Below are positions 1 through 64,000 of a stretch of 64,000 nucleotides of DNA, one piece after another. The stretch is from an uncultured delta proteobacterium (lineage in GTDB: Bacteria; Desulfobacterota; Binatia; Bin18), in the NCBI GenBank assembly GCA_963733195.1, contig CAVTCR010000001.1, positions 1-64,000 on the forward strand. Reading direction: 5' to 3'. A model generated the notes under the pieces. That model saw only the letters and a list, made by a program, of their open reading frames with translations. It ran no database searches and was not told the DNA's origin. The number at the start of each line of letters is the position of its first letter. The stretch's first letter is position 1. A program made the position numbers and the translations under genes.

Positions 1-2065
1 TTGACGGGGAGACCCAGGGCTTTCTTGACGTGCTCAGTGAGAGTGTGGCCAGTGCCCGCCTCCTCCTGCTGGTGAACTACCGGCCGGAGTATCACCCCGA
101 GTGGGGGAGTAAGACGTATTACACGCAGCTGCGGCTCGTGCCCTTAGGGAGAGCGGAAGCCGAAGCACTCCTGACCTTCCTGTTGGGCACCGATGCCAGG
201 CTCACCGCCTTGAAACAGCTGGTGCTGGCGAAGACTGAAGGCACGCCGTTCTTCATAGAAGAGGTGGTGCAGACGTTAGCCGAAGAAGGGGTACTCACCG
301 GGGAACGGGGGCACTACCGGTTAGCGAAAGCCCCGACCGAGATCCATATCTCCCCGACCGTGCAAGGGGTCCTGGCCTCACGGATCGACCGCTTAATGCC
401 CCCAGAGAAAGACTTGCTGCAACAACTGGCGATCATTGGGCGGGAATTTCCGCTGAGCCTGATGCGCCACGTGGTCTCCCAACCCGAGGAGGAACTCTAC
501 CGTCTGTTATCCTCGTTGCAACACAAAGAGTTTCTCTATGAGCAGCCGGCCTTTCCCGAAGTGGAATATATTTTCAAGCATGCCCTGACGCAAGAAGTCG
601 CTTACAACTCAGTGCTGCAAGAGCGACGCAAAGCCTTGCACGAAAAGACAGCACAGGCGGTTGAAGAAGTGTACCGGGATCGACTGGAGGAGTATTACAG
701 TGAGCTCGCTCACCACTACAGTCGGAGTGGGAATACGGGGAAGGCCATTGAGTATTTCCAAAAGGTAAGCCAGCAAGCGGTACAACGGTCTACCTACCCA
801 GAGGCCATCGAGAGTGTTACTAAGGCCCTAGAGCTACTTGCAACGCTGCCTGACACCCCCGCTCGCGTCCGGCAAGAACTTGCACTGCAACTCGACCTGG
901 GCATTTCACTGATGGCGACCAGGGGCTATATCGCCCCAGGTACAGAGAAGGCGTACGCCCGGGCGCTAGAGCTGTGTCAGCAGATAGGGGACCCCCCCCA
1001 ACTCTTTCCTGCGTTGTTCGGGCCGTGGGTGTTTTCTTTAGTCAGGGCGGAGCTCAAGACGGCGCGGAAGTTGGGCGAACAGCTCCTGAGGGTGGCGCAA
1101 ACCGCCCAGGACTCCACCCTCCTCCTGAGGGCTCACGTGTCACTAGGGGGAACTTTGTTTTTCCAGGGAGAGTTTATGCCGGCCTTCGCGCATCTGGAGC
1201 AAGGCCGTACTCTCTACGATAATCTCCATCGGTACCCGCACGCCTTCCTCCACGGGCAAGATCCCGTAGTCACGTGTCCTTCCACTGCCTCCTTAGTCCT
1301 ATGGCACTTAGGCTATCCCGATCGGGCCCTGCAGAGAAGCCAAGAGGCCCTGGCCCTGGCCCAGACGTTATCTCGCCCTTTCAGTCTCGCTCAGACCTTA
1401 GACCGCGCCGCCCTATTCCATCAGCTCCGCCGGGAGGAACGGGCCGTGCAAGAACAAGCCGAAGCTGCCACGGTACTTTGTACAGAGCAGGGATTCACAT
1501 ACTACCTCGCGTGGGGAACCGTCTTGCGGGGTTGGGCCCTGGCAGAGCAGGGCGAAGTCGAGGAAGGATTACCCAGATACACAAAGGATTGGCCGCCTAC
1601 CGAGCCCTGGGAGCAGAGCTATTGCGGCTATATTTTCTTGCCCTCTTAGCTGAGGCGCATGGCAAAGCTGGCCAGCTTGAGTACGGCTTGGCTGCCGTGA
1701 ATGAGGCTCTGACTATGATGAACAAAACCGAGGAGCGATTCTGTGAAGCAGAGCTATACCGGCTCAAGGGAACGCTTACGCTTCAACAGGCAAATCGACG
1801 ATCAACAGGCAGAAATCCACAGCCCAACGGCGAAGAGGCTGAGCGGTGTTTCCTTAAAGCCATCGACATCGCTCGCCACCAACAAGCCAAGTCGCTTGAA
1901 CTCCGTGCGGTGACCAGCCTCGCTCGTCTGTGGCAGAGTCAAGGCAAGCCCTGCGAAGCTCACAGCATGTTGTCCACAATCTACAACTGGTTCACCGAGG
2001 GGTTTGACACCAAAGATTTGCAAGAGGCGAAGGCGCTGTTGGACGAGTTGGCGGGGGGCCGCTGA
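1..2065 (+). CDS. STAND ATPase-TPR protein, array copy 1 (5' part outside window; one frameshift near 1570)
   Basis: ORFs 30..1649 and 1274..2065 give LLLVNYRPEY, TEGTPFFIEE, LASRIDRL, YIFKHALTQEVAY, TPRs and the family C-terminus WFTEGFDTKDLQEAKALLDEL, as in downstream paralogues. Confidence 0.9.
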
Positions 2066-5000
2066 TGGACCTCTATGCGATCAGCGATCAAGTCGTGCGC
2101 TCCTGCAGCAGCGGGGGCGACTAGCCTACCGGATGCTCCAGCTGCAGTTTCAGCTCGATGACGAGCAGCTGGCCGCCCTCAAAGAGGAACTGATTGACAT
2201 CCAGGAGCTGGCGGCTGACAAAGACGGCAAGATGCTCGTCTGGCAGGGTAACCGCAGCGTCGGCTCGGCACCGAGCGAACGCGCGGGTTGTCTTCGTCCA
2301 TCACTCCACCAGCTCCTCCTCCCGCCAGCTATACGCCTCCGCATCTGGCCGAGCGCATTCGCGCCGAGCAAGCGGCGATGGAAGCCCGTGGAGTAGCTGA
2401 CGGTGAGCGCAAGACCATCACCGCGCTGTTTGCCGATCTCAAAGGCTCCACGGCACTGATTGAAGGCTCGATCCCGAAGAAGCGCGGGCGATTATTGATC
2501 CTGCCTTGCAACTGATGATGGACGCCGTGCATCGCTATGAGGGCTATGTGGCGCAAGCCTTGGGCGATGGCATCTTTGCCCTGTTCGGTGCGCCCATTGC
2601 GCATGAAGATCATCCCCAGCGTGCACTCTATGCCGCGCTGCGCATGCAAGAGGAGATGCGCCGCTATGCTGATACGTTGCGCCCAAAAGGGCTATCCGCC
2701 GCTGCTGATGCGCGTCGGGGTGAATACTGGCGAAGTGGTGGTGCGCTCGATTCGCAAAGACGATCTGCATACGGATTACGTGCCGGTGGGCCATTCGACC
2801 AACCTGGCGGCCCGCATGGAGCAGATGGCCGACGCCCGGTGTCGATTCTGGTCACTGCGTACACCCACAAGCTCACGGACGGGCTATTTCGAGTTCAAGG
2901 ATTTGGGCAAGACCCAGATCAAAGGCGTGGAAGAGCCGCTCACCGTCTACGAAGTCCTGGGTGCGGGGCCGCTGCGCACGCGGCTGCAAGTCGCGGCCAC
3001 GGCGCGGCCTGACCCGCTTTGTCGGGCGGCAGAGTGAAATGGAGCAGATGCAGCGAGGCGCTTGGAGCAAGCCAAAGCCGGCCACGGGCAAATTGTGGGC
3101 GTGATGGGCGAGCCGGGCTTAGGCAAGTCACGGCTGTTCTATGAGTTCAAGCTGCTCTCCCAGAGTGGCTGTCTGGTGCTGGAAGCCTACTCGGTCTCGC
3201 ACGGCAAAGCCTCGCCGTATCTGCCGGTGATTGAACTGCTCAAGAGCTACTTTGCAATCAACGCCGCAGATGATGAGCGGAAGCGGCGGGAGAAGGTCGG
3301 CGGCAAAGTGTTGATGCTGGATCGCAGCCTCGAAGACACCCTGCCGTATCTGTTCGCCTTGCTCGGCATCGAAGACCAGCCCTCGCCGTTGCAGCAGATG
3401 GACCCGCAGATTCGCCGCCGGCGGACGTTCGAGGCGCTCAAGAAGCTCTTCCTGCGCGAGAGTCTCAATCAGCCGCTGATCCTGATCTTTGAGGACTTGC
3501 ATTGGATCGATAGCGAGACGCAAGGGTTTCTCGACACGCTGAGTGAAGAGTGTGGCCTCGGCCAAGATCCTGCTGCTGGTGAACTATCGGCCCGAGTATC
3601 GCCACGAGTGGGGACAGAAGACGTACTACACGCAGCTGCGCTTAGCCCCCTTCGGCAAAGCCGAGGCCGAAGAATTCCTCGCTTCTCTGCTCGGCAACGA
3701 CGCCAGCCCTCACATGCCTTAAAGCAGCTTATCCTGGAGAAGACCGAAGGCACGCCGTTCTTCATGGAAGAGGTGGTGCAGAGTTAGCGGAGAAAAGGGG
3801 TGCTCATCGCGCGGCGACGCGGGGCCAATACCGGCTTCGCCTGCAGGCCCGACTGGACTCCACATCTCCCGTCCACCGTGCAAGGGGTGCTTGGCGCTCC
3901 CGCATCGACCGCCTCGCACCGGACGAGAAAGCCTTGCTGCAACAACTCGCGGTCATCGGGCGGGAGTTCCCGCTCAGCCTCGTCCGCCAGGTCATCCCGC
4001 AACCCGAAGAGGAACTCTATCGCCTTCTCTCCTCGCTGCAGCACAAAGAGTTTCTCTACGAGCAGCCCGCGTTTCCCGAAGTCGAGTACAGCTTCAAGCA
4101 TGCCCTGACGCAGGAGGTGGCCTACGACACCGTGCTCCACGAGCGGCGCAAAGCCTTGCACGAGCGCACAGCCCAGGCGATCGAAGCACTCTATCAGCGC
4201 ACAGCTGGACGAGCACTACAGCGACTTGGCGCATCACTACAGCGCAGCGGCAATACGGAGAAAGCCGTCGAGTACCTGCACCTGGCGGGGCAACAGGCGG
4301 TGCAACGCTCGGCCAATGTGGAAGCGATCACGCATCTGACGACTGCCTTAGAGTTGCTCAAGACGTTGCCTGACACTCCCGAGCGCGCCCAACAAGAACT
4401 GACGCTGCACCTCACTCTGGGCGCGCCGTTACAGGCCATCAGAGGTTTTTCCTCCCCGGAAGTGAAAGCGACCTATACCCGCGCCCGGGAGCTGTGCCAG
4501 CAGGTCGGGGAGACCCGCCAGCTCTTCCCGGCCCTCTTTGGGCTGCGGACGTTTCATCATGTCGGGGCGAGTTTCGCGCGGCGCGTGAGCTGGGGAGCAA
4601 CTCCTGATTTGGCCCAGAGGGAGCAAGACCCGGCATTACTCGTGGAGGCCTATCGGGCACTGGGCAGCACCTTATTCCATCTGGGAGAGTTCGGCGCGGC
4701 CCGGGCGCACCTGGAACAGGGCCTTGACCCTGTATGACGCGCAGCGCCACCACTCCCATGCGTTCCTCTACGGCGGATAGAGCCGGGGGTATTTGGCCTC
4801 TCCTCATGCAGCCTGGGTCCTGTGGCATCTGGGCTATCCGGACCAGGCGCTCAAGAAGAGCGATGCCGCATCGTACCCTGGCGCCAAGAGCTGTCTTATC
4901 CATCCAGTTTGGCCGCCGCCCAGGTTTATGCTGCCCTGTCTGTACCAGCTCCGCCAGAAAAGTCTCCTGACCCAAGAGCGGGCTGAGGCAGGAATCACCA

Positions 5001-5578
5001 TCGCTCGCGAGCAAGGCTTTCCCGTGTGGTTAGGGTAGGGACTGTCCTGCAAGGCTGGGCGCTGGCCGAACAGGGACAGAGGAAGAGGGGATTAGCCGAG
5101 ATTCGCCAAGGGCTGGCTGCCTGCCAAGCCATAGGAGCAGGGATAATCAATCCTATTATCTTGCCCTGCTGGCCGAGGCGTATGGGAAAGCGGGGCAGGC
5201 AGAGGAAGGGCTTGCCACGCTCGCCGAGGCGCTGGCGGTGGTAGACAAAAGCTGGGGAGCGGTTTTACGAGGCGGAGCTGTATCGGTTGAAGGGCGAGCT
5301 GACACTCCACAGTCTAGCGTCCCGGGTCTAGAGTCTAGGTCCAGAAAGAAGCTGGAGGAGTGTTTTTGAAGGCCATTGAGATTGCTCGCAAACAGCAAGC
5401 GAAATCGCTGGAACTGCGCGCGATGATGAGCCTTGCGCCGGCTGTGGCAGCAGCAGGCAAGCAGAGAGAAGCACACCAGATGTTGTCCGAGATCTACGGC
5501 TGGTTCACCGAAGGGTTTGACACGAAAGACTTGCAAGAGGCCAAGGCACTGTTAGAAAGTCTAGGGTCTCGTGTCTAG
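2065..5578 (+). CDS. Class III nucleotide cyclase-STAND ATPase-TPR protein, copy 2 (many frameshifts)
   Basis: ATG overlaps the copy 1 stop (TGATG). Fragments give ERKTITALFADLKGST, ALGDGIFALFGAP, Walker A GEPGLGKS, Walker B LIFEDLHWID, TPRs and WFTEGFDTKDLQEAKALL. Confidence 0.88.
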
Positions 5579-5736
5579 AGTCTCGCGCCAAAATGAGGGT
5601 AAAGTTTAACGTTCAATGTGCAACATTACCAACCCCTAGCTCCTAACACTCAAGACCCAGTAGGATTGAGTCATTGACGAATGGTGACGTGGATTTCCTC
5701 AATGAGTACACAACAGAATATGAAAAAGGAGAGACA

Positions 5737-5985
5737 ATGCAGAACGCCTATATTGTGACCGGAACGCTCACAAATGAGCGCACAGTAACGTTAGATGAGG
5801 CGTTGCCCTTAACCGCGACAAAAGTACGGTTGGTGGTAGAACCACTCGTCTCGACGTCTCAACACTCCTATTCCGAGATCGTTGCAGCGATCCGCAAACG
5901 ACAGGCGGCACGCAATCATCAGCCGCCAACCCCGGAAGAGGTCGATAGCTATTTGCAAAGCGAACGGAATAGTTGGGAGGAGTGA
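5737..5985 (+). CDS. Putative antitoxin (VapB-like)
   Basis: 82 aa MQNAYIVTGTLTNERTVTLDEALPL..., AAGGAGAG RBS, 6 nt upstream of a PIN gene. Confidence 0.7.
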   Translation: MQNAYIVTGTLTNERTVTLDEALPLTATKVRLVVEPLVSTSQHSYSEIVAAIRKRQAARNHQPPTPEEVDSYLQSERNSWEE

Positions 5986-5991
5986 CCCGAT

Positions 5992-6453
5992 ATGCGTCTC
6001 TACTTGGATACGGCACCAGTCATCTATGTCGTGGAACAGGTGCTGCCGTTCTTCCCCGTAGTGGACGCACGGCTGTCCGCTTCCGGAATGGTCCTGGTCG
6101 CAAGTGACCTTACGCGGATGGAATGCCGCGTCAAGCCTGTACGGGAGGAGAGGACCGACTTGCTGAAGGACTACGACGATTTCTTCTCGTCTGCGGTAAC
6201 AGAGATCGTCGTATTGTCACGAGAGGTTATCGATCGCGCAACGGAGATTCGCGCACGACATCGGTTCAAAACGCCTGATGCGATCCATCTTGCTGCCGCA
6301 GTCGTGACACACTGTGACGTGTTTCTCACCAACGATCATCGGCTCGACCGCTTTCCTGATATCGCGATATTGAAGTTGTCCAGCCACAACCGCTACCTCC
6401 GCAAGAGACACCGGCAGCAACGTAAAAGGCAGTGCTGGCAGTACAGGCACTAA
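5992..6453 (+). CDS. vapC: PIN-domain VapC toxin
   Basis: LYLDTAPVIY, ECRV, KTPDAIHLAAA, FLTND: the PIN acidic motifs. The C-terminal tail may be extended by an indel. Confidence 0.88.
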   Translation: MRLYLDTAPVIYVVEQVLPFFPVVDARLSASGMVLVASDLTRMECRVKPVREERTDLLKDYDDFFSSAVTEIVVLSREVIDRATEIRARHRFKTPDAIHLAAAVVTHCDVFLTNDHRLDRFPDIAILKLSSHNRYLRKRHRQQRKRQCWQYRH

Positions 6454-6470
6454 AGAACTAAGAGGGACCC

Positions 6471-9400
6471 GTGAAGTTCTCCGAAATCATCGATCAAGCT
6501 TGTGCGCTCCTCCAACGAAAGGGACGCCTGACCTATCGGTCGCTGAAACTCGAATTTGCCCTCGACGACGAATACCTTGATGTTCTGAAAGGAGAACTCA
6601 TCGACGGGCAACGGGTCGCCATTGATGAAGGCGGGAAAGTGTTGGTGTGGGTCGGGAACAAGGATAAGGGGAAAGAGATAAAGGATAAAGGGGGAAACGA
6701 AAAACAGGGCATCGAGGGCGAAAAGGAAGGAGTCCCTAAGCAGTGGACGCCGCCCCATCTCGCTGAGCGGATTCGTGCCACTGAAATCACCGACGGTGAA
6801 CGCAAGACGATCACCGCCTTGTTTGCCGACCTGAAGGGCTCGACTGCCCTGATCGAAGGGCTCGATCCCGAAGAAGCACGGGCGATTATTGATCCCGCGC
6901 TGCAGCTCATGATGGACGCCGTGCATCGGTATGAGGGCTATGTCGCGCAGGCCTTGGGCGATGGCATCTTTGCCTTGTTCGGCGCGCCGATTGCCCATGA
7001 GGATCATCCCCAGCGCGCCTGTATGCCGCGCTGCGCATGCAAGAGGAGATGCGCCGCTATGGGGATCAGGTGCGCCTCAAACACGGCGTACCACTTGGCG
7101 ATGCGCGTCGGGCGTGAACACCGGCGAAGTGGTGGTGCGCTCGATTCGCAAAGAGGATTTACATACGGACTATGTGCCAGTGGGCCATTCGACGAACCTA
7201 GCCGCCCGCATGGAGCAGATGGCCACGCCGGGCTCGATACTGGTCACGGAGTACACCCACAAACTGACGAAGGCTATTTCGAGTTCAAAGCGTTAGGCGA
7301 GGCGCAGATCAAAGGGGTGGAAGAGCCGCTCACGCGTCTATGAAGTCCTGGGCGCGGGGCCGTTACGCACGCGGCTGCAAGTGGCGGCCACGCGCGGGGC
7401 TGACGCGGTTTGTCGGGCGGCAGAGTGAGATGGAGCAGATGCAGCGAGCCTTGGAGCAAGCCAAAGCTGGGCACGGGCAGATCGTGGGCGTGATGGGCGA
7501 GCCGGGGTTGGGCAAGTCGCGGCTGTTCTACGAGTTCAAGCTCCTCTCGCAAGTGGCTGTCTGGTGCTGGAAGCCTATTCGGTCTCGCACGGCAAAGCGT
7601 CACCGTATCTGCCGGTGATCGAGCTGCTCAAGAGTTACTTTCGAGATTCAAGCCGCAAGATGATGAACGGACACGCCGAGAGAAGGTCGCCGGCAAAGTG
7701 CTAATGCTCGACCGAGCCTGGAGGACACGCTGCCCTATCTTTTGCCTTGCTGGGCATTGAGGAGCGCCTCGCCACTTCCAGCAGATGGACCCGCAGATTC
7801 GCCGCCGGCGGACGTTCGAGGCGCTCAAGAAGCTGTTCCTCCGCGAGAGTCTCAACCAACCGCTGATCCTGATCTTTGAGGACCTGCACTGGATCGACAC
7901 TGAGACGCAAGGATTTCTCGACACGCTGAGTGAGAGTGTGGCCAGCGCACGATTCTGCTGCTGATCGAACTACCGCCCGGAGTATCGGCACGAGTGGGGA
8001 CAGAAGACCTACTACACCCAACTACGCTTAGCCCCATTCGGCAAAGCGGAAGCGGAAGAATTCTCGACGTTCTCTGCTTGGGCAACGACGCCGAGCCTCA
8101 CAGGCCTTGAAACACCTCATCTTGGAGAAGACCGAAGGGACGCCGTTCTTCATGGAAGAGGTGGTGCAGACGTTGGCTGAGGAGGGAGTACTGGACGGCG
8201 AACGGGGCAACTATCGGCTGGAGCAACGCGCCAACCGACTTGCACATCTCTCCCACCGTGCAAGGGGTACTCGCGGCGCGGATCGACCGCCTGCGCCCGA
8301 AGAGAAAGCCCTCCTGCAACAACTGGCGGTCATCGGCCGGGAGTTTCCGCTGAGCCTCGTACGGCAGGTGGTCCCGCAACCCGAAGAGGAACTCTATCGC
8401 CTGCTCGCCTCGCTCCAGCAGCAAAGAGTTTCTCTACGAACAGCCGGCGTTCCCCGAAGTGGAGTACATCTTCAAGCACGCCCTGACCCAGGAGGTGGCC
8501 TACAGCACGGTGCTGCAGGAGCGACGAAAGCCTTACACGAGCGCACGGCCAAGCGATCGAAGCGCTGTACAGCGCCACGCCTGAGGAGCACTACAGCGAG
8601 CTGGCGCATCACTACAGCCGCAGTGGCAACACCGAGAAAGCCGTGGAGTACCTCGACCTGGCGGGCAACAGGCGGTGCAACGCTCGGCCAATGTGGAAGC
8701 GATCACTCATCTGACCACCGCCTTAGAGCTGCTCAACACTTGCCCGACACCCGCGAGCGCGCCCAACAAGAACTCACGCTGCACCTCGCTCTGGGCGTCG
8801 CCGTTACAGGCCACCAGAGGGGTTTCCTCGCCGGAAGTGAAAGCTACCTATACCCGGGCCCTGGAGCTGTGCCAGCAGGTGGGGGAACCCCCGCTCTTTC
8901 CGGTCTCTGTGGGGCTGCGGCGTTTCATCTTGCGCGCGGCAGAACTCGCAAACGGCGCAAGACTGGCCGAGCAATGCTGCGACTTGGCCCGGAGGGGCGC
9001 ACGAATCCAGCCCTCCTCCTGGAGGCCCATCTGGCGCTGGGGGAACTTGTTCTATCTGGGAGAATTGCGGCTCGGCCGCAGAGCATCTGGAGCAAGGGAT
9101 TGCGCTCTATGATCTCCAGCAACACCGCGACTGCAGGCCTTTCATTCGAGGACACGATCTGGAGGTCATTGGCCTGTGCTATGGCAGCATGGTCGCTGTG
9201 GCGTCTGGGCTATCCGGACCAGGCCCTGAAAAAGAATGCAAGACACGCTTGCACTCGGCCCAGGAGATCGTCTCATCCTCTTACGCTTGGCTTTGCCCTC
9301 GCCTTTGCTGCGTATGTCTACAGTTCCTGCGGAGAGAGGCATGATCCCAGAGAGCGGGCAGAAGTGGGCATTACGCTCTGCGACCGAGCACGGGTTTCCC

Positions 9401-9949
9401 GTATTGGTAGCGCAAGGAATTTCTCGGGGCTGGGTACTCGCTGCAACAAGGCCAGCAGGAAGAAGGGATTGCACAGATACGACAAGGTTTGGCCGCTTCC
9501 ACAGACGACCTGGGTTCAGAATTGGACCGATCCATATTATCTGGCGCTGCTGGCCGAGACCTATGGGAAGCTGGACGAGCCAGAGAGGGCTGCGCAGCTC
9601 GCTGAGGCGCTAGCTGGTCAGAAGAACCGGAGAGCGTTTTACGAGGCAGAGCTGTATCGGCTCAAGAGGCGAGCTGACGCTCCAAAGTCCAAAGTCCAAG
9701 CGTCCAAAGTCTGAAGCATCCAAAAGAAGCGGAGGAGTGTTTTCTGGAGGCTATTGAGATTGCCCGCCAGCAACAGGCGAAGTCGCTGGAGCTGCGCGCA
9801 GACGATGAGCCTCGCCCGACTGTGGCAACAGCAGGGCAAGACAGCAAGAAGCACACCAGATGTTAGCCGAGATCTACGGCTGGTTCACCGAAGGCTTTGA
9901 CACCAAGGACCTGCAGGAGGCGCAGGCGTTGCTTGGAGAATTAAGATAA
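6471..9949 (+). CDS. Class III nucleotide cyclase-STAND ATPase-TPR protein, copy 3 (many frameshifts)
   Basis: MKFSEIIDQACALLQRKGRLTY N-domain, cyclase motifs, GEPGLGKS, TPRs; ends ...DLQEAQALLGELR TAA at 9947-9949. Confidence 0.88.
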
Positions 9950-9992
9950 CAATAACCCTGGCTCTCTGAGAAGATACGGAAGGATCTATGTT

Positions 9993-10256
9993 ATGAAAAC
10001 AGTGAAAGCAGTCCAAGCGGTTCGGCAACGTGTACGCGTGAGTCGTGACCGACGAATCGAAATCAGAGCGGTTCCCTTTCAGCCTGGTAGTGAAGTCGAC
10101 GTCATCGTCGTTGGGGGAGACATCCCAACGGAGGAAACAACAAAAGAGGATATTTACAGCTACACTGAACGGCTGAAAAAGAACAAAAAACTGCCACATT
10201 ACTCGCTACGTGAGATTGAGGAGATTGTTCATCAGAGCCGGGGACTCCGTGGCTAA
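9993..10256 (+). CDS. Putative antitoxin
   Basis: 87 aa with a beta-rich N-terminus (IEIRAVPFQPGSEVDVIVV), overlapping a downstream PIN gene. Confidence 0.65.
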   Translation: MKTVKAVQAVRQRVRVSRDRRIEIRAVPFQPGSEVDVIVVGGDIPTEETTKEDIYSYTERLKKNKKLPHYSLREIEEIVHQSRGLRG

Positions 10257-10665
10257 GCGGATAGTCTGCGATACGAATGTGCTGATTTCCGGCTACCTGT
10301 GGAAAGGAGCCACTCGACACGTGCTCGATTTGGTACGCAATGGGCAACAGTGGACGTTGCTGAGTTCGTCGGACACCATGAACGAGTTCATTCGGGTGCT
10401 CGCTTACCAAAAATTTGGTCTAACCCCAATAGAGATCGAACCCTTGGTTGCAGATTTGCGCCAGCACAGTATTTTTGTCCAGGTACGGTCAAAACTCCAT
10501 ATTATCCAGAACGATCCAACGGACAATATTTTTCTTAACCTTGCGGTTGATGGCAAAGCCGAGCTGTTGGTCTCCGGTGATCGCCATCTCTTGGACCTCA
10601 AAGCCTTTCGCGGTCTGCCAATTGTGAGTGTGCGGTCTTTTCTGCGCATCGTGGTGGTTTCGTGA
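10249..10665 (+). CDS. PIN-family toxin (MJ1680/TIGR00305-like subfamily)
   Basis: GTG start; RIVCDTNVLISG ... DPTDNIFLNLAVDGKAELLVSGDRHLLDL. Confidence 0.87.
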   Translation: MAKRIVCDTNVLISGYLWKGATRHVLDLVRNGQQWTLLSSSDTMNEFIRVLAYQKFGLTPIEIEPLVADLRQHSIFVQVRSKLHIIQNDPTDNIFLNLAVDGKAELLVSGDRHLLDLKAFRGLPIVSVRSFLRIVVVS

Positions 10666-10701
10666 GAAAGGCAAAGACCTTCAGCGCTGAGGAGGAAGTG
10701 C

Positions 10702-13700
10702 ATGCGCTGCCCGAGTTGCGAGTTTGACAGCCCTGAGGGGAAGAAATTTTGTGGCGAGTGTGGCGCGCCATTACCGCGACGGTGCTCCAGCTGTGGGGAA
10801 TCTAACCCTCCACAGTTCAAATTTTGTGGCGAGTGTGGCACACCTCTAGTTTCGAGTCCCGAGCCCCGTATTCCGCGTTCTCCTCGCCCTTCGGCGCCGG
10901 ACCCGAAGCCCCCCGTCGGTTATACACCACCGCACCTCGCAGAACGCATTCGCGCAGAGCAAGCGGCATTAGAAGCGCGTGGTGCGACTGATGGTGAGCG
11001 TAAGACGATCACGGCCTTGTTTGCCGATCTCAAAGGCTCCACGGCGTTCATTGAAGGCCTCGATCCCGAAGAAGCGCGGGCGATTATCGATCCGGCCCTG
11101 CAACTCATGATGGACGCCGTGCATCGCTATGAAGGCTATGTGGCGCAAGCGTTGGGGGACGGCATCTTTGCCCTGTTCGGCGCACCGATTGCCCATGAGG
11201 ATCATCCGCAACGCGCCCTCTATGCCGCCCTGCGCATGCAGGAGGAAATGGGACGCTATTCAGACACCCTGCGCCAGAAAGGATATCCTCCGCTGCTCAT
11301 GCGGGTCGGCGTGAACACCGGAGAGGTGGTGGTGCGCTCGATTCGTAAGGATGACCTGCATACTGACTACGTGCCGGTGGGCCACTCGACTAATCTCGCC
11401 GCGCGGATGGAACAATTGGCGGCTCCTGGCTCGATTCTCATCACCGCTTACACCCATCGTCTTACCGAGGGCTATTTTGCATTCAAAGACCTGGGCAAGA
11501 CACAGATCAAAGGGGTGGAAGAGCCGCTGAACATCTATGAAGTCCTGGGGGTTGGCCCACTGCGTACACGGTTACAAGTCGCGGCGGGGCGGGGATTGAC
11601 CCGCTTTGTCGGACGGCAGAGGGAAATGGAGCAGATGCAGCAAGCGCTGGCACAAACCCAAACCGGGCACGGGCAAATTGTCGGAGTGATGGGCGAGCCG
11701 GGCTTAGGCAAGTCGCGCTTGTTCTACGAGTTCAAACTCTTCTGTCAAAGCGCTTGCCTGGTGATCGAGGCCTACTCGGTCTCGTATGGCAAGGCCTCGC
11801 CATATTTGCCGGTGATCGAGCTACTCAAGAGTTACTTTGACATCACTCTCCAGGATGAAGAGCGCAAACGGCGCGAGAAGGTGACCGGGAAAGTGTTGAG
11901 CTTGGATCGCAGCTTGGAAGAGGTCCTCCCGTATCTCTTTGCACTCCTAGGCATCAACGACCCCCAATCGAGTTTGCAACAGATGGACCCACAGATTCGG
12001 CGGCGGCGGACGTTCGAGGCACTCAAGAAGCTCTTCCTCAGAGAGAGTCTCAATCAACCGCTCATCCTCATCTTTGAGGATCTGCATTGGATCGATAGTG
12101 AGACGCAAGGGTTTCTCGACATGCTGAGTGAGAGTGTGGCCTCGGCGAAAATCCTGCTGCTGGTGAACTACCGTCCGGAGTATCGCCATGAGTGGGGACA
12201 GAAGACGTATTACACCCAGCTCCGCTTGTCACCGTTTGGCAAAGCCGAAGCCGAAGAATTTCTTGATGTGTTGTTGGGACGCCCGTAGGGGCAGGCCACG
12301 TGCCTGCCCCGCAGGCGCCCATACGGACGCCCCTACAGGACCTCAAACGCTATCTGGCGAAGACCGAAGGCACGCCGTTCTTCATGGAAGAGGTTGTCCA
12401 GGAGTTGGTTGAACAGGGCGTGCTTAGTGCGCGACGGCGTAGGGGCACGGCATGCTGTGCCCCTACCTCACAACTGCGCCTGCATATCCCGACCACCGTG
12501 CAAGGCGTGTTAGCCGCCCGCATCGACCGTCTCGCTCCCGAGGAGAAAACCCTGCTGCAGCAACTAGCGGTCATCGGCCGGGAGTTTCCCGCTGAGCCTG
12601 GTCCGCCAGGTGATCGCCCAGCCGGAAGACGAACTCTATCGCCTCCTCGCCTCGCTCCAGCGCAAAGAGTTTCTCTATGAGCAGCCGGCGTTTCCCGAGT
12701 CCGACTATATCTTCAAGCATGCCCTGACCCAGGAGGTGGCCTACGGCACGGTGCTGCAGGAGCGACGCAAAGCCTACATGAGCGCACGGCGCAGGCCATG
12801 GAAGCCCTCTACCGCGCCACCCTGGACGAGCACTACAGCGACCTGGCGCATCACTACACCCGCAGTGGCAAGACGGAGAAAGCTGTCGAGTACCTGCACC
12901 TAGCCGGGCAACAGGCGGTGCAACGCTCGGCCAATGTGGAAGCGATCACGCATCTGACGACCGCCTTAGAGCTGCTCAACACGTTGCCCGACACCCGCGA
13001 GCGCGCCCAACAAGAACTCACGCTGCACCTCACGTCTGGGCGTGCCGTTACAGGCCACCAGAGGTTTTTCCTCGCCGGAAGTGAGAGCGACCTATACCCG
13101 CGCCCGGGAGCTGTGCCAGCAGGTCGGGGAGACCCGCCAGCTCTTCCCGGTCCTCTTTGGGCTGCGGACGTTTCATCATGTGCGGGGCGAGTTTCTCACG
13201 GCGCGCGAGCTGGGGGAGCAACTCCTGGGCCTGGCCCAGCGGGAGCACGACCCGGCCTTGCTCATGGAGGCATATCGGGCGCTGGGCAGCACCTTATTCC
13301 ATCTGGGTGAGTTCGGCGCGGCCCAGGCGCACCTGGAGCAGGGCCTGACCCTGTATGACGCTCAGCGCCACCACTCCCATGTGTTCCTCTACGGCGGCAT
13401 AGAGCCGGGGGTCTTTGGCCTCTCCTATGCAGCCTTGGTCCTGTGGCATCTGGGCTATCCGGACCAGGCGCTCCAGAAGAGCGAGTGCAGCGCGTACCCT
13501 GGCCCAAGAGCTGTCTTATCCATATCAGCTTGGCCGGCGCCCGGGTTTTTGCTGCCCATGTTGCACCAGCTCCGCCGGGAAAGAGCACCTGACCCAAGAG
13601 TGGGCCGAGGCAGGCATCACCCTCGCGCGCGAGCAAGGATTTCCAGCAGTGGTTAGGGCAAGGGACTGTCCTGCAGGGCTGGGCGCTGGCCGAACAGGGA

Positions 13701-14261
13701 CAGAGTTGAAGAGGGGATTACCCAGATCCGCCAAGGCCTGGCCACCTGCCAAGCCGTAGGGGCAGGGATATTTCAATCCTATTATCTTGCCCTGCTGGCC
13801 GAGGCGTATGGGAAAGCGGGGCAGGCAGAGGAAGGGCTGGCCGCACTCGCTGAGGCGCTGGCGGTGGTGGACAAAAGCGGTGAGCGGTTTTACGAGGCGG
13901 AGCTGTATCGGCTAAGGGCGAGCTGACGTTGCAAAAGTTGTCAGTCGTCAGTGTCTCAGTTGTCAGTCCAAGCACCCAACCCCTAGTCACCTAGCACCCA
14001 AGCCGAAGCTGAAGCGTGCTTTCTCAAGGCAATAGAAATTTCCCAAGACAGCAAGCGAAATCGCTGGAACTGCGGGCGGTGATGAGCCTGTCCGCCTGCG
14101 ACAAACGTAAGTGGCTCTACGAATCACGCAACACGGAGCAGGAACGCAAGAAGCTCGACGAAGCTCACCAGATGTTATCCGAGATCTACAACTGGTTCAC
14201 CGAAGGCTTTGACACCAAGGACCTGCAAGAGGCGCAGACGTTGCTGGAAGAGCTGGCGTGA
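10702..14261 (+). CDS. Double zinc ribbon-class III cyclase-STAND ATPase-TPR protein, copy 4 (frameshifts in 3' half)
   Basis: CPSC..FCGECG..CSSCG..FCGECG, then an unbroken cyclase and Walker A/B in ORF 10702..12288; TPR fragments; WFTEGFDTKDLQEAQTLLEELA. Confidence 0.9.
12285..12336. repeat. GTAG-type REP-like palindrome inside copy 4
   Basis: GTAGGGGCAGGC-CACGT-GCCTGCCCC ... GCCCCTAC. Confidence 0.7.
12439..12466. repeat. GTAG-type REP-like palindrome inside copy 4
   Basis: GTAGGGGCACGGCATGCTGTGCCCCTAC hairpin. Confidence 0.75.
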
Positions 14262-14271
14262 AGAGAGGGTT

Positions 14272-14595
14272 ATGAGTCCACAAGATTCTGCGCTTTTCCC
14301 GGTCTTAACGCCTTTAGGATTCTCTATCCGGACGACCCCGGATTATTGGGCGCTGATCGAAGCGAAACATCCCAAGCTCCGTGGACGAATATCGGACGTG
14401 GTGCAGGTGCTACGCGTCCCTGAGGAGATTCGCCGCAGCCAACAGGATCCTACCGTATATTTGTTCTACCGTGCGGATCAGCGTCGCTACCTTTGCGCTG
14501 TTGTCAAACGTATCAACGGAGAGGGCTTTCTTATTACTGCCTATCCCTGCGATAAGATCAAAGAAGGAGATGTCATATGGCCCAAGTCAAAGTGA
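14272..14595 (+). CDS. Putative toxin, DUF4258/BECR-fold RNase-like
   Basis: 107 aa W..I..KHP...PEEIRRSQQDPTVYLFY...LCAVVKR.NGEGFLITAY, overlapping a DUF2283-like gene. Confidence 0.7.
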   Translation: MSPQDSALFPVLTPLGFSIRTTPDYWALIEAKHPKLRGRISDVVQVLRVPEEIRRSQQDPTVYLFYRADQRRYLCAVVKRINGEGFLITAYPCDKIKEGDVIWPKSK

Positions 14596-14792
14596 TCCAT
14601 GACCCCGTAGGCGAGACCCTCACGGTGTACTGGGACGATCCAGAACGTGAAGAAGTGTGTGAGGAGATTGGTGATGGTCTGATTTTGATCAAAGATGCGC
14701 AGGGAGAAGTCATTGGGTTTGAGCGGTTATATTTCAAGTCCAAGACCCCTGCTCATGAACTAGGAGTCGTGCTCCAAACGGCAAAGCCGTAG
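14577..14792 (+). CDS. DUF2283-like putative antitoxin
   Basis: VKVIHDPVGETLTVYW...EEIGDGLILIKDAQGEVIGFERL pattern. Confidence 0.75.
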   Translation: MAQVKVIHDPVGETLTVYWDDPEREEVCEEIGDGLILIKDAQGEVIGFERLYFKSKTPAHELGVVLQTAKP

Positions 14793-14881
14793 GAGACGAG
14801 CGCTGCCACCGCTGTCGGTGAGACTGGTCACAAATCGATGAACGAGGGAAAAGAGTTCTGAACCGACGGGGAGGAGTAGGA

Positions 14882-17800
14882 GTGAAATTTTCGGAGACCC
14901 TTGAACAAGCAAGTGACCTCCTTCAGAGAAAGGGACGCCTCTCTTATCGCGCCCTGAAGTTAGAGTTTGATCTCAGTGAGGAACAGCTGGAGGCGCTCAA
15001 GGAGGAATTGATCGATGTCCAAGAACTGGCAGTAGACAAAGATGGCAGGATGTTAGTATGGATCGGCAACGCTGAGGAGGATAAGGGAAAAAGGAGAACG
15101 GAGAAAGGGAGAAAAGAAGTATCGGAGAACGGGAAAACGAGAGAACCGGCGACTCCCACCCCACCTCCAGCGAGTTACACCCCCAGTCATTTAGCCGAAC
15201 GCATTCGTGCTGCGGTAATTACAGAGGATGAGCGCAAAACCATCACAGCGCTCTTTGCTGACTCAAAGGTTCGACGGCGCTGATCGAAGGACTCGACCCC
15301 GAAGAGGCTCGAGCGATTATTGATCCGGCCTTGCAGCTGATGATGGACGCCGTGCATCGCTATGAGGGCTACGTCGCGCAAGTGTTGGGCGATGGGATCT
15401 TTGCCCTGTTCGGGGCACCGATTGCCCACGAGGATCACCCCCAACGGGCGGTGTATGCCGCGTTACGCATGCAGGACGAGATGCGCCGCTACGGGGATCA
15501 GATCCGCCTCAAGCACGGCGTACCACTGGCAATGCGCGTCGGCATCAATACCGGTGAGGTTGTTGTGCGTTCGATTCGCAAAGAGGATTTACACACGGAT
15601 TATGTCCCGGTTGGCCATTCCACGAACTTGGCCGCGCGGATGGAACAAATGGCCACGCCGGGGTCGATTCTGATCACGGAGTATACGCGGAAATCAGTCG
15701 AAGGCTATTTCGAGTTGAAAGCCTTGGGCGCAGCAGAGATCAAAGGGGTCGAAGCGCCACTCAATGTGTATGAAGTACAAGGTGCAGGACTGCTGCGCAC
15801 ACGGTTGCAAGTATCAGCAACGCGGCGGGGACTGACCCGCTTTGTCGGGCGCCAGCGGGAAATGGAACAACTCCGCCGCGTGGACGCAAGCCAAAGTCGG
15901 TCACGGACAAATCGTGGGCGTGATGGGCGAGCCGGGCTGGGCAAGTCACGGCTGTTCTACGAGTTCAAATCACTGTCACAAGTTGGCTGTCTCATCCTGG
16001 AGGCCTACTCGGTCTCGCACGGCAAAGCGACGGCGTACCTGCCAGTGATTGAACTAGTGAAGAGTTACTTTCGCATCGAGCCGCAGGACGACGAGCGAAA
16101 ACGGCGGGAGAAAATCAGGGGAAGGTACTGACGCTGGACCGCAGCTTGGAAGACACGCTACCCTATCTGTTTGCCTTGCTCGGGATTGAAGAACAACCCT
16201 CACCCCTACAGCAAATGGACCCGCAGATTCGCCGGCGGACGCACGTTCGAGGCGCTCAAGAAGCTCTTCCTGCGGGAAAGTCTCAAGCAACCGCTGATGC
16301 TCATCTTTGAAGATTTGCATTGGATCGATAGTGAGACACAGGGCTTTCTCGACACGCTGAGTGAGGGCATAGCTTCAGCGAGGATTCTCCTCCTGGTGAA
16401 CTATCGTCCCGAATACCGCCATGAGTGGGGGCAGAAGACATATTACACCCAACTCCGGCTCGCCCCCTTTGGGAAGGAAGAGGCCGAGGAATTCCTCGAC
16501 GAACTGCTCGGGACGACCGGAGGGGCCCAGCATGCTGCGCCCCTACACACGCTCAAACAACTCATCCTCGGCAAGACCGAAGGCACGCCGTTCTTCATGG
16601 AAGAAGTCGTGCAAACCCTCGTGGAAGACGGCACGCTGACCGGGGATCGTGGACACTATGCACTGCAGTCGCAGCCAGTGACCACGTTACAACTGCCCAG
16701 GACGGTCCACGGCGTATTGGCGGCGCGCATTGATCGTCTTGCTCCCGACGAGAAAGCGTTGCTCCAACAGCTCTCGTTATTGGCCGTGAGTTTGCGCTGG
16801 GACTCATCCGCCAGGTTCTTCCGCAGTCCGAAGAGGAACTGTATCGGCTCTTGTCTGCGCTGCAGCGCAAGGAATTTCTCTACGAGCAGCCCGCGTTCCC
16901 AGAGGTCGAGTACCATTTCAAGCATGCGCTGACCCAGGAGGTGGCCTACGGGTCGGTACTCCAGGAGCGGCGTAAAGTCTTACACGAGCGGACCGCCCAA
17001 GCGATCGAGCAGCTCTCTCACGATCGGTTAGACGAGCACTACAGTGACTTGGCATATCACTACACACGCAGCGGCAATACGGAGAAGGCGATCGAATACC
17101 TCCAGCGTGCCGGGCAACAGTCGGTGCAGCGCTCGGCCAATGCCGAAGCAGTCAGTCACTTTACGACAGCGTTGGAACTGCTCAAAACTTTCCCCAACAC
17201 TGTGGCGCGTGCCCGCCAGGAGCTGACCTTGCAGACTACCCTAGGCACGGCTCTGAGTGCCACGCAAGGCTTCGGCGCCCCAGAAAGGGAACACGCCTTC
17301 CATCGGGCACGAGAACTCTGTCAACAGATTGGCGAGACTCCTCAGCTCTTCCCTGTCCTCTGGGGGTTCTGTCAGTCCCATATAACCCAAGGGAAGTTCC
17401 AGAGAGCGCGTGAGGAGGCAGAGCAGCTTCTGCATCTATCCCGGCGTGCACAGGACCCGGTGCTCCTCTTAGGAGCACACGAAGTGCTAGGAGAGACCTT
17501 GTTCTGGTCTGGAGAGTTGACCCTGGCCTTAGAGCACTTTGAGCAAGGCAGTGCCTTCTATGATCCCCGACAACACCGTGCCCTGGTCTCCCTCTATGGG
17601 ATAGACCTCGGGGTACTTTGCCAAGGCCTTGCGGCTTGGACCTTGTGGCTGCTGGGCTATCCGGACCGGGCACAGAAAAGGAGCCACGAGGCGCTCAGCA
17701 TGGTCCGGGAGCTGGCTCACCCTCATAGTTTAGTTATTGCTTTGTACTTTGCTTCCTTGTCCCACCAGTTGCGCCAGAGAGGCACAACTGACTCAAGAGC

Positions 17801-18403
17801 ATGCAGAGATGCAGCTGACGCTGACGAACGAGCACGGATTTCCAGAGTGGTCGGCGCAGGGCACTATCCTGCGGGGCTGGGCGTTAGCCGAGCAGGGACA
17901 AGGAGAGGAAGGCGTTGCGCAGATGCGCCAAGGCCTAGCTGCCTACCAGGCCACGGGATCAGAGCTGGCACGGGCGCAATATCTGGCCCTGCTGGCCGAG
18001 GCGTATGAGAGAATGGGGCAGCCAGAGGAGAGGCTCAGCACGCTGGCCGAGGCGTTGGCAGTGGTGGACAGAACTGGGGAGCGGTACTGGGAGGCAGAGC
18101 TGTATCGACTCAAGGGAGAACTCCTGCTGGCGCAGGAAGGCTACAGGCTACAGGCTGAAGGCTTAAGGGAGAAAACAGAAGAAGCGGGAAGAGTGCTTTT
18201 TACGAGCGATTGCCATTGCGCAAACGCAACAAGCCAAATCGTTGGAGCTACGCGCGGCCACCAGCCTCGCCCGTCTCTGGCAGCAGCAGGAGAAGAAAGA
18301 CGAAGCTCACAAACTGTTGTCTGATGTCTACCTCTGGTTCACCGAGGGCTTTGACACCAAAGACCTGCAAGAGGCAAAAGTGTTGTTAGAGGAATTACAC
18401 TGA
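14882..18403 (+). CDS. Class III nucleotide cyclase-STAND ATPase-TPR protein, copy 5 (frameshifts)
   Basis: MKFSETLEQASDLLQRKGRLSY N-domain, cyclase, ATPase and TPR fragments; ends ...LLEELH TGA at 18401-18403. Confidence 0.88.
16519..16546. repeat. REP-like palindrome in frame in copy 5
   Basis: GGAGGGGCCCAGCATGCTGCGCCCCTAC, similar to the 12439 element; reads GGAQHAAPL. Confidence 0.65.
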
Positions 18404-19018
18404 AGCAAAAACCGTCATTCACGAGCATCGCTGTCTGCTGCTATTTACACACCATCTGGGAAGATCTCCCACAATGTGGAGCTATGTAGTGACTACTAAT
18501 TTATTTCTGGCCCTTTCACGGGGTTGCCAACGGAACGCCCACGTCGCATGCTTCGGTTATCTCAAGGGTGGTGTTCTAGATATGGTGACGACGGTTCGCA
18601 AGCTATTGATTCTTTAGAACTTTAGAAGGCGCATATCCACATCTAGAACACCACCAGCGTTCCGGCTCCACTCCTCGCAGGGGAAGCCACCGAGTGACAC
18701 ACATCCGAGTATAGCGTCTGAGCAGCAACCCGTACCGCTCCCTGCTGCGCGTTTCATCCAGAGCTGTCACCAAGTATACGCCCTGCCCCAGGTATGGAAG
18801 TGGTGGAGCGCGAAAGATAGCACGACGTGGAGATACCAGAAGGTGAATATCATCATGGTGATAGCTCCCTTCCTGTCCGAGTGTTGAGCAGTGCATTGTC
18901 AGTCTCGCTCAGTGGCTGGTGCCCCGGACTGGTCTCTGCTTCGCTCTCGCTTGATTGCGCGGCGGAGAAGAGCAGGGCGTACGCAAGACTGAGGAGCACG
19001 AGCGGCAACAGCACATCA

Positions 19019-20814
19019 TCAACTATCATAGCGACCACTCCTTCTGCGGGCTTTCGCTCTGGTGCAACGTGTACTTCCCGCCTCTTGCCGCAAGAGAATG
19101 GCGCGCCGGTACTCGCGCCCGCGCTCGAAATGGAAGGCTAACTCCTCGGCAATCTCCGGGGTACACTCCCCAAACATCGTCGCGAAGTGCGCGCCGAGCT
19201 GTCGATGCCAGCGCACCTGTTGCGCCAGGCCGATACGGTGATACAGCACCTGCTGATAGAGGGCATGACGAAAATGATAGCGGACGGTGACCACCCCGTT
19301 CGGCCATTCCGCCAGAGCTCGGGCCTCAATAAACTGCTCCTGGGCGGCCAGCTCGTCATAGACCGCTTCTATCGCTTCCAGCGGGCGATTGACGACCGCC
19401 GCTACCTCACTCGCCGTAAAGGTTGGCCCGACCACGCTGGCCACGGCTAAGAGTTGCTGGACCTCACGGCTGTATCCTTCAATCTGCTTGAGCAGCAATT
19501 GGGAGACGTGGTCAGGGATCAGCTCCGCGAGCACGACAGGCTCCGCCCGCAGTTCCCACCCCCCGGTGGTCTCCACGAGCTTGTCTTGCTGGAGGAGATA
19601 GTCCACAAAATGAATCACAAATAGTGCGTTTCCCTCTGTCCGACGGTGAATGACCGGCCCTAAGACCTCCGCGACCGGACTGCCGGCCAGGCGGTGGCGT
19701 ACATAGGCCTCCACTTCGGCTTGGGTTAACAATTCGAGCGCCAGCTCCTGTGCCTGCCGGCGGCCATGCAACCCTTGCACCACGCCACGCAGGGGGCTCC
19801 CGCGCAGGATCGTCTCCGCGGGGCGGTAGGTACCAATCACCATGAGCCGGGTCGGCTCTCGTGCCTGCGCCAGATAGGCGAGGACGTTCAGGGTCGCGGC
19901 ATCACTCCACTGCAAGTCGTCGAAGAACAAGATCACGGGAGACTCGGTGGTCACCTCTTTCAGGGCGTGCGCGAGCTCCCGTACCATCCGTTGGGGACTG
20001 CTGCCGTGGACTTGACGTTGGAGCCTTTCCTGTTCGTCCGCGTCGATTACTCCCGAGAGCTGGAGGAGCCACAGCGGCGCGTAGCGGCGGAGGATGGCCA
20101 CGACCTGCTCGCTATCGGGGGCGCTGCATAACTGCTGCAGCGCTTGCAGCACGGGAAGATACGCCTCTCCTTCCCCAGCCTGTTCTACGCAGTTCCCGCG
20201 TCCGATGCGGACAGCTCCTCCTATCTTTGCGTGGGCGAGAAAACATTCTGCTAAGGTCGTCTTGCCGATGCCAGCCTCGCCCGAGACAAAAATGATCTGC
20301 TGCTCGCCCTGCTGCACGCGCGCATACCACTTCTGTAAATGTGCCAACTGGTATTCCCGCCCGACGAAAGGAGGGGTCAGTTGCCCACTGTCAATTGGTG
20401 GAGGCTGATGCTGGCCCCCTGAGACTTCGGACGAGGAACTGAAAACTGGGAACTGGGAACTGACGAGGTAGTGGCGAGAGAAGCGATGAACCGGTATCCC
20501 TGCGTGCCCAGCGTCTCGATAAACTGTGGCTGCTTGGCATTATCGCCTAAGGCGGAGCGAATTTCCCGTACACACACCTTGACTACGGTCGGCGACACAT
20601 AAATCCCCGGCCAGAGCTGGGTGAGCAGCTCCTTTTTTGTTACCCGTTGGCCCGGCCGCTCCACTAAATACCGGAGCAAGGCCAGGGACTGCCGGCGCAG
20701 GCCAATGGGGTGATCTCCTCGCCACAACTGTTTCGCCGCCTCTACGCGAAAGGGCCCAAGGGAGCGGGCGGATTCGGACATTTGCTGGGTCTTTGCGTTG
20801 GTTTCTGGCGTCAT
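19019..20814 (-). pseudogene. Winged-helix (OmpR/CadC-like)-STAND ATPase regulator, truncated before the TPR region
   Basis: GPFRV..LLRYLVERPGQRVTKKELL..VCVREIRSALGD..FIETLGTQGYRF, then GEAGIGKTT and FFDDLQWSD. Similarity to the 21841 paralogue ends just after LAFHFERGREY. Confidence 0.75.
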
Positions 20815-21119
20815 AGGGTTGTTCCTCAACACACGCTGAACTGCACTGGGACCGAACGTGCACGGGGTCTCGTGCCGTGCAGCGGTCAGGCAACAACGGT
20901 TTTCATGACAGGGACAGGAAACTGCAGAACGTTCATGAGACCAGCGGCAGCCAAGAGACCAGCCAGGATCCCGCAAAGTGGGGAGGCGCGTCGCAGGCCG
21001 TGCGCGGCAGCACAGACTCCGCATTCGTTGGTCTCCCCTCTCGACGGTGGCCAAGGGCAGCAAAGCTCGGCCTCACGCCGTCCCATCCCGGTTCGTCCTT
21101 TCTGGGAGGGGAGGAGCTG

Positions 21120-21455
21120 TTAGTAGCCCCACAGCGGGCGCGTCCCCAGCTGGGTATAGCTATCGATCCCCAGACCCGTGCCCCAGCGGAGACGCTGCAC
21201 CACGGGGCCCTCTTGCGCTGCGGCTTTGGACTGCTCCTGCCACTCGACACTGGGCGCTAGGCGCCGGTACGTAGGGAGCGCGAGGGACGAGGGGCGGGAC
21301 AAGACGCGCTGGAGGTCCTCCGCCGAGAGAAAGAGGACAGCTCGCTCCCGCTCGGCCGCGAAGGCAGAGGGGGAAGACACCAGGCCGCCAAGAACAGCTC
21401 CCACCAGGAGCATGATCTTCCATTTCCTGCGGCGGGTTTGATGCAACGTCAGCAT
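21120..21455 (-). CDS. Hypothetical secreted protein (probably frameshifted)
   Basis: AAGGAGA RBS; signal peptide-like N-terminus (RRRKWKIMLLVGAVLGGLVSSPSAFAA). Confidence 0.5.
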   Translation of the reverse strand: MLTLHQTRRRKWKIMLLVGAVLGGLVSSPSAFAAERERAVLFLSAEDLQRVLSRPSSLALPTYRRLAPSVEWQEQSKAAAQEGPVVQRLRWGTGLGIDSYTQLGTRPLWGY

Positions 21456-21776
21456 GATCGTTCTCCTTTACAGACAGTGTTCTATCTTGTGTTGGTTAGC
21501 GCTCATCATCGTTCTTCTGTAGCGTCGTCAGTACCTGCACGATGAACGCCGCCAGGTCCTCCAAGGACTGAAAATGCGTCGCCCGCATGGAGTACGACAT
21601 GTTCTACCCGGCCCACGAACTCTCCGTGTTACCTGTGCTTCCGTCGCCAGTTGCACGGCAAACGTCCGATTGCTCAGGAACCTCGGTTTGCTTGAGGATG
21701 GCTCATAGTCAGTTTGCTGCGCGATTGCTCTTGCATGCAAAAGAGCATATGAAAGCGATCGATTCAGGTATAGCCG

Positions 21777-21808
21777 CGGATCGTTAAGAGTTGCGTTCGG
21801 ATCGTTAA
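21777..21808. promoter_or_regulatory. 11-bp direct repeat with 21-bp period, candidate wHTH operator
   Basis: CGGATCGTTAA at 21777 and 21798, about 30 nt upstream of the wHTH-STAND start. Confidence 0.45.
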
Positions 21809-21840
21809 ATGTGGCCGGTGGAAGCCTCGATGACATCCCT

Positions 21841-24800
21841 ATGATGCCCTCAGCCTCTGATGCCGTTCTCGCGTTTGGGCCGTTTCGCGTGGTTGCCGAC
21901 CAAGCGCGAACTCTGGAAAGACGAAAAACTCCTCAAGCTCCGGGCGCTGCCCGTGGCCGTGCTCGCCTACTTGGTCCAGCATCCGGGGCGAGTGATCCCG
22001 ATCGAAGAAATCCGCACAGCCATCTGGGGTGACACGCGGGTCGGCCGTGGCGCGATCCGTGTATGCGTGCGGGAGATTCGCCAAGCGTTAGGGGATGAGG
22101 CGGCCTCTCCTCAGTATATCGAGACCGTCGGACGCCAGGGGTATCGCTTCCTGGGTGCTCGCCCTGCAGGAGTCACAGCTCGTGCTCCGTCGGCGCCGTT
22201 CCGCAAGAAGGGGCGGCACTGGCGCGCGTGGCTCCGTCTGACACTGTTCGTTGGACGACAGCGGGAGTTGGCGCAATTGCAGCAGTGGGTTACGCAGGCG
22301 CAGCAGGGGCAGCGGCAAGTGGTCTTGGTGAGCGGCGAGCCCGGCATCGGCAAAACGACCGTCGTAGAAGCATTCCTGCAACGTCTAGCGTCTGGCGTCC
22401 ACAGTCTGGAGCCAGAGGCCCCAAGCCGCTTCTCTCGAAAGTTCGGACCCCAGACCCTCAACACCAGCCCCTCGACACTCAGGTGTGGATCGGACACGGG
22501 CAGTGTGTCGAGGCGTATGGGCCCGGAGAGGCGTACCTGCCCATCTTAGAAGCCGTAGGGCGCCTAGGCCGGAAACTGGGGAGAGGACAGCTCACGGCGG
22601 TGTTGCACCGGCACGCGCCGACGTGGTTGGCGCAGCTCCCCGCGCTGGTGGACCCTGACGCGCGCGAAGAACTCCACCGACAAGTGGCAGGAGCGACGCA
22701 GGAACGCATGCTACGGGAGTTGTGTGATGTCCTGGAGGTGCTGACGACAGAGCAGCCGTTCATCCTGGTGCTCGAAGACCTGCAATGGAGTGATACGGCA
22801 ACGCTGGCGTGGTTAGCGGCCGTGGCGCGGCGGCCGGATCCGGCGCGGCTATTAGTCATCGGCACCTACCGGCCCATGGACGTAATCAAGCAGACCCACC
22901 CCTTACGCGGCCTGGTGCAAGAGTTGCGGGCACACCAGCTCTGCCGGGAGGTGCGCCTGGAGCTGTTGAGTGCCGACGAAGTCCGGGAGTATATCCGTCA
23001 ACGGTTCGCCAGCAGTGCGATAGCAGATGAGCTGGGGCTTCGCCTGCATAAGCGGACGGACGGCAATCCGCTGTTTCTGGTTGCCAGCCTGGATTCCCTG
23101 ATCCAGCAGGGAGCGGTGGGCCAAACCGGGGAGCGCTGGGTAGTGCACAGTGACCTCGCCGCTCTCGCCGAGACGTTGCCCGAGGATTTGCAGTACCTGA
23201 TCACCAAACAGCTGGAGATCCTGGACACAGAAGACCAGCAGTTGCTCGAGGTGGCGAGTGTGAGTGGAGTGACCTTCTCGACGGCCGAAGTGGCAGCGGG
23301 ATGTAACCAGGAGCTCGGCACCATTGAGACCCGGTGCGAGCAGTTAGCCCGACGCGGACAGTTCCTCGCGGAGGAGGGGCTGGCCGAGTGGCCCGAGGGC
23401 ATCCTAACGACGCGGTATCAGATTTCGCCATGCGCTCTATCAGCAGGGGGTCTATGCGCGGCTCGGCGGTGGGCAGAAAGTGCGGCTGCACCGGCTCATC
23501 GGTGAGCGCAAAGAGGCAGGGTATGGGGAGCGGGTGGGAGAGATCGCCGGCGAGTTGGCGCTCCATTTTGAGCGGGGGCGGGACTATCCACGGGCGGTGC
23601 GGTATCGGCAGAGCGCCGCGGAGCAAGCGTTACGCCGCAGTGCGTATCATGAGGCGGTCGTTCACTGTCGGCAGGGGCTCGAGCTGCTCGCGGCGTTACC
23701 CGACACCTCGGAACGTGTCCGCCAAGAACTCACTCTCGTGATGACGTTGGGACCAGTCCTGATGGCCACCCAAGGGTGGGCGGCAGCGGAAGTCACCCAG
23801 CATTACACCCGCGCCCGTGCGCTCTGTGAACAACTGGGCAACACTCCGCAGCTCGTTGCGGTGCTGTGGAATCTCTGGGCGTTTCACCTAGTCCGGAGCG
23901 AGCTGCGCACGGCGCAAGGCGCTGGCTGAGGAATGCTTGCAGATCGCTGAGCAGACGTCTGAAGGCCGGCTTGCTCATCGAAGCGTACCATGCGGTAGGG
24001 AGTTGCTCGATGTGGCGGGGAGAATTTGCCCGTGCCCGGATAGAGATGGAGCAGGGAATCGCGCGCTACCAGCCGCAACAGCATCATGCGCTGGCTGCCG
24101 TCTACGGCGGCTTTGACCCCGGGATGGGCTGTCCAGCTGTGCGGCTGAGGTGCTCTGGCTTCCTGGGGTATCCTGACCAGGCCTTGACACGGAGCCAGGA
24201 GGCACTGCGATTAGCACACGAGCTTGGTCATCCCTTCAGCCTTGTGTATGCCTTATCTTTTGCCACGTGGCTTCATCTGTATCGCGGGGAAGGAAGGATT
24301 GCTCAGGAGCGAGCCGAAGCGCTGATCGCCTTGGCCAGCGAGCACGGGTTTGCCTTATACGGGGCACAGGGGACGATCCAACGAGGGGAGACGCTGATCG
24401 CGCAAGGCCAATGGGAAGAGGGGGTAGCACAGACACAGCAAGGCCTGGGAGGCGCTGGTCGGGAGACCTCATGCGGCCGCACCATTTGGCTATGCTGGCT
24501 GAGGGATATGGGGGCGCAGGACAGGTGGAAAAGGGGCTGGCGACGGTCGCGGAGGCGTTGGCGGCTGGTGGACAAGAATTGACGAGCGCCTCTACGAGGC
24601 GGAGGTGTATCGGATAAAGGGGGAACTCCTGCTGGCGCAGGAAGGCTTAGGGCTTAAGGCTAAAGGCTTATCAAGGGGAATAAAGAGTAGAAGGAAGCGG
24701 AAGAGTGCTTTTTACAGGCGATTATCATTGCGCAAAAGCAACAAGCCAAATCCCTCGAACTGCGCGCGGTAATGGGCCTAGTCCGCCCTGCGACAACGAC

Positions 24801-24958
24801 AAGCGGCTCTATCCGAATCACGCAACACGGATCACGGATTACGCACTAAACTCAACGAAGCTCACCAGATGTTATCCGAGATCTACAATTGGTTCACCGA
24901 AGGGTTTGACACCAAAGATTTGCAAGAGGCGAAAGCATTGTTGGAGGAGTTAGCCTGA
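21841..24958 (+). CDS. Winged-helix-STAND ATPase-TPR regulator (frameshifts)
   Basis: AFGPFRV..VLAYLVQHPGRVI..YIETVGRQGYRF, GEPGIGKTT, LEDLQWSD, TPRs, and the same WFTEGFDTKDLQEAKALLEELA end as the cyclase array. Confidence 0.85.
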
Positions 24959-24999
24959 AGCAGACATTCACCCAGGGAACTAAGGTTCTCCTCTCCTTT

Positions 25000-26389
25000 T
25001 CACCTTTGCCCCAGGAGTCGGTCGCTGATCAAAACGAGTCCTTCAGCGGCTGAGTGTCGTACTTCTTCACGTTCTTCGGTAAGGAGATCCATCATCAATG
25101 GAATAGTTTTCACATCCCCGACTTTTCCGAGCGTCCACAGAGCTTGCGATTTGACGTAACGATCTCTCTCGCGACCGACAACTTCTACTACTGTATCGGT
25201 AAGGCTTCCATCCTCATTCTCGCCAACAACTTTAAGTGCGTGTGTACGAACCAATGGATCTTCGGACTGCAACCCTTTGACGATCAGAGGCTTTGCCGTT
25301 GCATAGTCCATCCGTCCGAACGCAATCGCAACGCCAAGTCGTATACGGTAATCGACGTCATCCAATGCCTGCTGGAGCAGTGATAACCCACTCGCGTCGC
25401 GAAAATGCGCCAAGGACGCCGCAGCAGTGGTACGTACAGTTACTGATGGGTCATCAAGCAAAGTTTTCTGGAGTAATGGCACAACCTTACCGTCGTCATT
25501 GAGTGCCCCGAGTAAACCAACTACAGAATCTCGTACCTGCTCTTGTTGATCTGCCGCTAACTTGGCGTTGAGATGCGTATATCCATCCGAGTCGCCAACT
25601 GCAGCAAGGGCATGAGCAAGCATGATACTGACCAATGGATCTTTTTCCGTCTTCAGGAACTTGCGTAAGAAAGGGATGACATTCGGGATGCGTGATTCAC
25701 CCAGGCCGCCAAGTCCTTGTGCCCGTAGCGATTCATCGCCATGAGCTATGGCATCGAGGTAACACAGCACGGCAGTTTTATCCCTCGTCCGTCGGAGCCC
25801 TGAGATCGCCAGTCGTTTGCTTTCGAGATCAGAATCATACAAGCGGCGAAGAATACACACCGCTCCTGGGGTCGCCAAGTCACCGAGTGCATCAGCAGCC
25901 GTACGGCGTAGCATTGGCTCGTCAGAGTGGATAGCTTCATCCAATACCCATAAGGCTCCTGGATCTCCGAATCGCCCGAGAATTGTTGCGATCACATTTC
26001 GTTCGTGCGGATCAGCGCTGCGCAACCCTGCCCGCAATGCTTGGATAGCCACTTGGCGTAGCGCAACGATCCCACGAGGCGTTGCTGGATCATACTGCTT
26101 ACGGTATGTTTCCACTGCCCCACGTAAGTCTCCGTTCTCCACTTGCATTGCTACAGGGGATACATCCTCGGGCTCGTCTGTCCTAGACGCCGCAGACCGT
26201 TCCTCACCTGTCTTCTGCTGACCGGCCGCAGGAGCTGGTATGTCATCCTTTCCCTGTTCTACCTCAGAAGTTGAAGCCGCATTGTTCCTGTTGCTGACGG
26301 CAAGCGGAAATCCACAAGGCGATCGTCAACACACACGCTACAGAAACAAGGGCGAAGTTTCTCTTGATCCGATCTTTTTTCTTGGGCAT
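25000..26389 (-). CDS. HEAT/PBS-lyase repeat lipoprotein (N-terminal frameshift)
   Basis: Repeated VR..AA.ALG motifs; upstream ATG at 26389 gives a signal peptide with lipobox ISAC. Confidence 0.75.
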
Positions 26390-26461
26390 GTCTGTTCCTC
26401 CACGCAATACGCATCGCGTGCTTCGTATTGCGTGTTACATATTCAGATTGCCTGTCCGATT

Positions 26462-27767
26462 TTATCGCCTCCCACTCACCATATTCCGTACCGAGTAAAA
26501 TTGCTTCGCTCGCCCGGACGTAAATTCCTTACGGACAACGTAGCAATGAGTATATGTTGCATGCGGTTTCTGCGCGTTGATCACATTATTGCCGACATGC
26601 AGAAAGACGTTCTCGCCCAAATTGCGCTCGTAATCTACTTTGATAAAAGGAGCTTGCATGGCCTCCTCTTTAGCATAGCTCTCGGAGTACTTGAGGAAGT
26701 CTTGCCCAAGACGCAGGAGCTGCCCTTTCTTGTCATAGGCAGTGAGCCATAGGTTCCAAAAGATCTCTGCATCAAAATAGATCAATTTGTTCCCATACGG
26801 GATGTGAGGCACTGCGAGGAATCAATTCCAAGACATGGACTTCGCGCACTTCCCAGCGCGTTTTATTCGGCACCCACAGATGTGGACCGCCAGCTTCCGG
26901 ATGCGTCTGCGACATTCACTGTCGCCAATACCAACTTCTTCCCGAGATAGGTCCACTTTTGCTCATGCACCTTGCCGCCAAACCCCATACCGTCTTCGCG
27001 GATAAAGTCCATTCCTTGGGTTTCACCGGTCCGTTCTGAGGATAGCACTCGCCGAGGTTTACGCTGGGTTGGTGAATAGATCCAACTGTCATTTTCTTTG
27101 TAGGGATCGGTATATTCAATCTGCAAGTTACGCGTCCCAGCGAGGTCACGCGGGCTGCGAAACTCCATGATCGACTTTGATTTGACGCCTTCATAGCCCT
27201 CCACTAAGCAGTGGTCGCCTTTGGCATACTCTGCGGTTGTGGAGACGAATTCGAACTCGCGATCAAGTTTGCCATGCTCACTTCGACCCCAGGCCACCAT
27301 CGGCATGAAGAAATCACCATGCCCAGGACGCCAGTAGCTGTTCCAATATACTTTGAGGGCAGCTAGTGGATCGTCAGCTTTAATCTCCGGGAACGGCCAC
27401 CCGGCGCCATTAAAACCGAACAGGGCACCATGCTCGTCGAGATAGTAACCAGACGTGACATTCTTCCCCCAGTCGGCTGGCGGCGGATATTTGCCAGTCG
27501 CAGCAATCTTCCATGTCCATATCGTCGAAGAAATAGTACTCCCAGGCTGGCTGTGGCAGGAAAGGCTTGATCCGCTCAATGTCTTTAATGGTGAGATGCT
27601 CGCCGGGTTTGAAGTCTGGTTTGGCATCGCGATACTTTCTCCAGCCATTCGCGTACGGCTTTGTAGCTGCGGTCAGATTCGGCAAAAACAGATGAGAGAT
27701 AAGGTCCAATAAGAAGCGTGAGCGTGAGACTCCACACTACCGACAACCACTGGAGACGAGAGCGCAT
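26462..27767 (-). CDS. DUF1329-family periplasmic protein (frameshifts)
   Basis: GWPFPEIKADDPLAALKVYWN, SPRDLAGT, DSWIYSPTQRKPRRV, WEVREVHV, AYDKKGQL. Confidence 0.75.
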
Positions 27768-27840
27768 GTTCCCTCCTTAATACGACGCTATCCTAGCACT
27801 CGTGCAAAATCGCGCTGAAACAACAAGGGCGGCCTGCAAT

Positions 27841-27964
27841 AATTGAGAATGAAGAGTGAAGAATTAAAAGAGGCCATAGGCTACAGCCTGTAGACTATAG
27901 GGGCAAGAAGGCTTCTATAGCCCCTTCCTCATTCTTCATTTTGCATTCTTCATTCTCCATTCTG
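27841..27964. repeat. Degenerate 7-nt tandem repeats arranged as an inverted pair
   Basis: AATTGAG AATGAAG AGTGAAG AATTAAA ... CATTCTT CATTTTG CATTCTT CATTCTC. Confidence 0.7.
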
Positions 27965-27969
27965 TTTGC

Positions 27970-28941
27970 TTATCCACCAAAATACGAACACGGATTATCG
28001 ACCGTCATAGTACGAATCGTGCCTTCACTCACGCCAGCTTTGCTCAGTTGAGGAAGGATGTTCCTCATAATATGTGAGTAGCTCCATTTCGGACTCTTCT
28101 TCATGAAGGCATCCCACTCCTTCGTCGTACGTCCTAGCCAGCAACCAACGAAGTCATGCGACAACATAATGCGATCATAGCCAACCGCAAGCAGACCGAT
28201 CAACGAGGCCATACGCATCTTATCGCTGGCGATGGTTTCGATACCAAAGCGGTCAAATCCAATCCAGGCGCCACGCTCTAAAATATCGAAGTAATAGCGC
28301 ATATCGCCGACACCACAGGCATGACCAATCAGAACACGATTAAAATCCACGCCTTCCTCAGCAAAAACATCAAGCGTCTCACGTCCGAACGGGCCAAGCT
28401 CATCATTATGGCAGAGAATCGGCGCGCCAGTGGCTTTCTGCGCACGAGCGGCAGCACGGAGACATTTCTCCTCGTGTACGCCTATCTTCTTAGCGGTTTC
28501 GGTCATGCCAGGAATACCACCAGTTGCGGTTTTGATGATACCAGCTTTAATGCCAGTCTTTCCGATCCCGTCCTTCAGTTCACGGACATAGACCTCAGCG
28601 ATGTCATCGGCTGGCAGTCCACGGAAATGCGGTGGAATACCCAGCGCTTCATTATACAGACCAGTGGCAATCACCACGCGCACACCGGACTTCTCGGCCA
28701 CTTCAGCAGTAAACTCCGGATCACGGCCGAGTTCCATCGGGCATGGATCAACCATTGAGGTGACGCCCAGTGACTTAACCTCTTTCAGACGATCAACCGC
28801 TTTGGCAACTTCGGCTTTGCGGTCGAATCCAGCGTTGTCCAATTCCCAGCCAGGGAATCCGGCAGTGATATGTTCGTGAATGAGCGTGAATCCGAGGTCC
28901 TTCGGCACACATGTTCCCGTCGCTGTGTTAATGGTCGGCAT
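27970..28941 (-). CDS. Phosphotriesterase-family amidohydrolase
   Basis: LGFTLIHEH, KAGIIK, IGHAC, MLSHD, DNP motifs. Confidence 0.92.
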   Translation of the reverse strand: MPTINTATGTCVPKDLGFTLIHEHITAGFPGWELDNAGFDRKAEVAKAVDRLKEVKSLGVTSMVDPCPMELGRDPEFTAEVAEKSGVRVVIATGLYNEALGIPPHFRGLPADDIAEVYVRELKDGIGKTGIKAGIIKTATGGIPGMTETAKKIGVHEEKCLRAAARAQKATGAPILCHNDELGPFGRETLDVFAEEGVDFNRVLIGHACGVGDMRYYFDILERGAWIGFDRFGIETIASDKMRMASLIGLLAVGYDRIMLSHDFVGCWLGRTTKEWDAFMKKSPKWSYSHIMRNILPQLSKAGVSEGTIRTMTVDNPCSYFGG

Positions 28942-28972
28942 GAAACCCTCCTGTGTTCAAAATAGGAATTGT

Positions 28973-29365
28973 CTACCTCAGATACTTCAAGAAGTACAGG
29001 TTGTTGCCATCAGGATCTTTGAGACCAACCAACCGAGCACCCCACTCTTGGTCTGCGGGTTCCCCATTGAAAGCAATGCCTTTGGCTTTAAGGTCTTTGT
29101 AGATAGCATCGACATCTTCGACCACAAAGCTGATATGGTCGATACCCGGCGGATTCTGCGCCAGCGAAGGCTCGCGCTTAACTGCTTGTGGATTTGCTTG
29201 TTTGGTTTGAAAGAGAAACAGCACCGCGCTGCCACAACTCAGTGAAGCGCCTTTGACATCGGCATCGTAGTCGTAACTTTTGGTGAATCCAAGCTTCTCG
29301 TAAAATGCCATCGAACGTGCAAGGTCAGTGACTGCAACTCCGATGTTGTCGATTCCTTTGAGCAT
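28973..29365 (-). CDS. VOC/glyoxalase family protein
   Basis: GVAVTDLARSMAFY, IDHISFVVED, WGAR..KDPDGN. Confidence 0.9.
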   Translation of the reverse strand: MLKGIDNIGVAVTDLARSMAFYEKLGFTKSYDYDADVKGASLSCGSAVLFLFQTKQANPQAVKREPSLAQNPPGIDHISFVVEDVDAIYKDLKAKGIAFNGEPADQEWGARLVGLKDPDGNNLYFLKYLR

Positions 29366-29441
29366 GATGAATCCTCACTTTCTCTCGCCTTTGTGTATTC
29401 GTCGTTCTTGCACAGGTAGGAATGAAAAAGTAGGAACCTTC

Positions 29442-30488
29442 CTAGCATATCATCTCCTTCCACACCCTATGCATCACCTTTAGTGCCTCATCAATGTCCT
29501 TCGACGTAATTCCATAATGCGTCACAGCGCGGAAACGTCCGCCGCCAATGTCTCCGACTTTGACACCTTCGCGAGCAAGAACTTGTGCGAATGATGGACC
29601 TTCGGGCAGTGGGTTCTGCGGTCCAAAAATCACCAGGTTCGTTTGTACAGTATCAAGATCGAGACGCATTCCTGGCAGATCAACCAAGCCTTCGGCTAAT
29701 TGGCGAGCCGTCTGATGATCTTCAGCCAAACGTTCGACCATCTCCGTCAGCGCAACAATACCTGCCGCCGCAATAATGCCCGCTTGGCGCATCCCACCAC
29801 CAACCATTTTGCGGAGGCGGCGGGCTCGGGCAATGAAATCTTTGCGTCCACACACCAGCGAGCCAACCGGAGCCGACAAACCTTTCGAGAGACAGAACTG
29901 TACTGAATCCACACTCTTAGTGAACTCGCGTACATCACATTGCAACGCGACAGCTGCGTTAAAGATGCGGGAGCCGTCGAGATGCACAGGCACTCCAGCA
30001 TTATCGGCGATCGCTTTCACCTCACGCAGGTACGCCGGGGAAGGATCGTTCCACCACAGCGGTTATGTGTACTCTCTACGCAGATCACACCCGGTGGCGC
30101 GTAATGGATGTCGCTCGCAGCTGGACGAACCGCGTGCCGCAGTTCCGTCAAGTGGAAGTTCACCGAACCGACCGGTAGAAACTGGATGCAGTACGATGCC
30201 GCCAAGGGCTGACGCCCCGCCAGCTTCATAATTGTAGATATGCGAGTTATCGCCTAGAATCGCTTCGTCACCGCGACGGCAATGGGCCAGGAGGGCGAGT
30301 AGATTCCCCATCGTTCCACTCACTCCGAGCAAGGCAGCCTCTGTGCCCATCATTTCTGCCGCTAATGCTTCTAGATGATTGACCGTCGGATCTTCACCCA
30401 TCACATCATCACCGAGTTCCGCACGATACATTGCTTCACGCATCGCTGGACTTGGTAACGTTACAGTATCGCTACGTAAATCGATCAT
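29442..30488 (-). CDS. ltaE: Low-specificity L-threonine aldolase (frameshifts)
   Basis: [48 protein letters not shown]. Confidence 0.9.
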
Positions 30489-30501
30489 ATATACCCCAGG
30501 G

Positions 30502-30629
30502 GAAGTTAAGAGTTAAAAGTTAAGAGTGAAGAATGGAAAACAGTTAAGAATTAAGTGAAAAATTGTAAGCATAAATTGCATTCTACATTTTTCATTTTAA
30601 CTCATAACTCTTAACTCATCACTCTTCAT
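30502..30629. repeat. Degenerate 7-nt tandem repeats arranged as an inverted pair
   Basis: AGTTAAG AGTTAAA AGTTAAG AGTGAAG ... TAACTCA TAACTCT TAACTCA TCACTCT. Confidence 0.7.
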
Positions 30630-31024
30630 TAGCTTCGCCCGCGCAGCCTCTCCGTCTCTCGTCGCTCTCGTTTCGTCGGACGGCCTAATCCCGGCGAACG
30701 TAGCGGCGGTGGAGCAACATAGAAAGGCTTTTCTCGTGGTGGCGGCGGAGGTGAATGGTCTTCATACAACAAGCGTGCTTCAGAGAAGGGTCCACGCTGT
30801 TCAGCAAGTGCCAGCACTTTCAGTTCCTTCGGTCCACTGGGATGCGTAAAAACGATTGCATCATTAACGCGGACGAGCTTGTGGGGCTTCGCTGGATGAC
30901 CGTTGACCTCAATCTTTCCTCCGTCACATGCTTCAGCCGCAAGCGATCGACTTTTGTAAAATCGTGCGGCCCATAACCAACGATCGAGACGAACCACTTC
31001 ATCAGGTTTCGTTTGTTCAGACAT
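30629..31024 (-). CDS. hslR: S4-domain ribosome-associated heat shock protein Hsp15
   Basis: RLDRWLWAARFYKSRSLA, RGPFSEARLLYE, GRPTKRERR. Confidence 0.9.
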   Translation of the reverse strand: MSEQTKPDEVVRLDRWLWAARFYKSRSLAAEACDGGKIEVNGHPAKPHKLVRVNDAIVFTHPSGPKELKVLALAEQRGPFSEARLLYEDHSPPPPPREKPFYVAPPPLRSPGLGRPTKRERRETERLRGRS

Positions 31025-31176
31025 GAATGATGCCTTCTCCTCCTTGACTCTAGCTTCAAATCATAAGCCTCATGGCACTGCAACACTTGAGGGTACCCAA
31101 CTTGCAAAAACACTCAAAAAACATTGATGTTCAGCGACGAGCGTGGTAGCGTCAGCCCGCAACCAAGGAGGACGCC

Positions 31177-32343
31177 ATGGACGCCAAAACTGGAGCCCGC
31201 GAACGTTTCAATACTGCACAGGACAATTTACTCGCCCTTAGCCATCGGATTCATGCTAATCCAGAATTGGGATTTGAAGAAGAAAAAGCCTCGGCCTGGC
31301 TTGCCGATACGCTGGCCGATGCCGGATTTACAGTCCAACGCGGGATTTGCGATCTTCCAACTGCTTTTGTTGCTCGTGCCGGCAGTGGGCCTCTCCACAT
31401 TGGCATCTGTGCCGAGTACGACAGTTTACCTAGCATCGGCCACGCCTGTGGTCACAATATCATTGCCGCGATGGCCGTCGGCGCCGCGATCGCCGCTGCT
31501 AAAGTCGCGGATGACGTTGGCCTCACTATCAGTGTTCTTGGTACGCCAGCAGAAGAGGCTGGGGACGGCGGCGGAAAGATACTCCTCCTCGAACGGGGCG
31601 GCTACAAAGGGATGCATGCCGCGATGATGGTCCACCCAGCCCCGTTCGACGTGGTTGATCCAGCCATCATCGCCTGTTCGATGTTCGAAGTTCGCTATAC
31701 CGGCAAGGAAGCGCACGCATCGGCATTTCCTGATCGTGGCATCAACGCCGCCGATGCACTGACCGTGGCACAGACTGCGATCGGGTTACTGCGCCAACAC
31801 ATTAAACAGACTGATCGCATTCACGGCATCATCACCAAAGGCGGAGATGCACCGAACGTCATCCCTGCCCACACCGCAGCAAAGTACATCGTCCGTGCCA
31901 AGACACTCGCCGAGTTAGGCGACATTAAAGAGAAGGTCTTGCGGTGCTTTGAAGCAGGCGCACTTGCCACCGGTGCAAAGCTCGAAATTCTTGGTGGCCA
32001 GAAACCATACGCTGAACATATCTCTGACCTTGAAATGGCAGCCATGTATCAACGCAATGCCGAAGCGTTGGGACGCACAATCCGAGATCTCGGCCCGACC
32101 CGAGACCGGGCCGCTGGTTCGACCGATATGGGCAACGTCTCATTGGCGATGCCATCGATTCATCCATTCATTGGGATTGATTCACTCCCAGCGGTTAACC
32201 ATCAACCCGAATTCACAGCCCATTGTGCGACTCCGGCTGCCGACAAAGCCGTACTCGACGGTGGGCTCGCCATGGCATGGACAGCAATCGACATGGCGAC
32301 AGATACGAAAGTGCGTGAGCGGCTGTTACAAAGACAAGTGTAA
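31177..32343 (+). CDS. M20 family amidohydrolase (ACY1L2-like)
   Basis: HANPELGFEE, EYDSLP..GHACGHN, GTPAEE, GSTDMGNVS. Confidence 0.92.
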   Translation: MDAKTGARERFNTAQDNLLALSHRIHANPELGFEEEKASAWLADTLADAGFTVQRGICDLPTAFVARAGSGPLHIGICAEYDSLPSIGHACGHNIIAAMAVGAAIAAAKVADDVGLTISVLGTPAEEAGDGGGKILLLERGGYKGMHAAMMVHPAPFDVVDPAIIACSMFEVRYTGKEAHASAFPDRGINAADALTVAQTAIGLLRQHIKQTDRIHGIITKGGDAPNVIPAHTAAKYIVRAKTLAELGDIKEKVLRCFEAGALATGAKLEILGGQKPYAEHISDLEMAAMYQRNAEALGRTIRDLGPTRDRAAGSTDMGNVSLAMPSIHPFIGIDSLPAVNHQPEFTAHCATPAADKAVLDGGLAMAWTAIDMATDTKVRERLLQRQV

Positions 32344-32489
32344 CGACTCTTTCGATTTCTCTATAAATACCTCCCCCACCTCTCCTCAAAGGAGAGAGAA
32401 GGACACAGACGAGACATTGTCGCCTCCAAAATTCGAGCCCAACAGTACTGAGATTACGCAGCTTGCTATTAACAATTTGAGAACACGAC

Positions 32490-32618
32490 CAACTGGAGTC
32501 CGGGCATCTTACCGCGGGGAACGCGACAGATGGACACGATAAACAGATTGTGATTGCTGCCGGTGAAGGAGCCGTCGCAGCGCTGGTAGCCTTTGAGTAC
32601 CTGGTGAAGCAAGTGTAG
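32490..32618 (+). pseudogene. C-terminal remnant of a thioredoxin reductase-like gene
   Basis: Reads PGI..AGNATDGHDKQIVIAAGEGAVAALVAFEYLVKQV-stop with no upstream gene body. Confidence 0.65.
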
Positions 32619-32686
32619 GACAGCACCCCCAGACGCTTGAGGTGTCTGGATGTGTAGGCACCCTTTGGAATTGTTGCGACGAACTC

Positions 32687-33157
32687 CTAAAGGCTTTTCG
32701 TCAGCAGCAAATGATACGCACGAAAACCATCATTGGTGTAGAGTTTCAGCGCACCAGTATTGTTGGCAAGGACTTCTAGCTGTATCTTCGTTGCGCCTAA
32801 CGAGCGGGCATACGCTTCAGCATGCTCAAGCAACGCCTGCCCTACCCTTTGTCGTCGATACGCTGGAAGTACGACTAAATCTGAGATGAAAGCATACTCC
32901 CCAGGCTCTTCGTCCAGTTCCTCAGACGGAACTTTTCCCCACACACAGACAAAACCAACAACTTGATGCTTCACCTCAGCCACAAACACCTTGCCGGAGG
33001 TCTCCGCGCAACGCGCCCACATGAAGTCAAAGTATTTCTTCGCGGCTTTGCCCTCCAACACGTTCGGTTCGAGTCTATGCAAGAAATCTTGCAACTCGAC
33101 AAAACAAGCTTCGACCTGCTGTGCATCCTCAGGCTGATACTCACGAATTACGGACAT
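32687..33157 (-). CDS. GNAT acetyltransferase
   Basis: ISDLVVLPAYRRQRVGQALL, LEVLANNTGALKLY..GF. Confidence 0.9.
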   Translation of the reverse strand: MSVIREYQPEDAQQVEACFVELQDFLHRLEPNVLEGKAAKKYFDFMWARCAETSGKVFVAEVKHQVVGFVCVWGKVPSEELDEEPGEYAFISDLVVLPAYRRQRVGQALLEHAEAYARSLGATKIQLEVLANNTGALKLYTNDGFRAYHLLLTKSL

Positions 33158-33268
33158 GGTTCTTCTCCTTGGGAAACTGAGATGTTACCGCGTGTACAAA
33201 GATCGTGAGATGTTCTTTACTTACGAGCAACTCGCGTGGACGTGCGTCATTGATCATTCAGCCCCCAG

Positions 33269-33572
33269 TCATACGGAGTGATGCGAGTAGCGCAGAAAAC
33301 CTTGTTTATCGATGAGGTAGATGGTCGGCCACGCCTGATTACCGTAGCGTGTCCAGATCGCAAAGTCATTGTCCGTCACCACTGCGTAGACAATCTGCTG
33401 GTCACGAACATAGCGTTCAAGGTTTTGGCTGGCGCGTTCCACCTCAGTTTCTGGTGTGTGCACGCCTATTATCACTAACCCTTGATCGGCGTACTTCTTG
33501 TGCCAGGTCTTCACGTAGGGCTCGACGTTGCAACAGTTGTAACACCCGAAGGTCCAGAACTCGACCAGTACC
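33269..33572 (-). pseudogene. TlpA/DipZ-like thioredoxin fragment
   Basis: VLVEFWTFGCYNCCNV..GLVIIGVHTPE..NQAWPTIYLIDKQG; lacks its N-terminus. Confidence 0.7.
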
Positions 33573-34056
33573 ATCGATGGAAGAGGGCCACCTCGGAAAC
33601 GCCGCGGACCGGCCCAAGTACACGGTGCTCGATCTCCCCGCGCCACGACAGGGGAGGTAGCTCCGGCAGCTCCTGGCCGCGGGGTAACCCAGGGACCCGC
33701 TCGTAGAGCCCTGGCACCACCCGAAGAGTCGCCTGTGGATACCGCGCGAGAAACCCAGGCACGTTCAGGTAGTGAAAGCTGTTGGGAACAAGAACTTCCT
33801 CGACGGCTCCGAGAGCCTCCACGCCTTCGAGTCCCCCTGCCTCGACCGGCGGCGGCGATACAACCAGGAGCGTGTCGGAGCGTAAACGAATCACGGTTGT
33901 GCGAGTTGGAAGACCGGGCCCGCTCGGCATGCGAAGACGACGCTCGAGCGACCAGAGATCCGCAGCGATCTGCGTGGGAGGCGGCGCGAAGCTGCTCACC
34001 AGCCGGGGCCTCACAAGCTGGATCAATCGATCCACGATCGATCGCCTCGCCTTCAT
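33573..34056 (-). pseudogene. DUF4336-like (metallo-beta-lactamase-like) cassette gene, 3'-truncated
   Basis: TRTTVIRL..LLVVSP..LVPNSFHYL..SEVALFHR, then joins the thioredoxin fragment; starts just after a degenerate attC. Confidence 0.65.
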
Positions 34057-34077
34057 GATGATCTCCCTTCCTAAGCG

Positions 34078-34128
34078 GCCTCACGCTCGCGGTGAGCGGC
34101 GCGCCTGCTCTCGAACGCGCTGTTAGAC
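34078..34128 (-). mobile_element. attC site (short, degenerate R')
   Basis: Minus strand GTCTAAC AGCGCGTTCGAG ... GCTCACCGCGAGC GTGAGGC; the gene stop TAA lies in R''; R' is GTG instead of GTT. Confidence 0.6.
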
Positions 34129-34593
34129 CGCCGATGACTCGCGGCCAAAGTAATACTGCCGCCACTGAGCCACAACCTCCTGTTCCATTGCTCCTTCATC
34201 ATAAGCTGGCGATATGAGCGGCTTCGCGGCTACCACCCCGATGACGACGATAGCCTTGATGCGGCGTGGCGCATCAGCAAGCTTGCGCTGGGTGAAGAAC
34301 GCGACCAATTCCTCGAAGATAGCTCCCTGCTCATGTACGACCGCAAGGCCTTTGAATCGGTACCCCTTGCGCCTGAAAGGATCCACGACGTTGACTTCAA
34401 TGTTTTGATTCGCTCGGAGATTGGCTACGGTGCCGGGCGAGCGAAGGTCGGCAAAGATCAGATGCTCATCATCCAAAACGCAGAGGGTGCCCTTGGGCGA
34501 GACGTTCGGGGTACCGTCCGGGCACACCGTGGCCACGAACCCTAAGCGCACCTGATCGATGACCTGCTTCATGTGCTGATTTAACACTCGCAT
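34123..34593 (-). CDS. Pyridoxamine 5'-phosphate oxidase-like FMN-binding protein (cassette)
   Basis: LGFVATVCPDGTPNVSPKG..TVANLRAN..RKGYRFKG; bounded by attC sites. Confidence 0.85.
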   Translation of the reverse strand: MRVLNQHMKQVIDQVRLGFVATVCPDGTPNVSPKGTLCVLDDEHLIFADLRSPGTVANLRANQNIEVNVVDPFRRKGYRFKGLAVVHEQGAIFEELVAFFTQRKLADAPRRIKAIVVIGVVAAKPLISPAYDEGAMEQEVVAQWRQYYFGRESSAV

Positions 34594-34618
34594 TCTTGCG
34601 TCTCCGTTATTCACCGCT

Positions 34619-34721
34619 GCCTAACGTTGCCCGCTCAGGGGGCGCGGCCTCTAACCGCGGCTGGTCATGTTTATTCAGAACCGCAAGAGGGGCCGCGTCG
34701 CCTGGAGCAGGGGTGTTAGGT
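34619..34721 (-). mobile_element. attC site
   Basis: Minus strand ACCTAAC ACCCCTGCTCCAGGCGACGCGGCCCC ... GAGGCCGCGCCCCCTGAGCGGGCAAC GTTAGGC: imperfect hairpin with RYYTAAC/GTTRRRY ends. Confidence 0.8.
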
Positions 34722-34827
34722 GGCGCTGTTGGCTTCTCCTCTCCTGGCTCAGCTCACTCACCGCCCTGTGCTTTATGGTGCCAAGTCGAGCCCTCTAGTT
34801 GCCAGCTCCTAGTCGTCTTCCTTTTCA

Positions 34828-35355
34828 TCACTTCGGGACCACCTTGATTGCGGCACGCTTCCAGGGATGGAGGCAGCACTCAAAGAGGTGAGTGCCGACA
34901 CCGAGTCCGGTTATCTGCAGTTTGCCACCCGCAGGGATAAAAACTAAGGCAGGGTCCGGATCCTCATCAGTATCACCCACACACTCTGGAGCTACTGGTG
35001 ATCCGGTCAGGTTGAGCACAGGAATGAAGCCCCCGCCGAAGGCCGCGACTTCGGTCAGGGTATGGGTTTCGCCGCCCTCGTTGGTCACTTTCACCTTCTC
35101 CCCGGGCTTGATCCTGATATACGAGGGCTGATTACTTCAACCCGGGTGTCCCTCGGGCAGTATAGCGTCCGATAAAAACTCCACGAACGTGACGTCCCCG
35201 CCTACATCCGCACAGGTGCCGGGGCCAACGGCGGCGTTGAAGGTGTCGGGATCACACGCGTCCAGGATCCTCACCTTCTCGTCCGCTACCGCCACGGCCG
35301 TCACCATCGCCAATGCTCCAACCATCAGTGCCAAGACAAGACCTATTCTACGCAT
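34828..35355 (-). CDS. Secreted cupredoxin-like protein (frameshift near 35137)
   Basis: Signal peptide; N.GGETHT and FECCLHPW copper-site pattern. Confidence 0.65.
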
Positions 35356-35745
35356 CTTGTATCTCCTTTCCATTGGGGAGTTGAAAATAGGGAGAGGTTA
35401 TCAATGTTCATACACCTTGGGTAGAAAGTGCTAAACTTCAGGACTCCTCTGTCTCCTCCTTTTTCGTGGCAACGGCAGGAACTCCAGCTCCCACCACGTT
35501 ATTAAACACCGCCTTCAGCTTGTTGAGAGGCCCTCTGGATTTCCTCCTTTCTGAGCGGCGTGTGGTCGCCGTCCGGTTAGCGCGTGGAGTCGGTTGGCCG
35601 ACGACGCGCGTATCAACAGACGTAACAGATGACGGAACAACTTGTTCATTCCTCCTGAACAGTAACAGGAAGAGAAGAAAAATGACCGCCTCCGCATGTG
35701 ATCCGGTGGAGACTACCGAGCCAACGGTTCTTTCTTCTCCCTGAA

Positions 35746-36691
35746 GAGTCCGTCCGAGAAGTTTAAGAGGGATTACAGAGTTTTCGCATCATCAGGCGAA
35801 TAGAGGCGAGCTGCACGAACGCCGTGGCAGTAGCGGGTGCGATTCTCGAAGTCCTTGGCCAAGCGCCGACAGCGATTGAGCCAGGCGATCGTCCGCTCCA
35901 CAATCCAGCGTTTGGGTAAGACCGACAAAGCCTGTGGCGCTGATCACTCCGTGTGACGATTTCCGGCTTGAGCTGCGGGCGAACTTTGGCCAAGGCCTTG
36001 GCGAAACAGCGGTCCTTGATAGGCCCCATCCGCAAACAGCTTGGCCAAGAAGCGGAAACCGGGCGCGCGAGCGCGGTGAGCAGCAAAATCCCTCCGTCGC
36101 GATCTTGCACGTTGGCCGGATGCACGATCGCATGCAGACAGGAGCCCCAGGGTATCCACTAACACGTGGCGCTTTTTCCCTTTGACCTGTTTGCCCGCGT
36201 CAAAGCCCGACGGATCAATCCGGCCCCCCCTTTTTCGGCGCTCTTCACACTCTGACTGTCGATGATACAAGCAGTCGGACTCGCCTGTCGCTCTGCTTGC
36301 TCCCGACACCTCACATAGAGTGCGGCATGAATCTCGCCTCAACGTGCCGTCCGCCTGCCAGCGCTCAAAGTAATCGAAGATGGTACTGCGCGGCGGGAAA
36401 TCTTTGTCGGAATCGCTCGCCACTGACATCCGGTGCTCAACACATACAACAAGCCCATTGAAGACTTCACGAATATTCACCGTCCGCTTGCGTCCGCCCC
36501 GTCGGGCAGGGGGAATCAGGGGGGCAATCTCGGTCCATTCCTCTTCGGTCACATCGCTGGGATAACGCAGCTGATCGCGGTTGTAGCGCGCGCGGTTCTC
36601 CATCGTCCACATGCACGGCTCCTCCTTAGACGCTGCCTCTCCTTAAATCACAACTCCCTCCTCTTTATTCAAGAACTTCCTAGACGGACTC
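35746..36691 (-). mobile_element. IS5-family (IS1031-like) element
   Basis: Transposase MWTMENRARY..YPSDVTEEEW..GKKRHVLVDTLG..FADGAYQG; imperfect IRs GAGTCCGTCCGAGAAGTT / AACTTCCTAGACGGACTC; no clear target duplication. Confidence 0.9.
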
Positions 36692-36696
36692 TAGCC

Positions 36697-36795
36697 ACCT
36701 AACGCTCGCGGTCACCGCGAGCTGCCCAAATGCGGCCTTTCACATGTATTCCAAACCGCAATAGGGCAGCGATGCGGTGGCGCGAAAGGTTAGCC
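36697..36795 (-). mobile_element. attC site
   Basis: Minus strand GGCTAAC CTTTCGCGCCACCGCATCGCTGCCC ... GGGCAGCTCGCGGTGACCGCGAGC GTTAGGT; the vapC stop lies in R''. Confidence 0.82.
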
Positions 36796-37161
36796 GTTTT
36801 CTGCTAAAGGATTGAGTAACTTGATTTCTTCAATCCAGTGGAAGTCATCAGTGTTACGAGTCACCAACGTCCGATCATAAGCTATGGCCGTGCTCGCGAT
36901 GATAGAATCCCCAAGACTCATCTTCCGCCGCTGCCGCAGCTTGACCGCCCACGGCACCACAGTCTCGGACAAGGGGAGTCTCTCTGCGGTTCGGAAAAAT
37001 TGCTCTAAGAATTGTCGATCGTCTTCCGTCAGTTTGTGGTAGCCCAGGACTTCGATATGGCTGATGACCGACACTGCCGGCGTATGCATTTCGATGAACT
37101 GGCGTAAGGCGGCATGCTCTGGCTGTGCCGCGTAGATGATGATGTTGCTATCCAGAAGCAT
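36790..37161 (-). CDS. vapC: PIN-domain VapC toxin (cassette)
   Basis: MLLDSNIIIY, EVLG, LGDSIIASTA, LVTRNTDDF. Confidence 0.9.
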   Translation of the reverse strand: MLLDSNIIIYAAQPEHAALRQFIEMHTPAVSVISHIEVLGYHKLTEDDRQFLEQFFRTAERLPLSETVVPWAVKLRQRRKMSLGDSIIASTAIAYDRTLVTRNTDDFHWIEEIKLLNPLAENG

Positions 37162-37421
37162 TACGCCTCCCGGTCGGGCAAGGCGCGCTCAGATCGCAGC
37201 TCTCGCTGCCAGGCGACCGGATCGGTGATATCGGCAAACGTGCCTCTGCGCGCAAGCTCCGCCAGAGCCTCCGCCATCGCTCGTCCCGCTTGGGCAGAAG
37301 TTCAGGAGTCAGGTTCCTCCAAGACCGTAATGTAGACCTGCACCGCGCTGGATTTCTCGGGGGGCTGTTCGAGCCACTCTACCTGATTATCATGGAGAAT
37401 CGCCTTATACGTGCGCAACAT
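37161..37421 (-). CDS. Putative antitoxin with one in-frame TGA
   Basis: MLRTYKAILHDNQVEWL..EEPDS*TSAQ..DPVAWQRELRSERALP; TAATG overlap with vapC; absent from the ORF track. Confidence 0.7.
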
Positions 37422-37509
37422 GCTACTGCTCCTCAACACGGCGTCCCGTCATTGTGTCAGTATTGTACCGCGTAAGGGTGAGAAAGTCTGCCAGCACGGT
37501 TAACGCTAA

Positions 37510-38848
37510 GTGCTCCCATTTCAGAATTAGTTGTAGGGTTTGCAGGTCTCGCGAGTCGACTACGAGAAGATGGGATAAGCGACAAACTCGAGAACAGGAG
37601 GCAAGGGAAATATATGTCAGGCCCTGTGCCATGGTATCGGCCCTGCTTTCCCACTCCCTTTGTTGAGGAAGCGCAAGGTCTTGTCCGGCAACGGACCGTC
37701 GCGTATCAACTGCGACAACGCGCGCAGTTAGTGGTGCTCTTGCAAGCTGATCCGCTGCTCTCCAACAGTCGCGCAGCGACAGCCGTGCAGCCTCCATCCT
37801 AACGCAGTGCGGTACTGGCGGCGACGCTGGGCGTTTGGGGAGTTCGGCTTGGCCGATGCGCCGGGGCGTGGACGGCAAGAGTCCGGATAATCCCCCCTGG
37901 AGCAGGCCCTCGTCAAAGCTGTAGCGTGTGAAGCGGTGCATCACAGCGGGTCTACCACTGAGTCGGCTCTCGACGGCCGATATTGCCGGGAAAGCCCGGC
38001 AAGCGTTAGGCAAAGCGATCAGTCCGAGCACGGTGTGGCGGATTTTAGCCGCCGATGCAATCAAACCCTGGCGGTACAAGTATTGGATCTTTCCCCGTGA
38101 TCCCCACTTTGCCGAGAAGGCGGGCCGGGTGTTGGATTTGTATGCGGGCTCCTGGCAAGGTCACGCCCTTGGCCCCAAGGACTACATCATCAGCGCCGAT
38201 GAAAAGACCAGTATCCAAGCGCGGCAGCGCTGCCATCCCAGTCTGCCTCCCGCGCCCTGGGCGTGTCAGCCGGGTCGAGCACGAGTACGAGCGCGGCGGC
38301 GCCTTGCAATACCTGGCCGCCTGGGATGTCCGCCGCGGGCTCGTCATGGGGCGGTGTGAACCGGCGACGGGCATTGAACCTTTCGGGCGCTTGGTCACGC
38401 AAGTGATGGAGCAAAAGCCTTACCAGTCGCGCCAGCGCGGGTCTTTTGGATGGTGGATAACGGGTCTTCCACCGGGGCGAGGCGGCCGTGCGCCGCTTGG
38501 CTCAGGCGTATGCCAATCTGATTGTCGTGCACACGCCGGTCCACGCCAGTTGGCTCAACCAAGTCGAAATTTACTTCTCGATCGGGCAACGCAAAGTCCT
38601 CACCCCCAACGACTTCGCCAGCTTGACAGAAGTCGAACAACGCTTGCCTCTCTATGAGCCCCTCTCGAACAGCCAGCCCCAGCCTTTTGCATGGAAGTTT
38701 ACCTGCGCCAAGTTAGAAGCACTGCTTGATCGCCTCCACACTCATGAGGCACTGACAAACACTTCCGCTGCCCCTCAATCGCCGCTGGACAGCAAGCCTC
38801 GCCAACTCCTAGCCGCCTAACCCTACAAACATTTCTGAAATGGAGCAC
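37510..38848 (+). mobile_element. IS630-family element inserted in an attC
   Basis: IRs GTGCTCCCATTTCAGAATTAGTTGTAGGGTT / AACCCTACAAACATTTCTGAAATGGAGCAC, flanked by TAA on both sides; transposase SADEKTSIQA, EYERGG, HTPVHASWLNQVEIYFS. Confidence 0.9.
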
Positions 38849-38938
38849 TAAGCCATTGAGCGGCCACGAGCAAGGCGGAACTCATCCCAGTGGTCGTGGC
38901 CGCTCCGCGCAGTGGTCCGCTCCAATGGCTGGTTGGAC
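38849..38938 (-). mobile_element. attC site, with its R' box displaced to 37498-37504 by IS630
   Basis: Minus strand GTCCAAC CAGCC ATTGGAGCGGACCAC ... GTGGCCGCTCAAT GGCT [IS] GC GTTAACC. Confidence 0.75.
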
Positions 38939-38959
38939 AAGCGACCAGCGGCGGTTGCT

Positions 38960-40156
38960 CATGGGGATTTGAACCTCCCCCTCAGGCGGCCACCGGCCAG
39001 GATCTCTACCCGCGGCGGAGCGCCCGCCTGCGGTAACACCTGAATCGACTATCAACGCCTTGCTGACAGACCGGACACTGTTCCCAGGGGTGGTTGGGGT
39101 GGGGCTGCTCTGTCGTGCGCCGCGGTGTCTTCCTGTCGTCTCCTCTCCGGCCGTTGCTCCGACCCTGCTCCAGCTTCGGCCGCTGCGCGCTGGCATACAA
39201 CCCCCACGCCCGCACCATATGGACGCCCGGCACCGGCACGTGCTCACTCCAGCGCCGGAGAAACTCCTCGACCGCTCACCGTCAGGTCGGCTTGCTGCGG
39301 CTGGCCCTGCTCATTGAGGTCCCGATGGTTCCCATAGCGAAAGGTCACCTGCTGCCCGTCGAAGCTGACCAAGCGGTGATCCTTGATCGGTCCGCCCCGG
39401 ACGTAGCGCGCGAGATATTTGATCACGCCCCGGCCCTGCGGGTAGCGTTCGGCGATGCGGATATTCCATTTCTGGCGGGCGGCATGGACCAATATCCGCC
39501 GCATGCCGTCGTCCTCGAGGCTGGGCGGTAACTGGAGGTGGCCTCTAGTCCATAACGCCTCGATCGCTCCCAGCACTTGGCCTCGGAATAACGCCCGCAC
39601 CACCGCCACCGGCAGCAGAAACCCCGTGCGCACCGCCAGCCACTGACCCTCGGCATCTAACCCGCCGCCACTCACTAAGCAGTGCACGTGCGGATGGAGC
39701 GTGAGCGTGCGGCCCCACGTGTGCAGCGCCGCCAAGATCCTGGGCGTGGCCCCTAGCCAGTGCGGATCGGCTAATAACGTCAATAAGGTTTCGCGCACAC
39801 TCCGGAACAACACCTCCGTCAGAGCGTGGCGATTCCAGCGCTACAGCGCATGCAATTCACTGGGCAAGGTGAAGATCACATGAAAGTGGTCAGTCGGCAG
39901 AAGCTGCTGCTGCCAGCCGTCGAGCCACTGGCTGATCCGGTGGGTACAGCAGCGCGGACACGCACGATGGCGGCACGAGTTATACCAGATCTCCGTGACG
40001 TGCCTCTGCGGGCAGTGGCGCACGTGCCCGCCCAACACCGCCGTGCGACAGGCCATCACGGCGCGTGCGGCCCGCCACACCCGGCGGGGCACCTTGTGCG
40101 TTTCAGCATACGCCGCAAAGCGCGTCTGGAGGATGTGCCGGTAACGTCACGGCCAT
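38960..40156 (-). CDS. IS91-family (Y2 HUH) transposase with zinc-binding domain (frameshifts; 3' end approximate)
   Basis: CRTAVLGGH..YNSCRHRACPRC, FHVIFTLP, LHTWGRTLTLHPHVHCLVSGGG, YLARYVRGGP, VRAWGL. Confidence 0.88.
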
Positions 40157-40210
40157 GATATTGTAACCTACAGTGACTTCACGTTCTGTTTGTGGACGCC
40201 TCGTCGCTAT

Positions 40211-40260
40211 GTCCAACTTTAATTGAACGACACTGGTTGTTCCTATTAACAGAAACATCT
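40211..40260 (-). mobile_element. Candidate attI site
   Basis: AT-rich stretch ending in GTTGGAC on the minus strand, the exact reverse complement of R'' GTCCAAC at 38932-38938; no attC hairpin upstream. Confidence 0.5.
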
Positions 40261-40330
40261 TCCTACGAATAGCCAGAACGGTCTACCGATAGCCACCTCT
40301 CTACGGCTATAGGTAGGAACATTCTCCTGG

Positions 40331-40630
40331 CTACATATAGGAACCTGCTGTGTTCACAATCCGCGCGGCCAGACCCAAAGAGACGACGCGATCATGCCGT
40401 AGGGACCATACCTGGTGCTGGGGAGGCCACGTCCCGCCTGCCGCTTTCACGCGGTGCCGCTCGGTTGCGGCGGAGCTCCACGGCTCTTCTTCAACGATGA
40501 CCTCGACCGTTTTGAGCCGTTTGCGCTGCTGATCATCATAGCGGGAGCGGACACAGACCAATTGTTCCCCATCCTGGGCCAAGAGTTTCTTTGCTTCGTC
40601 TTGCTGGGGCGGGCGGGTTTTCCGAATACG
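40331..40630 (-). pseudogene. Small hypothetical gene directly downstream of intI (probably decayed)
   Basis: KKLLAQDGEQLVCVRSRYDDQQRKRLKTVEVIVEE..RVKAAGGTWPPQHQVWSL; no clean start codon. Confidence 0.5.
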
Positions 40631-40641
40631 TCTAGGGCCGC

Positions 40642-40978
40642 CTAGAGTCGGTCGGCTGGGCTGCCGACGCCACGTCCGCCGCGCTTGAGAACGTGGGGGG
40701 AGATCATGGTCGTACGGACATCCCGAGGGCCGAGTAAGTCCTGAATCGTGCGAAGGTCAGAGCCCGCTTCCAAGCGGTATGTGGTAAACGAATGCCGCAA
40801 GAGGTGTGAAGTGACAGGCTTGGGGAGCCCAATCTTCCGGGCTGCTTCCTTTAGTGCACGTTGTGGAACCGATTCATACAGGTGATGACGACGTTAAACC
40901 CCCGAGCGCGGATCAACACTGATCTACGAGGCTGGGAATACCCATTGCCAGCCCCACTCGCGATCAGCGGTTGGATTT
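40642..40978 (-). pseudogene. intI: Integron integrase, C-terminal remnant
   Basis: Own translation: PTADREWGWQWVFPAS*ISVDPRSGV*RRHHLYESVPQRALKEAARKIGLPKPVTSHLLRHSFTTYRLEAGSDLRTIQDLLGPRDVRTTMISPHVLKRGGRGVGSPADRL. It has the IntI-specific insertion, two in-frame stops, and catalytic H and Y lost. Confidence 0.9.
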
Positions 40979-41094
40979 TAATGCGGACGATCGCATCCGA
41001 GCGAGCGTGAAAAATCGCTCTTTTGTAAATGCTGTGGCGTAGGCCGTAGCGACCATCAACGACTCCTCTTCAAGCACAAGCAGGAGTCGAGCTA

Positions 41095-41322
41095 TCAGCG
41101 CGCCCCGCCGACATACCGGGCCAGCGCACCTTGCCATTGCGCTTCCAGAGCCTCGCTTTCAGCTTCTGGGAGTACCTGTACACGAGGATGGCCGTCAAGC
41201 AGAAAACCTTCAACTGGGTGGATATAACGTCTGAGCTTGTCCGAAAAAAAGACGAGCGCACCCCCGGGGATAAGATGCGTGGATGAAAAATAATAGGTCG
41301 ATTCCGTTCGATATGCTCGCAT
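41095..41322 (-). CDS. Hypothetical protein
   Basis: 75 aa ORF with AAGGAG RBS; no family recognised. Confidence 0.4.
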   Translation of the reverse strand: MRAYRTESTYYFSSTHLIPGGALVFFSDKLRRYIHPVEGFLLDGHPRVQVLPEAESEALEAQWQGALARYVGGAR

Positions 41323-41386
41323 AAAATAGACTCCTTTCTCTCTGGGATAGTATTCCTGTGTTGGGATTACCCCTTTTCATACAGCA

Positions 41387-41869
41387 TCAACGCGCACGCA
41401 CTTTGCGCTGTGCGGCAGCGGCAGTGCCGAGGCGCACTTGTGTGGTGCGGGCCTGTGCAGACTTGGGAGTACGTCGGCGCCGGGCACGTATCGCAGGTGG
41501 TATACGAGTCGGGTTCGACCGGTGGACCGCACCGTCAGCTCCGGCAAGAGGCACGTCGGCCCATGACGGAAGGTGCGCAATCAACACTGGAGCCAGTGCG
41601 GCCCCTAGCGTTAACAGTGGCGAGAATCCAGCAACAGCAGCCATGGCACTGAGCGCCCCGACTCGTTTCCAGTCGATCGACTCCTCAGTGGCAGCTCCCG
41701 TCGTCAATTGACTAAGCGTTTGCAGGACGCGCGCGTAATCCCCACTAGGAGTGCTCTTGCTATTTTCCCAACGGTTGACTGTGGCAAAACTGACGCCGAG
41801 GACCTGGGCGAACACCTCTTGTGTTAATTCCAGGTGCTCTCGCAACGCTCGAATCTCTTCCTGCCTCAT
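41387..41869 (-). CDS. XRE-family HTH protein
   Basis: IRALREHLELTQEVFAQVLGVSFATVNRWEN; C-terminal part uncertain. Confidence 0.8.
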   Translation of the reverse strand: MRQEEIRALREHLELTQEVFAQVLGVSFATVNRWENSKSTPSGDYARVLQTLSQLTTGAATEESIDWKRVGALSAMAAVAGFSPLLTLGAALAPVLIAHLPSWADVPLAGADGAVHRSNPTRIPPAIRARRRRTPKSAQARTTQVRLGTAAAAQRKVRAR

Positions 41870-41901
41870 ACGCCGCGTTCCTCTCTTTACCGCTGTACCC
41901 G

Positions 41902-42756
41902 TTACTCCGGCGCAGCACTCGGGCGACGTACTGCCGTCGCTAGGCCGAGCCGTTCAAGTCCGACAATAACCCACCAGCCGACATCGATTTGCATAGGCTT
42001 CCAGCCTAACCGAGCCGAGCCAGGCCGTGCATGATGGTTCCCATGCCAGTTTTCTCCTTGAAACCCGTGCCATAGTCCGAGCCACAGAACGTTACGGCTC
42101 GAGTCCTCATCAGGTCGCCCAGCCGGTCGCAAGTGGCAGACACTATTCACAAAGCACTGCCCGTGCAGGGCAAATACCAAGCGAATCGCCCCGAGCCAGA
42201 AGAACGCTGGCGCGCCAAAAAGCAGGCCACCGAAGTACGAGACCGCTAAGAGTGGCACTTGCAGCGTTGTCCAGATGCGGAAAGAGCGACTACGCAAGTC
42301 CGGACAATAACGCGCCGCGGTTGCCCGCTCAACTTGCCACAGCCACCGTAAATGTGCCCACCAAAAGCCCCCTACCCGTGGGCTGGAGATATCCTCGGGT
42401 GTGTCCGCTTTCGCATGATGCAGGCGATGATTGGCGGTCCACGATAGCGGCGCCCCCGAACCATTGTAGAGGGCAAAGAAAATAAGAACCTCTTGTACCA
42501 ACGGATGCAGGCGCAGCGTCCGATGCGCCAAGACACGATGATAACACACCGTCGTGCCTAACCCACCAATCCACGCCAAGGCACAGGCACTCAGGAACAC
42601 CGGCCATCCCGGGAGCGGATACAATACAAGACCCACAGCTGCCGTCACATGGATCAAAACAATCCAAATGAACGTCATTCGCTCACCAGGAGCGGTTCGC
42701 CACCATGGCCACTGCCACGGCGCTTCGGCTATGCCAACAGCAGACATCGACAGCAT
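41902..42756 (-). CDS. Delta-9-type membrane fatty acid desaturase
   Basis: Histidine boxes YHRVLAH, HRLHH, ENWHGNHH. Confidence 0.9.
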   Translation of the reverse strand: MLSMSAVGIAEAPWQWPWWRTAPGERMTFIWIVLIHVTAAVGLVLYPLPGWPVFLSACALAWIGGLGTTVCYHRVLAHRTLRLHPLVQEVLIFFALYNGSGAPLSWTANHRLHHAKADTPEDISSPRVGGFWWAHLRWLWQVERATAARYCPDLRSRSFRIWTTLQVPLLAVSYFGGLLFGAPAFFWLGAIRLVFALHGQCFVNSVCHLRPAGRPDEDSSRNVLWLGLWHGFQGENWHGNHHARPGSARLGWKPMQIDVGWWVIVGLERLGLATAVRRPSAAPE

Positions 42757-43161
42757 TCTCCTCTCTGATACACGCAGGGCACCTGAACAGCGTCCTACTA
42801 GATGATGTGGATGCACCAAGTCGGTGCATAACAAAAGCTATAATAAATAGTATAGCAGATATTATAGTAAAAAGCATGAGGTCCGAGGTCCGTCTCTCTC
42901 GCCTCATTTATAGTGAATGAGAACTTGCTTGCGTCCTCTTCTATTTCGACGACGGCTCACCAATGCTTACTGACGACGGCAAAGAAATGTGTGGGGCAAT
43001 AGACCTTGTGCTCATCTGCCCCGGTAGCGGGTTTGGCACACGTCGGCCAGTTGCAGCGTTGAGGCTTCTCATGGGCAGTCAAAAGTCGCACGGGCTGACG
43101 CGTGATGGCATTGCGACTCATAAACCGATTAGGGTTAAATGGTGGCATACACTACTCCTTG

Positions 43162-43380
43162 TTAACTACCTGTTCCGGACGCACCCCATTGTTCCGGTAA
43201 CGGCTGCGGTCCTGGCCGGATGCCGGCGATGTCAGGGTCTTCTGTTCCGGTGCCCCGTGGACCGCTTTGTGCCTTGCGCTGTTTTATTTCCAACCGACGC
43301 GCAGCTTTATCCTGCTGTTTCTGCTGGCGCGCCAGTTCTTTCTGCCGCTTCTGGAACGTTGCACGAGAACTACCCGCCAT
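43162..43380 (-). CDS. Small basic hypothetical protein
   Basis: GAGGAGG RBS; TFQKRQKELARQQKQQDKAARR..EDPDIAGIRPGPQP. Confidence 0.65.
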   Translation of the reverse strand: MAGSSRATFQKRQKELARQQKQQDKAARRLEIKQRKAQSGPRGTGTEDPDIAGIRPGPQPLPEQWGASGTGS

Positions 43381-43478
43381 CGGTCACCTCCTCACCACGC
43401 CCAGCATAAGGGCGGTGATTTGCTTTACGTTTATGTCGCGTTGCCCTGGCTCCAGGACAGCACGATGAATACTTTGTC

Positions 43479-43504
43479 CCAGGGGGAAGAGATTTCCCCC
43501 TGGG
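43479..43504. terminator. Hairpin downstream of the RRM gene
   Basis: CCAGGGGGAA-GAGAT-TTCCCCCTGG; no U-tract. Confidence 0.4.
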
Positions 43505-43608
43505 CATTCGTTATTTGGCCGAAGGAAATTGAGGGGAAGCTAACTTAAGGCTTCTGCTTGAAGTTCCTGGGTGCCAGTTGGCGCCTGTCCTGAGTCCTTC
43601 GATTACTC

Positions 43609-44001
43609 TCAGGGTAAACTCCGTCGAAGGGCTGGCATGACGATCATGAACTCCTCAAAATCACAGGGATGAAGTGCTCGTGTGTTACCAACGCCGCTCG
43701 CGACCGCCTCCCCCACCCCACCACCAAATGAACGCCCTCCTCCACTCCGAGGTTCTTGCGGTTTGGCTTCGTTGACCGTGAGCGCACGACCATGAAGTTC
43801 CGTACCATTGAAGCGCTGCACTGCCTGCTGGGCTTCTTGGTTAGTCGTCATCTCAACAAACCCAAACCCGCGTGACTTCCCAGTCATCTTATCCATAATA
43901 ATACTCGCCGATGTGACCGTGCCGACTTGGCGGAACAGATCTTCTAAATCCGCATTCGTCGCTTGAAATGAGAGATTACCAACAAATAGCTTCGTTGCCA
44001 C
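43609..44001 (-). CDS. RRM RNA-binding protein with Gly-rich tail
   Basis: KLFVGNL (RNP2), SRGFGFVEM (RNP1), LTVNEAKP; tail probably frameshifted. Confidence 0.93.
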   Translation of the reverse strand: MATKLFVGNLSFQATNADLEDLFRQVGTVTSASIIMDKMTGKSRGFGFVEMTTNQEAQQAVQRFNGTELHGRALTVNEAKPQEPRSGGGRSFGGGVGEAVASGVGNTRALHPCDFEEFMIVMPALRRSLP

Positions 44002-44016
44002 AAAATACCTCCAGAC

Positions 44017-44057
44017 AAAAAAAGGCCCCGGAACCTACTGAGAGGGTTCCCGGGGCC
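44017..44057 (-). terminator. Intrinsic terminator-like hairpin in the RRM gene leader
   Basis: Minus strand GGCCCCGGGAACC-loop-GGTTCCGGGGCC TTTTTTT, 15 nt before the start codon. Confidence 0.7.
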
Positions 44058-44467
44058 TCATCTGTTTCGAACCAGCTCAATATTACGGACGGTAAGAACC
44101 GAACAATAAAAAAACTTTAGCAGGCTGTTGCCGTAAGAACAAGTAAGGGAATCTCACTCCGTCCGCACCTTTCTCAGCGCCGCTCAATCAACGCCAGGAA
44201 ACCAAGCACAGGTTGCCAGCCTCTCATCCACGGCCAGTACACAAAGGGATGCACCTATACAGATACGTCCAGCGTTCGCTCATTGGCCTCCTCTGCGGCC
44301 TGCTTACCTGATCACATTCTGCCAAAACTCAGCGAGGAGCTTGCAGCCTACGCATTAGAACGCATGGCCTCATTGGGCATCGTCCTTAGGAGAAAGCTAA
44401 AATGATCACTCGTCGTGAATGCGTTGCCTGGTGCCTATGGGCGCGAGGTGTGACACAATTGATCAGC

Positions 44468-45619
44468 TTATCCCGCCTGCAACCCTAATCCCCGAATCGC
44501 CATGATATTGCGTAACACATTACTCGTACCGCCTTGGATGGTGTATGCCGGTGCATACAGGTACTCGTGCGCAGCCCGACCAGCGAGGCGGGCCGCAGGC
44601 GAGCCAGGGAGCAGTACCGAGTAATCCCCCAGCAGACTACTGACTGTTTGGGCGATGCGTTGCTCAACTTCGGTACAGAAACATTTTGCCATCGCTGCCT
44701 CGTAGTTCGGTACGTGGCCCTGGCTGAGCAACCAAGCCACCTTGTACACCAGGAAGCGGCCCACATCGAGCTCAATCTGGAGCTGCGCGAGTTGATTGCG
44801 CACCAACGGGTCGGTCGAGAGTCCCTGTTCCTGGGCGTATCGCACGGTGTCGCGAAAGACTGGATAATTACTCAGCAGCCGCTCGATGCCGCTTCGCTCA
44901 TAATCAAGCTGTGAAGCAATCTGGTACCACCCGCGGTTCTTTTCGCCAATCAGCCATTTCTTTGCGACACGAGCATTATCAAAAAAGACTTCATTGAAGT
45001 GATGCTCACCGGTGAGATCGATGAGCGGGCGCACGCTGACTCCAGGCGTCGTCATATCAATAACAAATTCACTAATGCCTTTGTGCTTGGGAGCATTCGA
45101 GTCCGTGCGCGCCACTAAATAGCAATAGTCAGCTACATGCGCAAAGCTCGTCCAGATTTTCTGACCTGTAATGGAAAACGCATCACCCTCTTCTTCTGCT
45201 TTCGTTCGCAGTGACGCGAGGTCCGACCCTGATCCCGGCTCGCTCATGCCGATGCAGAAGACGATCTCCCCTCTGGTGACGCGTGGGAGAAGCTCTGCCT
45301 TTTGCTCTTCACTGCCGTACGCGAGCAACGCAGGACCCACCTGGCGGTCGCCAAGCCAGTGCGCTGCCACCGGAGCACCGGCGCGGAGGAGTTCTTCAGT
45401 CAAGATCACACGATCGAGATAGCTGCGTCCTTGCCCACCATATTTTTTGGGCCAGGTCAGACCGATCAATCCGCGCTCTCCGAGCTTACGAGAGAACTCG
45501 CGAGAAAAGCCGGTCACCCAGCCATCTTCCGTCGCTATACTCGGAGTGACTTCATTCGCCAAAAAGGTGCGGACCTCTTGACGAAACGTTTGTTGCTCAG
45601 GGGTCAAGGCAAAATCCAT
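44468..45619 (-). CDS. Acyl-CoA dehydrogenase
   Basis: GMSEPGSGSDLA, GQKIWTS, FNEVFFD, TIQGGTSNVLRNI. Confidence 0.93.
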   Translation of the reverse strand: MDFALTPEQQTFRQEVRTFLANEVTPSIATEDGWVTGFSREFSRKLGERGLIGLTWPKKYGGQGRSYLDRVILTEELLRAGAPVAAHWLGDRQVGPALLAYGSEEQKAELLPRVTRGEIVFCIGMSEPGSGSDLASLRTKAEEEGDAFSITGQKIWTSFAHVADYCYLVARTDSNAPKHKGISEFVIDMTTPGVSVRPLIDLTGEHHFNEVFFDNARVAKKWLIGEKNRGWYQIASQLDYERSGIERLLSNYPVFRDTVRYAQEQGLSTDPLVRNQLAQLQIELDVGRFLVYKVAWLLSQGHVPNYEAAMAKCFCTEVEQRIAQTVSSLLGDYSVLLPGSPAARLAGRAAHEYLYAPAYTIQGGTSNVLRNIMAIRGLGLQAG

Positions 45620-45724
45620 ATGAAGCTCCTCCCTATCTCACGTGTGCGGCCGTCAGAACGGCGGCATGTGTTGCACTTCTTGATGCCCTAGATATCCAGC
45701 CGAAACGCCGTATACAAATCAACA

Positions 45725-46411
45725 CTATGTGATCCGCTTAAGTACTGCCTCAGGTGGTCGCACGTACGACGGAACAAGTGTCGCAAGGTCATCACTATCA
45801 GCATGGGACAATCGCATCCATGCCAGTTTGGCAACTACGGCCCCACGTGGATGATACGTCGAAAATGGCAACAAGTGCGCCTGAGTACCACAGTACTCAC
45901 GAATTACCGCGCCATAGGTCTCTACTCCATCACCCAAGAACAAGCACGACGCTGAGATCTGAGCCAAGACAATATTCAGCTCAGAAACCTGCGCGGGAAA
46001 CACTGTCACAAGTTCACCATTTCGGCTCCGCTGGAACAGAGCAGCATAGACTTCACGTTTTCGTGCGTCGAGGATGGGGCAGACTAGCCCTTCCCAATCG
46101 TCCACAGTGTGAGCCAAAGCATCAAGAGTCGGAACTCCGACGACTCGCTGGCCCGTCGCATAAGCCAAACCTTTGACCGTCCCTAGCGCGATACGCAAAC
46201 CAGTAAACGACCCTGGGCCGATAGAAACCCCGATACCTTCGATGTCTCGCAGCGACACCTTTGCTTGAGAGAGGACATCGGCAATCAGCGGCAAAAGCGT
46301 TTCGGTGTGGTTAGAAGTCGCTCGGTTCGAGGCTTCCGCCAAGGTTTCTTCACCGCATGTTATCCCAACGCTAGCGATTTGTGTGGCGGTATCGATGCCG
46401 AGGATGAGCAT
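45725..46411 (-). CDS. tsaB: tRNA t6A biosynthesis protein TsaB
   Basis: ILGIDTAT, GPGSFTGLRI, DARKREVY. Confidence 0.93.
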   Translation of the reverse strand: MLILGIDTATQIASVGITCGEETLAEASNRATSNHTETLLPLIADVLSQAKVSLRDIEGIGVSIGPGSFTGLRIALGTVKGLAYATGQRVVGVPTLDALAHTVDDWEGLVCPILDARKREVYAALFQRSRNGELVTVFPAQVSELNIVLAQISASCLFLGDGVETYGAVIREYCGTQAHLLPFSTYHPRGAVVAKLAWMRLSHADSDDLATLVPSYVRPPEAVLKRIT

Positions 46412-46504
46412 AAGGGAAAGTAACCAGTAATCAGCATGGAGCTTAAAAGTCTTCTGTAACTTTCCTCTTTACTGACTACTGAATGCTGACTACTATGAAC
46501 TACC

Positions 46505-47572
46505 TCATCCCGTCACAATCCGAGCGATGTCGTTATACATCACGAATACGATGAGGGTGATGATAACTAAAAAGCCGAAGCGCAAGGCCATTTCCCTCAT
46601 ACGTATGCTCGGCGGACGGCCTAGAAGTCCCTCAATCGTGAAAAACATCAGATGTCCGCCGTCAAGAATGGGGATCGGCAGCAAGTTAAATACGGCAAGA
46701 TTAACGTTGATAATGGCGGCAAACCGCAGGAGATAGTCGAGCCCAAGCTTCGCCTGCCGTCCGGCCTCTTGCGCAATAAGGATCGGACCACCTAGTTCTT
46801 TGGGAGATACATTCCCGGTGACTAACATCAGCAAGTTCTGAAAAATCAATTTTGTCCACGCCCAGGTTTCCTGTGCGGCAACACTTAATGCACGACCAAA
46901 AGAGACAGACTCGACCTTCACATCTGCCGTGATACCGATCGCGTATCGTGAAGTGCCAGTCGTGGGGTCATCCCGCGATTCCGGTACCAGTGTAAGTTCA
47001 ACCGTTTTTCCGTTACTCTTTTTCACCGACAGTGATACTGGCTGTCCTTGACTTTGCTGAATCTTGTCGGCCAACTCTTTCCAAGTTGTTACCGGAGCAC
47101 CTGCCACACTGAGAACTTCGTCACCTTTCTCAAGGCCGGCTTTGGCAGCAGGCAGATTAGGTACTGTCCCTCCGATACGCGGGAGATCCAACGGCACGTG
47201 CAGTCCAAAGCTAACAAAGAGCACCACAAAGGTGATGAAGGCCCAAACGATATTAGAAAACGGACCGGCAAAGACAATCAGAAACCGCCGAGGGAGGGAT
47301 TTGTGCGAAAATGATTTTTCAATATCGATCGGTGCGCTGGTTTCTTCTCCTTGTTCCTCTCCGACCATCTTGACATATCCGCCAAGCGGAATCGCACTCA
47401 ACTGATACTCGGTGTCACCGATTTGCTTGCCAAAGATTTTTGGTCCGAACCCAAGGGAGAACCGTTCAACTCCAACCCCGACGGCTTTGGCCGCAAGAAA
47501 ATGTCCCAATTCGTGAACAAAGATAATCAACCCGAACACGATGATAACCTGCAGGATGACAACTGGATCCAT
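46505..47572 (-). CDS. rseP: RIP metalloprotease RseP
   Basis: HELGH, PDZ domain, NLLPIPILDGGH. Confidence 0.95.
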   Translation of the reverse strand: MDPVVILQVIIVFGLIIFVHELGHFLAAKAVGVGVERFSLGFGPKIFGKQIGDTEYQLSAIPLGGYVKMVGEEQGEETSAPIDIEKSFSHKSLPRRFLIVFAGPFSNIVWAFITFVVLFVSFGLHVPLDLPRIGGTVPNLPAAKAGLEKGDEVLSVAGAPVTTWKELADKIQQSQGQPVSLSVKKSNGKTVELTLVPESRDDPTTGTSRYAIGITADVKVESVSFGRALSVAAQETWAWTKLIFQNLLMLVTGNVSPKELGGPILIAQEAGRQAKLGLDYLLRFAAIINVNLAVFNLLPIPILDGGHLMFFTIEGLLGRPPSIRMREMALRFGFLVIITLIVFVMYNDIARIVTG

Positions 47573-47604
47573 ATTTTTCCTACACTCCTCTCAACTGCGA
47601 GAGC

Positions 47605-48396
47605 CTAGGTCTGTAGCGTAATATAGTAATAGAGCATGGCCGAGGGAAAAAGCAAACTATCTACACGATCAAGTACACCACCATGGCCCGGGAAGAGATG
47701 ACCGGAATCTTTCGCCCCACACGCCCGCTTGAGGGCAGACTCACACAAATCTCCAACTTGAGCAACACTCCCCAGACCTAGTGCCAAGAGAAACAGCTCA
47801 CCAAACGTACGGTCATGTAAGAACCATATCCAACTGCCAACCGCTGCAGCGACGTTGCCGAGGTACGCGCCAAGACTCCCTTCAACAGTCTTCCCAGGAC
47901 TAATATGCGGAATGAGTTTATGCTGTCCCCACATACGACCTGCACCATAGGCAGCAGAATCTCCTAACATAACCACCAAGAGAAGAAAAAACACCCAGGC
48001 ATGTCCGTTTGAGAGTTCGCGCAGCCATATGAGATGAGGCAAGAGGAAACCAACATAGACTACACCCAGAAATGACAAACTCACGGCGACGAGTCCACGC
48101 TCTGGCTGGTGGTTCCGCAATGCTAAGGTAAACACCGCAAACAATCCGATCACAAGGGCAATCACGCTGAGTGAGAGAGAAAACGTGGTCATCGTCAACG
48201 CTACTGCTATCCCCCAGCCGATGCCAACCGCTGATGGAAGTGACAACAGCGGGTGGACGAGCGAGAAATATTCCCACAGACCGAGAACAGTCAACGCCAC
48301 AATTACCGTGGTAAAAAGCCATTGCGGGGCACAACACACCAGGGCAATTAACAGGGGTACCCCAACGGCAGCAGTGAGGAGTCTGGCACGCAACAC
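47605..48396 (-). CDS. cdsA: Phosphatidate cytidylyltransferase
   Basis: SPGKTVEG, GDLCESALKR..KDSG..PGHGGVLDRVDS. Confidence 0.95.
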   Translation of the reverse strand: MLRARLLTAAVGVPLLIALVCCAPQWLFTTVIVALTVLGLWEYFSLVHPLLSLPSAVGIGWGIAVALTMTTFSLSLSVIALVIGLFAVFTLALRNHQPERGLVAVSLSFLGVVYVGFLLPHLIWLRELSNGHAWVFFLLLVVMLGDSAAYGAGRMWGQHKLIPHISPGKTVEGSLGAYLGNVAAAVGSWIWFLHDRTFGELFLLALGLGSVAQVGDLCESALKRACGAKDSGHLFPGHGGVLDRVDSLLFPSAMLYYYITLQT

Positions 48397-48404
48397 AATG
48401 CAGC

Positions 48405-49193
48405 TTAACGCGTTGCGCGTCTCGGTTCAGATACGGTTTGTTGTTCAGCCGTGCGACCGAAGCGACGTTCACGGCTCTGGTAGTTCGCGAGCGCGCGAAG
48501 AAATTCGTCACGCGTGAAATCCGGCCAGAACGTGTCTGTCACATACAGTTCGGTGTATGCCAGTTGCCAAAGGAGGAAATTACTTAACCGGAACTCTCCA
48601 CTCGTACGAATCAGAAAATCGGGATCAGGAATGTCAGCGGTCCACAACGCTTGGGTGAGGTGCTGCTCGGTAATGTCTTGGGGAGCGAGTTCGCCGCGTT
48701 GGGCCGCGAGAGCGAGCGTACGTGCCGCTTGGACGATTTCTTCGCGTGCCCCATAACTGAGGGCAAGGATGACCGTCAGGCCGGTATTGTTCTGTGTCGC
48801 AGAAATGACATCGTCAAGCGACTTGCGGACCTCTGGGGGCAAACGATCAAGATCACCAACAGCACGGAGACGAACATTCTTTTTCATCATTTGCTGCAGC
48901 TCATTTCGTAAGTAGCGCTGCAGCAAAGCCATCAGGGCTCGCACTTCCGTTGGTGGGCGTTGCCAATTCTCTGTAGAAAAAGCATAGAGGGTGACGTACG
49001 AGATCCCGATTTCTCGACACGTCTCGACCACAGCTTCGACTGCGTCTCGTCCACGTTTATGGCCTTCCACACGACCGAGGCTGCGGCGCTGTGCCCAACG
49101 TCCGTTCCCATCCATAATGATGGCGACATGTCGAGGAATACGGTCTTTTTCTAGACCGTTGTTAGTATTGGAATGAGAAAGAGAGCGATCCAC
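48405..49193 (-). CDS. uppS: Undecaprenyl diphosphate synthase
   Basis: HVAIIMDGNGRWA, FSTENW, IRTSGE.RLSNFLLWQ. Confidence 0.96.
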   Translation of the reverse strand: MDRSLSHSNTNNGLEKDRIPRHVAIIMDGNGRWAQRRSLGRVEGHKRGRDAVEAVVETCREIGISYVTLYAFSTENWQRPPTEVRALMALLQRYLRNELQQMMKKNVRLRAVGDLDRLPPEVRKSLDDVISATQNNTGLTVILALSYGAREEIVQAARTLALAAQRGELAPQDITEQHLTQALWTADIPDPDFLIRTSGEFRLSNFLLWQLAYTELYVTDTFWPDFTRDEFLRALANYQSRERRFGRTAEQQTVSEPRRATR

Positions 49194-49225
49194 AGAAAAG
49201 GTGTTATGTCGAAAAACGTGAGAGG

Positions 49226-49783
49226 TTAGACGGCCATGAGTTCATCTTCTTTTGCTTTGATGACTTTTTCGATTTTGTCGACATACTCGTCAGTCAACTT
49301 CTGTACCCGGTCCTGCGTTGTGCGCACCTCGTCTTCAGTAATTTGCTTATCTTTCTGCAACTTCTTGACGCGCTCATTAGCATCACGGCGATGGTTCCGT
49401 GCCGAGACGCGGTATTCCTCACCGACCTTTTTGACATGACGGACTAATTCTTTGCGTCGTTCTTCTGTGAGTTCGGGAAGGGGAACGCGGATCATTTTGC
49501 CGTCATTGACCGGTGTCAGCCCAAGGTCAGATTGATAAATCGCCTTCTCTATCGCGCTCATCACACTTTTATCATAGGGCTGCACAACCAACAGGCGCGA
49601 CTCAGGTGCTGAGAGCGCGGCTAGTTGATTTAAAGGGGATTTGGTCCCGTAGTAGTCGACCAGTATCCCCTCGATCAGGGCAGTGTTCGCCCGACCAGTG
49701 CGAACTTTAGTTAATTCTTTGCGTAGCCCGTCAAGGGTATTTTCCATATCTTTTTTCAGTGCATCTACGACTTGGGCATTCAT
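49226..49783 (-). CDS. frr: Ribosome recycling factor
   Basis: [21 protein letters not shown]. Confidence 0.96.
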
Positions 49784-50511
49784 GAGCGACCTCCATGCAC
49801 TAAGGTTCCCACTGGCTCGCCGAGTACGGCTCGCTTGATATTTCCCGGCTCGATCAAGCTAAAGACTAAAATCGGTAGCTGGTTGTCCATGCAGAGGGAA
49901 ATAGCTGTCGAATCCATCACTTTTAGGTTCTGTTGTAATACCTCAATGTAGGTGAGTTGTTGATAGCGTTTCGCGTCTTTCACCTTCATCGGGTCAGCAT
50001 CATAGATTCCATCAACTTTTGTCGCTTTAAAAATGATATCAGCTTCGATTTCCATCGCTCGTAAGCTGGCTGCCGTGTCAGTCGTAAAATAAGGGTTCCC
50101 TGTTCCGGCAGCAAAAATCACCACGCGCCGTTTCTCAAGATGCCGAGTGGCACGCCGACGAATATAGGGTTCTGCTACCTGGGCAATCGTTAGGGCCGAC
50201 ATCACACGGGTCGGTGTCCCAAGCTTCTCCAACGCTTCTTGCATCGCAAGGCTATTGATGACAGTCGCGAGCATTCCCATGTAATCGCCGGTGGCACGAC
50301 CCATCCCTTTGGCACTGGCAGCCACACCACGGAAAATATTCCCGCCACCAACAACCACCGCAACTTCACAGCCGAAGTCATGGATTTCTTTCACCTCGTG
50401 CGCAACACGGCTTAGCATCTCTTCTTCGATGCCATACCCGAAGTCACCGGCAAGCGCTTCACCGCCAATCTTCAGGAGGATGCGCCGGTAACGAGGCGTC
50501 AGAGTAGTCAT
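49780..50511 (-). CDS. pyrH: UMP kinase
   Basis: [28 protein letters not shown]. Confidence 0.96.
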
Positions 50512-51140
50512 TCGGTCTGTTCCGCAGTCGCACCGTCCCCTTCCCCGATCTGGAAGCGTGCAAAACGGCGCACAACAATGTTTTCCCCAGTGCGAGCAAC
50601 AACTTCTTTAATGAGTTGTTCTATAGTCTTCCCCGGTTCGCGGATAAAGGGCTGCTCTAGCAAGCAGACGTCACTGTAGAATTTTTCCAACTTGCCCTCG
50701 ACAATACGGTCCACTACCGCAGCGGGTTTTCCTGACTGCAGAGTCTGGACCTTGTAAATCTCACGTTCGCGTTCCTTCTCCACATCGGACACTTCCTCGC
50801 GACGCACATAGCGAGGATTCGCTGCCGCAACTTGCATGGCAACATCCTTCACTAACTTCTGAAACTCTTCGGTGCGTGCAACAAAGTCAGTCTCACAGTT
50901 GATTTCAACCAGGACACCGATCTGCCCCCCACCGTGGATATATGAGCCAACGACTCCTTGAGCAGCTGCTCGGCTCGCTTTTTTCGCAGCTGAAGCGAGG
51001 CCCTTTTCACGAAGGTAGTCGATCGCTTTTTCGACATTACCCCCGCTCTCTGTCAGTGCTTTCTGGCAATCGACAACGCCAGCGCCAGTCCGCTCTCGTA
51101 ATTCTTTGACTTGCGCCATCGACACAGTTTTTGTACTCAC
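50508..51140 (-). CDS. tsf: Elongation factor Ts (short form)
   Basis: [22 protein letters not shown]. Confidence 0.96.
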
Positions 51141-51931
51141 TGCGCACCTCCTTCATCTCCGACGGAAGGTGATGTTTCCTCTGGTGATGATGACGCACGC
51201 ACTTCAACCTGATCTTCTTCCCCGTCTCCTTGCTGCCGCTCGTCGTACGTCGTTTTTCCTTCGAGCACGGCCTCGGCGATCACATTGGTGAACAAACGAA
51301 TCGCACGAATCGCATCGTCGTTCCCCGGAACTTTATGGGAGACCACATCAGGATCACAATTTGAGTCGACGGGAGCGACCACCGGAATTCCAAGCTTATT
51401 TGCTTCTTTTACTGCGATCTCTTCTTTTTTGGTGTCCACCACAAACAGTGCATCAGGAAGTTTGCGCATGTTCTTGATTCCACCAAACGAGGCCATAAGC
51501 TTATCGCGTTCTCGACTCATGCCAAGAATTTCACGCTTTGTGAGAGCATCTGCAACTGCCGGATTCTCAATCATTTCTTCGAGCTTCTTCAACCGTTCAA
51601 TCGACTTCCGAATCGTTTGGAAGTTCGTTAGCATACCACCCGGCCAGCGGTCATTGACGAAGAACATCCCGCACCGCTCAGCCTCTTCGCGCACGACTTC
51701 TTGGGCTTGCTTCTTAGTGCCCACGAAAAGAAATTGGCCGCCTTGAGACGCGAGATCGCGCACGAACGAACAGACTTCCCGTAACATACCAACCGTCTGC
51801 TGCAAATCGATGATATGAATGCCGTTGCGCGCGCCAAAGATGTACGGCTTCATCTTCGGATCCCATCGACTGGTTTGATGTCCAAAATGCACTCCGGCTT
51901 CAAGGAGTTGCTTAATCGTCACCTCGGCCAT
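51137..51931 (-). CDS. rpsB: 30S ribosomal protein S2
   Basis: [28 protein letters not shown]. Confidence 0.97.
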
Positions 51932-52035
51932 GAATTCTGCCTTTCTCTATAATTTACGTGCTCTCGCAGGACTGTAGAGTAACTGGGCGATTTTTGTAGC
52001 AAAAGGGGGTGGCCTTTGCAACGCACGGGTGTTCG

Positions 52036-53365
52036 TTATTGATTCATCGACTCAAGGAATTCCTGGTTATTTTTCGTTCCTTGCATCTTATCTATGAGAA
52101 ATTCCATCGCTTCCACTGTATTCAACTGCGAGAGTAACTTCCGCAAAATCCATACGCGGTTGAGCACTTCACGGGGGAGTAGCAGTTCTTCTTTGCGAGT
52201 TCCAGAACGATTAATATCAAGCGCTGGAAAAATCCTCTTGTCCATCAACCGACGGTCCAAATGGATTTCCATGTTCCCGGTTCCCTTAAACTCCTCAAAG
52301 ATCACTTCGTCCATCCGACTGCCAGTATCAATCAGTGCCGTGCCAAGAATGGTGAGACTTCCGCCATCTTCGATATTGCGTGCAGCACCGAAGAATTTCT
52401 TCGGTCCTCGAAGTGCGTTGGCATCAACACCACCCGACAGCAGTTTCCCGCTGGGCGGGACTACTGCATTATATGCACGGGCAAGGCGGGTAATGCTATC
52501 GAGCAAAATGACGACATCTCGCCCATGCTCGACCAAGCGTTTTGCTTTCTCAATCACCATTTCTGCAACTTGTACGTGACGCGTAGCTGGTTCGTCGAAC
52601 GTTGAGCTGACGACTTCCGCACGCACACTGCGCTGCATGTCCGTCACTTCTTCTGGCCGTTCGTCAATTAACAAGACGATGAGAATGACTTCTTTGTGAT
52701 TCTGGGCGATCCCATGCGCGATGCTCTGGAGCATCATGGTTTTACCAGTGCGTGGAGCCGCAACCACAAGACCACGCTGTCCTTTACCGATCGGCGTCAA
52801 GAGGTCGATAATCCGCGCGGTATACTCTTCAGGAGAGTGTTCCAACTTCAACTGCTCCTGCGGGATACAACGGCGTAAGGTTATCGAAGAGAATCTTTCT
52901 CACGCGCTTTCTCAGGTTCCTCGTAGTTGATCGCTTCGACTTTGAGGAGTGCAAAGTAGCGCTCGCCTTCTTTTGGTGGGCGAATCTGCCCAGCAACAAC
53001 ATCACCGGTACGGAGATTGAAGCGGCGAATTTGGCTTGGTGACACATAAATGTCATCAGGGCCAGGCAGGTAGTTGTAATCAGGAGAACGAAGAAAACCG
53101 AAGCCATCGGAAAGAATCTCTAAGACTCCTTCACCGTAGATGAATCCACTCCGTTCAGCCTGTGCCTGAAGAATGGCAAAGATGAGGTCTTGCTTACGGA
53201 GACTCGACGCCCCATCCACGTTGAAGTCGCGCGCAATTTGCGCGAGCTCACTAATTTTCTTTTCTTTCAGGGCCTTGAGATTAAGCCCGTCTTCTTCTTC
53301 GACCACATCGACCCGGACTTCTCGAGGTTCGTCGGTATCATTTTTTGTGTGGACGTCCGACCCAT
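52036..53365 (-). CDS. rho: Transcription termination factor Rho (frameshifts, probably sequencing errors)
   Basis: [46 protein letters not shown]. Confidence 0.95.
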
Positions 53366-53579
53366 GCAGGTGTTCCTCCCTTATGCGCTTTGCACTTGAA
53401 CTCGATCTTTGAGTTTACCCCTCCACTCCGAGAGGCCTTGCCGTTAGACAGCTCCTGATTGGGCGATAACAGTCGCACCTTACGGACGACCCGATGGCGC
53501 TCAATACGCTGCTGAGAAAGGGAAAAAGTGGTGAGAGATTTCTTTCGGTTCTAGTGCTACGAGATCGTGTTTTACGGTA

Positions 53580-54563
53580 CTAGATTCTCTTATTACTGTC
53601 AATGACAAAGTCAGTTCCGGTCATCTTTCCCCTTACTCTCGCTCTATCGGCAAATAACGTAAGAAGGCAAGAAAAATCCTTTGGGTAAGGAGCACGAATC
53701 GAGAGGGGAGCTTGGGACACCGGATGGATGAACTGTATAGCCGCAGCATGGAGCGCTTGCCGAGGGAAATGCTGTACCTCGGTTGGCACTTGCCGAGAAA
53801 AACTACGCGCACCGTATACCGGGTCACCAACGATTTGATGTCCAATCGCAGCCAGATGCACACGCAATTGGTGTGTGCGTCCAGTTTCGAGTCCCAACTG
53901 CACGAGCGAGAGATAAGCCTCTTCTCCTATAACCTGATAATGGCTCACTGCCGCCCGGCCTGTATGTACTTGTACTGCCATCTTCTTACGGTCGATAGGG
54001 TGTCGGCCAATAGGCAAGGAAATCGTCCCAACTTTCGGCGTCAGATGTCCCCATACCACAGCCATATAAGTTTTGTGCACCTGTCGCTCTTTAAACTGTC
54101 GTGCCAGGGCTTCTTGGGTTTTGACATCTTTCGCAACCAACAGCACACCAGAAGTGTCCTTATCCAACCTATGAACAATTCCGGGACGAAATGATCCTGG
54201 CGCAATTTTCCATCCCCAGCGTGCAAGCAACGCATTCACCACCGTTCCAGACCATTGTCCTGGTGCTGGATGTACCACCATACCGGCAGGCTTATTAATC
54301 GCAGCGAGAAATTCATCTTCGTAGAGCACCTCAAGAGGAATATCCTGCGCAACTGCCGCAGCAGGAGGTTCTTCGAATGGCAGAACTTCGATTTGATCCC
54401 CCTCATGCAGAATATAGCCTGCTTTTGGCACCTTTCCACCCACACGGATACACTCGTGATCGATAAGCATCTTCACGTGAGAGCGTGAGGTTGACAGCAA
54501 CTCAGCCAGCCCACGATCTAGGCGTTGGCCGGTCAACTGTGAAGAGATCACAAATTGTTGCAT
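53580..54563 (-). CDS. rluD: RluA/RluD-family pseudouridine synthase
   Basis: S4 domain, NKPAGMVVHP, HRLDKDTSG, TGRTHQLRVH. Confidence 0.9.
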   Translation of the reverse strand: MQQFVISSQLTGQRLDRGLAELLSTSRSHVKMLIDHECIRVGGKVPKAGYILHEGDQIEVLPFEEPPAAAVAQDIPLEVLYEDEFLAAINKPAGMVVHPAPGQWSGTVVNALLARWGWKIAPGSFRPGIVHRLDKDTSGVLLVAKDVKTQEALARQFKERQVHKTYMAVVWGHLTPKVGTISLPIGRHPIDRKKMAVQVHTGRAAVSHYQVIGEEAYLSLVQLGLETGRTHQLRVHLAAIGHQIVGDPVYGARSFSRQVPTEVQHFPRQALHAAAIQFIHPVSQAPLSIRAPYPKDFSCLLTLFADRARVRGKMTGTDFVIDSNKRI

Positions 54564-54575
54564 GGTAGCGTACTG

Positions 54576-54638
54576 TGGCGGGCGCAGCCCGCCCTACGTG
54601 TCTCCACGGGCGCAAGGTAGGGCAGGCTGTGCCTGCCA
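54576..54638. repeat. Pair of GTAG-type REP-like palindromes
   Basis: GGCGGGCGCAGCCCGCCCTAC and GTAGGGCAGGCTGTGCCTGCC. Confidence 0.6.
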
Positions 54639-54743
54639 TCACGGGTCGGGACTCCATATCTTGGTGTGTTCCGCATATAGAGAGGCACTCCGGTGGAGTA
54701 TCTCTATCCAATCACGATTGCTGATTTTGGCTGTCAAATTGCG

Positions 54744-55667
54744 TTAACCAGCAAGCACAGCGCGCGCACGATTCGCGTCTTCCTGAATTTGGCGAACTAA
54801 CTCTGGCACTGAGGGGAACTTTCGTTCCTCTCGAATATGCTCAACAAAACTAACCCGCAATCGCTTTCCATACAAATCGGCAGAGAAATCAAAAAGATGG
54901 GCCTCTATGGTGCGTCGGTTATTACCAAAGGTTGGATTCATTCCTACATTTGCAACGCCAGGTACGGCGGTCTTCTCATCAACATCAACAGTGACTGCAT
55001 AAACCCCATTCGGCAGCAAGAGATCTGTGCGAGGGCGCAGGTTCGCTGTGGGAAAACCAATAGTCCGCCCACGTTGAAACCCTTTTTCGACTCGTCCACT
55101 CACGCTATAGGGACAACCTAACAAACTGGTTACCTCGCGCATATTTCCTGCCCCAAGCAAGGTACGAACAGCCGAGCTACTGACCTCCCTCCCCTCAACT
55201 ACAACTGGACCAATCACTTCCACAGCAAAGCCAAGTTGCTTTCCGAATTGTACAAGCGTCTCCGCACTCCCGGAACGTTGATGGCCGAAACTGACGTTAT
55301 GACCGATGATCACTTTCTCCACATGGAGAATGTCAACGAGGTAGCGTCGAACAAACTCTTCGGCGGTCAGTTGTGAAAATGCCTGCGAGAACCGTTGCAG
55401 AATGACGCCTTGGATCTCTAACGAGCGAAGCAGGAGGAGCTTTTCCCGCAAGCTGAGAATGAGCGGCAATGGGGAGTTCGGCCGTAATACCGTCAGCGGA
55501 TGAGGATGAAACGTCAGAACGAGTGCGGTCCCTTGCAGCGCTTTCGCCTCGGTGACTACTTTTGTCAGGATCGCGCGATGACCAAGGTGGACGCCGTCAA
55601 AATTGCCGAGACTAACAATCGGACGAGGGAAACGACGATCGGACTTGATATGGCGAATAACCTCCAT
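54744..55667 (-). CDS. ribF: Riboflavin kinase/FAD synthetase
   Basis: GNFDGVHLGH, RGRTIGFPTAN, IEAHLFDF. Confidence 0.95.
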   Translation of the reverse strand: MEVIRHIKSDRRFPRPIVSLGNFDGVHLGHRAILTKVVTEAKALQGTALVLTFHPHPLTVLRPNSPLPLILSLREKLLLLRSLEIQGVILQRFSQAFSQLTAEEFVRRYLVDILHVEKVIIGHNVSFGHQRSGSAETLVQFGKQLGFAVEVIGPVVVEGREVSSSAVRTLLGAGNMREVTSLLGCPYSVSGRVEKGFQRGRTIGFPTANLRPRTDLLLPNGVYAVTVDVDEKTAVPGVANVGMNPTFGNNRRTIEAHLFDFSADLYGKRLRVSFVEHIREERKFPSVPELVRQIQEDANRARAVLAG

Positions 55668-55708
55668 AGTCCCTACTTGTCCAGGCCGGGCGCAGAGACC
55701 AGAGTTAC

Positions 55709-56644
55709 CTAACGGCCAAGATTCTGGAGTCTTTCGCGGGCATCTTTTGCTTGCCTGGAATTCGGATGATCATTAATGAGCTTTTGTAGGATGAGGCGGG
55801 CATCAGTTTTATCGCCGATTTCGACGAACGCTTCCGATTGACGAAGGAGGGCAGCAGGCACTTTGTCGCCTTTGCGGTACTTCAAAACGTCGTTGTATTC
55901 AAGGATCGCACGGTTATAGTCTCTGCGAGTGAAATAGCTTTCGCCGATCCAGTATTGTGCGTCGTCCGCAAGTTCAGAAGCGGGGTTTTTCCGTTGAAAG
56001 GTACGGAACTGTTGAATCGCCTTATCATACTGTTGGCCATTTAAGGCTTGCCAGGCACCCCGATAATCATCTTGCACTTCAGGAGGCTCTTTTGTGAGGA
56101 GAATCTCATCCTCAATCGGTAGAGAAAGAACCGGCGGTAGGGACGGCGATGACGGTGTTGGAACTGCCGCGACCTGAGGAGCTTCAGCTGGTGCAGGTGG
56201 AGCCGGAGTCTCTACTGTTGGAAGTGGATGCGGCGGAATCGGGGTTTCTCGACGTACGACAATTTGTCGTTCCAGAGAGTTCAGTCGATCTTCTAAATTT
56301 TGCACTTGCGCAGCAGAGGCGGCCGGCACTGCGGGTCGTGCTTTTGCCGTTCGGTCTATGCGATATCGCAGTTCCTCCATCTCGCCACGCACTTTCTCAA
56401 TCTCTCGCCGCGTCGCCTCGTTCGTCGCACGGCTATCGGCCAGTTGTGTCCGAAGCTGGTCGTTCTCCCTATTTTGCGCTTGCAGATCCGCCTGAGTTGC
56501 ACACCCGCTCCCCCAGACACAGGCCAGGAGGGCTATTGAACCAACAGCAGCAATTGTTTTCACAGGATAACCGTCAATCGTAAAGATGGTTGAGGTTAAC
56601 GTCCAACTAACAGGAAGTGTGCTCTGCGATTTTGCTGCCAACAA
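55709..56644 (-). CDS. cpoB: Tol-Pal protein YbgF/CpoB (true start probably further downstream)
   Basis: Lipoprotein signal, coiled coil, TPR DAQYWIGESYF; follows pal. Confidence 0.85.
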   Translation of the reverse strand: MLAAKSQSTLPVSWTLTSTIFTIDGYPVKTIAAVGSIALLACVWGSGCATQADLQAQNRENDQLRTQLADSRATNEATRREIEKVRGEMEELRYRIDRTAKARPAVPAASAAQVQNLEDRLNSLERQIVVRRETPIPPHPLPTVETPAPPAPAEAPQVAAVPTPSSPSLPPVLSLPIEDEILLTKEPPEVQDDYRGAWQALNGQQYDKAIQQFRTFQRKNPASELADDAQYWIGESYFTRRDYNRAILEYNDVLKYRKGDKVPAALLRQSEAFVEIGDKTDARLILQKLINDHPNSRQAKDARERLQNLGR

Positions 56645-57150
56645 TCTTCAGTAGCTTCTTTACAGGAAGGAAGTTCCTCACCGTAGCTAATTGTTGACAA
56701 CTGGTTCGCATCAACACCGAGGTTCGCGAGGTAATCGCGCGTTGCTTTCGCTCGCTTTGCACCTAACGCAAGATTGTACTCTACCGTACCCCGTTCATCA
56801 CAGTGGCCTTCAATCTCGACTTTGACACCGGAATTATTCTTTAACCAGTTGGCATGGGACTGCAACGTATTGCGAGCTTCGGTCGAAAGATCAAAGGCAT
56901 CGTAATCAAAATAGACATCACTTAGCGGACCGCCAGCATTCCGATCAGTTCCTTCATTTTCAAGACGGCCTCGCGTCCGTGCTCCTGGATCCTCCGGTGC
57001 CAAGTTTCGATCTTGGATCCCACCGGGACCAAGTCCCTGCCCTCCCCCAGGACTACCAAGCTCACTCTCACTAGGTGCCTGAGGCTGCTTTGGGCACCCA
57101 CTCACAGATAAAGCAATTAAAAACACACCTAAGATTCGCCAGTACCCCAT
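56596..57150 (-). CDS. pal: Peptidoglycan-associated lipoprotein
   Basis: Lipobox VSGC, VYFDYD, EGHCDERGTVEYNLALG, NRRAHF. Confidence 0.95.
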   Translation of the reverse strand: MGYWRILGVFLIALSVSGCPKQPQAPSESELGSPGGGQGLGPGGIQDRNLAPEDPGARTRGRLENEGTDRNAGGPLSDVYFDYDAFDLSTEARNTLQSHANWLKNNSGVKVEIEGHCDERGTVEYNLALGAKRAKATRDYLANLGVDANQLSTISYGEELPSCKEATEDCWQQNRRAHFLLVGR

Positions 57151-57196
57151 GCACACACTCCACATCGTTTCGTGCTTTTTCTTCTTCCATTCCTGG

Positions 57197-58528
57197 CTAT
57201 TCCAGGCGCGACGACCACGCCGGACTAGTATCATCTCCCCCCCTACGAGTCAATTCTTTAACACTGTTCCCGTCTTTACGTGCAACTATTAACCGTCCGC
57301 GATGACTGAGCACAACATAACGACCGTCCGGTGACCATGAGGGATCTTCTCCGACAGTAATTTCGCGCGCTTCTCCACCATTCGCTGGAATGACCATGAC
57401 GCGAAACCCGCCAGATCGCGTCGTGTAGGCAATCTGGTCTCCTTTCGGTGACCACGAGGGGGACGTATTATAATCTCCACGAAACGTGAGGCGACGAATG
57501 TTCCCACTGCCAACGTCCATCACATAGATCTGCGGCCCACCGCGACGACTCGAGCAAAATGCGAGATGGCGGCCATCCGGCGACCACGTCGGAGAGACAT
57601 CGATTCCAGGGTCCTCGGTCAAACGCCGAATCACGCGACCTTCAGGCGTCAAGAGAAACAAGTCCGAATTCCCGTCTTGCTCAAGACTGACAGCAATTGT
57701 TGAGCCGTCAGGTGACCAACGTCCACCGCTGTAGCCCACAGTTGTCGACAGACGATTTTGCTCACCTGTCCGAACATCAAGAAGATAGGGATACGGCCCA
57801 CCGTGACGATAGGAACAGTACGCCAACATACTAGTGGAAGGGTCCCAGCTTGGCCCCAAGCTCAGACTCCGATCACGCGTGAGCGCTGTTACCTGTCGAC
57901 CACTGAGGTCAGTGACATATAGCTCTTTTGCTCGGCCACCGGTGCGGGTTGACACAAACGCAATACGCGAATCAAACGGTCCACGTTCTCCGGTCAACAA
58001 AAGCATCACTTCGTCAGCAAAGCGATGGGCCATGCGCCGTAGCTCTCGGCGCTCGCCACGGTAACGTTTGCCGCCAAGTTGCTTTCGTTGGGCGACGTCG
58101 AAGAGTCGCACCTCAGCAACGATCCCGTTGCTATCACCAGAGAGGGTCCCTTTAACCAGAGCCAACGCACCAAGTTCAGACCAGTTCGGAAAATTTATCT
58201 CCTCCGCTAGGGCGCCTTCTCCTGTGGCGGTCTCTGCGCCACGGCTAATGACACGAAAATAGCCCGACAGATCCAAGTCGCGCGAAAGGACCTCAGCAAA
58301 TTCATCACCGATCCCTTGCTCTCCTGTGCCTTCCCCACTTTGCAGTGGAGCAATAGCAATGGGCAGCGCCTGTCCACCTTCTTTGGTGATCTGTAGATTA
58401 ATCTGCGCGCTCACGGAGAGAGGAAGTGTCACCAGCAGTACGACGAGCCAGAACAGTGCGAAGACTTCGGGTTTTCGGCTGACCCAGGGGCACCAGTGTT
58501 GCTTTTTTATCAATCGTTCGCCCTTCAC
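57197..58528 (-). CDS. tolB: TolB
   Basis: AHRFADEV, PD40 repeats (WSPDG). Confidence 0.93.
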   Translation of the reverse strand: MKGERLIKKQHWCPWVSRKPEVFALFWLVVLLVTLPLSVSAQINLQITKEGGQALPIAIAPLQSGEGTGEQGIGDEFAEVLSRDLDLSGYFRVISRGAETATGEGALAEEINFPNWSELGALALVKGTLSGDSNGIVAEVRLFDVAQRKQLGGKRYRGERRELRRMAHRFADEVMLLLTGERGPFDSRIAFVSTRTGGRAKELYVTDLSGRQVTALTRDRSLSLGPSWDPSTSMLAYCSYRHGGPYPYLLDVRTGEQNRLSTTVGYSGGRWSPDGSTIAVSLEQDGNSDLFLLTPEGRVIRRLTEDPGIDVSPTWSPDGRHLAFCSSRRGGPQIYVMDVGSGNIRRLTFRGDYNTSPSWSPKGDQIAYTTRSGGFRVMVIPANGGEAREITVGEDPSWSPDGRYVVLSHRGRLIVARKDGNSVKELTRRGGDDTSPAWSSRLE

Positions 58529-59881
58529 TCCTCACCTCCGAACGTCATATGGACTTTCTGTGTCACAAAATCTTCACGATACATTTCTGGTGGAGGCGGG
58601 AGTTTTGCATTCTTGACCGCACGCAACGCTGATTGGTCGAAGGAACGATCTCCGGAAGACTCTGCTAATTCAACATCAATCACCTCCCCATCTGCTTCCA
58701 CCCCAAATCGTACTATTGCTGTCAGTCCAGGTTTCCGATCCACCACGATCCAACCCTCTTTCACCCTCTGCTTAATGTTCTCGGTATAGGCAAGGAATTC
58801 CGGCCCATAGACCTTTGCCTTGGCGACCTGACCGTCCTCCTTTTCCTTTTCGTCATTCGCATTGGCAGCAGCGGGTTTCTTCTCTGTCTCCCTACCATTT
58901 TCCTCTTGGCCGCCAATCCCCTGTCGCACTCGATTGACCGCCTTAGCAATATCCTGGTCGCGGGTTACCGCTTCTTCCCGCGTGCGAACTCGCTCAACTG
59001 CGGAAGCGATCAGCTTTTCTCGTGCCTCCTCATCTTCGCGTTCCTGCGTGGCATCAACCGACGGTGTGGCTTTAGCGACTGGCACTGCGACGGCGGGTTT
59101 CTTCCGGGGTGCATCAGTATTTTCCGTTTTCTTGGTCTCGCTAACCTTCTCTTTTGCCGTTGTCTTCACCGGTTCCTGTGGTTTCTTTTCCGGCTTGGGT
59201 GGCGTTGGTTGGACTTTCGGCTTTTCCTCTGTTTTTCGTACTTCAGGCTTTTTCTCCTGAACTTTCACACGCTCAGATTGTAACGGAGGTTTTTCTTTGG
59301 GCTTCTCTTTCTTCTCTGACAATCGTATCTCCACCTTAGGCTTTACTGGCTCCTTGGCTTTGGCTCTCTGCTATTTTTTTCTCTGGTGGTGGCGGCTTCT
59401 CCACTGGCTTCACATCAGCAACAGCTTTTGGCGGTTCTTTCTCTTTTACTACCGGGGTTGGTTTCGGCTGTGGCGGTTCAATCTTTTTCGCAACCTCCTG
59501 TGGCTTTTCGATTGGAGGCGGCTCTTGCGGCTTTGGCTTGGTCTGCACTTCAGGCTTCGGTTTTTCCTGCGGTTTTGGTAGTAATGCCTCTTGCTGTTCG
59601 CCTTTCGCTGCCGGTGGAGTACTCGGTTTTTCTACGGCTGCCTGGCGCGGAGGAGCAGAGGTTCTCTCGCTCGCTTCTTTCCGTTTTCCTGTTCCCGTCG
59701 GACCAATGAGAGAGACTTCGTATGATGTCACTGGTGGTGCATTCGGCTTGGGCGAGCGAAAGTATCCTGTAACAAGTAGTGCACCTATCACTACTACGTG
59801 AAGCACTGCTGACAGAAGGATCATGCGGCTGATGCCGTGACCTTTCTGCGATTCGTCGTACGGTTCGGTCGCGGGTTTCAT
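58525..59881 (-). CDS. tolA: TolA (frameshift near 59336)
   Basis: TM helix SAVLH, K/P/E-rich linker, C-terminal SSGD..FDQSALRAV. Confidence 0.85.
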
Positions 59882-60289
59882 TGCTCTTCAAGCGGAGTGG
59901 TCATCATTCCTAGTTTCTTGACCCCAGCGTTACGAAGCACTGCCATCACTTCAACCACTTTTCCGTACTGCACCCCTTTGTCTGCACGAAGATAGACAGA
60001 ACGCTCCGGTTGTTTCTGCATGGTCTCGAACAAGCGTTTGTTGCAACTCCTCCAGCCTGAGGGCACGATTATCCAGGTGAACCTTGCCATCTTTGCTTAC
60101 GGTTATCACCATGCTTGAGTCCTGGCCGTCCACTGGTCCCGCAGCAACCTGCGGCAATTCCACCGCAACCCCCTGCTGTAGAATGGGTGCAGTGACCATG
60201 AAGATCACAAGCAGGACAAGCATCACGTCAACCAAAGGCGTGATGTTGATCTGGGAAATGTTGTCTTCTTGTTGATGGTCGAATGCCAC
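59878..60289 (-). CDS. tolR: TolR (frameshifts)
   Basis: INITPLVDVMLVLLVIFMVTAP, YLRADK..YGKVVEVM. Confidence 0.92.
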
Positions 60290-60320
60290 GACGACTCCTG
60301 ACGCCTATAAACACGATGAG

Positions 60321-61061
60321 CTAGAGGAAGTGGCGCTCAGCGATATTAAGAAACTCAGCGACAAAGTTCTCCATGTCTGCGGCCAACACACGGATCTGAC
60401 GACTAAAATAATTGTAGGCCATAACGGCGGGAATCGCCGCCGATAGTCCAACTGCCGTCGCGATCAGCGCTTCGGCAATGCCAGGAGCAACAGCCTGGAT
60501 ACTTGAGGTCTTGGTAACTGCCAACCCACGGAACGCATCCATGATACCCCACACCGTACCGAATAAGCCAACGAATGGTGCAGTGCTGGCAGTCGTCGCC
60601 AAAAAGATTAAGGCACGTTCGAGCCGGGTGGTTTGCAAGCGCATTGCCCGTCGCATAGCTCTCTCTATATTTTCTATTCCTCCCTCTTCGTTATTGAGAG
60701 GGTCCCCTTCCACCGCTGTCGTTTGTTTGCGTGCACGGGTAAGGCGCATCAATTCCTGATAGCCAGCTCGGAAAACTTGGGCGACAGGACTCTCTTTCAT
60801 CTCCAGGGAGGCGGTGTGAATAGATGAGAAATTTTTCGTTTCCCAAAAAACCGAGGAAAAGCGTTCAGATTCACGGCGAGCTTTATAGATCTGGAGAAAT
60901 TTGTAGAAAATTATCCCCCAACTGATTATCGAAAACGCGAGCAGGAGGTAGAGCACCAACTGGACGACGAGTCCAGAGTGCGTGACCATATCGATAATGC
61001 TGTCCGTAGCTGGGGCTGGTGCCTCCACTTGGGCAGCGATCTGCCTGAACAATCCTTCCAT
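60321..61061 (-). CDS. tolQ: TolQ
   Basis: APFVGLFGTVWGIM, VAPGIAEALIATA. Confidence 0.95.
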   Translation of the reverse strand: MEGLFRQIAAQVEAPAPATDSIIDMVTHSGLVVQLVLYLLLAFSIISWGIIFYKFLQIYKARRESERFSSVFWETKNFSSIHTASLEMKESPVAQVFRAGYQELMRLTRARKQTTAVEGDPLNNEEGGIENIERAMRRAMRLQTTRLERALIFLATTASTAPFVGLFGTVWGIMDAFRGLAVTKTSSIQAVAPGIAEALIATAVGLSAAIPAVMAYNYFSRQIRVLAADMENFVAEFLNIAERHFL

Positions 61062-61272
61062 ACCGCATGCACCAGCATTAGAGCGACAATCGTGTATCCA
61101 CCATCTTCCCTCTCTCCACCGCGTATCTTAGCAGTAATACATGCAGGAATAGCGGTCAGTCAATTCACATAAGCAAATGAACTTCGTATGACAATCTTTT
61201 TGTATGGGCTTTTCCCTTGACTGCGAAAGGCCAATACGAGAGGATAATGGAAATTTTCTTGCTGAGGGCGCT

Positions 61273-62276
<1,004 letters not shown>

Positions 62277-62284
62277 CTCACCTT

Positions 62285-62396
62285 ACGCGGTCAACCGTGG
62301 CCTGTCGCGCTTTACATGATGGCGATGGCGCTTGTGACGTTGGTGTCAGTCTATTGGCCGCCGAAACGTGGCAAGACGATCTGCTCAAGCAGTAAG
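62285..62396 (+). pseudogene. Probable C-terminal remnant of an MFS (MHS-type) transporter
   Basis: GQPWPVALYMMAMALVTLVSVY..AETWQDDL: last TM helix plus the ET motif. Confidence 0.4.
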
Positions 62397-62443
62397 GAGT
62401 AGCAATCCAGTAACTTCCCGAGTTCATGAAAAGCCATAGCCTA

Positions 62444-62520
62444 TGTCATTGCGAGAAGCCTCAGGCAACGAAGCAATCTTTTTGTCGGGCAAAGATTGCT
62501 TCGCTGCGCTCGCAATGACA
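62444..62520. repeat. Palindromic repeat element (GTCATTGCGAG type)
   Basis: TGTCATTGCGAG..GAAGCAATC..GATTGCTTCG..CTCGCAATGACA. Confidence 0.7.
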
Positions 62521-62805
62521 ATCTTCTCAGCTTCATCGTGGTGAACGACTGTCTGGTCGCCGCCTGTTCCATTCTTCTGTGGCTTGCGTCTGCTCACCGT
62601 TCCTTATTTGAGCGGCGGTGTAGGGAAGTGTTTGAAGGCCCACTTACGGCATACGTTACCAAGCAGATTCTCTTCATCCTATGATGTGTGCATAATTCCT
62701 CCTTCGTCCTTGCAGGTTGCGGCTCTCCGACAACCCCTCGGTGGTCGAGTAGGTCATGACCTACTCGACCACACTCACCGGTGGCTTTTGTGGTTCTCAC
62801 CCCCA

Positions 62806-64000
62806 CTACTTGTTGACTGGCCGCAAGAAATGTTTGAACGTCCAGTGGGCGACCCGTTTGCCTTGATCACGTCCGACCACATCGGAGTTGCGGAAGTGAA
62901 TACCGACATACACCCGCGCGTCGATGGTCTCATCCACCGCATCGGAGAGACGGGTGTATGTCCGCGTCTTCTGGATGGCTAGCGGATTGGTGGAGGTGAC
63001 GGTGAAGGTCACCTGGTCCGTTTTGAAGAAGAGCTTGAGGATGCGGGCCACCGCCCCGCTGTAGGTCACATGGCCCGAGGTGTACTCCGGGAAATTCGGG
63101 CGTATTGATCAGCGGTTGCCAGTTCGGGTCGCCCACTGTCTTCGGCATTGCCATCGTTCTCTCCCTCCTGGATGGCGGTGACGGGCCGCCAGAAGACGTA
63201 GAAGTACTTGGTGTCCCAGCAGGTAATTGCGGCATCGGCACCTGCCAAGTTGACCAAGGCAAAGAGCCGGGCACTCTCGACAAGCGTGAAACTGAGTTAC
63301 CATCCGTCACAATGCCCTGAATGGCACGATTCCATAGCACGGCGGTGTTATCGGCCCAGAAATAGCCAATGTCGGTTTGTTCGGGCGTGCGGATGCTGCT
63401 GTTCAACTCGCCGACGGCTTTGACTTCGTTGTAATCTTTGCGATACCGACTTACTTGTCAAGCTCGGGGGCGGATCAGCCCGGAACTGCGAGGGACTCTC
63501 CAAGGTAAATGGAGTCACGGTGGCGACCCAGGGTGCAGCGCCAGGAGCAAAGGCTGGTGGCGGCCCAGGGAGATAGGAAGGGGTCGGGCGCCAGACTCCC
63601 GGGTCAGTGCCGCCAGTGAACGGTGGAGGATTAGGCGGAAAGCGGCCATCATTGGCGCGGAGCGCCAAGAATGCCCGCCGCAGCGTGTCTGTGCCCACCG
63701 TCACGCCTGGATCGGTTGCCGAGAGCCCGTTTGCGGTCAAGTACTCCTGATACGCCGTGTCGAGGGCGGCTTGCTGGGCGGGAAAGAGGGCGACCAGGAC
63801 ATCATGCGCGGCAGTGGCCACCGCAGCCACTCGGAGAGCCGGCAGCGTTGGGGATGACGACGTGATAAGGCTCGAAGCGGCCATCGAAGGCAATGGCGGC
63901 ATCATACATGGCGGCGTGGACAATGGCATAGTCGAGCGAGGTGATGAGCGGGGAGCGCCCGGCGGTGAGAATGGCTTTCGTCGAGATTTCATTCCAATCC
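62806..64000 (-). CDS. Vanadium haloperoxidase/PAP2-superfamily protein (partial, frameshifts)
   Basis: AVATAAHDVL, WDTKYFY.FWRPVTAI, FPEYTSGH, ARVYVGIHFR. Confidence 0.85.

Follow-up and report, generated by a model that had tools for sequence, protein, structure and literature searches.

Toxin-antitoxin-like cassettes at the conserved 3' ends of an expanded cyclase-STAND gene family in a soil Binatia genome

The window analysed here, a 64,000-nucleotide stretch of a 6.9 Mb MAG from soil (class Binatia; G000 below), opens with a head-to-tail array of five class III cyclase/AAA_16 STAND/TPR genes recognised by Pfam (1-18403), in which three junctions between neighbours each hold a different pair of small genes resembling a toxin-antitoxin (TA) module. 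What brings such pairs to equivalent positions, and what keeps them there? The initial annotation had proposed two readings: (a) that TA cassettes guard the array, with conserved gene ends serving cassette exchange, or (b) that the locus is a sensor-cyclase/RNase-effector defence system. The explanation that we favour, at a probability of roughly 0.45, is that the conserved 3' end of the family is a recombination landing pad at which addictive cassettes persist.

The array and the cassettes in its junctions

The family genes and junction ORFs of the window are as follows.

<1-2065, + strand: family gene 1, 3' part only (STAND arm, TPR, tail motif); the contig begins inside the gene
2065-5578, + strand: family gene 2, with an N-terminal domain of about 60 aa, cyclase, AAA_16, TPR and tail; at least six frame changes
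5674-5985, + strand: putative antitoxin of junction 2/3, 82 aa if read from the likely ATG at 5737; no family match
5992-6453, + strand: PIN-domain (VapC-like) toxin gene of junction 2/3; PF01850, E 5.5e-11; intact frame
6471-9949, + strand: family gene 3; GTG start 17 nt past the PIN stop; several frame changes
9993-10256, + strand: putative antitoxin of junction 3/4, 87 aa; overlaps the toxin start by 47 nt
10210-10665, + strand: PIN_3/TIGR00305 PIN-family toxin gene of junction 3/4; PF13470, E 2e-13; intact frame
10702-14261, + strand: family gene 4, with double zinc ribbon, cyclase, AAA_16 and TPR
14272-14595, + strand: DUF4258-like ORF in the toxin position of junction 4/5, 107 aa; starts 10 nt past the gene 4 stop
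14577-14792, + strand: DUF2283 ORF, partner of the DUF4258-like gene, 71 aa; overlaps its partner by 19 nt
14882-18403, + strand: family gene 5; GTG start; at least four frame changes
19019-21063, - strand: wHTH sister gene (Trans_reg_C wHTH, AAA_16 STAND) in two frames, without the TPR/tail part
21860-24958, + strand: wHTH gene with the same C-terminal tail motif (Trans_reg_C-like, AAA_16, TPR); about five frame changes

All five array genes end in the tail WFTEGFDTKDLQEA. On the + strand of the window the tail motif is found at six positions (1988, 5501, 9881, 14193, 18335 and 24890), the first five occurrences belonging to cyclase/AAA_16/TPR genes and the sixth to a wHTH gene that is not of the cyclase type; these positions, together with the Pfam domains, bear out the five co-oriented paralogues first annotated. 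Gene 4 matches DZR at E 9e-12, Guanylate_cyc at E 4.6e-21 and AAA_16 at E 1.3e-20. The array is a genuine head-to-tail array: in four soil or rhizosphere runs, short metagenome contigs join gene 3 with the antitoxin, PIN with gene 4, gene 4 with the DUF4258-like ORF, and DUF2283 with gene 5.

Junction 1/2 is an empty TGATG overlap (2063-2067), as previously described, in which the gene 2 ATG shares one base with the gene 1 TGA. Junctions 2/3, 3/4 and 4/5 each contain two small ORFs on the same strand with short spacers of 10-96 nt, in agreement with the initial count of one two-gene module apiece, and on their predicted products the three modules are type II toxin-antitoxin-like cassettes. The labels given to individual genes held in part. 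The PIN, PIN_3 (TIGR00305, E 1.1e-17, 64.3 bits against a cut-off of 29.15) and DUF2283 (PF10049, E 2.8e-5, 24.6 bits against 23) assignments lie above cut-off; that of DUF4258 does not (PF14076, 16.6 bits, under the cut-off of 25), and neither antitoxin (5674/5737-5985 and 9993-10256) matched any Pfam, NCBIfam or PADLOC model, the sole lead for the former being the Atlas cluster AF2212-like at 0.81. In the PIN protein of junction 2/3 four acidic residues occupy what we take to be the expected places of the motif. The stated lack of attC, IS or integrase in the junctions is upheld by the Rfam search (no family in 1-26000), by the inverted-repeat search (nothing attC-like in the junction spacers) and by spacer size, the space being too small for an IS or integrase; nor does any junction contain a + strand terminator-like site.

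None of the five array genes has an open frame in the assembly, a point absent from the initial annotation. They are interrupted by one-base indels, the largest open pieces being 548, 535 and 528 aa. Gene 1 changes frame once near 1570-1650 (in tblastn, frame 3 covers residues 490-1010 and frame 2 residues 1012-1208); gene 4 is open for 528 aa through zinc ribbon, cyclase and AAA_16, its TPR part being full of one-base indels, and comparison with an intact homologue gives 11 one-base insertions and 1 one-base deletion in 12424-13706. Homologues in relatives form intact ORFs of 994-1203 aa in the loci of eight of nine relatives. The breaks are most probably assembly errors rather than pseudogenisation, because ordinary genes of the same assembly are broken too: rpoB, with a split domain, lies in pieces of 680, 589 and 197 aa and rpoC in pieces of 665 and 659 aa (three one-base indels in 4.5 kb, missing from four relatives), and frame switches occur in 15 of 104 non-family orthologue queries. 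Indel density in the window copies (about 1-4 per kb) nevertheless exceeds that of non-family genes (0.14) and the family average (0.29), and all six TA ORFs between the array genes are intact, so that the window's own family copies may have undergone some real decay.

TA genes beside the family in the genome and in relatives

The family is hugely expanded, with about 115 cyclase-output and about 34 wHTH-output members sharing a common tail. The tail motif occurs 154 times in G000, and family DNA identified by tblastn amounts to 539,148 nt, or 7.8% of the genome, in 172 merged intervals (115 with cyclase, 34 with wHTH, 1 with both, 24 with neither). Long stretches are 80-90% identical in more than 40 copies, and the 3'-terminal stretch is present in more than 100 copies per genome, with 75-90% identity between genomes.

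How far the pattern reaches beyond the window had been missed by the initial annotation. A search for seven toxin-type Pfam families gave 74 non-redundant matches above cut-off in G000, 23 of which have a family interval less than 1 kb away, where 3.2 would be expected; TA adjacency to family members is thus enriched 7.2-fold. At 1-5 kb there is no excess (12 against 9.8). Adjacency exceeds chance also when the window's three matches are left out, with 20 of 71 matches within 1 kb (binomial P = 1.3e-11), or 16 of 50, where 2000 random placements gave 2.19 on average and never more than 9. Recombinases are not drawn to the family in this way: none of the 21 tyrosine and none of the 5 serine domain matches falls within 1 kb, and 5 of the 26 do so within 3 kb. 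The neighbours are biased in strand and in end, 19 of the 23 (83%) being co-oriented with the family gene and 15 of the 18 one-sided matches facing a family 3' end (3 face a 5' end); the other five, three on contig C1 and one each on C55 and C81, have family genes on both sides. The cassettes behind family genes belong to at least ten unrelated TA families.

The related Binatia MAGs examined show the same placement, with small TA cassettes of many unrelated families directly behind the 3' ends of family genes, mostly on the same strand and with little space between. The 43 family 3' flanks found in 80 loci contain 95 small ORFs, which gave 22 Pfam families, nearly all TA-related (HEPN three times; DUF4258, HigB, PIN and MqsA twice each; PIN_3, TumE, HicA, UPF0150, DUF433, PhdYefM, PSK_trans_fac and NTP_transf_2 once each), and several first ORFs begin at -3 to +4 relative to the last base of the family stop. 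The control set, 99 flanks of non-family genes from these loci, yielded 138 small ORFs and 37 families, and TA toxin families were absent among the 25 families listed. Three relatives (G011, G016 and G018) carry intact family genes followed by DUF6883/DUF4926, DUF4258/MqsA-like and PIN_3 pairs.

The cassettes themselves are mobile. Two of those in the window have counterparts of 87-89% nucleotide identity in a different genus, where the family genes ahead of them are not orthologous, and none of the three is present in the two same-genus genomes. Among 55 family genomes only G000 and G018 share the junction 3/4 cassette, at 84-92% identity without gaps (antitoxin 90.8% at the amino acid level), the upstream family gene being only about 50-55% identical and homology stopping at the toxin stop. 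The junction 2/3 cassette is 87% identical in G018 (antitoxin 73.5% in amino acids, same position), there too between two family genes, the upstream one of which finds its best G000 matches in other paralogues. The junction 4/5 pair is 84-87% identical in G066 and G011, above the 73-75% of the rpoB region to other genera, G011 included; in G011 it lies between metabolic genes, with no more of the family ahead of it than a 21-aa tail remnant, and in three examined loci of another genus it has no family neighbour. Homologues of its DUF4258-like ORF are found at 63-83% amino acid identity in six loci, and of its DUF2283 ORF at 87-93% in five other genomes; a paralogue of the pair adjoins another family 3' end on contig C71 of G000.

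Family 3' ends and competing explanations

G000 contains five inserts of 0.5-1.5 kb after a family stop, each followed by a duplicate family terminus (60-162 nt, 74-94% identity); three hold TA-type genes and two metabolic genes. This signature, found at 5 of about 148 family ends, is rare, since the window's three junctions contain no duplicated terminus (local alignment scores equal those of shuffles) and the relatives' 80 loci yielded only one isolated tail remnant. Identity across family 3' ends in G000 is mosaic, with peaks of 95-96% straddling family stops. No conserved non-coding site follows the stops, and a similar flank elsewhere exists for just 33 of the 147, mainly where the next family gene follows or contigs are duplicates.

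We infer a recombinational route of entry followed by retention through addiction. The strongly conserved 3'-terminal stretch would act as an anchor, short cassettes entering by single-crossover (Campbell-type) insertion, by homology-facilitated illegitimate insertion or, in tandem arrays, by a double crossover via the conserved 5' part of the next gene. Addictive TA cassettes would be the cargo that survives later deletion, and would therefore accumulate at family 3' ends. That part of reading (a) in which conserved gene ends serve cassette exchange is backed by the recurrence of cassettes, the mosaic ends and the five duplicated-terminus inserts; against such a landing pad count the rarity of the duplicated-terminus signature, duplicates that vary in length and identity, the metabolic genes in two of the five inserts, and the junction 4/5 pairs that have no family neighbour.

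Alternatively, each TA pair could be co-transcribed with the upstream STAND gene and serve it, the toxin being a growth-arrest effector or a regulatory brake released on sensor firing, in a new signalling or defence module. Tight spacing, starts at or overlapping the family stop in relatives, 83% co-orientation and terminator-free junctions agree no less well with a selected operon than with passive accretion; the 3'-end bias is likewise consistent with it, and the cyclase domain resembles Pycsar cyclases at domain level. We nevertheless regard such an operon as unlikely: at least ten unrelated TA families share one position, the small proteins carry no cNMP-binding or other sensor-coupling domain in Pfam, PADLOC recognises no small protein and no STAND defence model, the cassettes are patchy in close relatives and the junction 4/5 pair occurs away from family genes too, only 23 of the 172 intervals lie near any of the seven searched toxin types, and the same chassis drives wHTH output as well. 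Reading (b) may still hold but is without support, PADLOC having matched only PycC, for the cyclase domain, beside this diversity of TA families, and the chassis also bearing a DNA-binding wHTH output as in MalT/AfsR-type regulators.

Guarding of the array or locus, in which a deletion between near-identical paralogues would be lethal through loss of an antitoxin gene, so that TA-bearing junctions and flanks outlast others, appears less likely again. Highly similar DNA is abundant in the family, five TA matches do lie between two family genes, a family-TA-family junction exists also in G018, and superintegron arrays are stabilised by TA cassettes. Genome-wide, however, 18 of the 23 adjacent matches have a family gene on one side only, guarding predicts neither 3'-end bias nor co-orientation, and junction 1/2, like several other tight junctions, is empty; this part of reading (a) does not match the pattern.

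The cassettes might instead be remnants of site-specific integrative elements, with the tail-coding sequence as attB: a recombinase-driven element would supply a new gene end on entry and later decay until only its addictive TA is left. The duplicated termini that flank inserts, the G011 pair with its tail remnant at a foreign site, and a large serine recombinase gene converging on a family 3' end at C1:67644, whose junction recurs with 95-96% identity at two other loci, are compatible with this. It is improbable, however, given the scarcity of recombinase matches near the family, duplicate lengths too varied to suggest one fixed crossover core, and stops followed by no conserved non-coding site. 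An artefact, in which dispersed paralogues were misassembled into an array, or a coincidence, in which the adjacency reflects no more than two abundant gene classes in shared variable regions, is very improbable: although the assembly is error-prone, with contigs that end inside family genes and some contig pairs of 95-99% identity, and the proportion of sampled words present in any one sequencing run is at most 0.12, metagenome contigs bridge the gene-cassette boundaries, G018 contigs independently carry family-TA and family-TA-family arrangements, and the enrichment is confined to less than 1 kb and is missing for recombinases and for non-family genes of the same loci.

Known systems and the fate of the array

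No published description of TA cassettes behind cyclase-STAND genes was found, in keeping with the initial view that the architecture is undescribed. Closest are the TA cassettes of (super)integrons, many different small co-oriented modules within a repetitive array, which probably persist through addiction and stabilise it; the family loci, in contrast, have no adjoining integron integrase, attC-like repeats or single platform, and their sites are the ends of more than 100 protein-coding genes. Rhs/CdiA polymorphic toxin loci with orphan toxin-immunity cassettes likewise combine a conserved gene part with variable, recombining two-gene toxin/protector cassettes and displaced downstream pieces of the conserved part (here, the duplicated termini), but in the Binatia family toxin and large protein are separate, the latter being a cytoplasmic STAND signalling protein, and the cassettes are of the classical intracellular type II TA kind.

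The family protein itself aligns over its cyclase-AAA-TPR body with the TOMM kinase/cyclase fusion model TIGR03903 (279-1266/1267, E 1e-112 to 1e-141), yet scores 376-472 bits, below the equivalog cut-off of 705.75, and has no N-terminal kinase; no TOMM genes were seen near family genes. Rv0386-type cyclase-ATPase proteins are presumably similar. MalT/AfsR-type STAND regulators share the AAA_16 and TPR chassis, sister members here having the Trans_reg_C wHTH output, and AfsR and TPR_MalT profiles match weakly, whereas the main output here is a nucleotidyl cyclase and about 150 copies per genome far exceed known regulators. Pycsar and Avs offer a class III-like cyclase domain (PycC matches of about 50 bits in PADLOC) and STAND sensor logic; unlike them, the family has no cNMP-binding effector gene, and no Avs or other STAND model matched. 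TA modules cluster with defence genes, but the enrichment described here is strictly next-door and not island-wide.

If the family's conserved 3' end does act as a landing pad for addictive cassettes, its outcome in a tandem array would be junctions that each hold a TA pair of another kind. Whatever shield this gives the array against deletions between neighbours would then be a by-product, so that array guarding may be a side effect.

Architecture of the array and its junctions

The tandem arrangement of five co-oriented paralogues with a shared C-terminal tail motif, proposed in the initial annotation, is confirmed in this genome (G000; 6.95 Mb, 87 contigs, 93% complete, 4.5% contamination): the motif occurs six times on the plus strand of the window, and Pfam searches of the gene fragments that lead up to motifs one to five return Guanylate_cyc, AAA_16 and TPR domains, with a double zinc ribbon at the start of gene 4. 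The TGATG overlap described for junction 1/2 is exact, and junctions 2/3, 3/4 and 4/5 (892, 752 and 620 nt, respectively) each hold two small ORFs on the same strand with spacers of 10-96 nt, as had been stated. The reported absence of attC-like sites also stands, i.e. inverted repeats were not found in the junction spacers, and no Rfam families were found in 1-26000.

Family genes and classified junction ORFs in the window (coordinates, strand, description)
<1-2065, plus, gene 1
2065-5578, plus, gene 2
5992-6453, plus, PIN protein of junction 2/3 (PF01850, E 5.5e-11)
6471-9949, plus, gene 3
10210-10665, plus, PIN_3/TIGR00305 protein of junction 3/4 (PF13470 above cut-off; TIGR00305 E 1.1e-17)
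10702-14261, plus, gene 4
14272-14595, plus, DUF4258-like ORF of junction 4/5 (16.6 bits, under the cut-off of 25)
14577-14792, plus, DUF2283 ORF of junction 4/5 (24.6 bits, narrowly over the cut-off of 23)
14882-18403, plus, gene 5
21063 to 19019, minus, truncated gene of the wHTH kind
21860-24958, plus, gene 6, of the wHTH kind

The further claim of a toxin-antitoxin (TA) pair in each of these three junctions holds in part: the two PIN toxins match their families, the DUF4258-like ORF falls below its cut-off, and the putative antitoxins upstream of the PIN genes are without a family. The two putative antitoxin ORFs upstream of the PIN genes have no match in Pfam, NCBIfam or PADLOC, and the one lead from the Atlas, a weak AF2212-like one, concerns the ORF of junction 2/3; both ORFs are antitoxin-like in size, position and overlap, and are kept with their toxin in G018, a Binatia genome of a different genus. 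Each junction pair is conserved elsewhere as a pair, that of DUF4258-like and DUF2283 ORFs being kept together on another contig of the same genome (C71) and in five other genomes. The junction modules are accordingly described here as TA-like, with toxin identity established from family matches for two and antitoxins that are putative on grounds of position.

In gene 4 the catalytic domain PF00211 scores 75.7 bits against a cut-off of 21.9 (E 4.6e-21; 66.9 bits in gene 5), and the gene 4 translation contains FADLKGST and GDG motifs; among the substrate-specifying residues, the canonical Lys/Asp pair appears to be replaced by Gln/His. The AAA_16 match (75 bits against a cut-off of 32.6), together with matches to TPR_12, TPR_2 and TPR_MalT, supplies the P-loop and repeat arm of a STAND protein, and GEPGLGKS and an hhhhDD-type segment are visible in the gene 4 translation. 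The family body matches TIGR03903 (TOMM kinase/cyclase fusion) from the cyclase through to the last residue with the N-terminal kinase absent, the match starting at profile position 279 and scoring 376-472 bits, under the equivalog cut-off of 705.75. With PADLOC 2.0 only the PycC (Pycsar) models match, in the cyclase domain only, and the six small proteins give no match. Searched by tblastn with 14 intact members as queries, the family amounts to 539 kb, which is 7.8% of the genome, and merges into 172 intervals, of which 115 have the cyclase, 34 a Trans_reg_C wHTH instead, one both and 24 neither. A chassis shared by cyclase and DNA-binding outputs appears to resemble a MalT/AfsR-type signalling switch more than a known abortive-infection sensor.

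Scans of 1-19500 for sigma-70-like promoters and terminators were uninformative, because both were fewer than in shuffled sequence. No single sequencing run contained more than 0.12 of the sampled words, and no RNA run was among the matches listed. Behind gene 5, 18404-19018 is non-coding and contains a 19-nt inverted repeat that is 95% complementary (18567-18585 / 18637-18655); its first ~65 nt resemble sequence 3' of family stops on contigs C22, C11 and C81.

Frame breaks and assembly quality

None of the array paralogues has an open frame; compared by tblastn with an intact genomic member, each breaks up into successive segments that switch frame. In gene 4, comparison with an intact homologue from the related genome G005 reveals 11 one-base insertions and one one-base deletion, lying from 12424 to 13706; the first 1.5 kb of the gene is free of one-base indels. 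Of the 154 tail motifs in the genome, only six close a frame of at least 900 aa, the other 148 lying in short frames. The Rpb2_6 domain of rpoB is also split, and rpoB and rpoC fall into pieces of 680+589+197 aa and 665+659 aa, respectively, and 4.5 kb of this region contains three one-base indels that occur in none of four relatives; frame switches are found in 15 of 104 well-matched non-family genes of at least 300 aa (0.14 per kb), and at 0.29 per kb in the family's best-matching loci. Homologues of the family in relatives are open frames of 994-1203 aa at eight loci, and a ninth locus, in a same-genus genome, has one break. The family copies of the window are worse than average in breaks, and none of the six intervening TA ORFs is broken.

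On these comparisons indel errors appear to run through the whole assembly, and the breaks tell nothing reliable about function; that the array as a whole looks pseudogenised is most probably due to assembly error. Pseudogenisation specific to the family, or a mutator targeted to repeats, suggested by the 148 short-frame motifs, is largely rejected because rpoB/rpoC and ordinary genes are broken too. TAG stops in one frame of gene 4 had raised the possibility of an alternative code or in-frame TAG recoding, which we rejected because the stretches between stops are out-of-frame sequence that regains frame, the differences in gene 4 being one-base indels. Soil contigs are without the extra bases at 13034, 13587, 13646 and 13704/13706, these contigs being relatives or paralogues in which error and mutation are indistinguishable. 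In line with assembly indels, a non-family beta-eliminating lyase ORF (29442-30020, minus) is shortened and spans only profile positions 155-284 of 288.

Two further features of the assembly were observed. Contigs C3/C44, C3/C35/C1 and C48/C48 share several kb at 95-99% identity, or inverted within C48, and these stretches may reflect either duplicated strains within the bin or segmental duplication of recent date. Two palindromes rich in GC, with the pattern GTAGGGGCA...TGCCCC, lie within gene 4 (12285-12310 and 12439-12466, plus). At the first of them the frame changes and 23 nt are inserted in comparison with the G005 homologue; 14 such sites occur genome-wide, six inside family intervals and four of these 1.6-2.0 kb from the gene start, and the sites may represent REP-like elements located in coding sequence.

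TA genes beside family 3' ends in this and other Binatia genomes

Seven toxin-type Pfam families (PIN, PIN_3, DUF2283, ParE, PemK, HicA and DUF4258) were searched genome-wide and 74 non-redundant matches above cut-off retained. Within 1 kb of a family interval lie 23 of these, against 3.2 expected under random placement, the observed/expected ratio being 1.2 at 1-5 kb and below 1 farther out. When the three cases in the window are left out, 16 of 50 remain within 1 kb, against a simulated mean of 2.19 and maximum of 9 (2000 simulations); the binomial P for 20 of 71 is 1.3e-11. The strand of the family gene is shared by 19 of the 23 adjacent matches; five have family genes on both sides, and among the remaining 18 the neighbour presents its 3' end to 15 and its 5' end to three. 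At least ten TA families use family ends. None of 21 tyrosine and five serine recombinase domain matches lies within 1 kb of a family interval and there is no enrichment at 1-5 kb, so that an island effect is rejected; segmental duplication of TA-bearing junctions is likewise rejected, because at the DNA level no cassette of the window occurs a second time in the genome.

Mobile-element genes were seen at two places on contig C1, of which the window is the first 64 kb. The variable stretch 35944-41000 contains an IS4/5-type transposase (35944-36612), another PIN gene (36841-37161, minus), part of a Y2_Tnp transposase (39244-39813) and, at 40696-40947, a tyrosine recombinase match that is broken. 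Beyond the window, locus L113 (C1:64001-71478) carries at its positions 3644-6400 a frame-broken large serine recombinase gene with Zn_ribbon_recom and Recombinase domains, convergent with a family 3' end at C1:67644; this junction is 95-96% identical on C3 and C35.

For comparison, 80 loci were taken from ~15 other MAGs, with 45 family 3' ends, 43 of them having at least 500 nt downstream. These 43 flanks contain 95 small ORFs matching 22 Pfam families, almost all TA components, with at least 12 toxin-type matches in seven families. The control consisted of 99 3' flanks of non-family genes from the same loci; their 138 small ORFs matched metabolic families of ordinary kinds, 37 in all, and the 25 of these that were listed include no TA toxin family. 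Intact family genes are accompanied by DUF6883/DUF4926 in G011, DUF4258/MqsA-like in G016 and antitoxin/PIN_3 in G018, so that the rule is valid in the related MAGs examined, independently of the faulty assembly.

The distribution of the individual cassettes is patchy. That of junction 3/4 is present in only two of 55 family genomes; the copy in G018 is 84-92% identical without gaps, beside an upstream family gene that is ~50-55% identical, and the similarity ends at the toxin stop. The junction 2/3 cassette is 87% identical in G018, where it likewise lies between two family genes, the upstream one having other paralogues as its best matches in G000. For scale, between-genus identity in the rpoB region is 73-75%. 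Copies of the junction 4/5 pair in G011 and G066 are 84-87% identical; the one in G011 lies between two metabolic genes and has no more of the family in front of it than a 21-aa tail remnant, and at three loci examined in another genus the pair is without a family neighbour. None of the three window cassettes was found in two same-genus genomes. On G018 contig C140 (L025/L032) the PIN_3 cassette is followed by another small ORF (IGEFWDTHDL...), not by a family gene; this ORF, which we take to be antitoxin-like, suggests stacked cassettes.

Insertion boundaries and possible origins

Five family stops in G000, all outside the window (C71 (2047-3061), C59, C84, C81 and C11), each have an insert of 0.5-1.5 kb behind them, after which 60-160 nt of the family 3' terminus are repeated at 74-94% identity. 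The cargo is TA-type in three inserts and metabolic in two (DUF385-like in one, SDR and GST-like in the other). Some paralogous loci have an identity profile that peaks at 95-96% across the family stop. A common non-coding site behind family stops was not found, nor were duplicated family termini in the window's own junctions.

From the observed adjacency, next-door specificity, 3' and strand bias, variety of TA families and patchy mosaic distribution we infer, with a probability of about 0.45, that the conserved family terminus acts as a recombination anchor for small cassettes, of which addictive ones are what remains. By this mechanism small cassettes would recombine at the conserved 3' terminus, and those that persist after entry would be the addictive (TA) cassettes.

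A more far-reaching and speculative proposal is that this STAND 3' terminus, in more than 100 copies, might form a dispersed gene-capture platform, integron-like without attC or IntI, in which short and chiefly TA cassettes would enter at the tail-coding sequence by recombination, be expressed from the sensor gene by read-through and be shuffled among paralogues and Binatia genera. The closest known kinds are, on the one hand, the TA cassettes of superintegrons and, on the other, orphan toxin-immunity cassettes at polymorphic toxin loci; the Binatia case differs from both in having another platform, with their defining parts missing. Whereas integron cassettes are defined by attC and IntI, the spacers here are without inverted repeats and the stops without a conserved site, and no tyrosine recombinase match lies within 1 kb of any family interval to stand for the IntI of an integron platform.

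Tight spacing and co-orientation would equally be expected of a functional operon of family gene and TA pair, which we regard as a serious though less likely alternative. The guarding of the array by TA cassettes, put forward in the initial annotation, accounts for the tandem cases but leaves the majority of cases unexplained, and is improbable as a general account. The duplicated termini would fit a recombinase-driven att site in the family terminus, although the nearby recombinases that this calls for are lacking, making it a poor candidate. Artefact or coincidence is very improbable, because short independent metagenome contigs span four of the six gene-cassette boundaries of the array and the same architecture occurs on G018 contigs.

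The claim that no description of this architecture was known agrees with our literature search, in whose main-text passages there is none of a Binatia family expansion or of TA modules behind STAND cyclase genes. The passages seen of PMC7159879 describe cNMP cyclases and a DUF397 TA link and do not mention a cyclase-STAND/TA architecture, and those of the genome paper (PMC8262859) have no mention of toxins, paralogues or cyclase signalling genes, 'cyclase' occurring once, for a pigment enzyme.

The array carries a caution, in that its seeming pseudogenisation most probably stems from the assembly. TA modules are known to be mobile, but to our knowledge little is established about their routes of movement or about what determines their landing places. 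In the present genome ~150 equivalent putative landing sites are available, with at least ten TA families using them, and related genomes provide natural replicates with intact genes, so that the insertion route, the role of the coding end as anchor, and selfish persistence versus host benefit become directly testable. With ~115 cyclase-type copies in a family that makes up 7.8% of the genome, this uncultured soil lineage may hold one of the largest bacterial nucleotidyl cyclase/STAND expansions.

Follow-up and report, generated by a model that had tools for sequence, protein, structure and literature searches.

Integrons require attC sites that are folded from single-stranded DNA, and the intracellular origin of such sites is still debated. 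Some mobile elements are specialised on integron recombination sites, including the IS1111-attC group and the group IIC-attC introns, which insert into attC by means of a DEDD transposase and a reverse transcriptase, respectively. In CTX phage, an HUH protein yields single-stranded DNA circles, and a tyrosine recombinase (the host XerCD) integrates a folded hairpin at dif. To our knowledge, the ISCR elements of the IS91 family are found beside class 1 integrons, and never as cassettes. The family presumably also includes two-gene elements, such as the ISfinder entries ISAzo26, ISSod25, ISShvi3, ISWz1, and others that have an upstream “phage integrase” ORF. We know of no function assigned to the tyrosine recombinase gene of these elements, and a literature search found none. 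According to one published account, IS91-type elements have sub-terminal palindromes at both ends, a terIS tetranucleotide reading GTTC or CTCG, and a target reading GTTC, CTTG, or GTCC beside oriIS (PMC13181058). Our literature search for cassette-like ends in IS91 elements returned a single remark on ISShvi3 in a Shewanella integron (supplements may hold more), which concerns one gammaproteobacterial locus and, within the passage available, includes no family-wide analysis of ends (PMC9229058).

The locus described here lies in the window, which is the whole 64,000-nt stretch of DNA that was analyzed, from an uncultured delta proteobacterium. Read along the minus strand, the order of its parts is an integron integrase (intI) pseudogene, an attI-like site, the junction G|TTGGAC, a 53-nt leader, the transposase gene (tnpA), a AATCCCCAT motif, the R'' heptamer GTCCAAC, an imperfect hairpin, a spacer, and a second G|TT junction at which the next cassette begins. 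The gene (38982 to 40157, minus strand; ATG at 40157-40155, stop at 38984-38982) is a pseudogene of an IS91-family Y2 HUH transposase, and its pieces match the Pfam families Zn_Tnp_IS91 (N-terminal, 9.7e-26) and Y2_Tnp (catalytic, 5e-43). In a three-frame translation, it is possible to read HPHVHCLV and KYLARYV, which we take to be the HUH motif and the two catalytic tyrosines (YxxxY). Two frameshifts, one near codon 5 and the other near 39270, and an in-frame TAG at 39841-39843 break the frame. The window element is a dead copy.

The original prediction had an IS91-type gene beginning about 55 nt after GTTGGAC, ending just before a complementary GTCCAAC, and taking the place of the first cassette in an integron. 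All three of these statements were borne out: the ATG lies 53 nt from the heptamer on the minus strand, GTCCAAC lies 43 nt past the stop with the imperfect hairpin adjoining, and the unit sits directly after the attI-like site, joined to it at G|TT. That account mentioned neither the pseudogene state nor the splitting of the hairpin site by an IS630-like element that is described below.

The integron around the unit is genuine but decayed, comprising an intI pseudogene, an attI-like site, and further attC cassettes. The intI pseudogene (40645 to 40977, minus strand) retains the C-terminal third of the integrase and lacks the N-terminal part, and the truncated remnant has two in-frame stops. 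It matches positions 205-315 of TIGR02249 (148 bits), includes EWGWQWVFPAS..RRHHLYES, in which EWGWQWVFPAS is the IntI-specific motif, and shares 61% identity with the full-length IntI that contig C33 of the same genome encodes. The element lies ~490 nt downstream of this remnant, with the attI-like site between them (40217 to 40343, minus strand). Motifs of the GTTCCTA/TAGGAAC type are repeated in this site, whose last bases read ...TTCAATTAAAG|TT. The repeat has 11 copies in the genome, and homology with the eight copies bearing other downstream DNA, which have different first cassettes, ends at AAAGTT. On the basis of this 11-copy comparison, we classify the repeat by its sequence as an attI-like site. 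At 8 of the 11 sites, there is no intI within 3 kb.

Farther along the array, the next cassette (36697 to 37161, minus strand) consists of a PIN-domain toxin gene at 36793-37161 (Pfam PIN, 4.5e-12) and an attC at 36795-36697 that belongs to a family of attCs of ~100 nt. This attC scores 100 bits with R1, an attC covariance model whose 11 seeds all come from one attC family in the source genome, but it is itself among those seeds. Another member of this attC family, likewise an R1 seed (34619 to 34721, minus strand), has the R'' sequence ACCTAAC, which complements the TTAGGT that opens its cassette. IS elements, namely an IS5-family ORF and the IS630-like element, are also found within cassettes of the array.

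Two further copies of the whole unit exist in the source genome (C41 and C47), with 77-80% identity and the same ends. Only the C47 copy is intact, with an uninterrupted reading frame whose protein retains HPHIHCLV and KYLARYV, whereas the other two of the three copies are pseudogenes. The window pseudogene, with its internal stops, is 65-67% identical to the C47 copy. All three copies occupy the first position after attI, and the attI-like sites that precede the unit in this genome are of two different types. Because C41 and C47 have their upstream DNA in common, these two might represent a single insertion that was duplicated later. No transposase unit is present beside the complete intI of contig C33.

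The left end of the unit follows the rule for cassettes. The core of the attI junction is GTTGGAC (40211 to 40217, minus strand), and the unit opens with its last six bases, TTGGAC, which are complementary to GTCCAA of R''. This complementarity holds in all three genome copies and in a relative that is 40% identical (L074), and it is likewise seen in the array's ordinary cassettes. Heptamer matches as such occur at chance level in the window (9 observed, 7.3 expected), and the significance rests on the recurrence of the unit, the boundary of the attI-like repeat, and the end design of the relatives. The 5' leader (40158 to 40210, minus strand) includes a short palindrome (GGAC..13 nt..GTCC), is better conserved than the coding part in an alignment of the three genome copies, and is also present in the relative L039. 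Past the gene, the sub-terminal motif TTCAAATCCCCAT (38961 to 38973, minus strand) carries a small deletion in the window copy; the motif is conserved in this IS91 branch, where relatives have the form TTGAATCCCCATAG, and in 75 loci that were folded such a motif is located 120-320 nt past the stop.

The first part of the attC-like site (38852 to 38938, minus strand) consists of R'' GTCCAAC (38938-38932) followed by the imperfect hairpin, whose 5' (R''/L'') arm has one extra base (TTG-G-AGC versus GCTCAA). An IS630-like element with a broken transposase frame (37510 to 38848, plus strand; TIRs GTGCTCC..., flanking TAA at 37507-37509 and 38849-38851) lies within the 3' spacer, and thus the last part of the site is displaced to 37498 to 37506 (minus strand), where the spacer ...GC is followed by R' GTTAACC (37504-37498) and the next cassette begins TTAACC. 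The corresponding hairpins end ...TATAC GTTAGGC in C41 and ...TATAC GTTATGC in C47. Judged against the R''/R' consensus RYYYAAC/GTTRRRY, the pair GTCCAAC and GTTAGGC of C41 fits, while GTTATGC of C47 and GTTAACC of the window are each one position off GTTRRRY. Comparison of the three copies reveals compensatory changes in the hairpin (CCATTG/CAATGG, CGGTTG/CAACCG, and CGATTG/GAATCG).

Thus, as in an integron cassette, the unit starts with TTRRRY after a G, has a single ORF in the orientation of the array, stands first after attI, and ends with RYYYAAC...GTTRRRY around an imperfect palindrome that has a bulged base and an R'' complementary to the unit's own start. Unlike a typical cassette, its cargo is a transposase and conserved IS end motifs lie within it. 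The spacers of its attC-like site are lopsided (1-2 nt versus 5 nt), and R-box pairing can reach ~14 bp in relatives. In addition, on the strand opposite to that of the gene, the extra base would read C, whereas the extrahelical base of a textbook attC is G. With the R1 model, the C41 hairpin gave a borderline match of 17.7 bits (E 0.088) with exact ends on the right strand, and the C47 hairpin gave no match up to E 10. A strict attC pattern scan (RYYYAAC...GTTRRRY plus fold) was unspecific, returning 108 candidates genome-wide that served only as leads, and was insensitive on the relatives (14 of 90 loci). An alignment of 21 mixed attC candidates made with MAFFT was dropped as a model, given that its consensus structure held only the 7-bp R-box.

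Relatives of the transposase fall on two sides of a tree split with an SH-aLRT value of 100. One clade, which includes the window transposase, has no linked integrase (0 of 16 rows), whereas 85 of 95 rows in the sister clade do have one; upstream of tnpA, neither the window unit nor any of these 16 rows has an Xer-like recombinase gene. Sister-clade elements are 2.5-2.6 kb long and have an Xer-like recombinase gene directly upstream of tnpA on the same strand, encoding a protein of ~290 aa without the extra domain of IntI. An annotated example of this two-gene arrangement, with a tyrosine recombinase and an IS91 transposase, is present on pSHV1 of Sphingobium herbicidovorans. The majority of relatives thus have an Xer-like tyrosine recombinase of their own and would not depend on an integron. 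A complete int+tnpA element lies directly after an attI-like site on contig C66. This two-gene layout is like that of the ISfinder entries with an integrase ORF, unlike the window element, which has no linked Xer-like gene and lies near a true IntI remnant.

Both clades have the same design of ends, in which the left heptamer is complementary to the 3' heptamer that precedes the hairpin and the element ends at GTT (the ends of integrase-linked copies were delimited by comparing pairs of copies). Relatives with 40-49% protein identity keep this design. Moreover, the left and pre-hairpin heptamers covary, with no more than 3 mismatches in 14 at 28 of 53 loci, even though they lie 1.3-2.5 kb apart. 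The unit shares with the IS91 family (IS91, IS801, IS1294, and ISCR) an N-terminal zinc-binding domain joined to a Y2 HUH domain and sub-terminal palindromes, and no target duplication is seen. Its left end reads GTTG, and its right flank reads GTTA in the three genome copies and GTTC in L074, which would be compatible with the GTTN-type tetranucleotides that the family has at these places. It differs in that its left end is an inverted copy of the pre-hairpin heptamer, its 3' end has attC-like R''/R' boxes, and its copies occupy integron recombination sites. These comparisons indicate that this IS91 branch inherited the hairpin with its transposase and did not borrow it as an attC. The outcome that the original prediction named as refuting it, in which homologues have ordinary IS91 ends and lack any association with attC, is not what we found: the cassette-like design recurs in other genomes.

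Among the 19 loci of the integrase-free clade with enough 5' flank, 9 have an integron-type 5' context (after attI, after attC, or beside intI), and 10 have no assigned context. For example, L074 is preceded by an attC that ends GTTGGAC and followed by an attC of its own with R'' GTCCAAC, tnpA on pTBH10 of Thiolapillus brandeum is flanked by canonical attCs, and tnpA of L094 adjoins a divergent intI whose product is 57% identical to the IntI of the source genome. Because several members of this clade are found after attI or attC sites, the unit is not an isolated IS that became trapped inside a cassette. At three related loci (L086, L089, and L090), TTGGAC is preceded by T, A, or G, the end reads ...GTGTTATC, and no integron context is present. 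The region upstream of L039 was considered as an attI and rejected, in that its similarity to the attI-like repeat of the genome is not significant (best E 0.2).

Additional junctions come from public sequencing runs, for which we used assembled contigs containing at most 0.35 of the sampled words. Soil contigs switch context at both predicted junctions of the unit, and loose contig ends occur at positions 1493 (2 runs) and 2858-2864 (4 runs) of L003. One public-run contig shows a single 74-nt skip.

We favor, with a confidence only slightly better than even, the explanation that the locus is a dead 1.37-kb IS91-family element built like a cassette, at the first cassette position, and that such elements move as follows. 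The two ends would pair around the hairpin, in a circular or single-stranded form, and the resulting structure would resemble a folded attC. The Y2 transposase may provide the single-stranded circle, and a tyrosine recombinase would then insert the element at a GTT core. For the integrase-free clade this recombinase would be the IntI of the integron, and for the sister clade it would be the element's own enzyme. The positions and ends of the copies hint that the element may be able to use the insertion route of the integron. Several observations weigh against this view: the equally good fit of the junction to IS91 insertion, the borderline or absent R1 matches, the lopsided spacers and the C as extra base, the three loci outside integrons, the 10 of 19 loci with no assigned context, the upstream DNA common to C41 and C47, and the 8 of 11 attI-like sites that have no intI within 3 kb.

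It is also quite possible, if distinctly less probable in our estimation, that the unit belongs to the ordinary IS91-type elements, is mobilized solely by its Y2 transposase, and looks like a cassette only as a by-product. The hairpin would then be the oriIS palindrome, GTTG the terIS tetranucleotide, and insertion would occur 5' of GTTN, such that integron core sites (GTTRRRY) are merely good targets. Indeed, ends of the form GTTG...hairpin|GTTA or |GTTC fit these published IS91 rules equally well (PMC13181058). R'' opens with GTCC or GTTC, one copy has intact HUH and YxxxY motifs, and L086, L089, and L090 lie outside integrons with non-canonical junctions. However, a four-base target would be expected to scatter insertions, yet all three genome copies and 9 of the 19 clade loci lie at attI, attC, or intI. 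Covariation of the distant heptamers is expected if they pair in a joined form and serves no known need of an IS91 element, and 85 of 95 rows in the sister clade retain a gene for a tyrosine recombinase.

Two further explanations seem far less plausible. It is very improbable that the transposase is a domesticated integron accessory, supplying for example single-stranded DNA for cassette exchange, that is inherited with intI-attI and is not mobile. The placement of all three copies as the first unit after attI, the platform DNA shared upstream of C41 and C47, and the rule of a tyrosine recombinase partner in the sister clade would all suit such a role. Nevertheless, two of the three copies are pseudogenes, 8 of the 11 attI-like sites have other first cassettes, the complete intI of C33 has no such neighbor, relatives occur within arrays after attC sites, and other samples show differing contexts at both junctions. 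A spread over many unrelated positions, which would speak against this role, is already partly visible. Hardly any credence, and marginally less still, is given to an IS91 element that inserted into an older small cassette, whose attC would then be the one observed and the match of the ends accidental. Array cassettes do contain IS elements, such as the IS630-like element and the IS5-family ORF noted above, but no residual cassette DNA is present here: homology with other attI-like sites stops at GTT, and the conserved leader begins immediately. In addition, the hairpin, R'', and 5' heptamer accompany the transposase in relatives with 40-49% identity and in the integrase-linked clade. This scenario, which the original prediction named as one that would overturn it, is thus contradicted by the lack of leftover DNA and by ends that are inherited with the transposase.

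If the cassette-like element moves by the favored route, a rolling-circle nuclease, an attC-like end, and a tyrosine recombinase (its own or a nearby IntI) would together be a possible source of folded substrates, and such an element might represent a new way for cassettes to move. This would also offer a possible function for the tyrosine recombinase gene of two-gene IS91 elements. CTX phage and other Xer-integrated elements may serve as a working analogy for the clade with both genes, with the difference that CTX is a phage that uses host XerCD and a dif target, and IS91 elements are not known to take such a route. Relative to the IS1111-attC group and the group IIC-attC introns, the unit is distinct in bringing its own attC-like site and filling a cassette slot. 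Compared with the earlier remark on ISShvi3, which in the passage available treats a single locus, the present comparison extends to ends across the branch (PMC9229058).

A broader and more speculative reading, which we regard as rather unlikely, is that this IS91 branch consists of “self-propelled cassettes” that combine an HUH-generated circle, an attC-like fold, and GTT insertion by an Xer-like enzyme or IntI. The integrase-free clade would then either parasitize integrons or assist them, attC-calling software would be counting IS ends as cassettes, and a common origin of attC sites and IS ends would become a question. The matter of counting already has an example in the source genome, where six of the seven members of one apparent “attC family” are the right ends of elements with both int and tnpA. 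This suggests that surveys may count IS ends as cassettes, a possible miscount that covers cassette surveys as well as attC clusters without an integrase.

The IS91-family transposase gene lies on the minus strand within 38849-40217, and its pieces match the Pfam domains Zn_Tnp_IS91 (zinc-binding, 9.7e-26) and Y2_Tnp (catalytic, 5e-43). The original prediction viewed this gene as the first cassette of an integron, set between GTTGGAC and GTCCAAC, and that anatomy is borne out. On the minus strand, GTTGGAC (40211-40217) stands 53 nt before the ATG (40157-40155), and GTCCAAC (38938-38932), the candidate R'' box, stands 43 nt past the stop codon (38984-38982), with the motif AATCCCCAT located in these 43 nt. 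The heptamer itself occurs at chance frequency in the window (9 matches versus 7.3 expected), so the case for a cassette rests on comparison rather than on the heptamer. The gene is dead: its reading frame shifts near codon 5 and again near 39270, a TAG stands in frame at 39841-39843, and its read-through in the protein-level genome search includes four stops. The window copy is a relic, and the biology should therefore be tested on an intact copy found on contig C47 of the same genome or on relatives.

The transposase gene sits in an integron that reads along the minus strand. An intI remnant representing the C-terminal third (40645-40977, minus strand; TIGR02249 positions 205-315, 148 bits) has two stops and lacks the N-terminal part. 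It retains the IntI-specific stretch EWGWQWVFPAS...RRHHLYES and is 61% identical to the full-length IntI on contig C33 of this genome, which scores 477 bits on the profile and is over the curated cut-off. The 127 bases between the remnant and the transposase gene (40217-40343, minus strand) are an attI-like repeat with 11 genome copies. When these copies are aligned, homology reaches ...TTGAATTAAAGTT and then ends, giving way to GGAC, AGCC, GAAC or CGGC and then to unrelated DNA. Such an abrupt end is how an attI core behaves. The copy on contig C24 heads seven or more attC-like sites within 14 kb, with no integrase. Eight of the 11 repeats (C19, C66, C68, C24, C28, C63, C16, and C39) have no intI less than 3 kb upstream, and the upstream homology among these eight is mostly only about 125-250 nt. 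Downstream of the sole full-length intI, C33:19800-20009 carries different repeats (GATATAC, several times) and GGTTAGGT, which may represent a second kind of attI.

Directly 3' of GTCCAAC is an imperfect hairpin with one extra base on its 5' arm and with lopsided spacers (1-2 nt versus 5 nt). The genome holds three copies of the unit, located in the window, at C41:8952-10352 (80% identity), and at C47:66953-68364 (77%). Stem changes are paired across the three (CCATTG/CAATGG, CGGTTG/CAACCG, and CGATTG/GAATCG), the sites terminate in ...TATAC GTTAGGC on C41 and ...TATAC GTTATGC on C47, and homology between copies ends past GTTA. When trained on 11 attCs of another attC family of this genome, a covariance model matches the C41 site full-length, on the correct strand and at the ends as drawn, but at only 17.7 bits (E 0.088), and it gives no match to the C47 site. 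In the window, an IS630-like element (37510-38848; inverted ends GTGCTCC..., TAA flanking both sides) is inserted in the 3' spacer and cuts the attC-like site, whose displaced end, ...GC GTTAACC, is at 37498-37506 (minus strand). The transposase of this inserted element is broken into three overlapping frames (37928-38359, 38055-38657, and 38488-38820). Only the C47 copy of the unit is intact, and its protein (389 residues) contains HPHIHCLV and KYLARYV; several frameshifts interrupt the C41 copy. A single insertion may underlie both C41 and C47, given that the two match in the DNA upstream and in an attI-like sequence of a second type. The attI type that precedes the window copy is the commoner one.

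Relatives were collected as 35 loci from a scan of genome contigs and a scan of 401 same-phylum genomes, 39 of which (this genome included) have a match at E <= 1e-30, and 80 metagenome loci were added. A tree of 111 complete transposases separates two groups (SH-aLRT 100), with a 16-member clade that includes the window unit as sister to a 95-member clade. In 85 of the 95, a tyrosine recombinase gene is immediately upstream on the same strand; eight have flanks too short to score, and two were flagged as recombinase-less, though recombinase coding sequence was seen on inspection. No linked recombinase gene was found among the 16; for nine of these the upstream flank reaches 900 nt or more, and for seven it is too short. 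The linked recombinases (~290 residues) are without the IntI extra domain, and are thus Xer-like rather than IntI. Sphingobium herbicidovorans pSHV1 provides an annotated case, in which a tyrosine-type recombinase precedes an IS91 family transposase. ISfinder includes IS91 members that have a 'phage integrase' ORF upstream. The closest foreign relative (locus L039, 2000-2622, on a contig labelled Deltaproteobacteria bacterium) has 87% identity and the same 5' leader. Its tnpA ends after residue 155, directly against a hairpin of the same family (GCCTAAC...GTTAGGC) in inverted orientation, after which come ordinary-looking cassettes.

Copy pairs in four genomes delimit the two-gene elements, in which int precedes tnpA, to 2.5-2.6 kb. 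The left end is GTTGAAC or GTTCAAG followed by a GCCGC..GCGGC palindrome, and then come int, tnpA, TTGAATCCCCATAG, and, ~10-35 nt on, ..CGGCTTC GTCCAAC (or GTTCAAC). The right end consists of a 60-90-nt hairpin, a spacer such as TTTAAT, and the terminus GTT(G/A). These termini indicate that the left end repeats, in inverted orientation, the stretch that precedes the hairpin. Both the sub-terminal motif and an upstream flank of at least 100 nt were present at 53 loci, of which 28 carry such an inverted 14-mer with no more than three mismatches, and the heptamers co-vary: GTTGAAC/GTTCAAC (10 loci), GTTGGAC/GTCCAAC, GTTAAAT/ATTTAAC, and CTAGAAC/GTTCTAG. In the linear element, 1.3-2.5 kb separates the co-varying pieces. 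Only a joined, circular form would bring them side by side, and there they would close the hairpin in the manner of the R box in a folded attC. Apart from lacking the recombinase gene, the window element follows the two-gene plan.

A complete int+tnpA element at C66:43093-45707, its tnpA apparently frameshifted, starts exactly at the GTT of an attI-like site (G|TTGAAC GAAACCGC) and ends in GTTCAAC AGGATTTAA...hairpin...GCGTTGGGC. Its hairpin belongs to an attC-like repeat family, GTTCAACAGGATTTAA...GCGTTRGGC (C15:5229-5355, C47:65372-65498, C48:3166-3290, C65:28869-28995, C66:43093-43217, and C77:26442-26564). We rejected this family as a second 'attC family', because CCCCATAG and the sub-terminal repeat precede six of seven members, marking them as right ends of int+tnpA IS91 elements. 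Software for finding attCs would probably call such right ends cassettes.

In the clade without an integrase, contexts were scored in 19 loci with at least 149 nt of 5' flank. Three, the copies of this genome, follow an attI-like site, and five (L074, L087, L088, L097, and L166; three from a pattern scan and two by eye) come directly after an attC-type hairpin. One more (L094) adjoins a divergent intI, 57% identical to this genome's IntI, and the remaining 10 were assigned no 5' context. The clearest case is L074, where an attC ending GCGTTGGAC is followed by 59 nt, a tnpA 40% identical to the window unit's transposase, CCCATAG, 16 nt, GTCCAAC, a hairpin, and GCGTTCGGC. On the Thiolapillus brandeum plasmid pTBH10, an annotated 'IS91 family transposase' gene is located between two attCs, of which the 5' site (60 nt) has the terminus GTTGAAC and the 3' site has R'' GTTCAAC, L'' GTTCAAGTGGCCG, L' CGGCCACTTAAC, and R' GTTAGAA. 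In three related metagenome copies (L086, L089, and L090), the base preceding TTGGAC is T, A or G and the end reads ...GTGTTATC; no integron features were seen at these loci, which argues against a life tied exclusively to integrons.

Contigs of four soil runs were compared with the C47 unit (L003 coordinates) at 88% likeness. In two runs, a contig match begins at 1493 with unlike DNA before it, corresponding to the match end at GTTA on the gene strand. In all four, contigs break at 2858-2864, the position of the 5' junction (GTCCAA|C). The attI side is retained in one contig, where different DNA follows GTTG; a second contig retains the unit from TTGGAC on, with different DNA ending in G ahead of it. 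These breaks indicate that the unit has different neighbors at both predicted junctions. No circular form was seen among these contigs, which by their nature would not show one. A 37-base zinc-finger coding piece (2603-2639), a conserved coding motif of many IS91 relatives, reaches a summed contig depth of 22 to 42 in the four runs and is flanked by unlike DNA on both sides.

What the comparisons show is the anatomy of the unit, ends that are conserved with the transposase and co-vary, and placement at integron junctions. As for the route of movement, we lean modestly toward insertion of the unit as a cassette by a tyrosine recombinase. By this route, the joined single-stranded form would fold into an attC-like structure that the recombinase would insert at a GTT core; the enzyme would be IntI for the window-type unit and the linked recombinase in the sister clade, and the Y2 transposase possibly makes the circle. 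Plain IS91 transposition by the transposase only is a credible explanation, though one we hold to be less probable. In IS91-family elements, palindromes lie sub-terminally, terIS carries a tetranucleotide, and the target next to oriIS is GTTC/CTTG/GTCC (PMC13181058), and the unit ends (GTTG...|GTTA) fit these rules too. Because the cut positions differ by a single base (|GTT versus G|TT), which is G in both partners, sequence cannot separate the two routes. Two other rivals, insertion of an IS91 element into a small cassette already in place and domestication of the transposase as an integron accessory, carry little weight. Apart from a remark on ISShvi3 in a Shewanella integron (PMC9229058), searches of main article texts yielded no account of cassette-like ends in IS91 elements, and none of a function for the linked recombinase.

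Beyond the 3' end of the unit, the window carries ordinary cassettes, with a PIN-domain gene and its attC (36795-36697, minus strand) and a further array attC at 34721-34619 (minus strand). The first six bases of array cassettes complement their own R'' (TTAGGT versus ACCTAAC), and the transposase unit obeys the same rule. Cassettes and intI share orientation in the window, which we take to be the 'inverted' layout described for some phyla. Between both array attCs is an IS5-family transposase ORF (35947-36612, minus strand; DUF4096 and partial DDE_Tnp_1), and thus a third IS type resides inside the array. A small gene 5' of the PIN-domain gene (37161-37430, minus strand), by eye seemingly split by a frameshift, is presumably its antitoxin. 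The array may be longer than the model-detected attCs, and small cassette-like genes (PNPOx-like, thioredoxin-like, and GNAT acetyltransferase; 32690-34614, minus strand) are present past the last of these sites.
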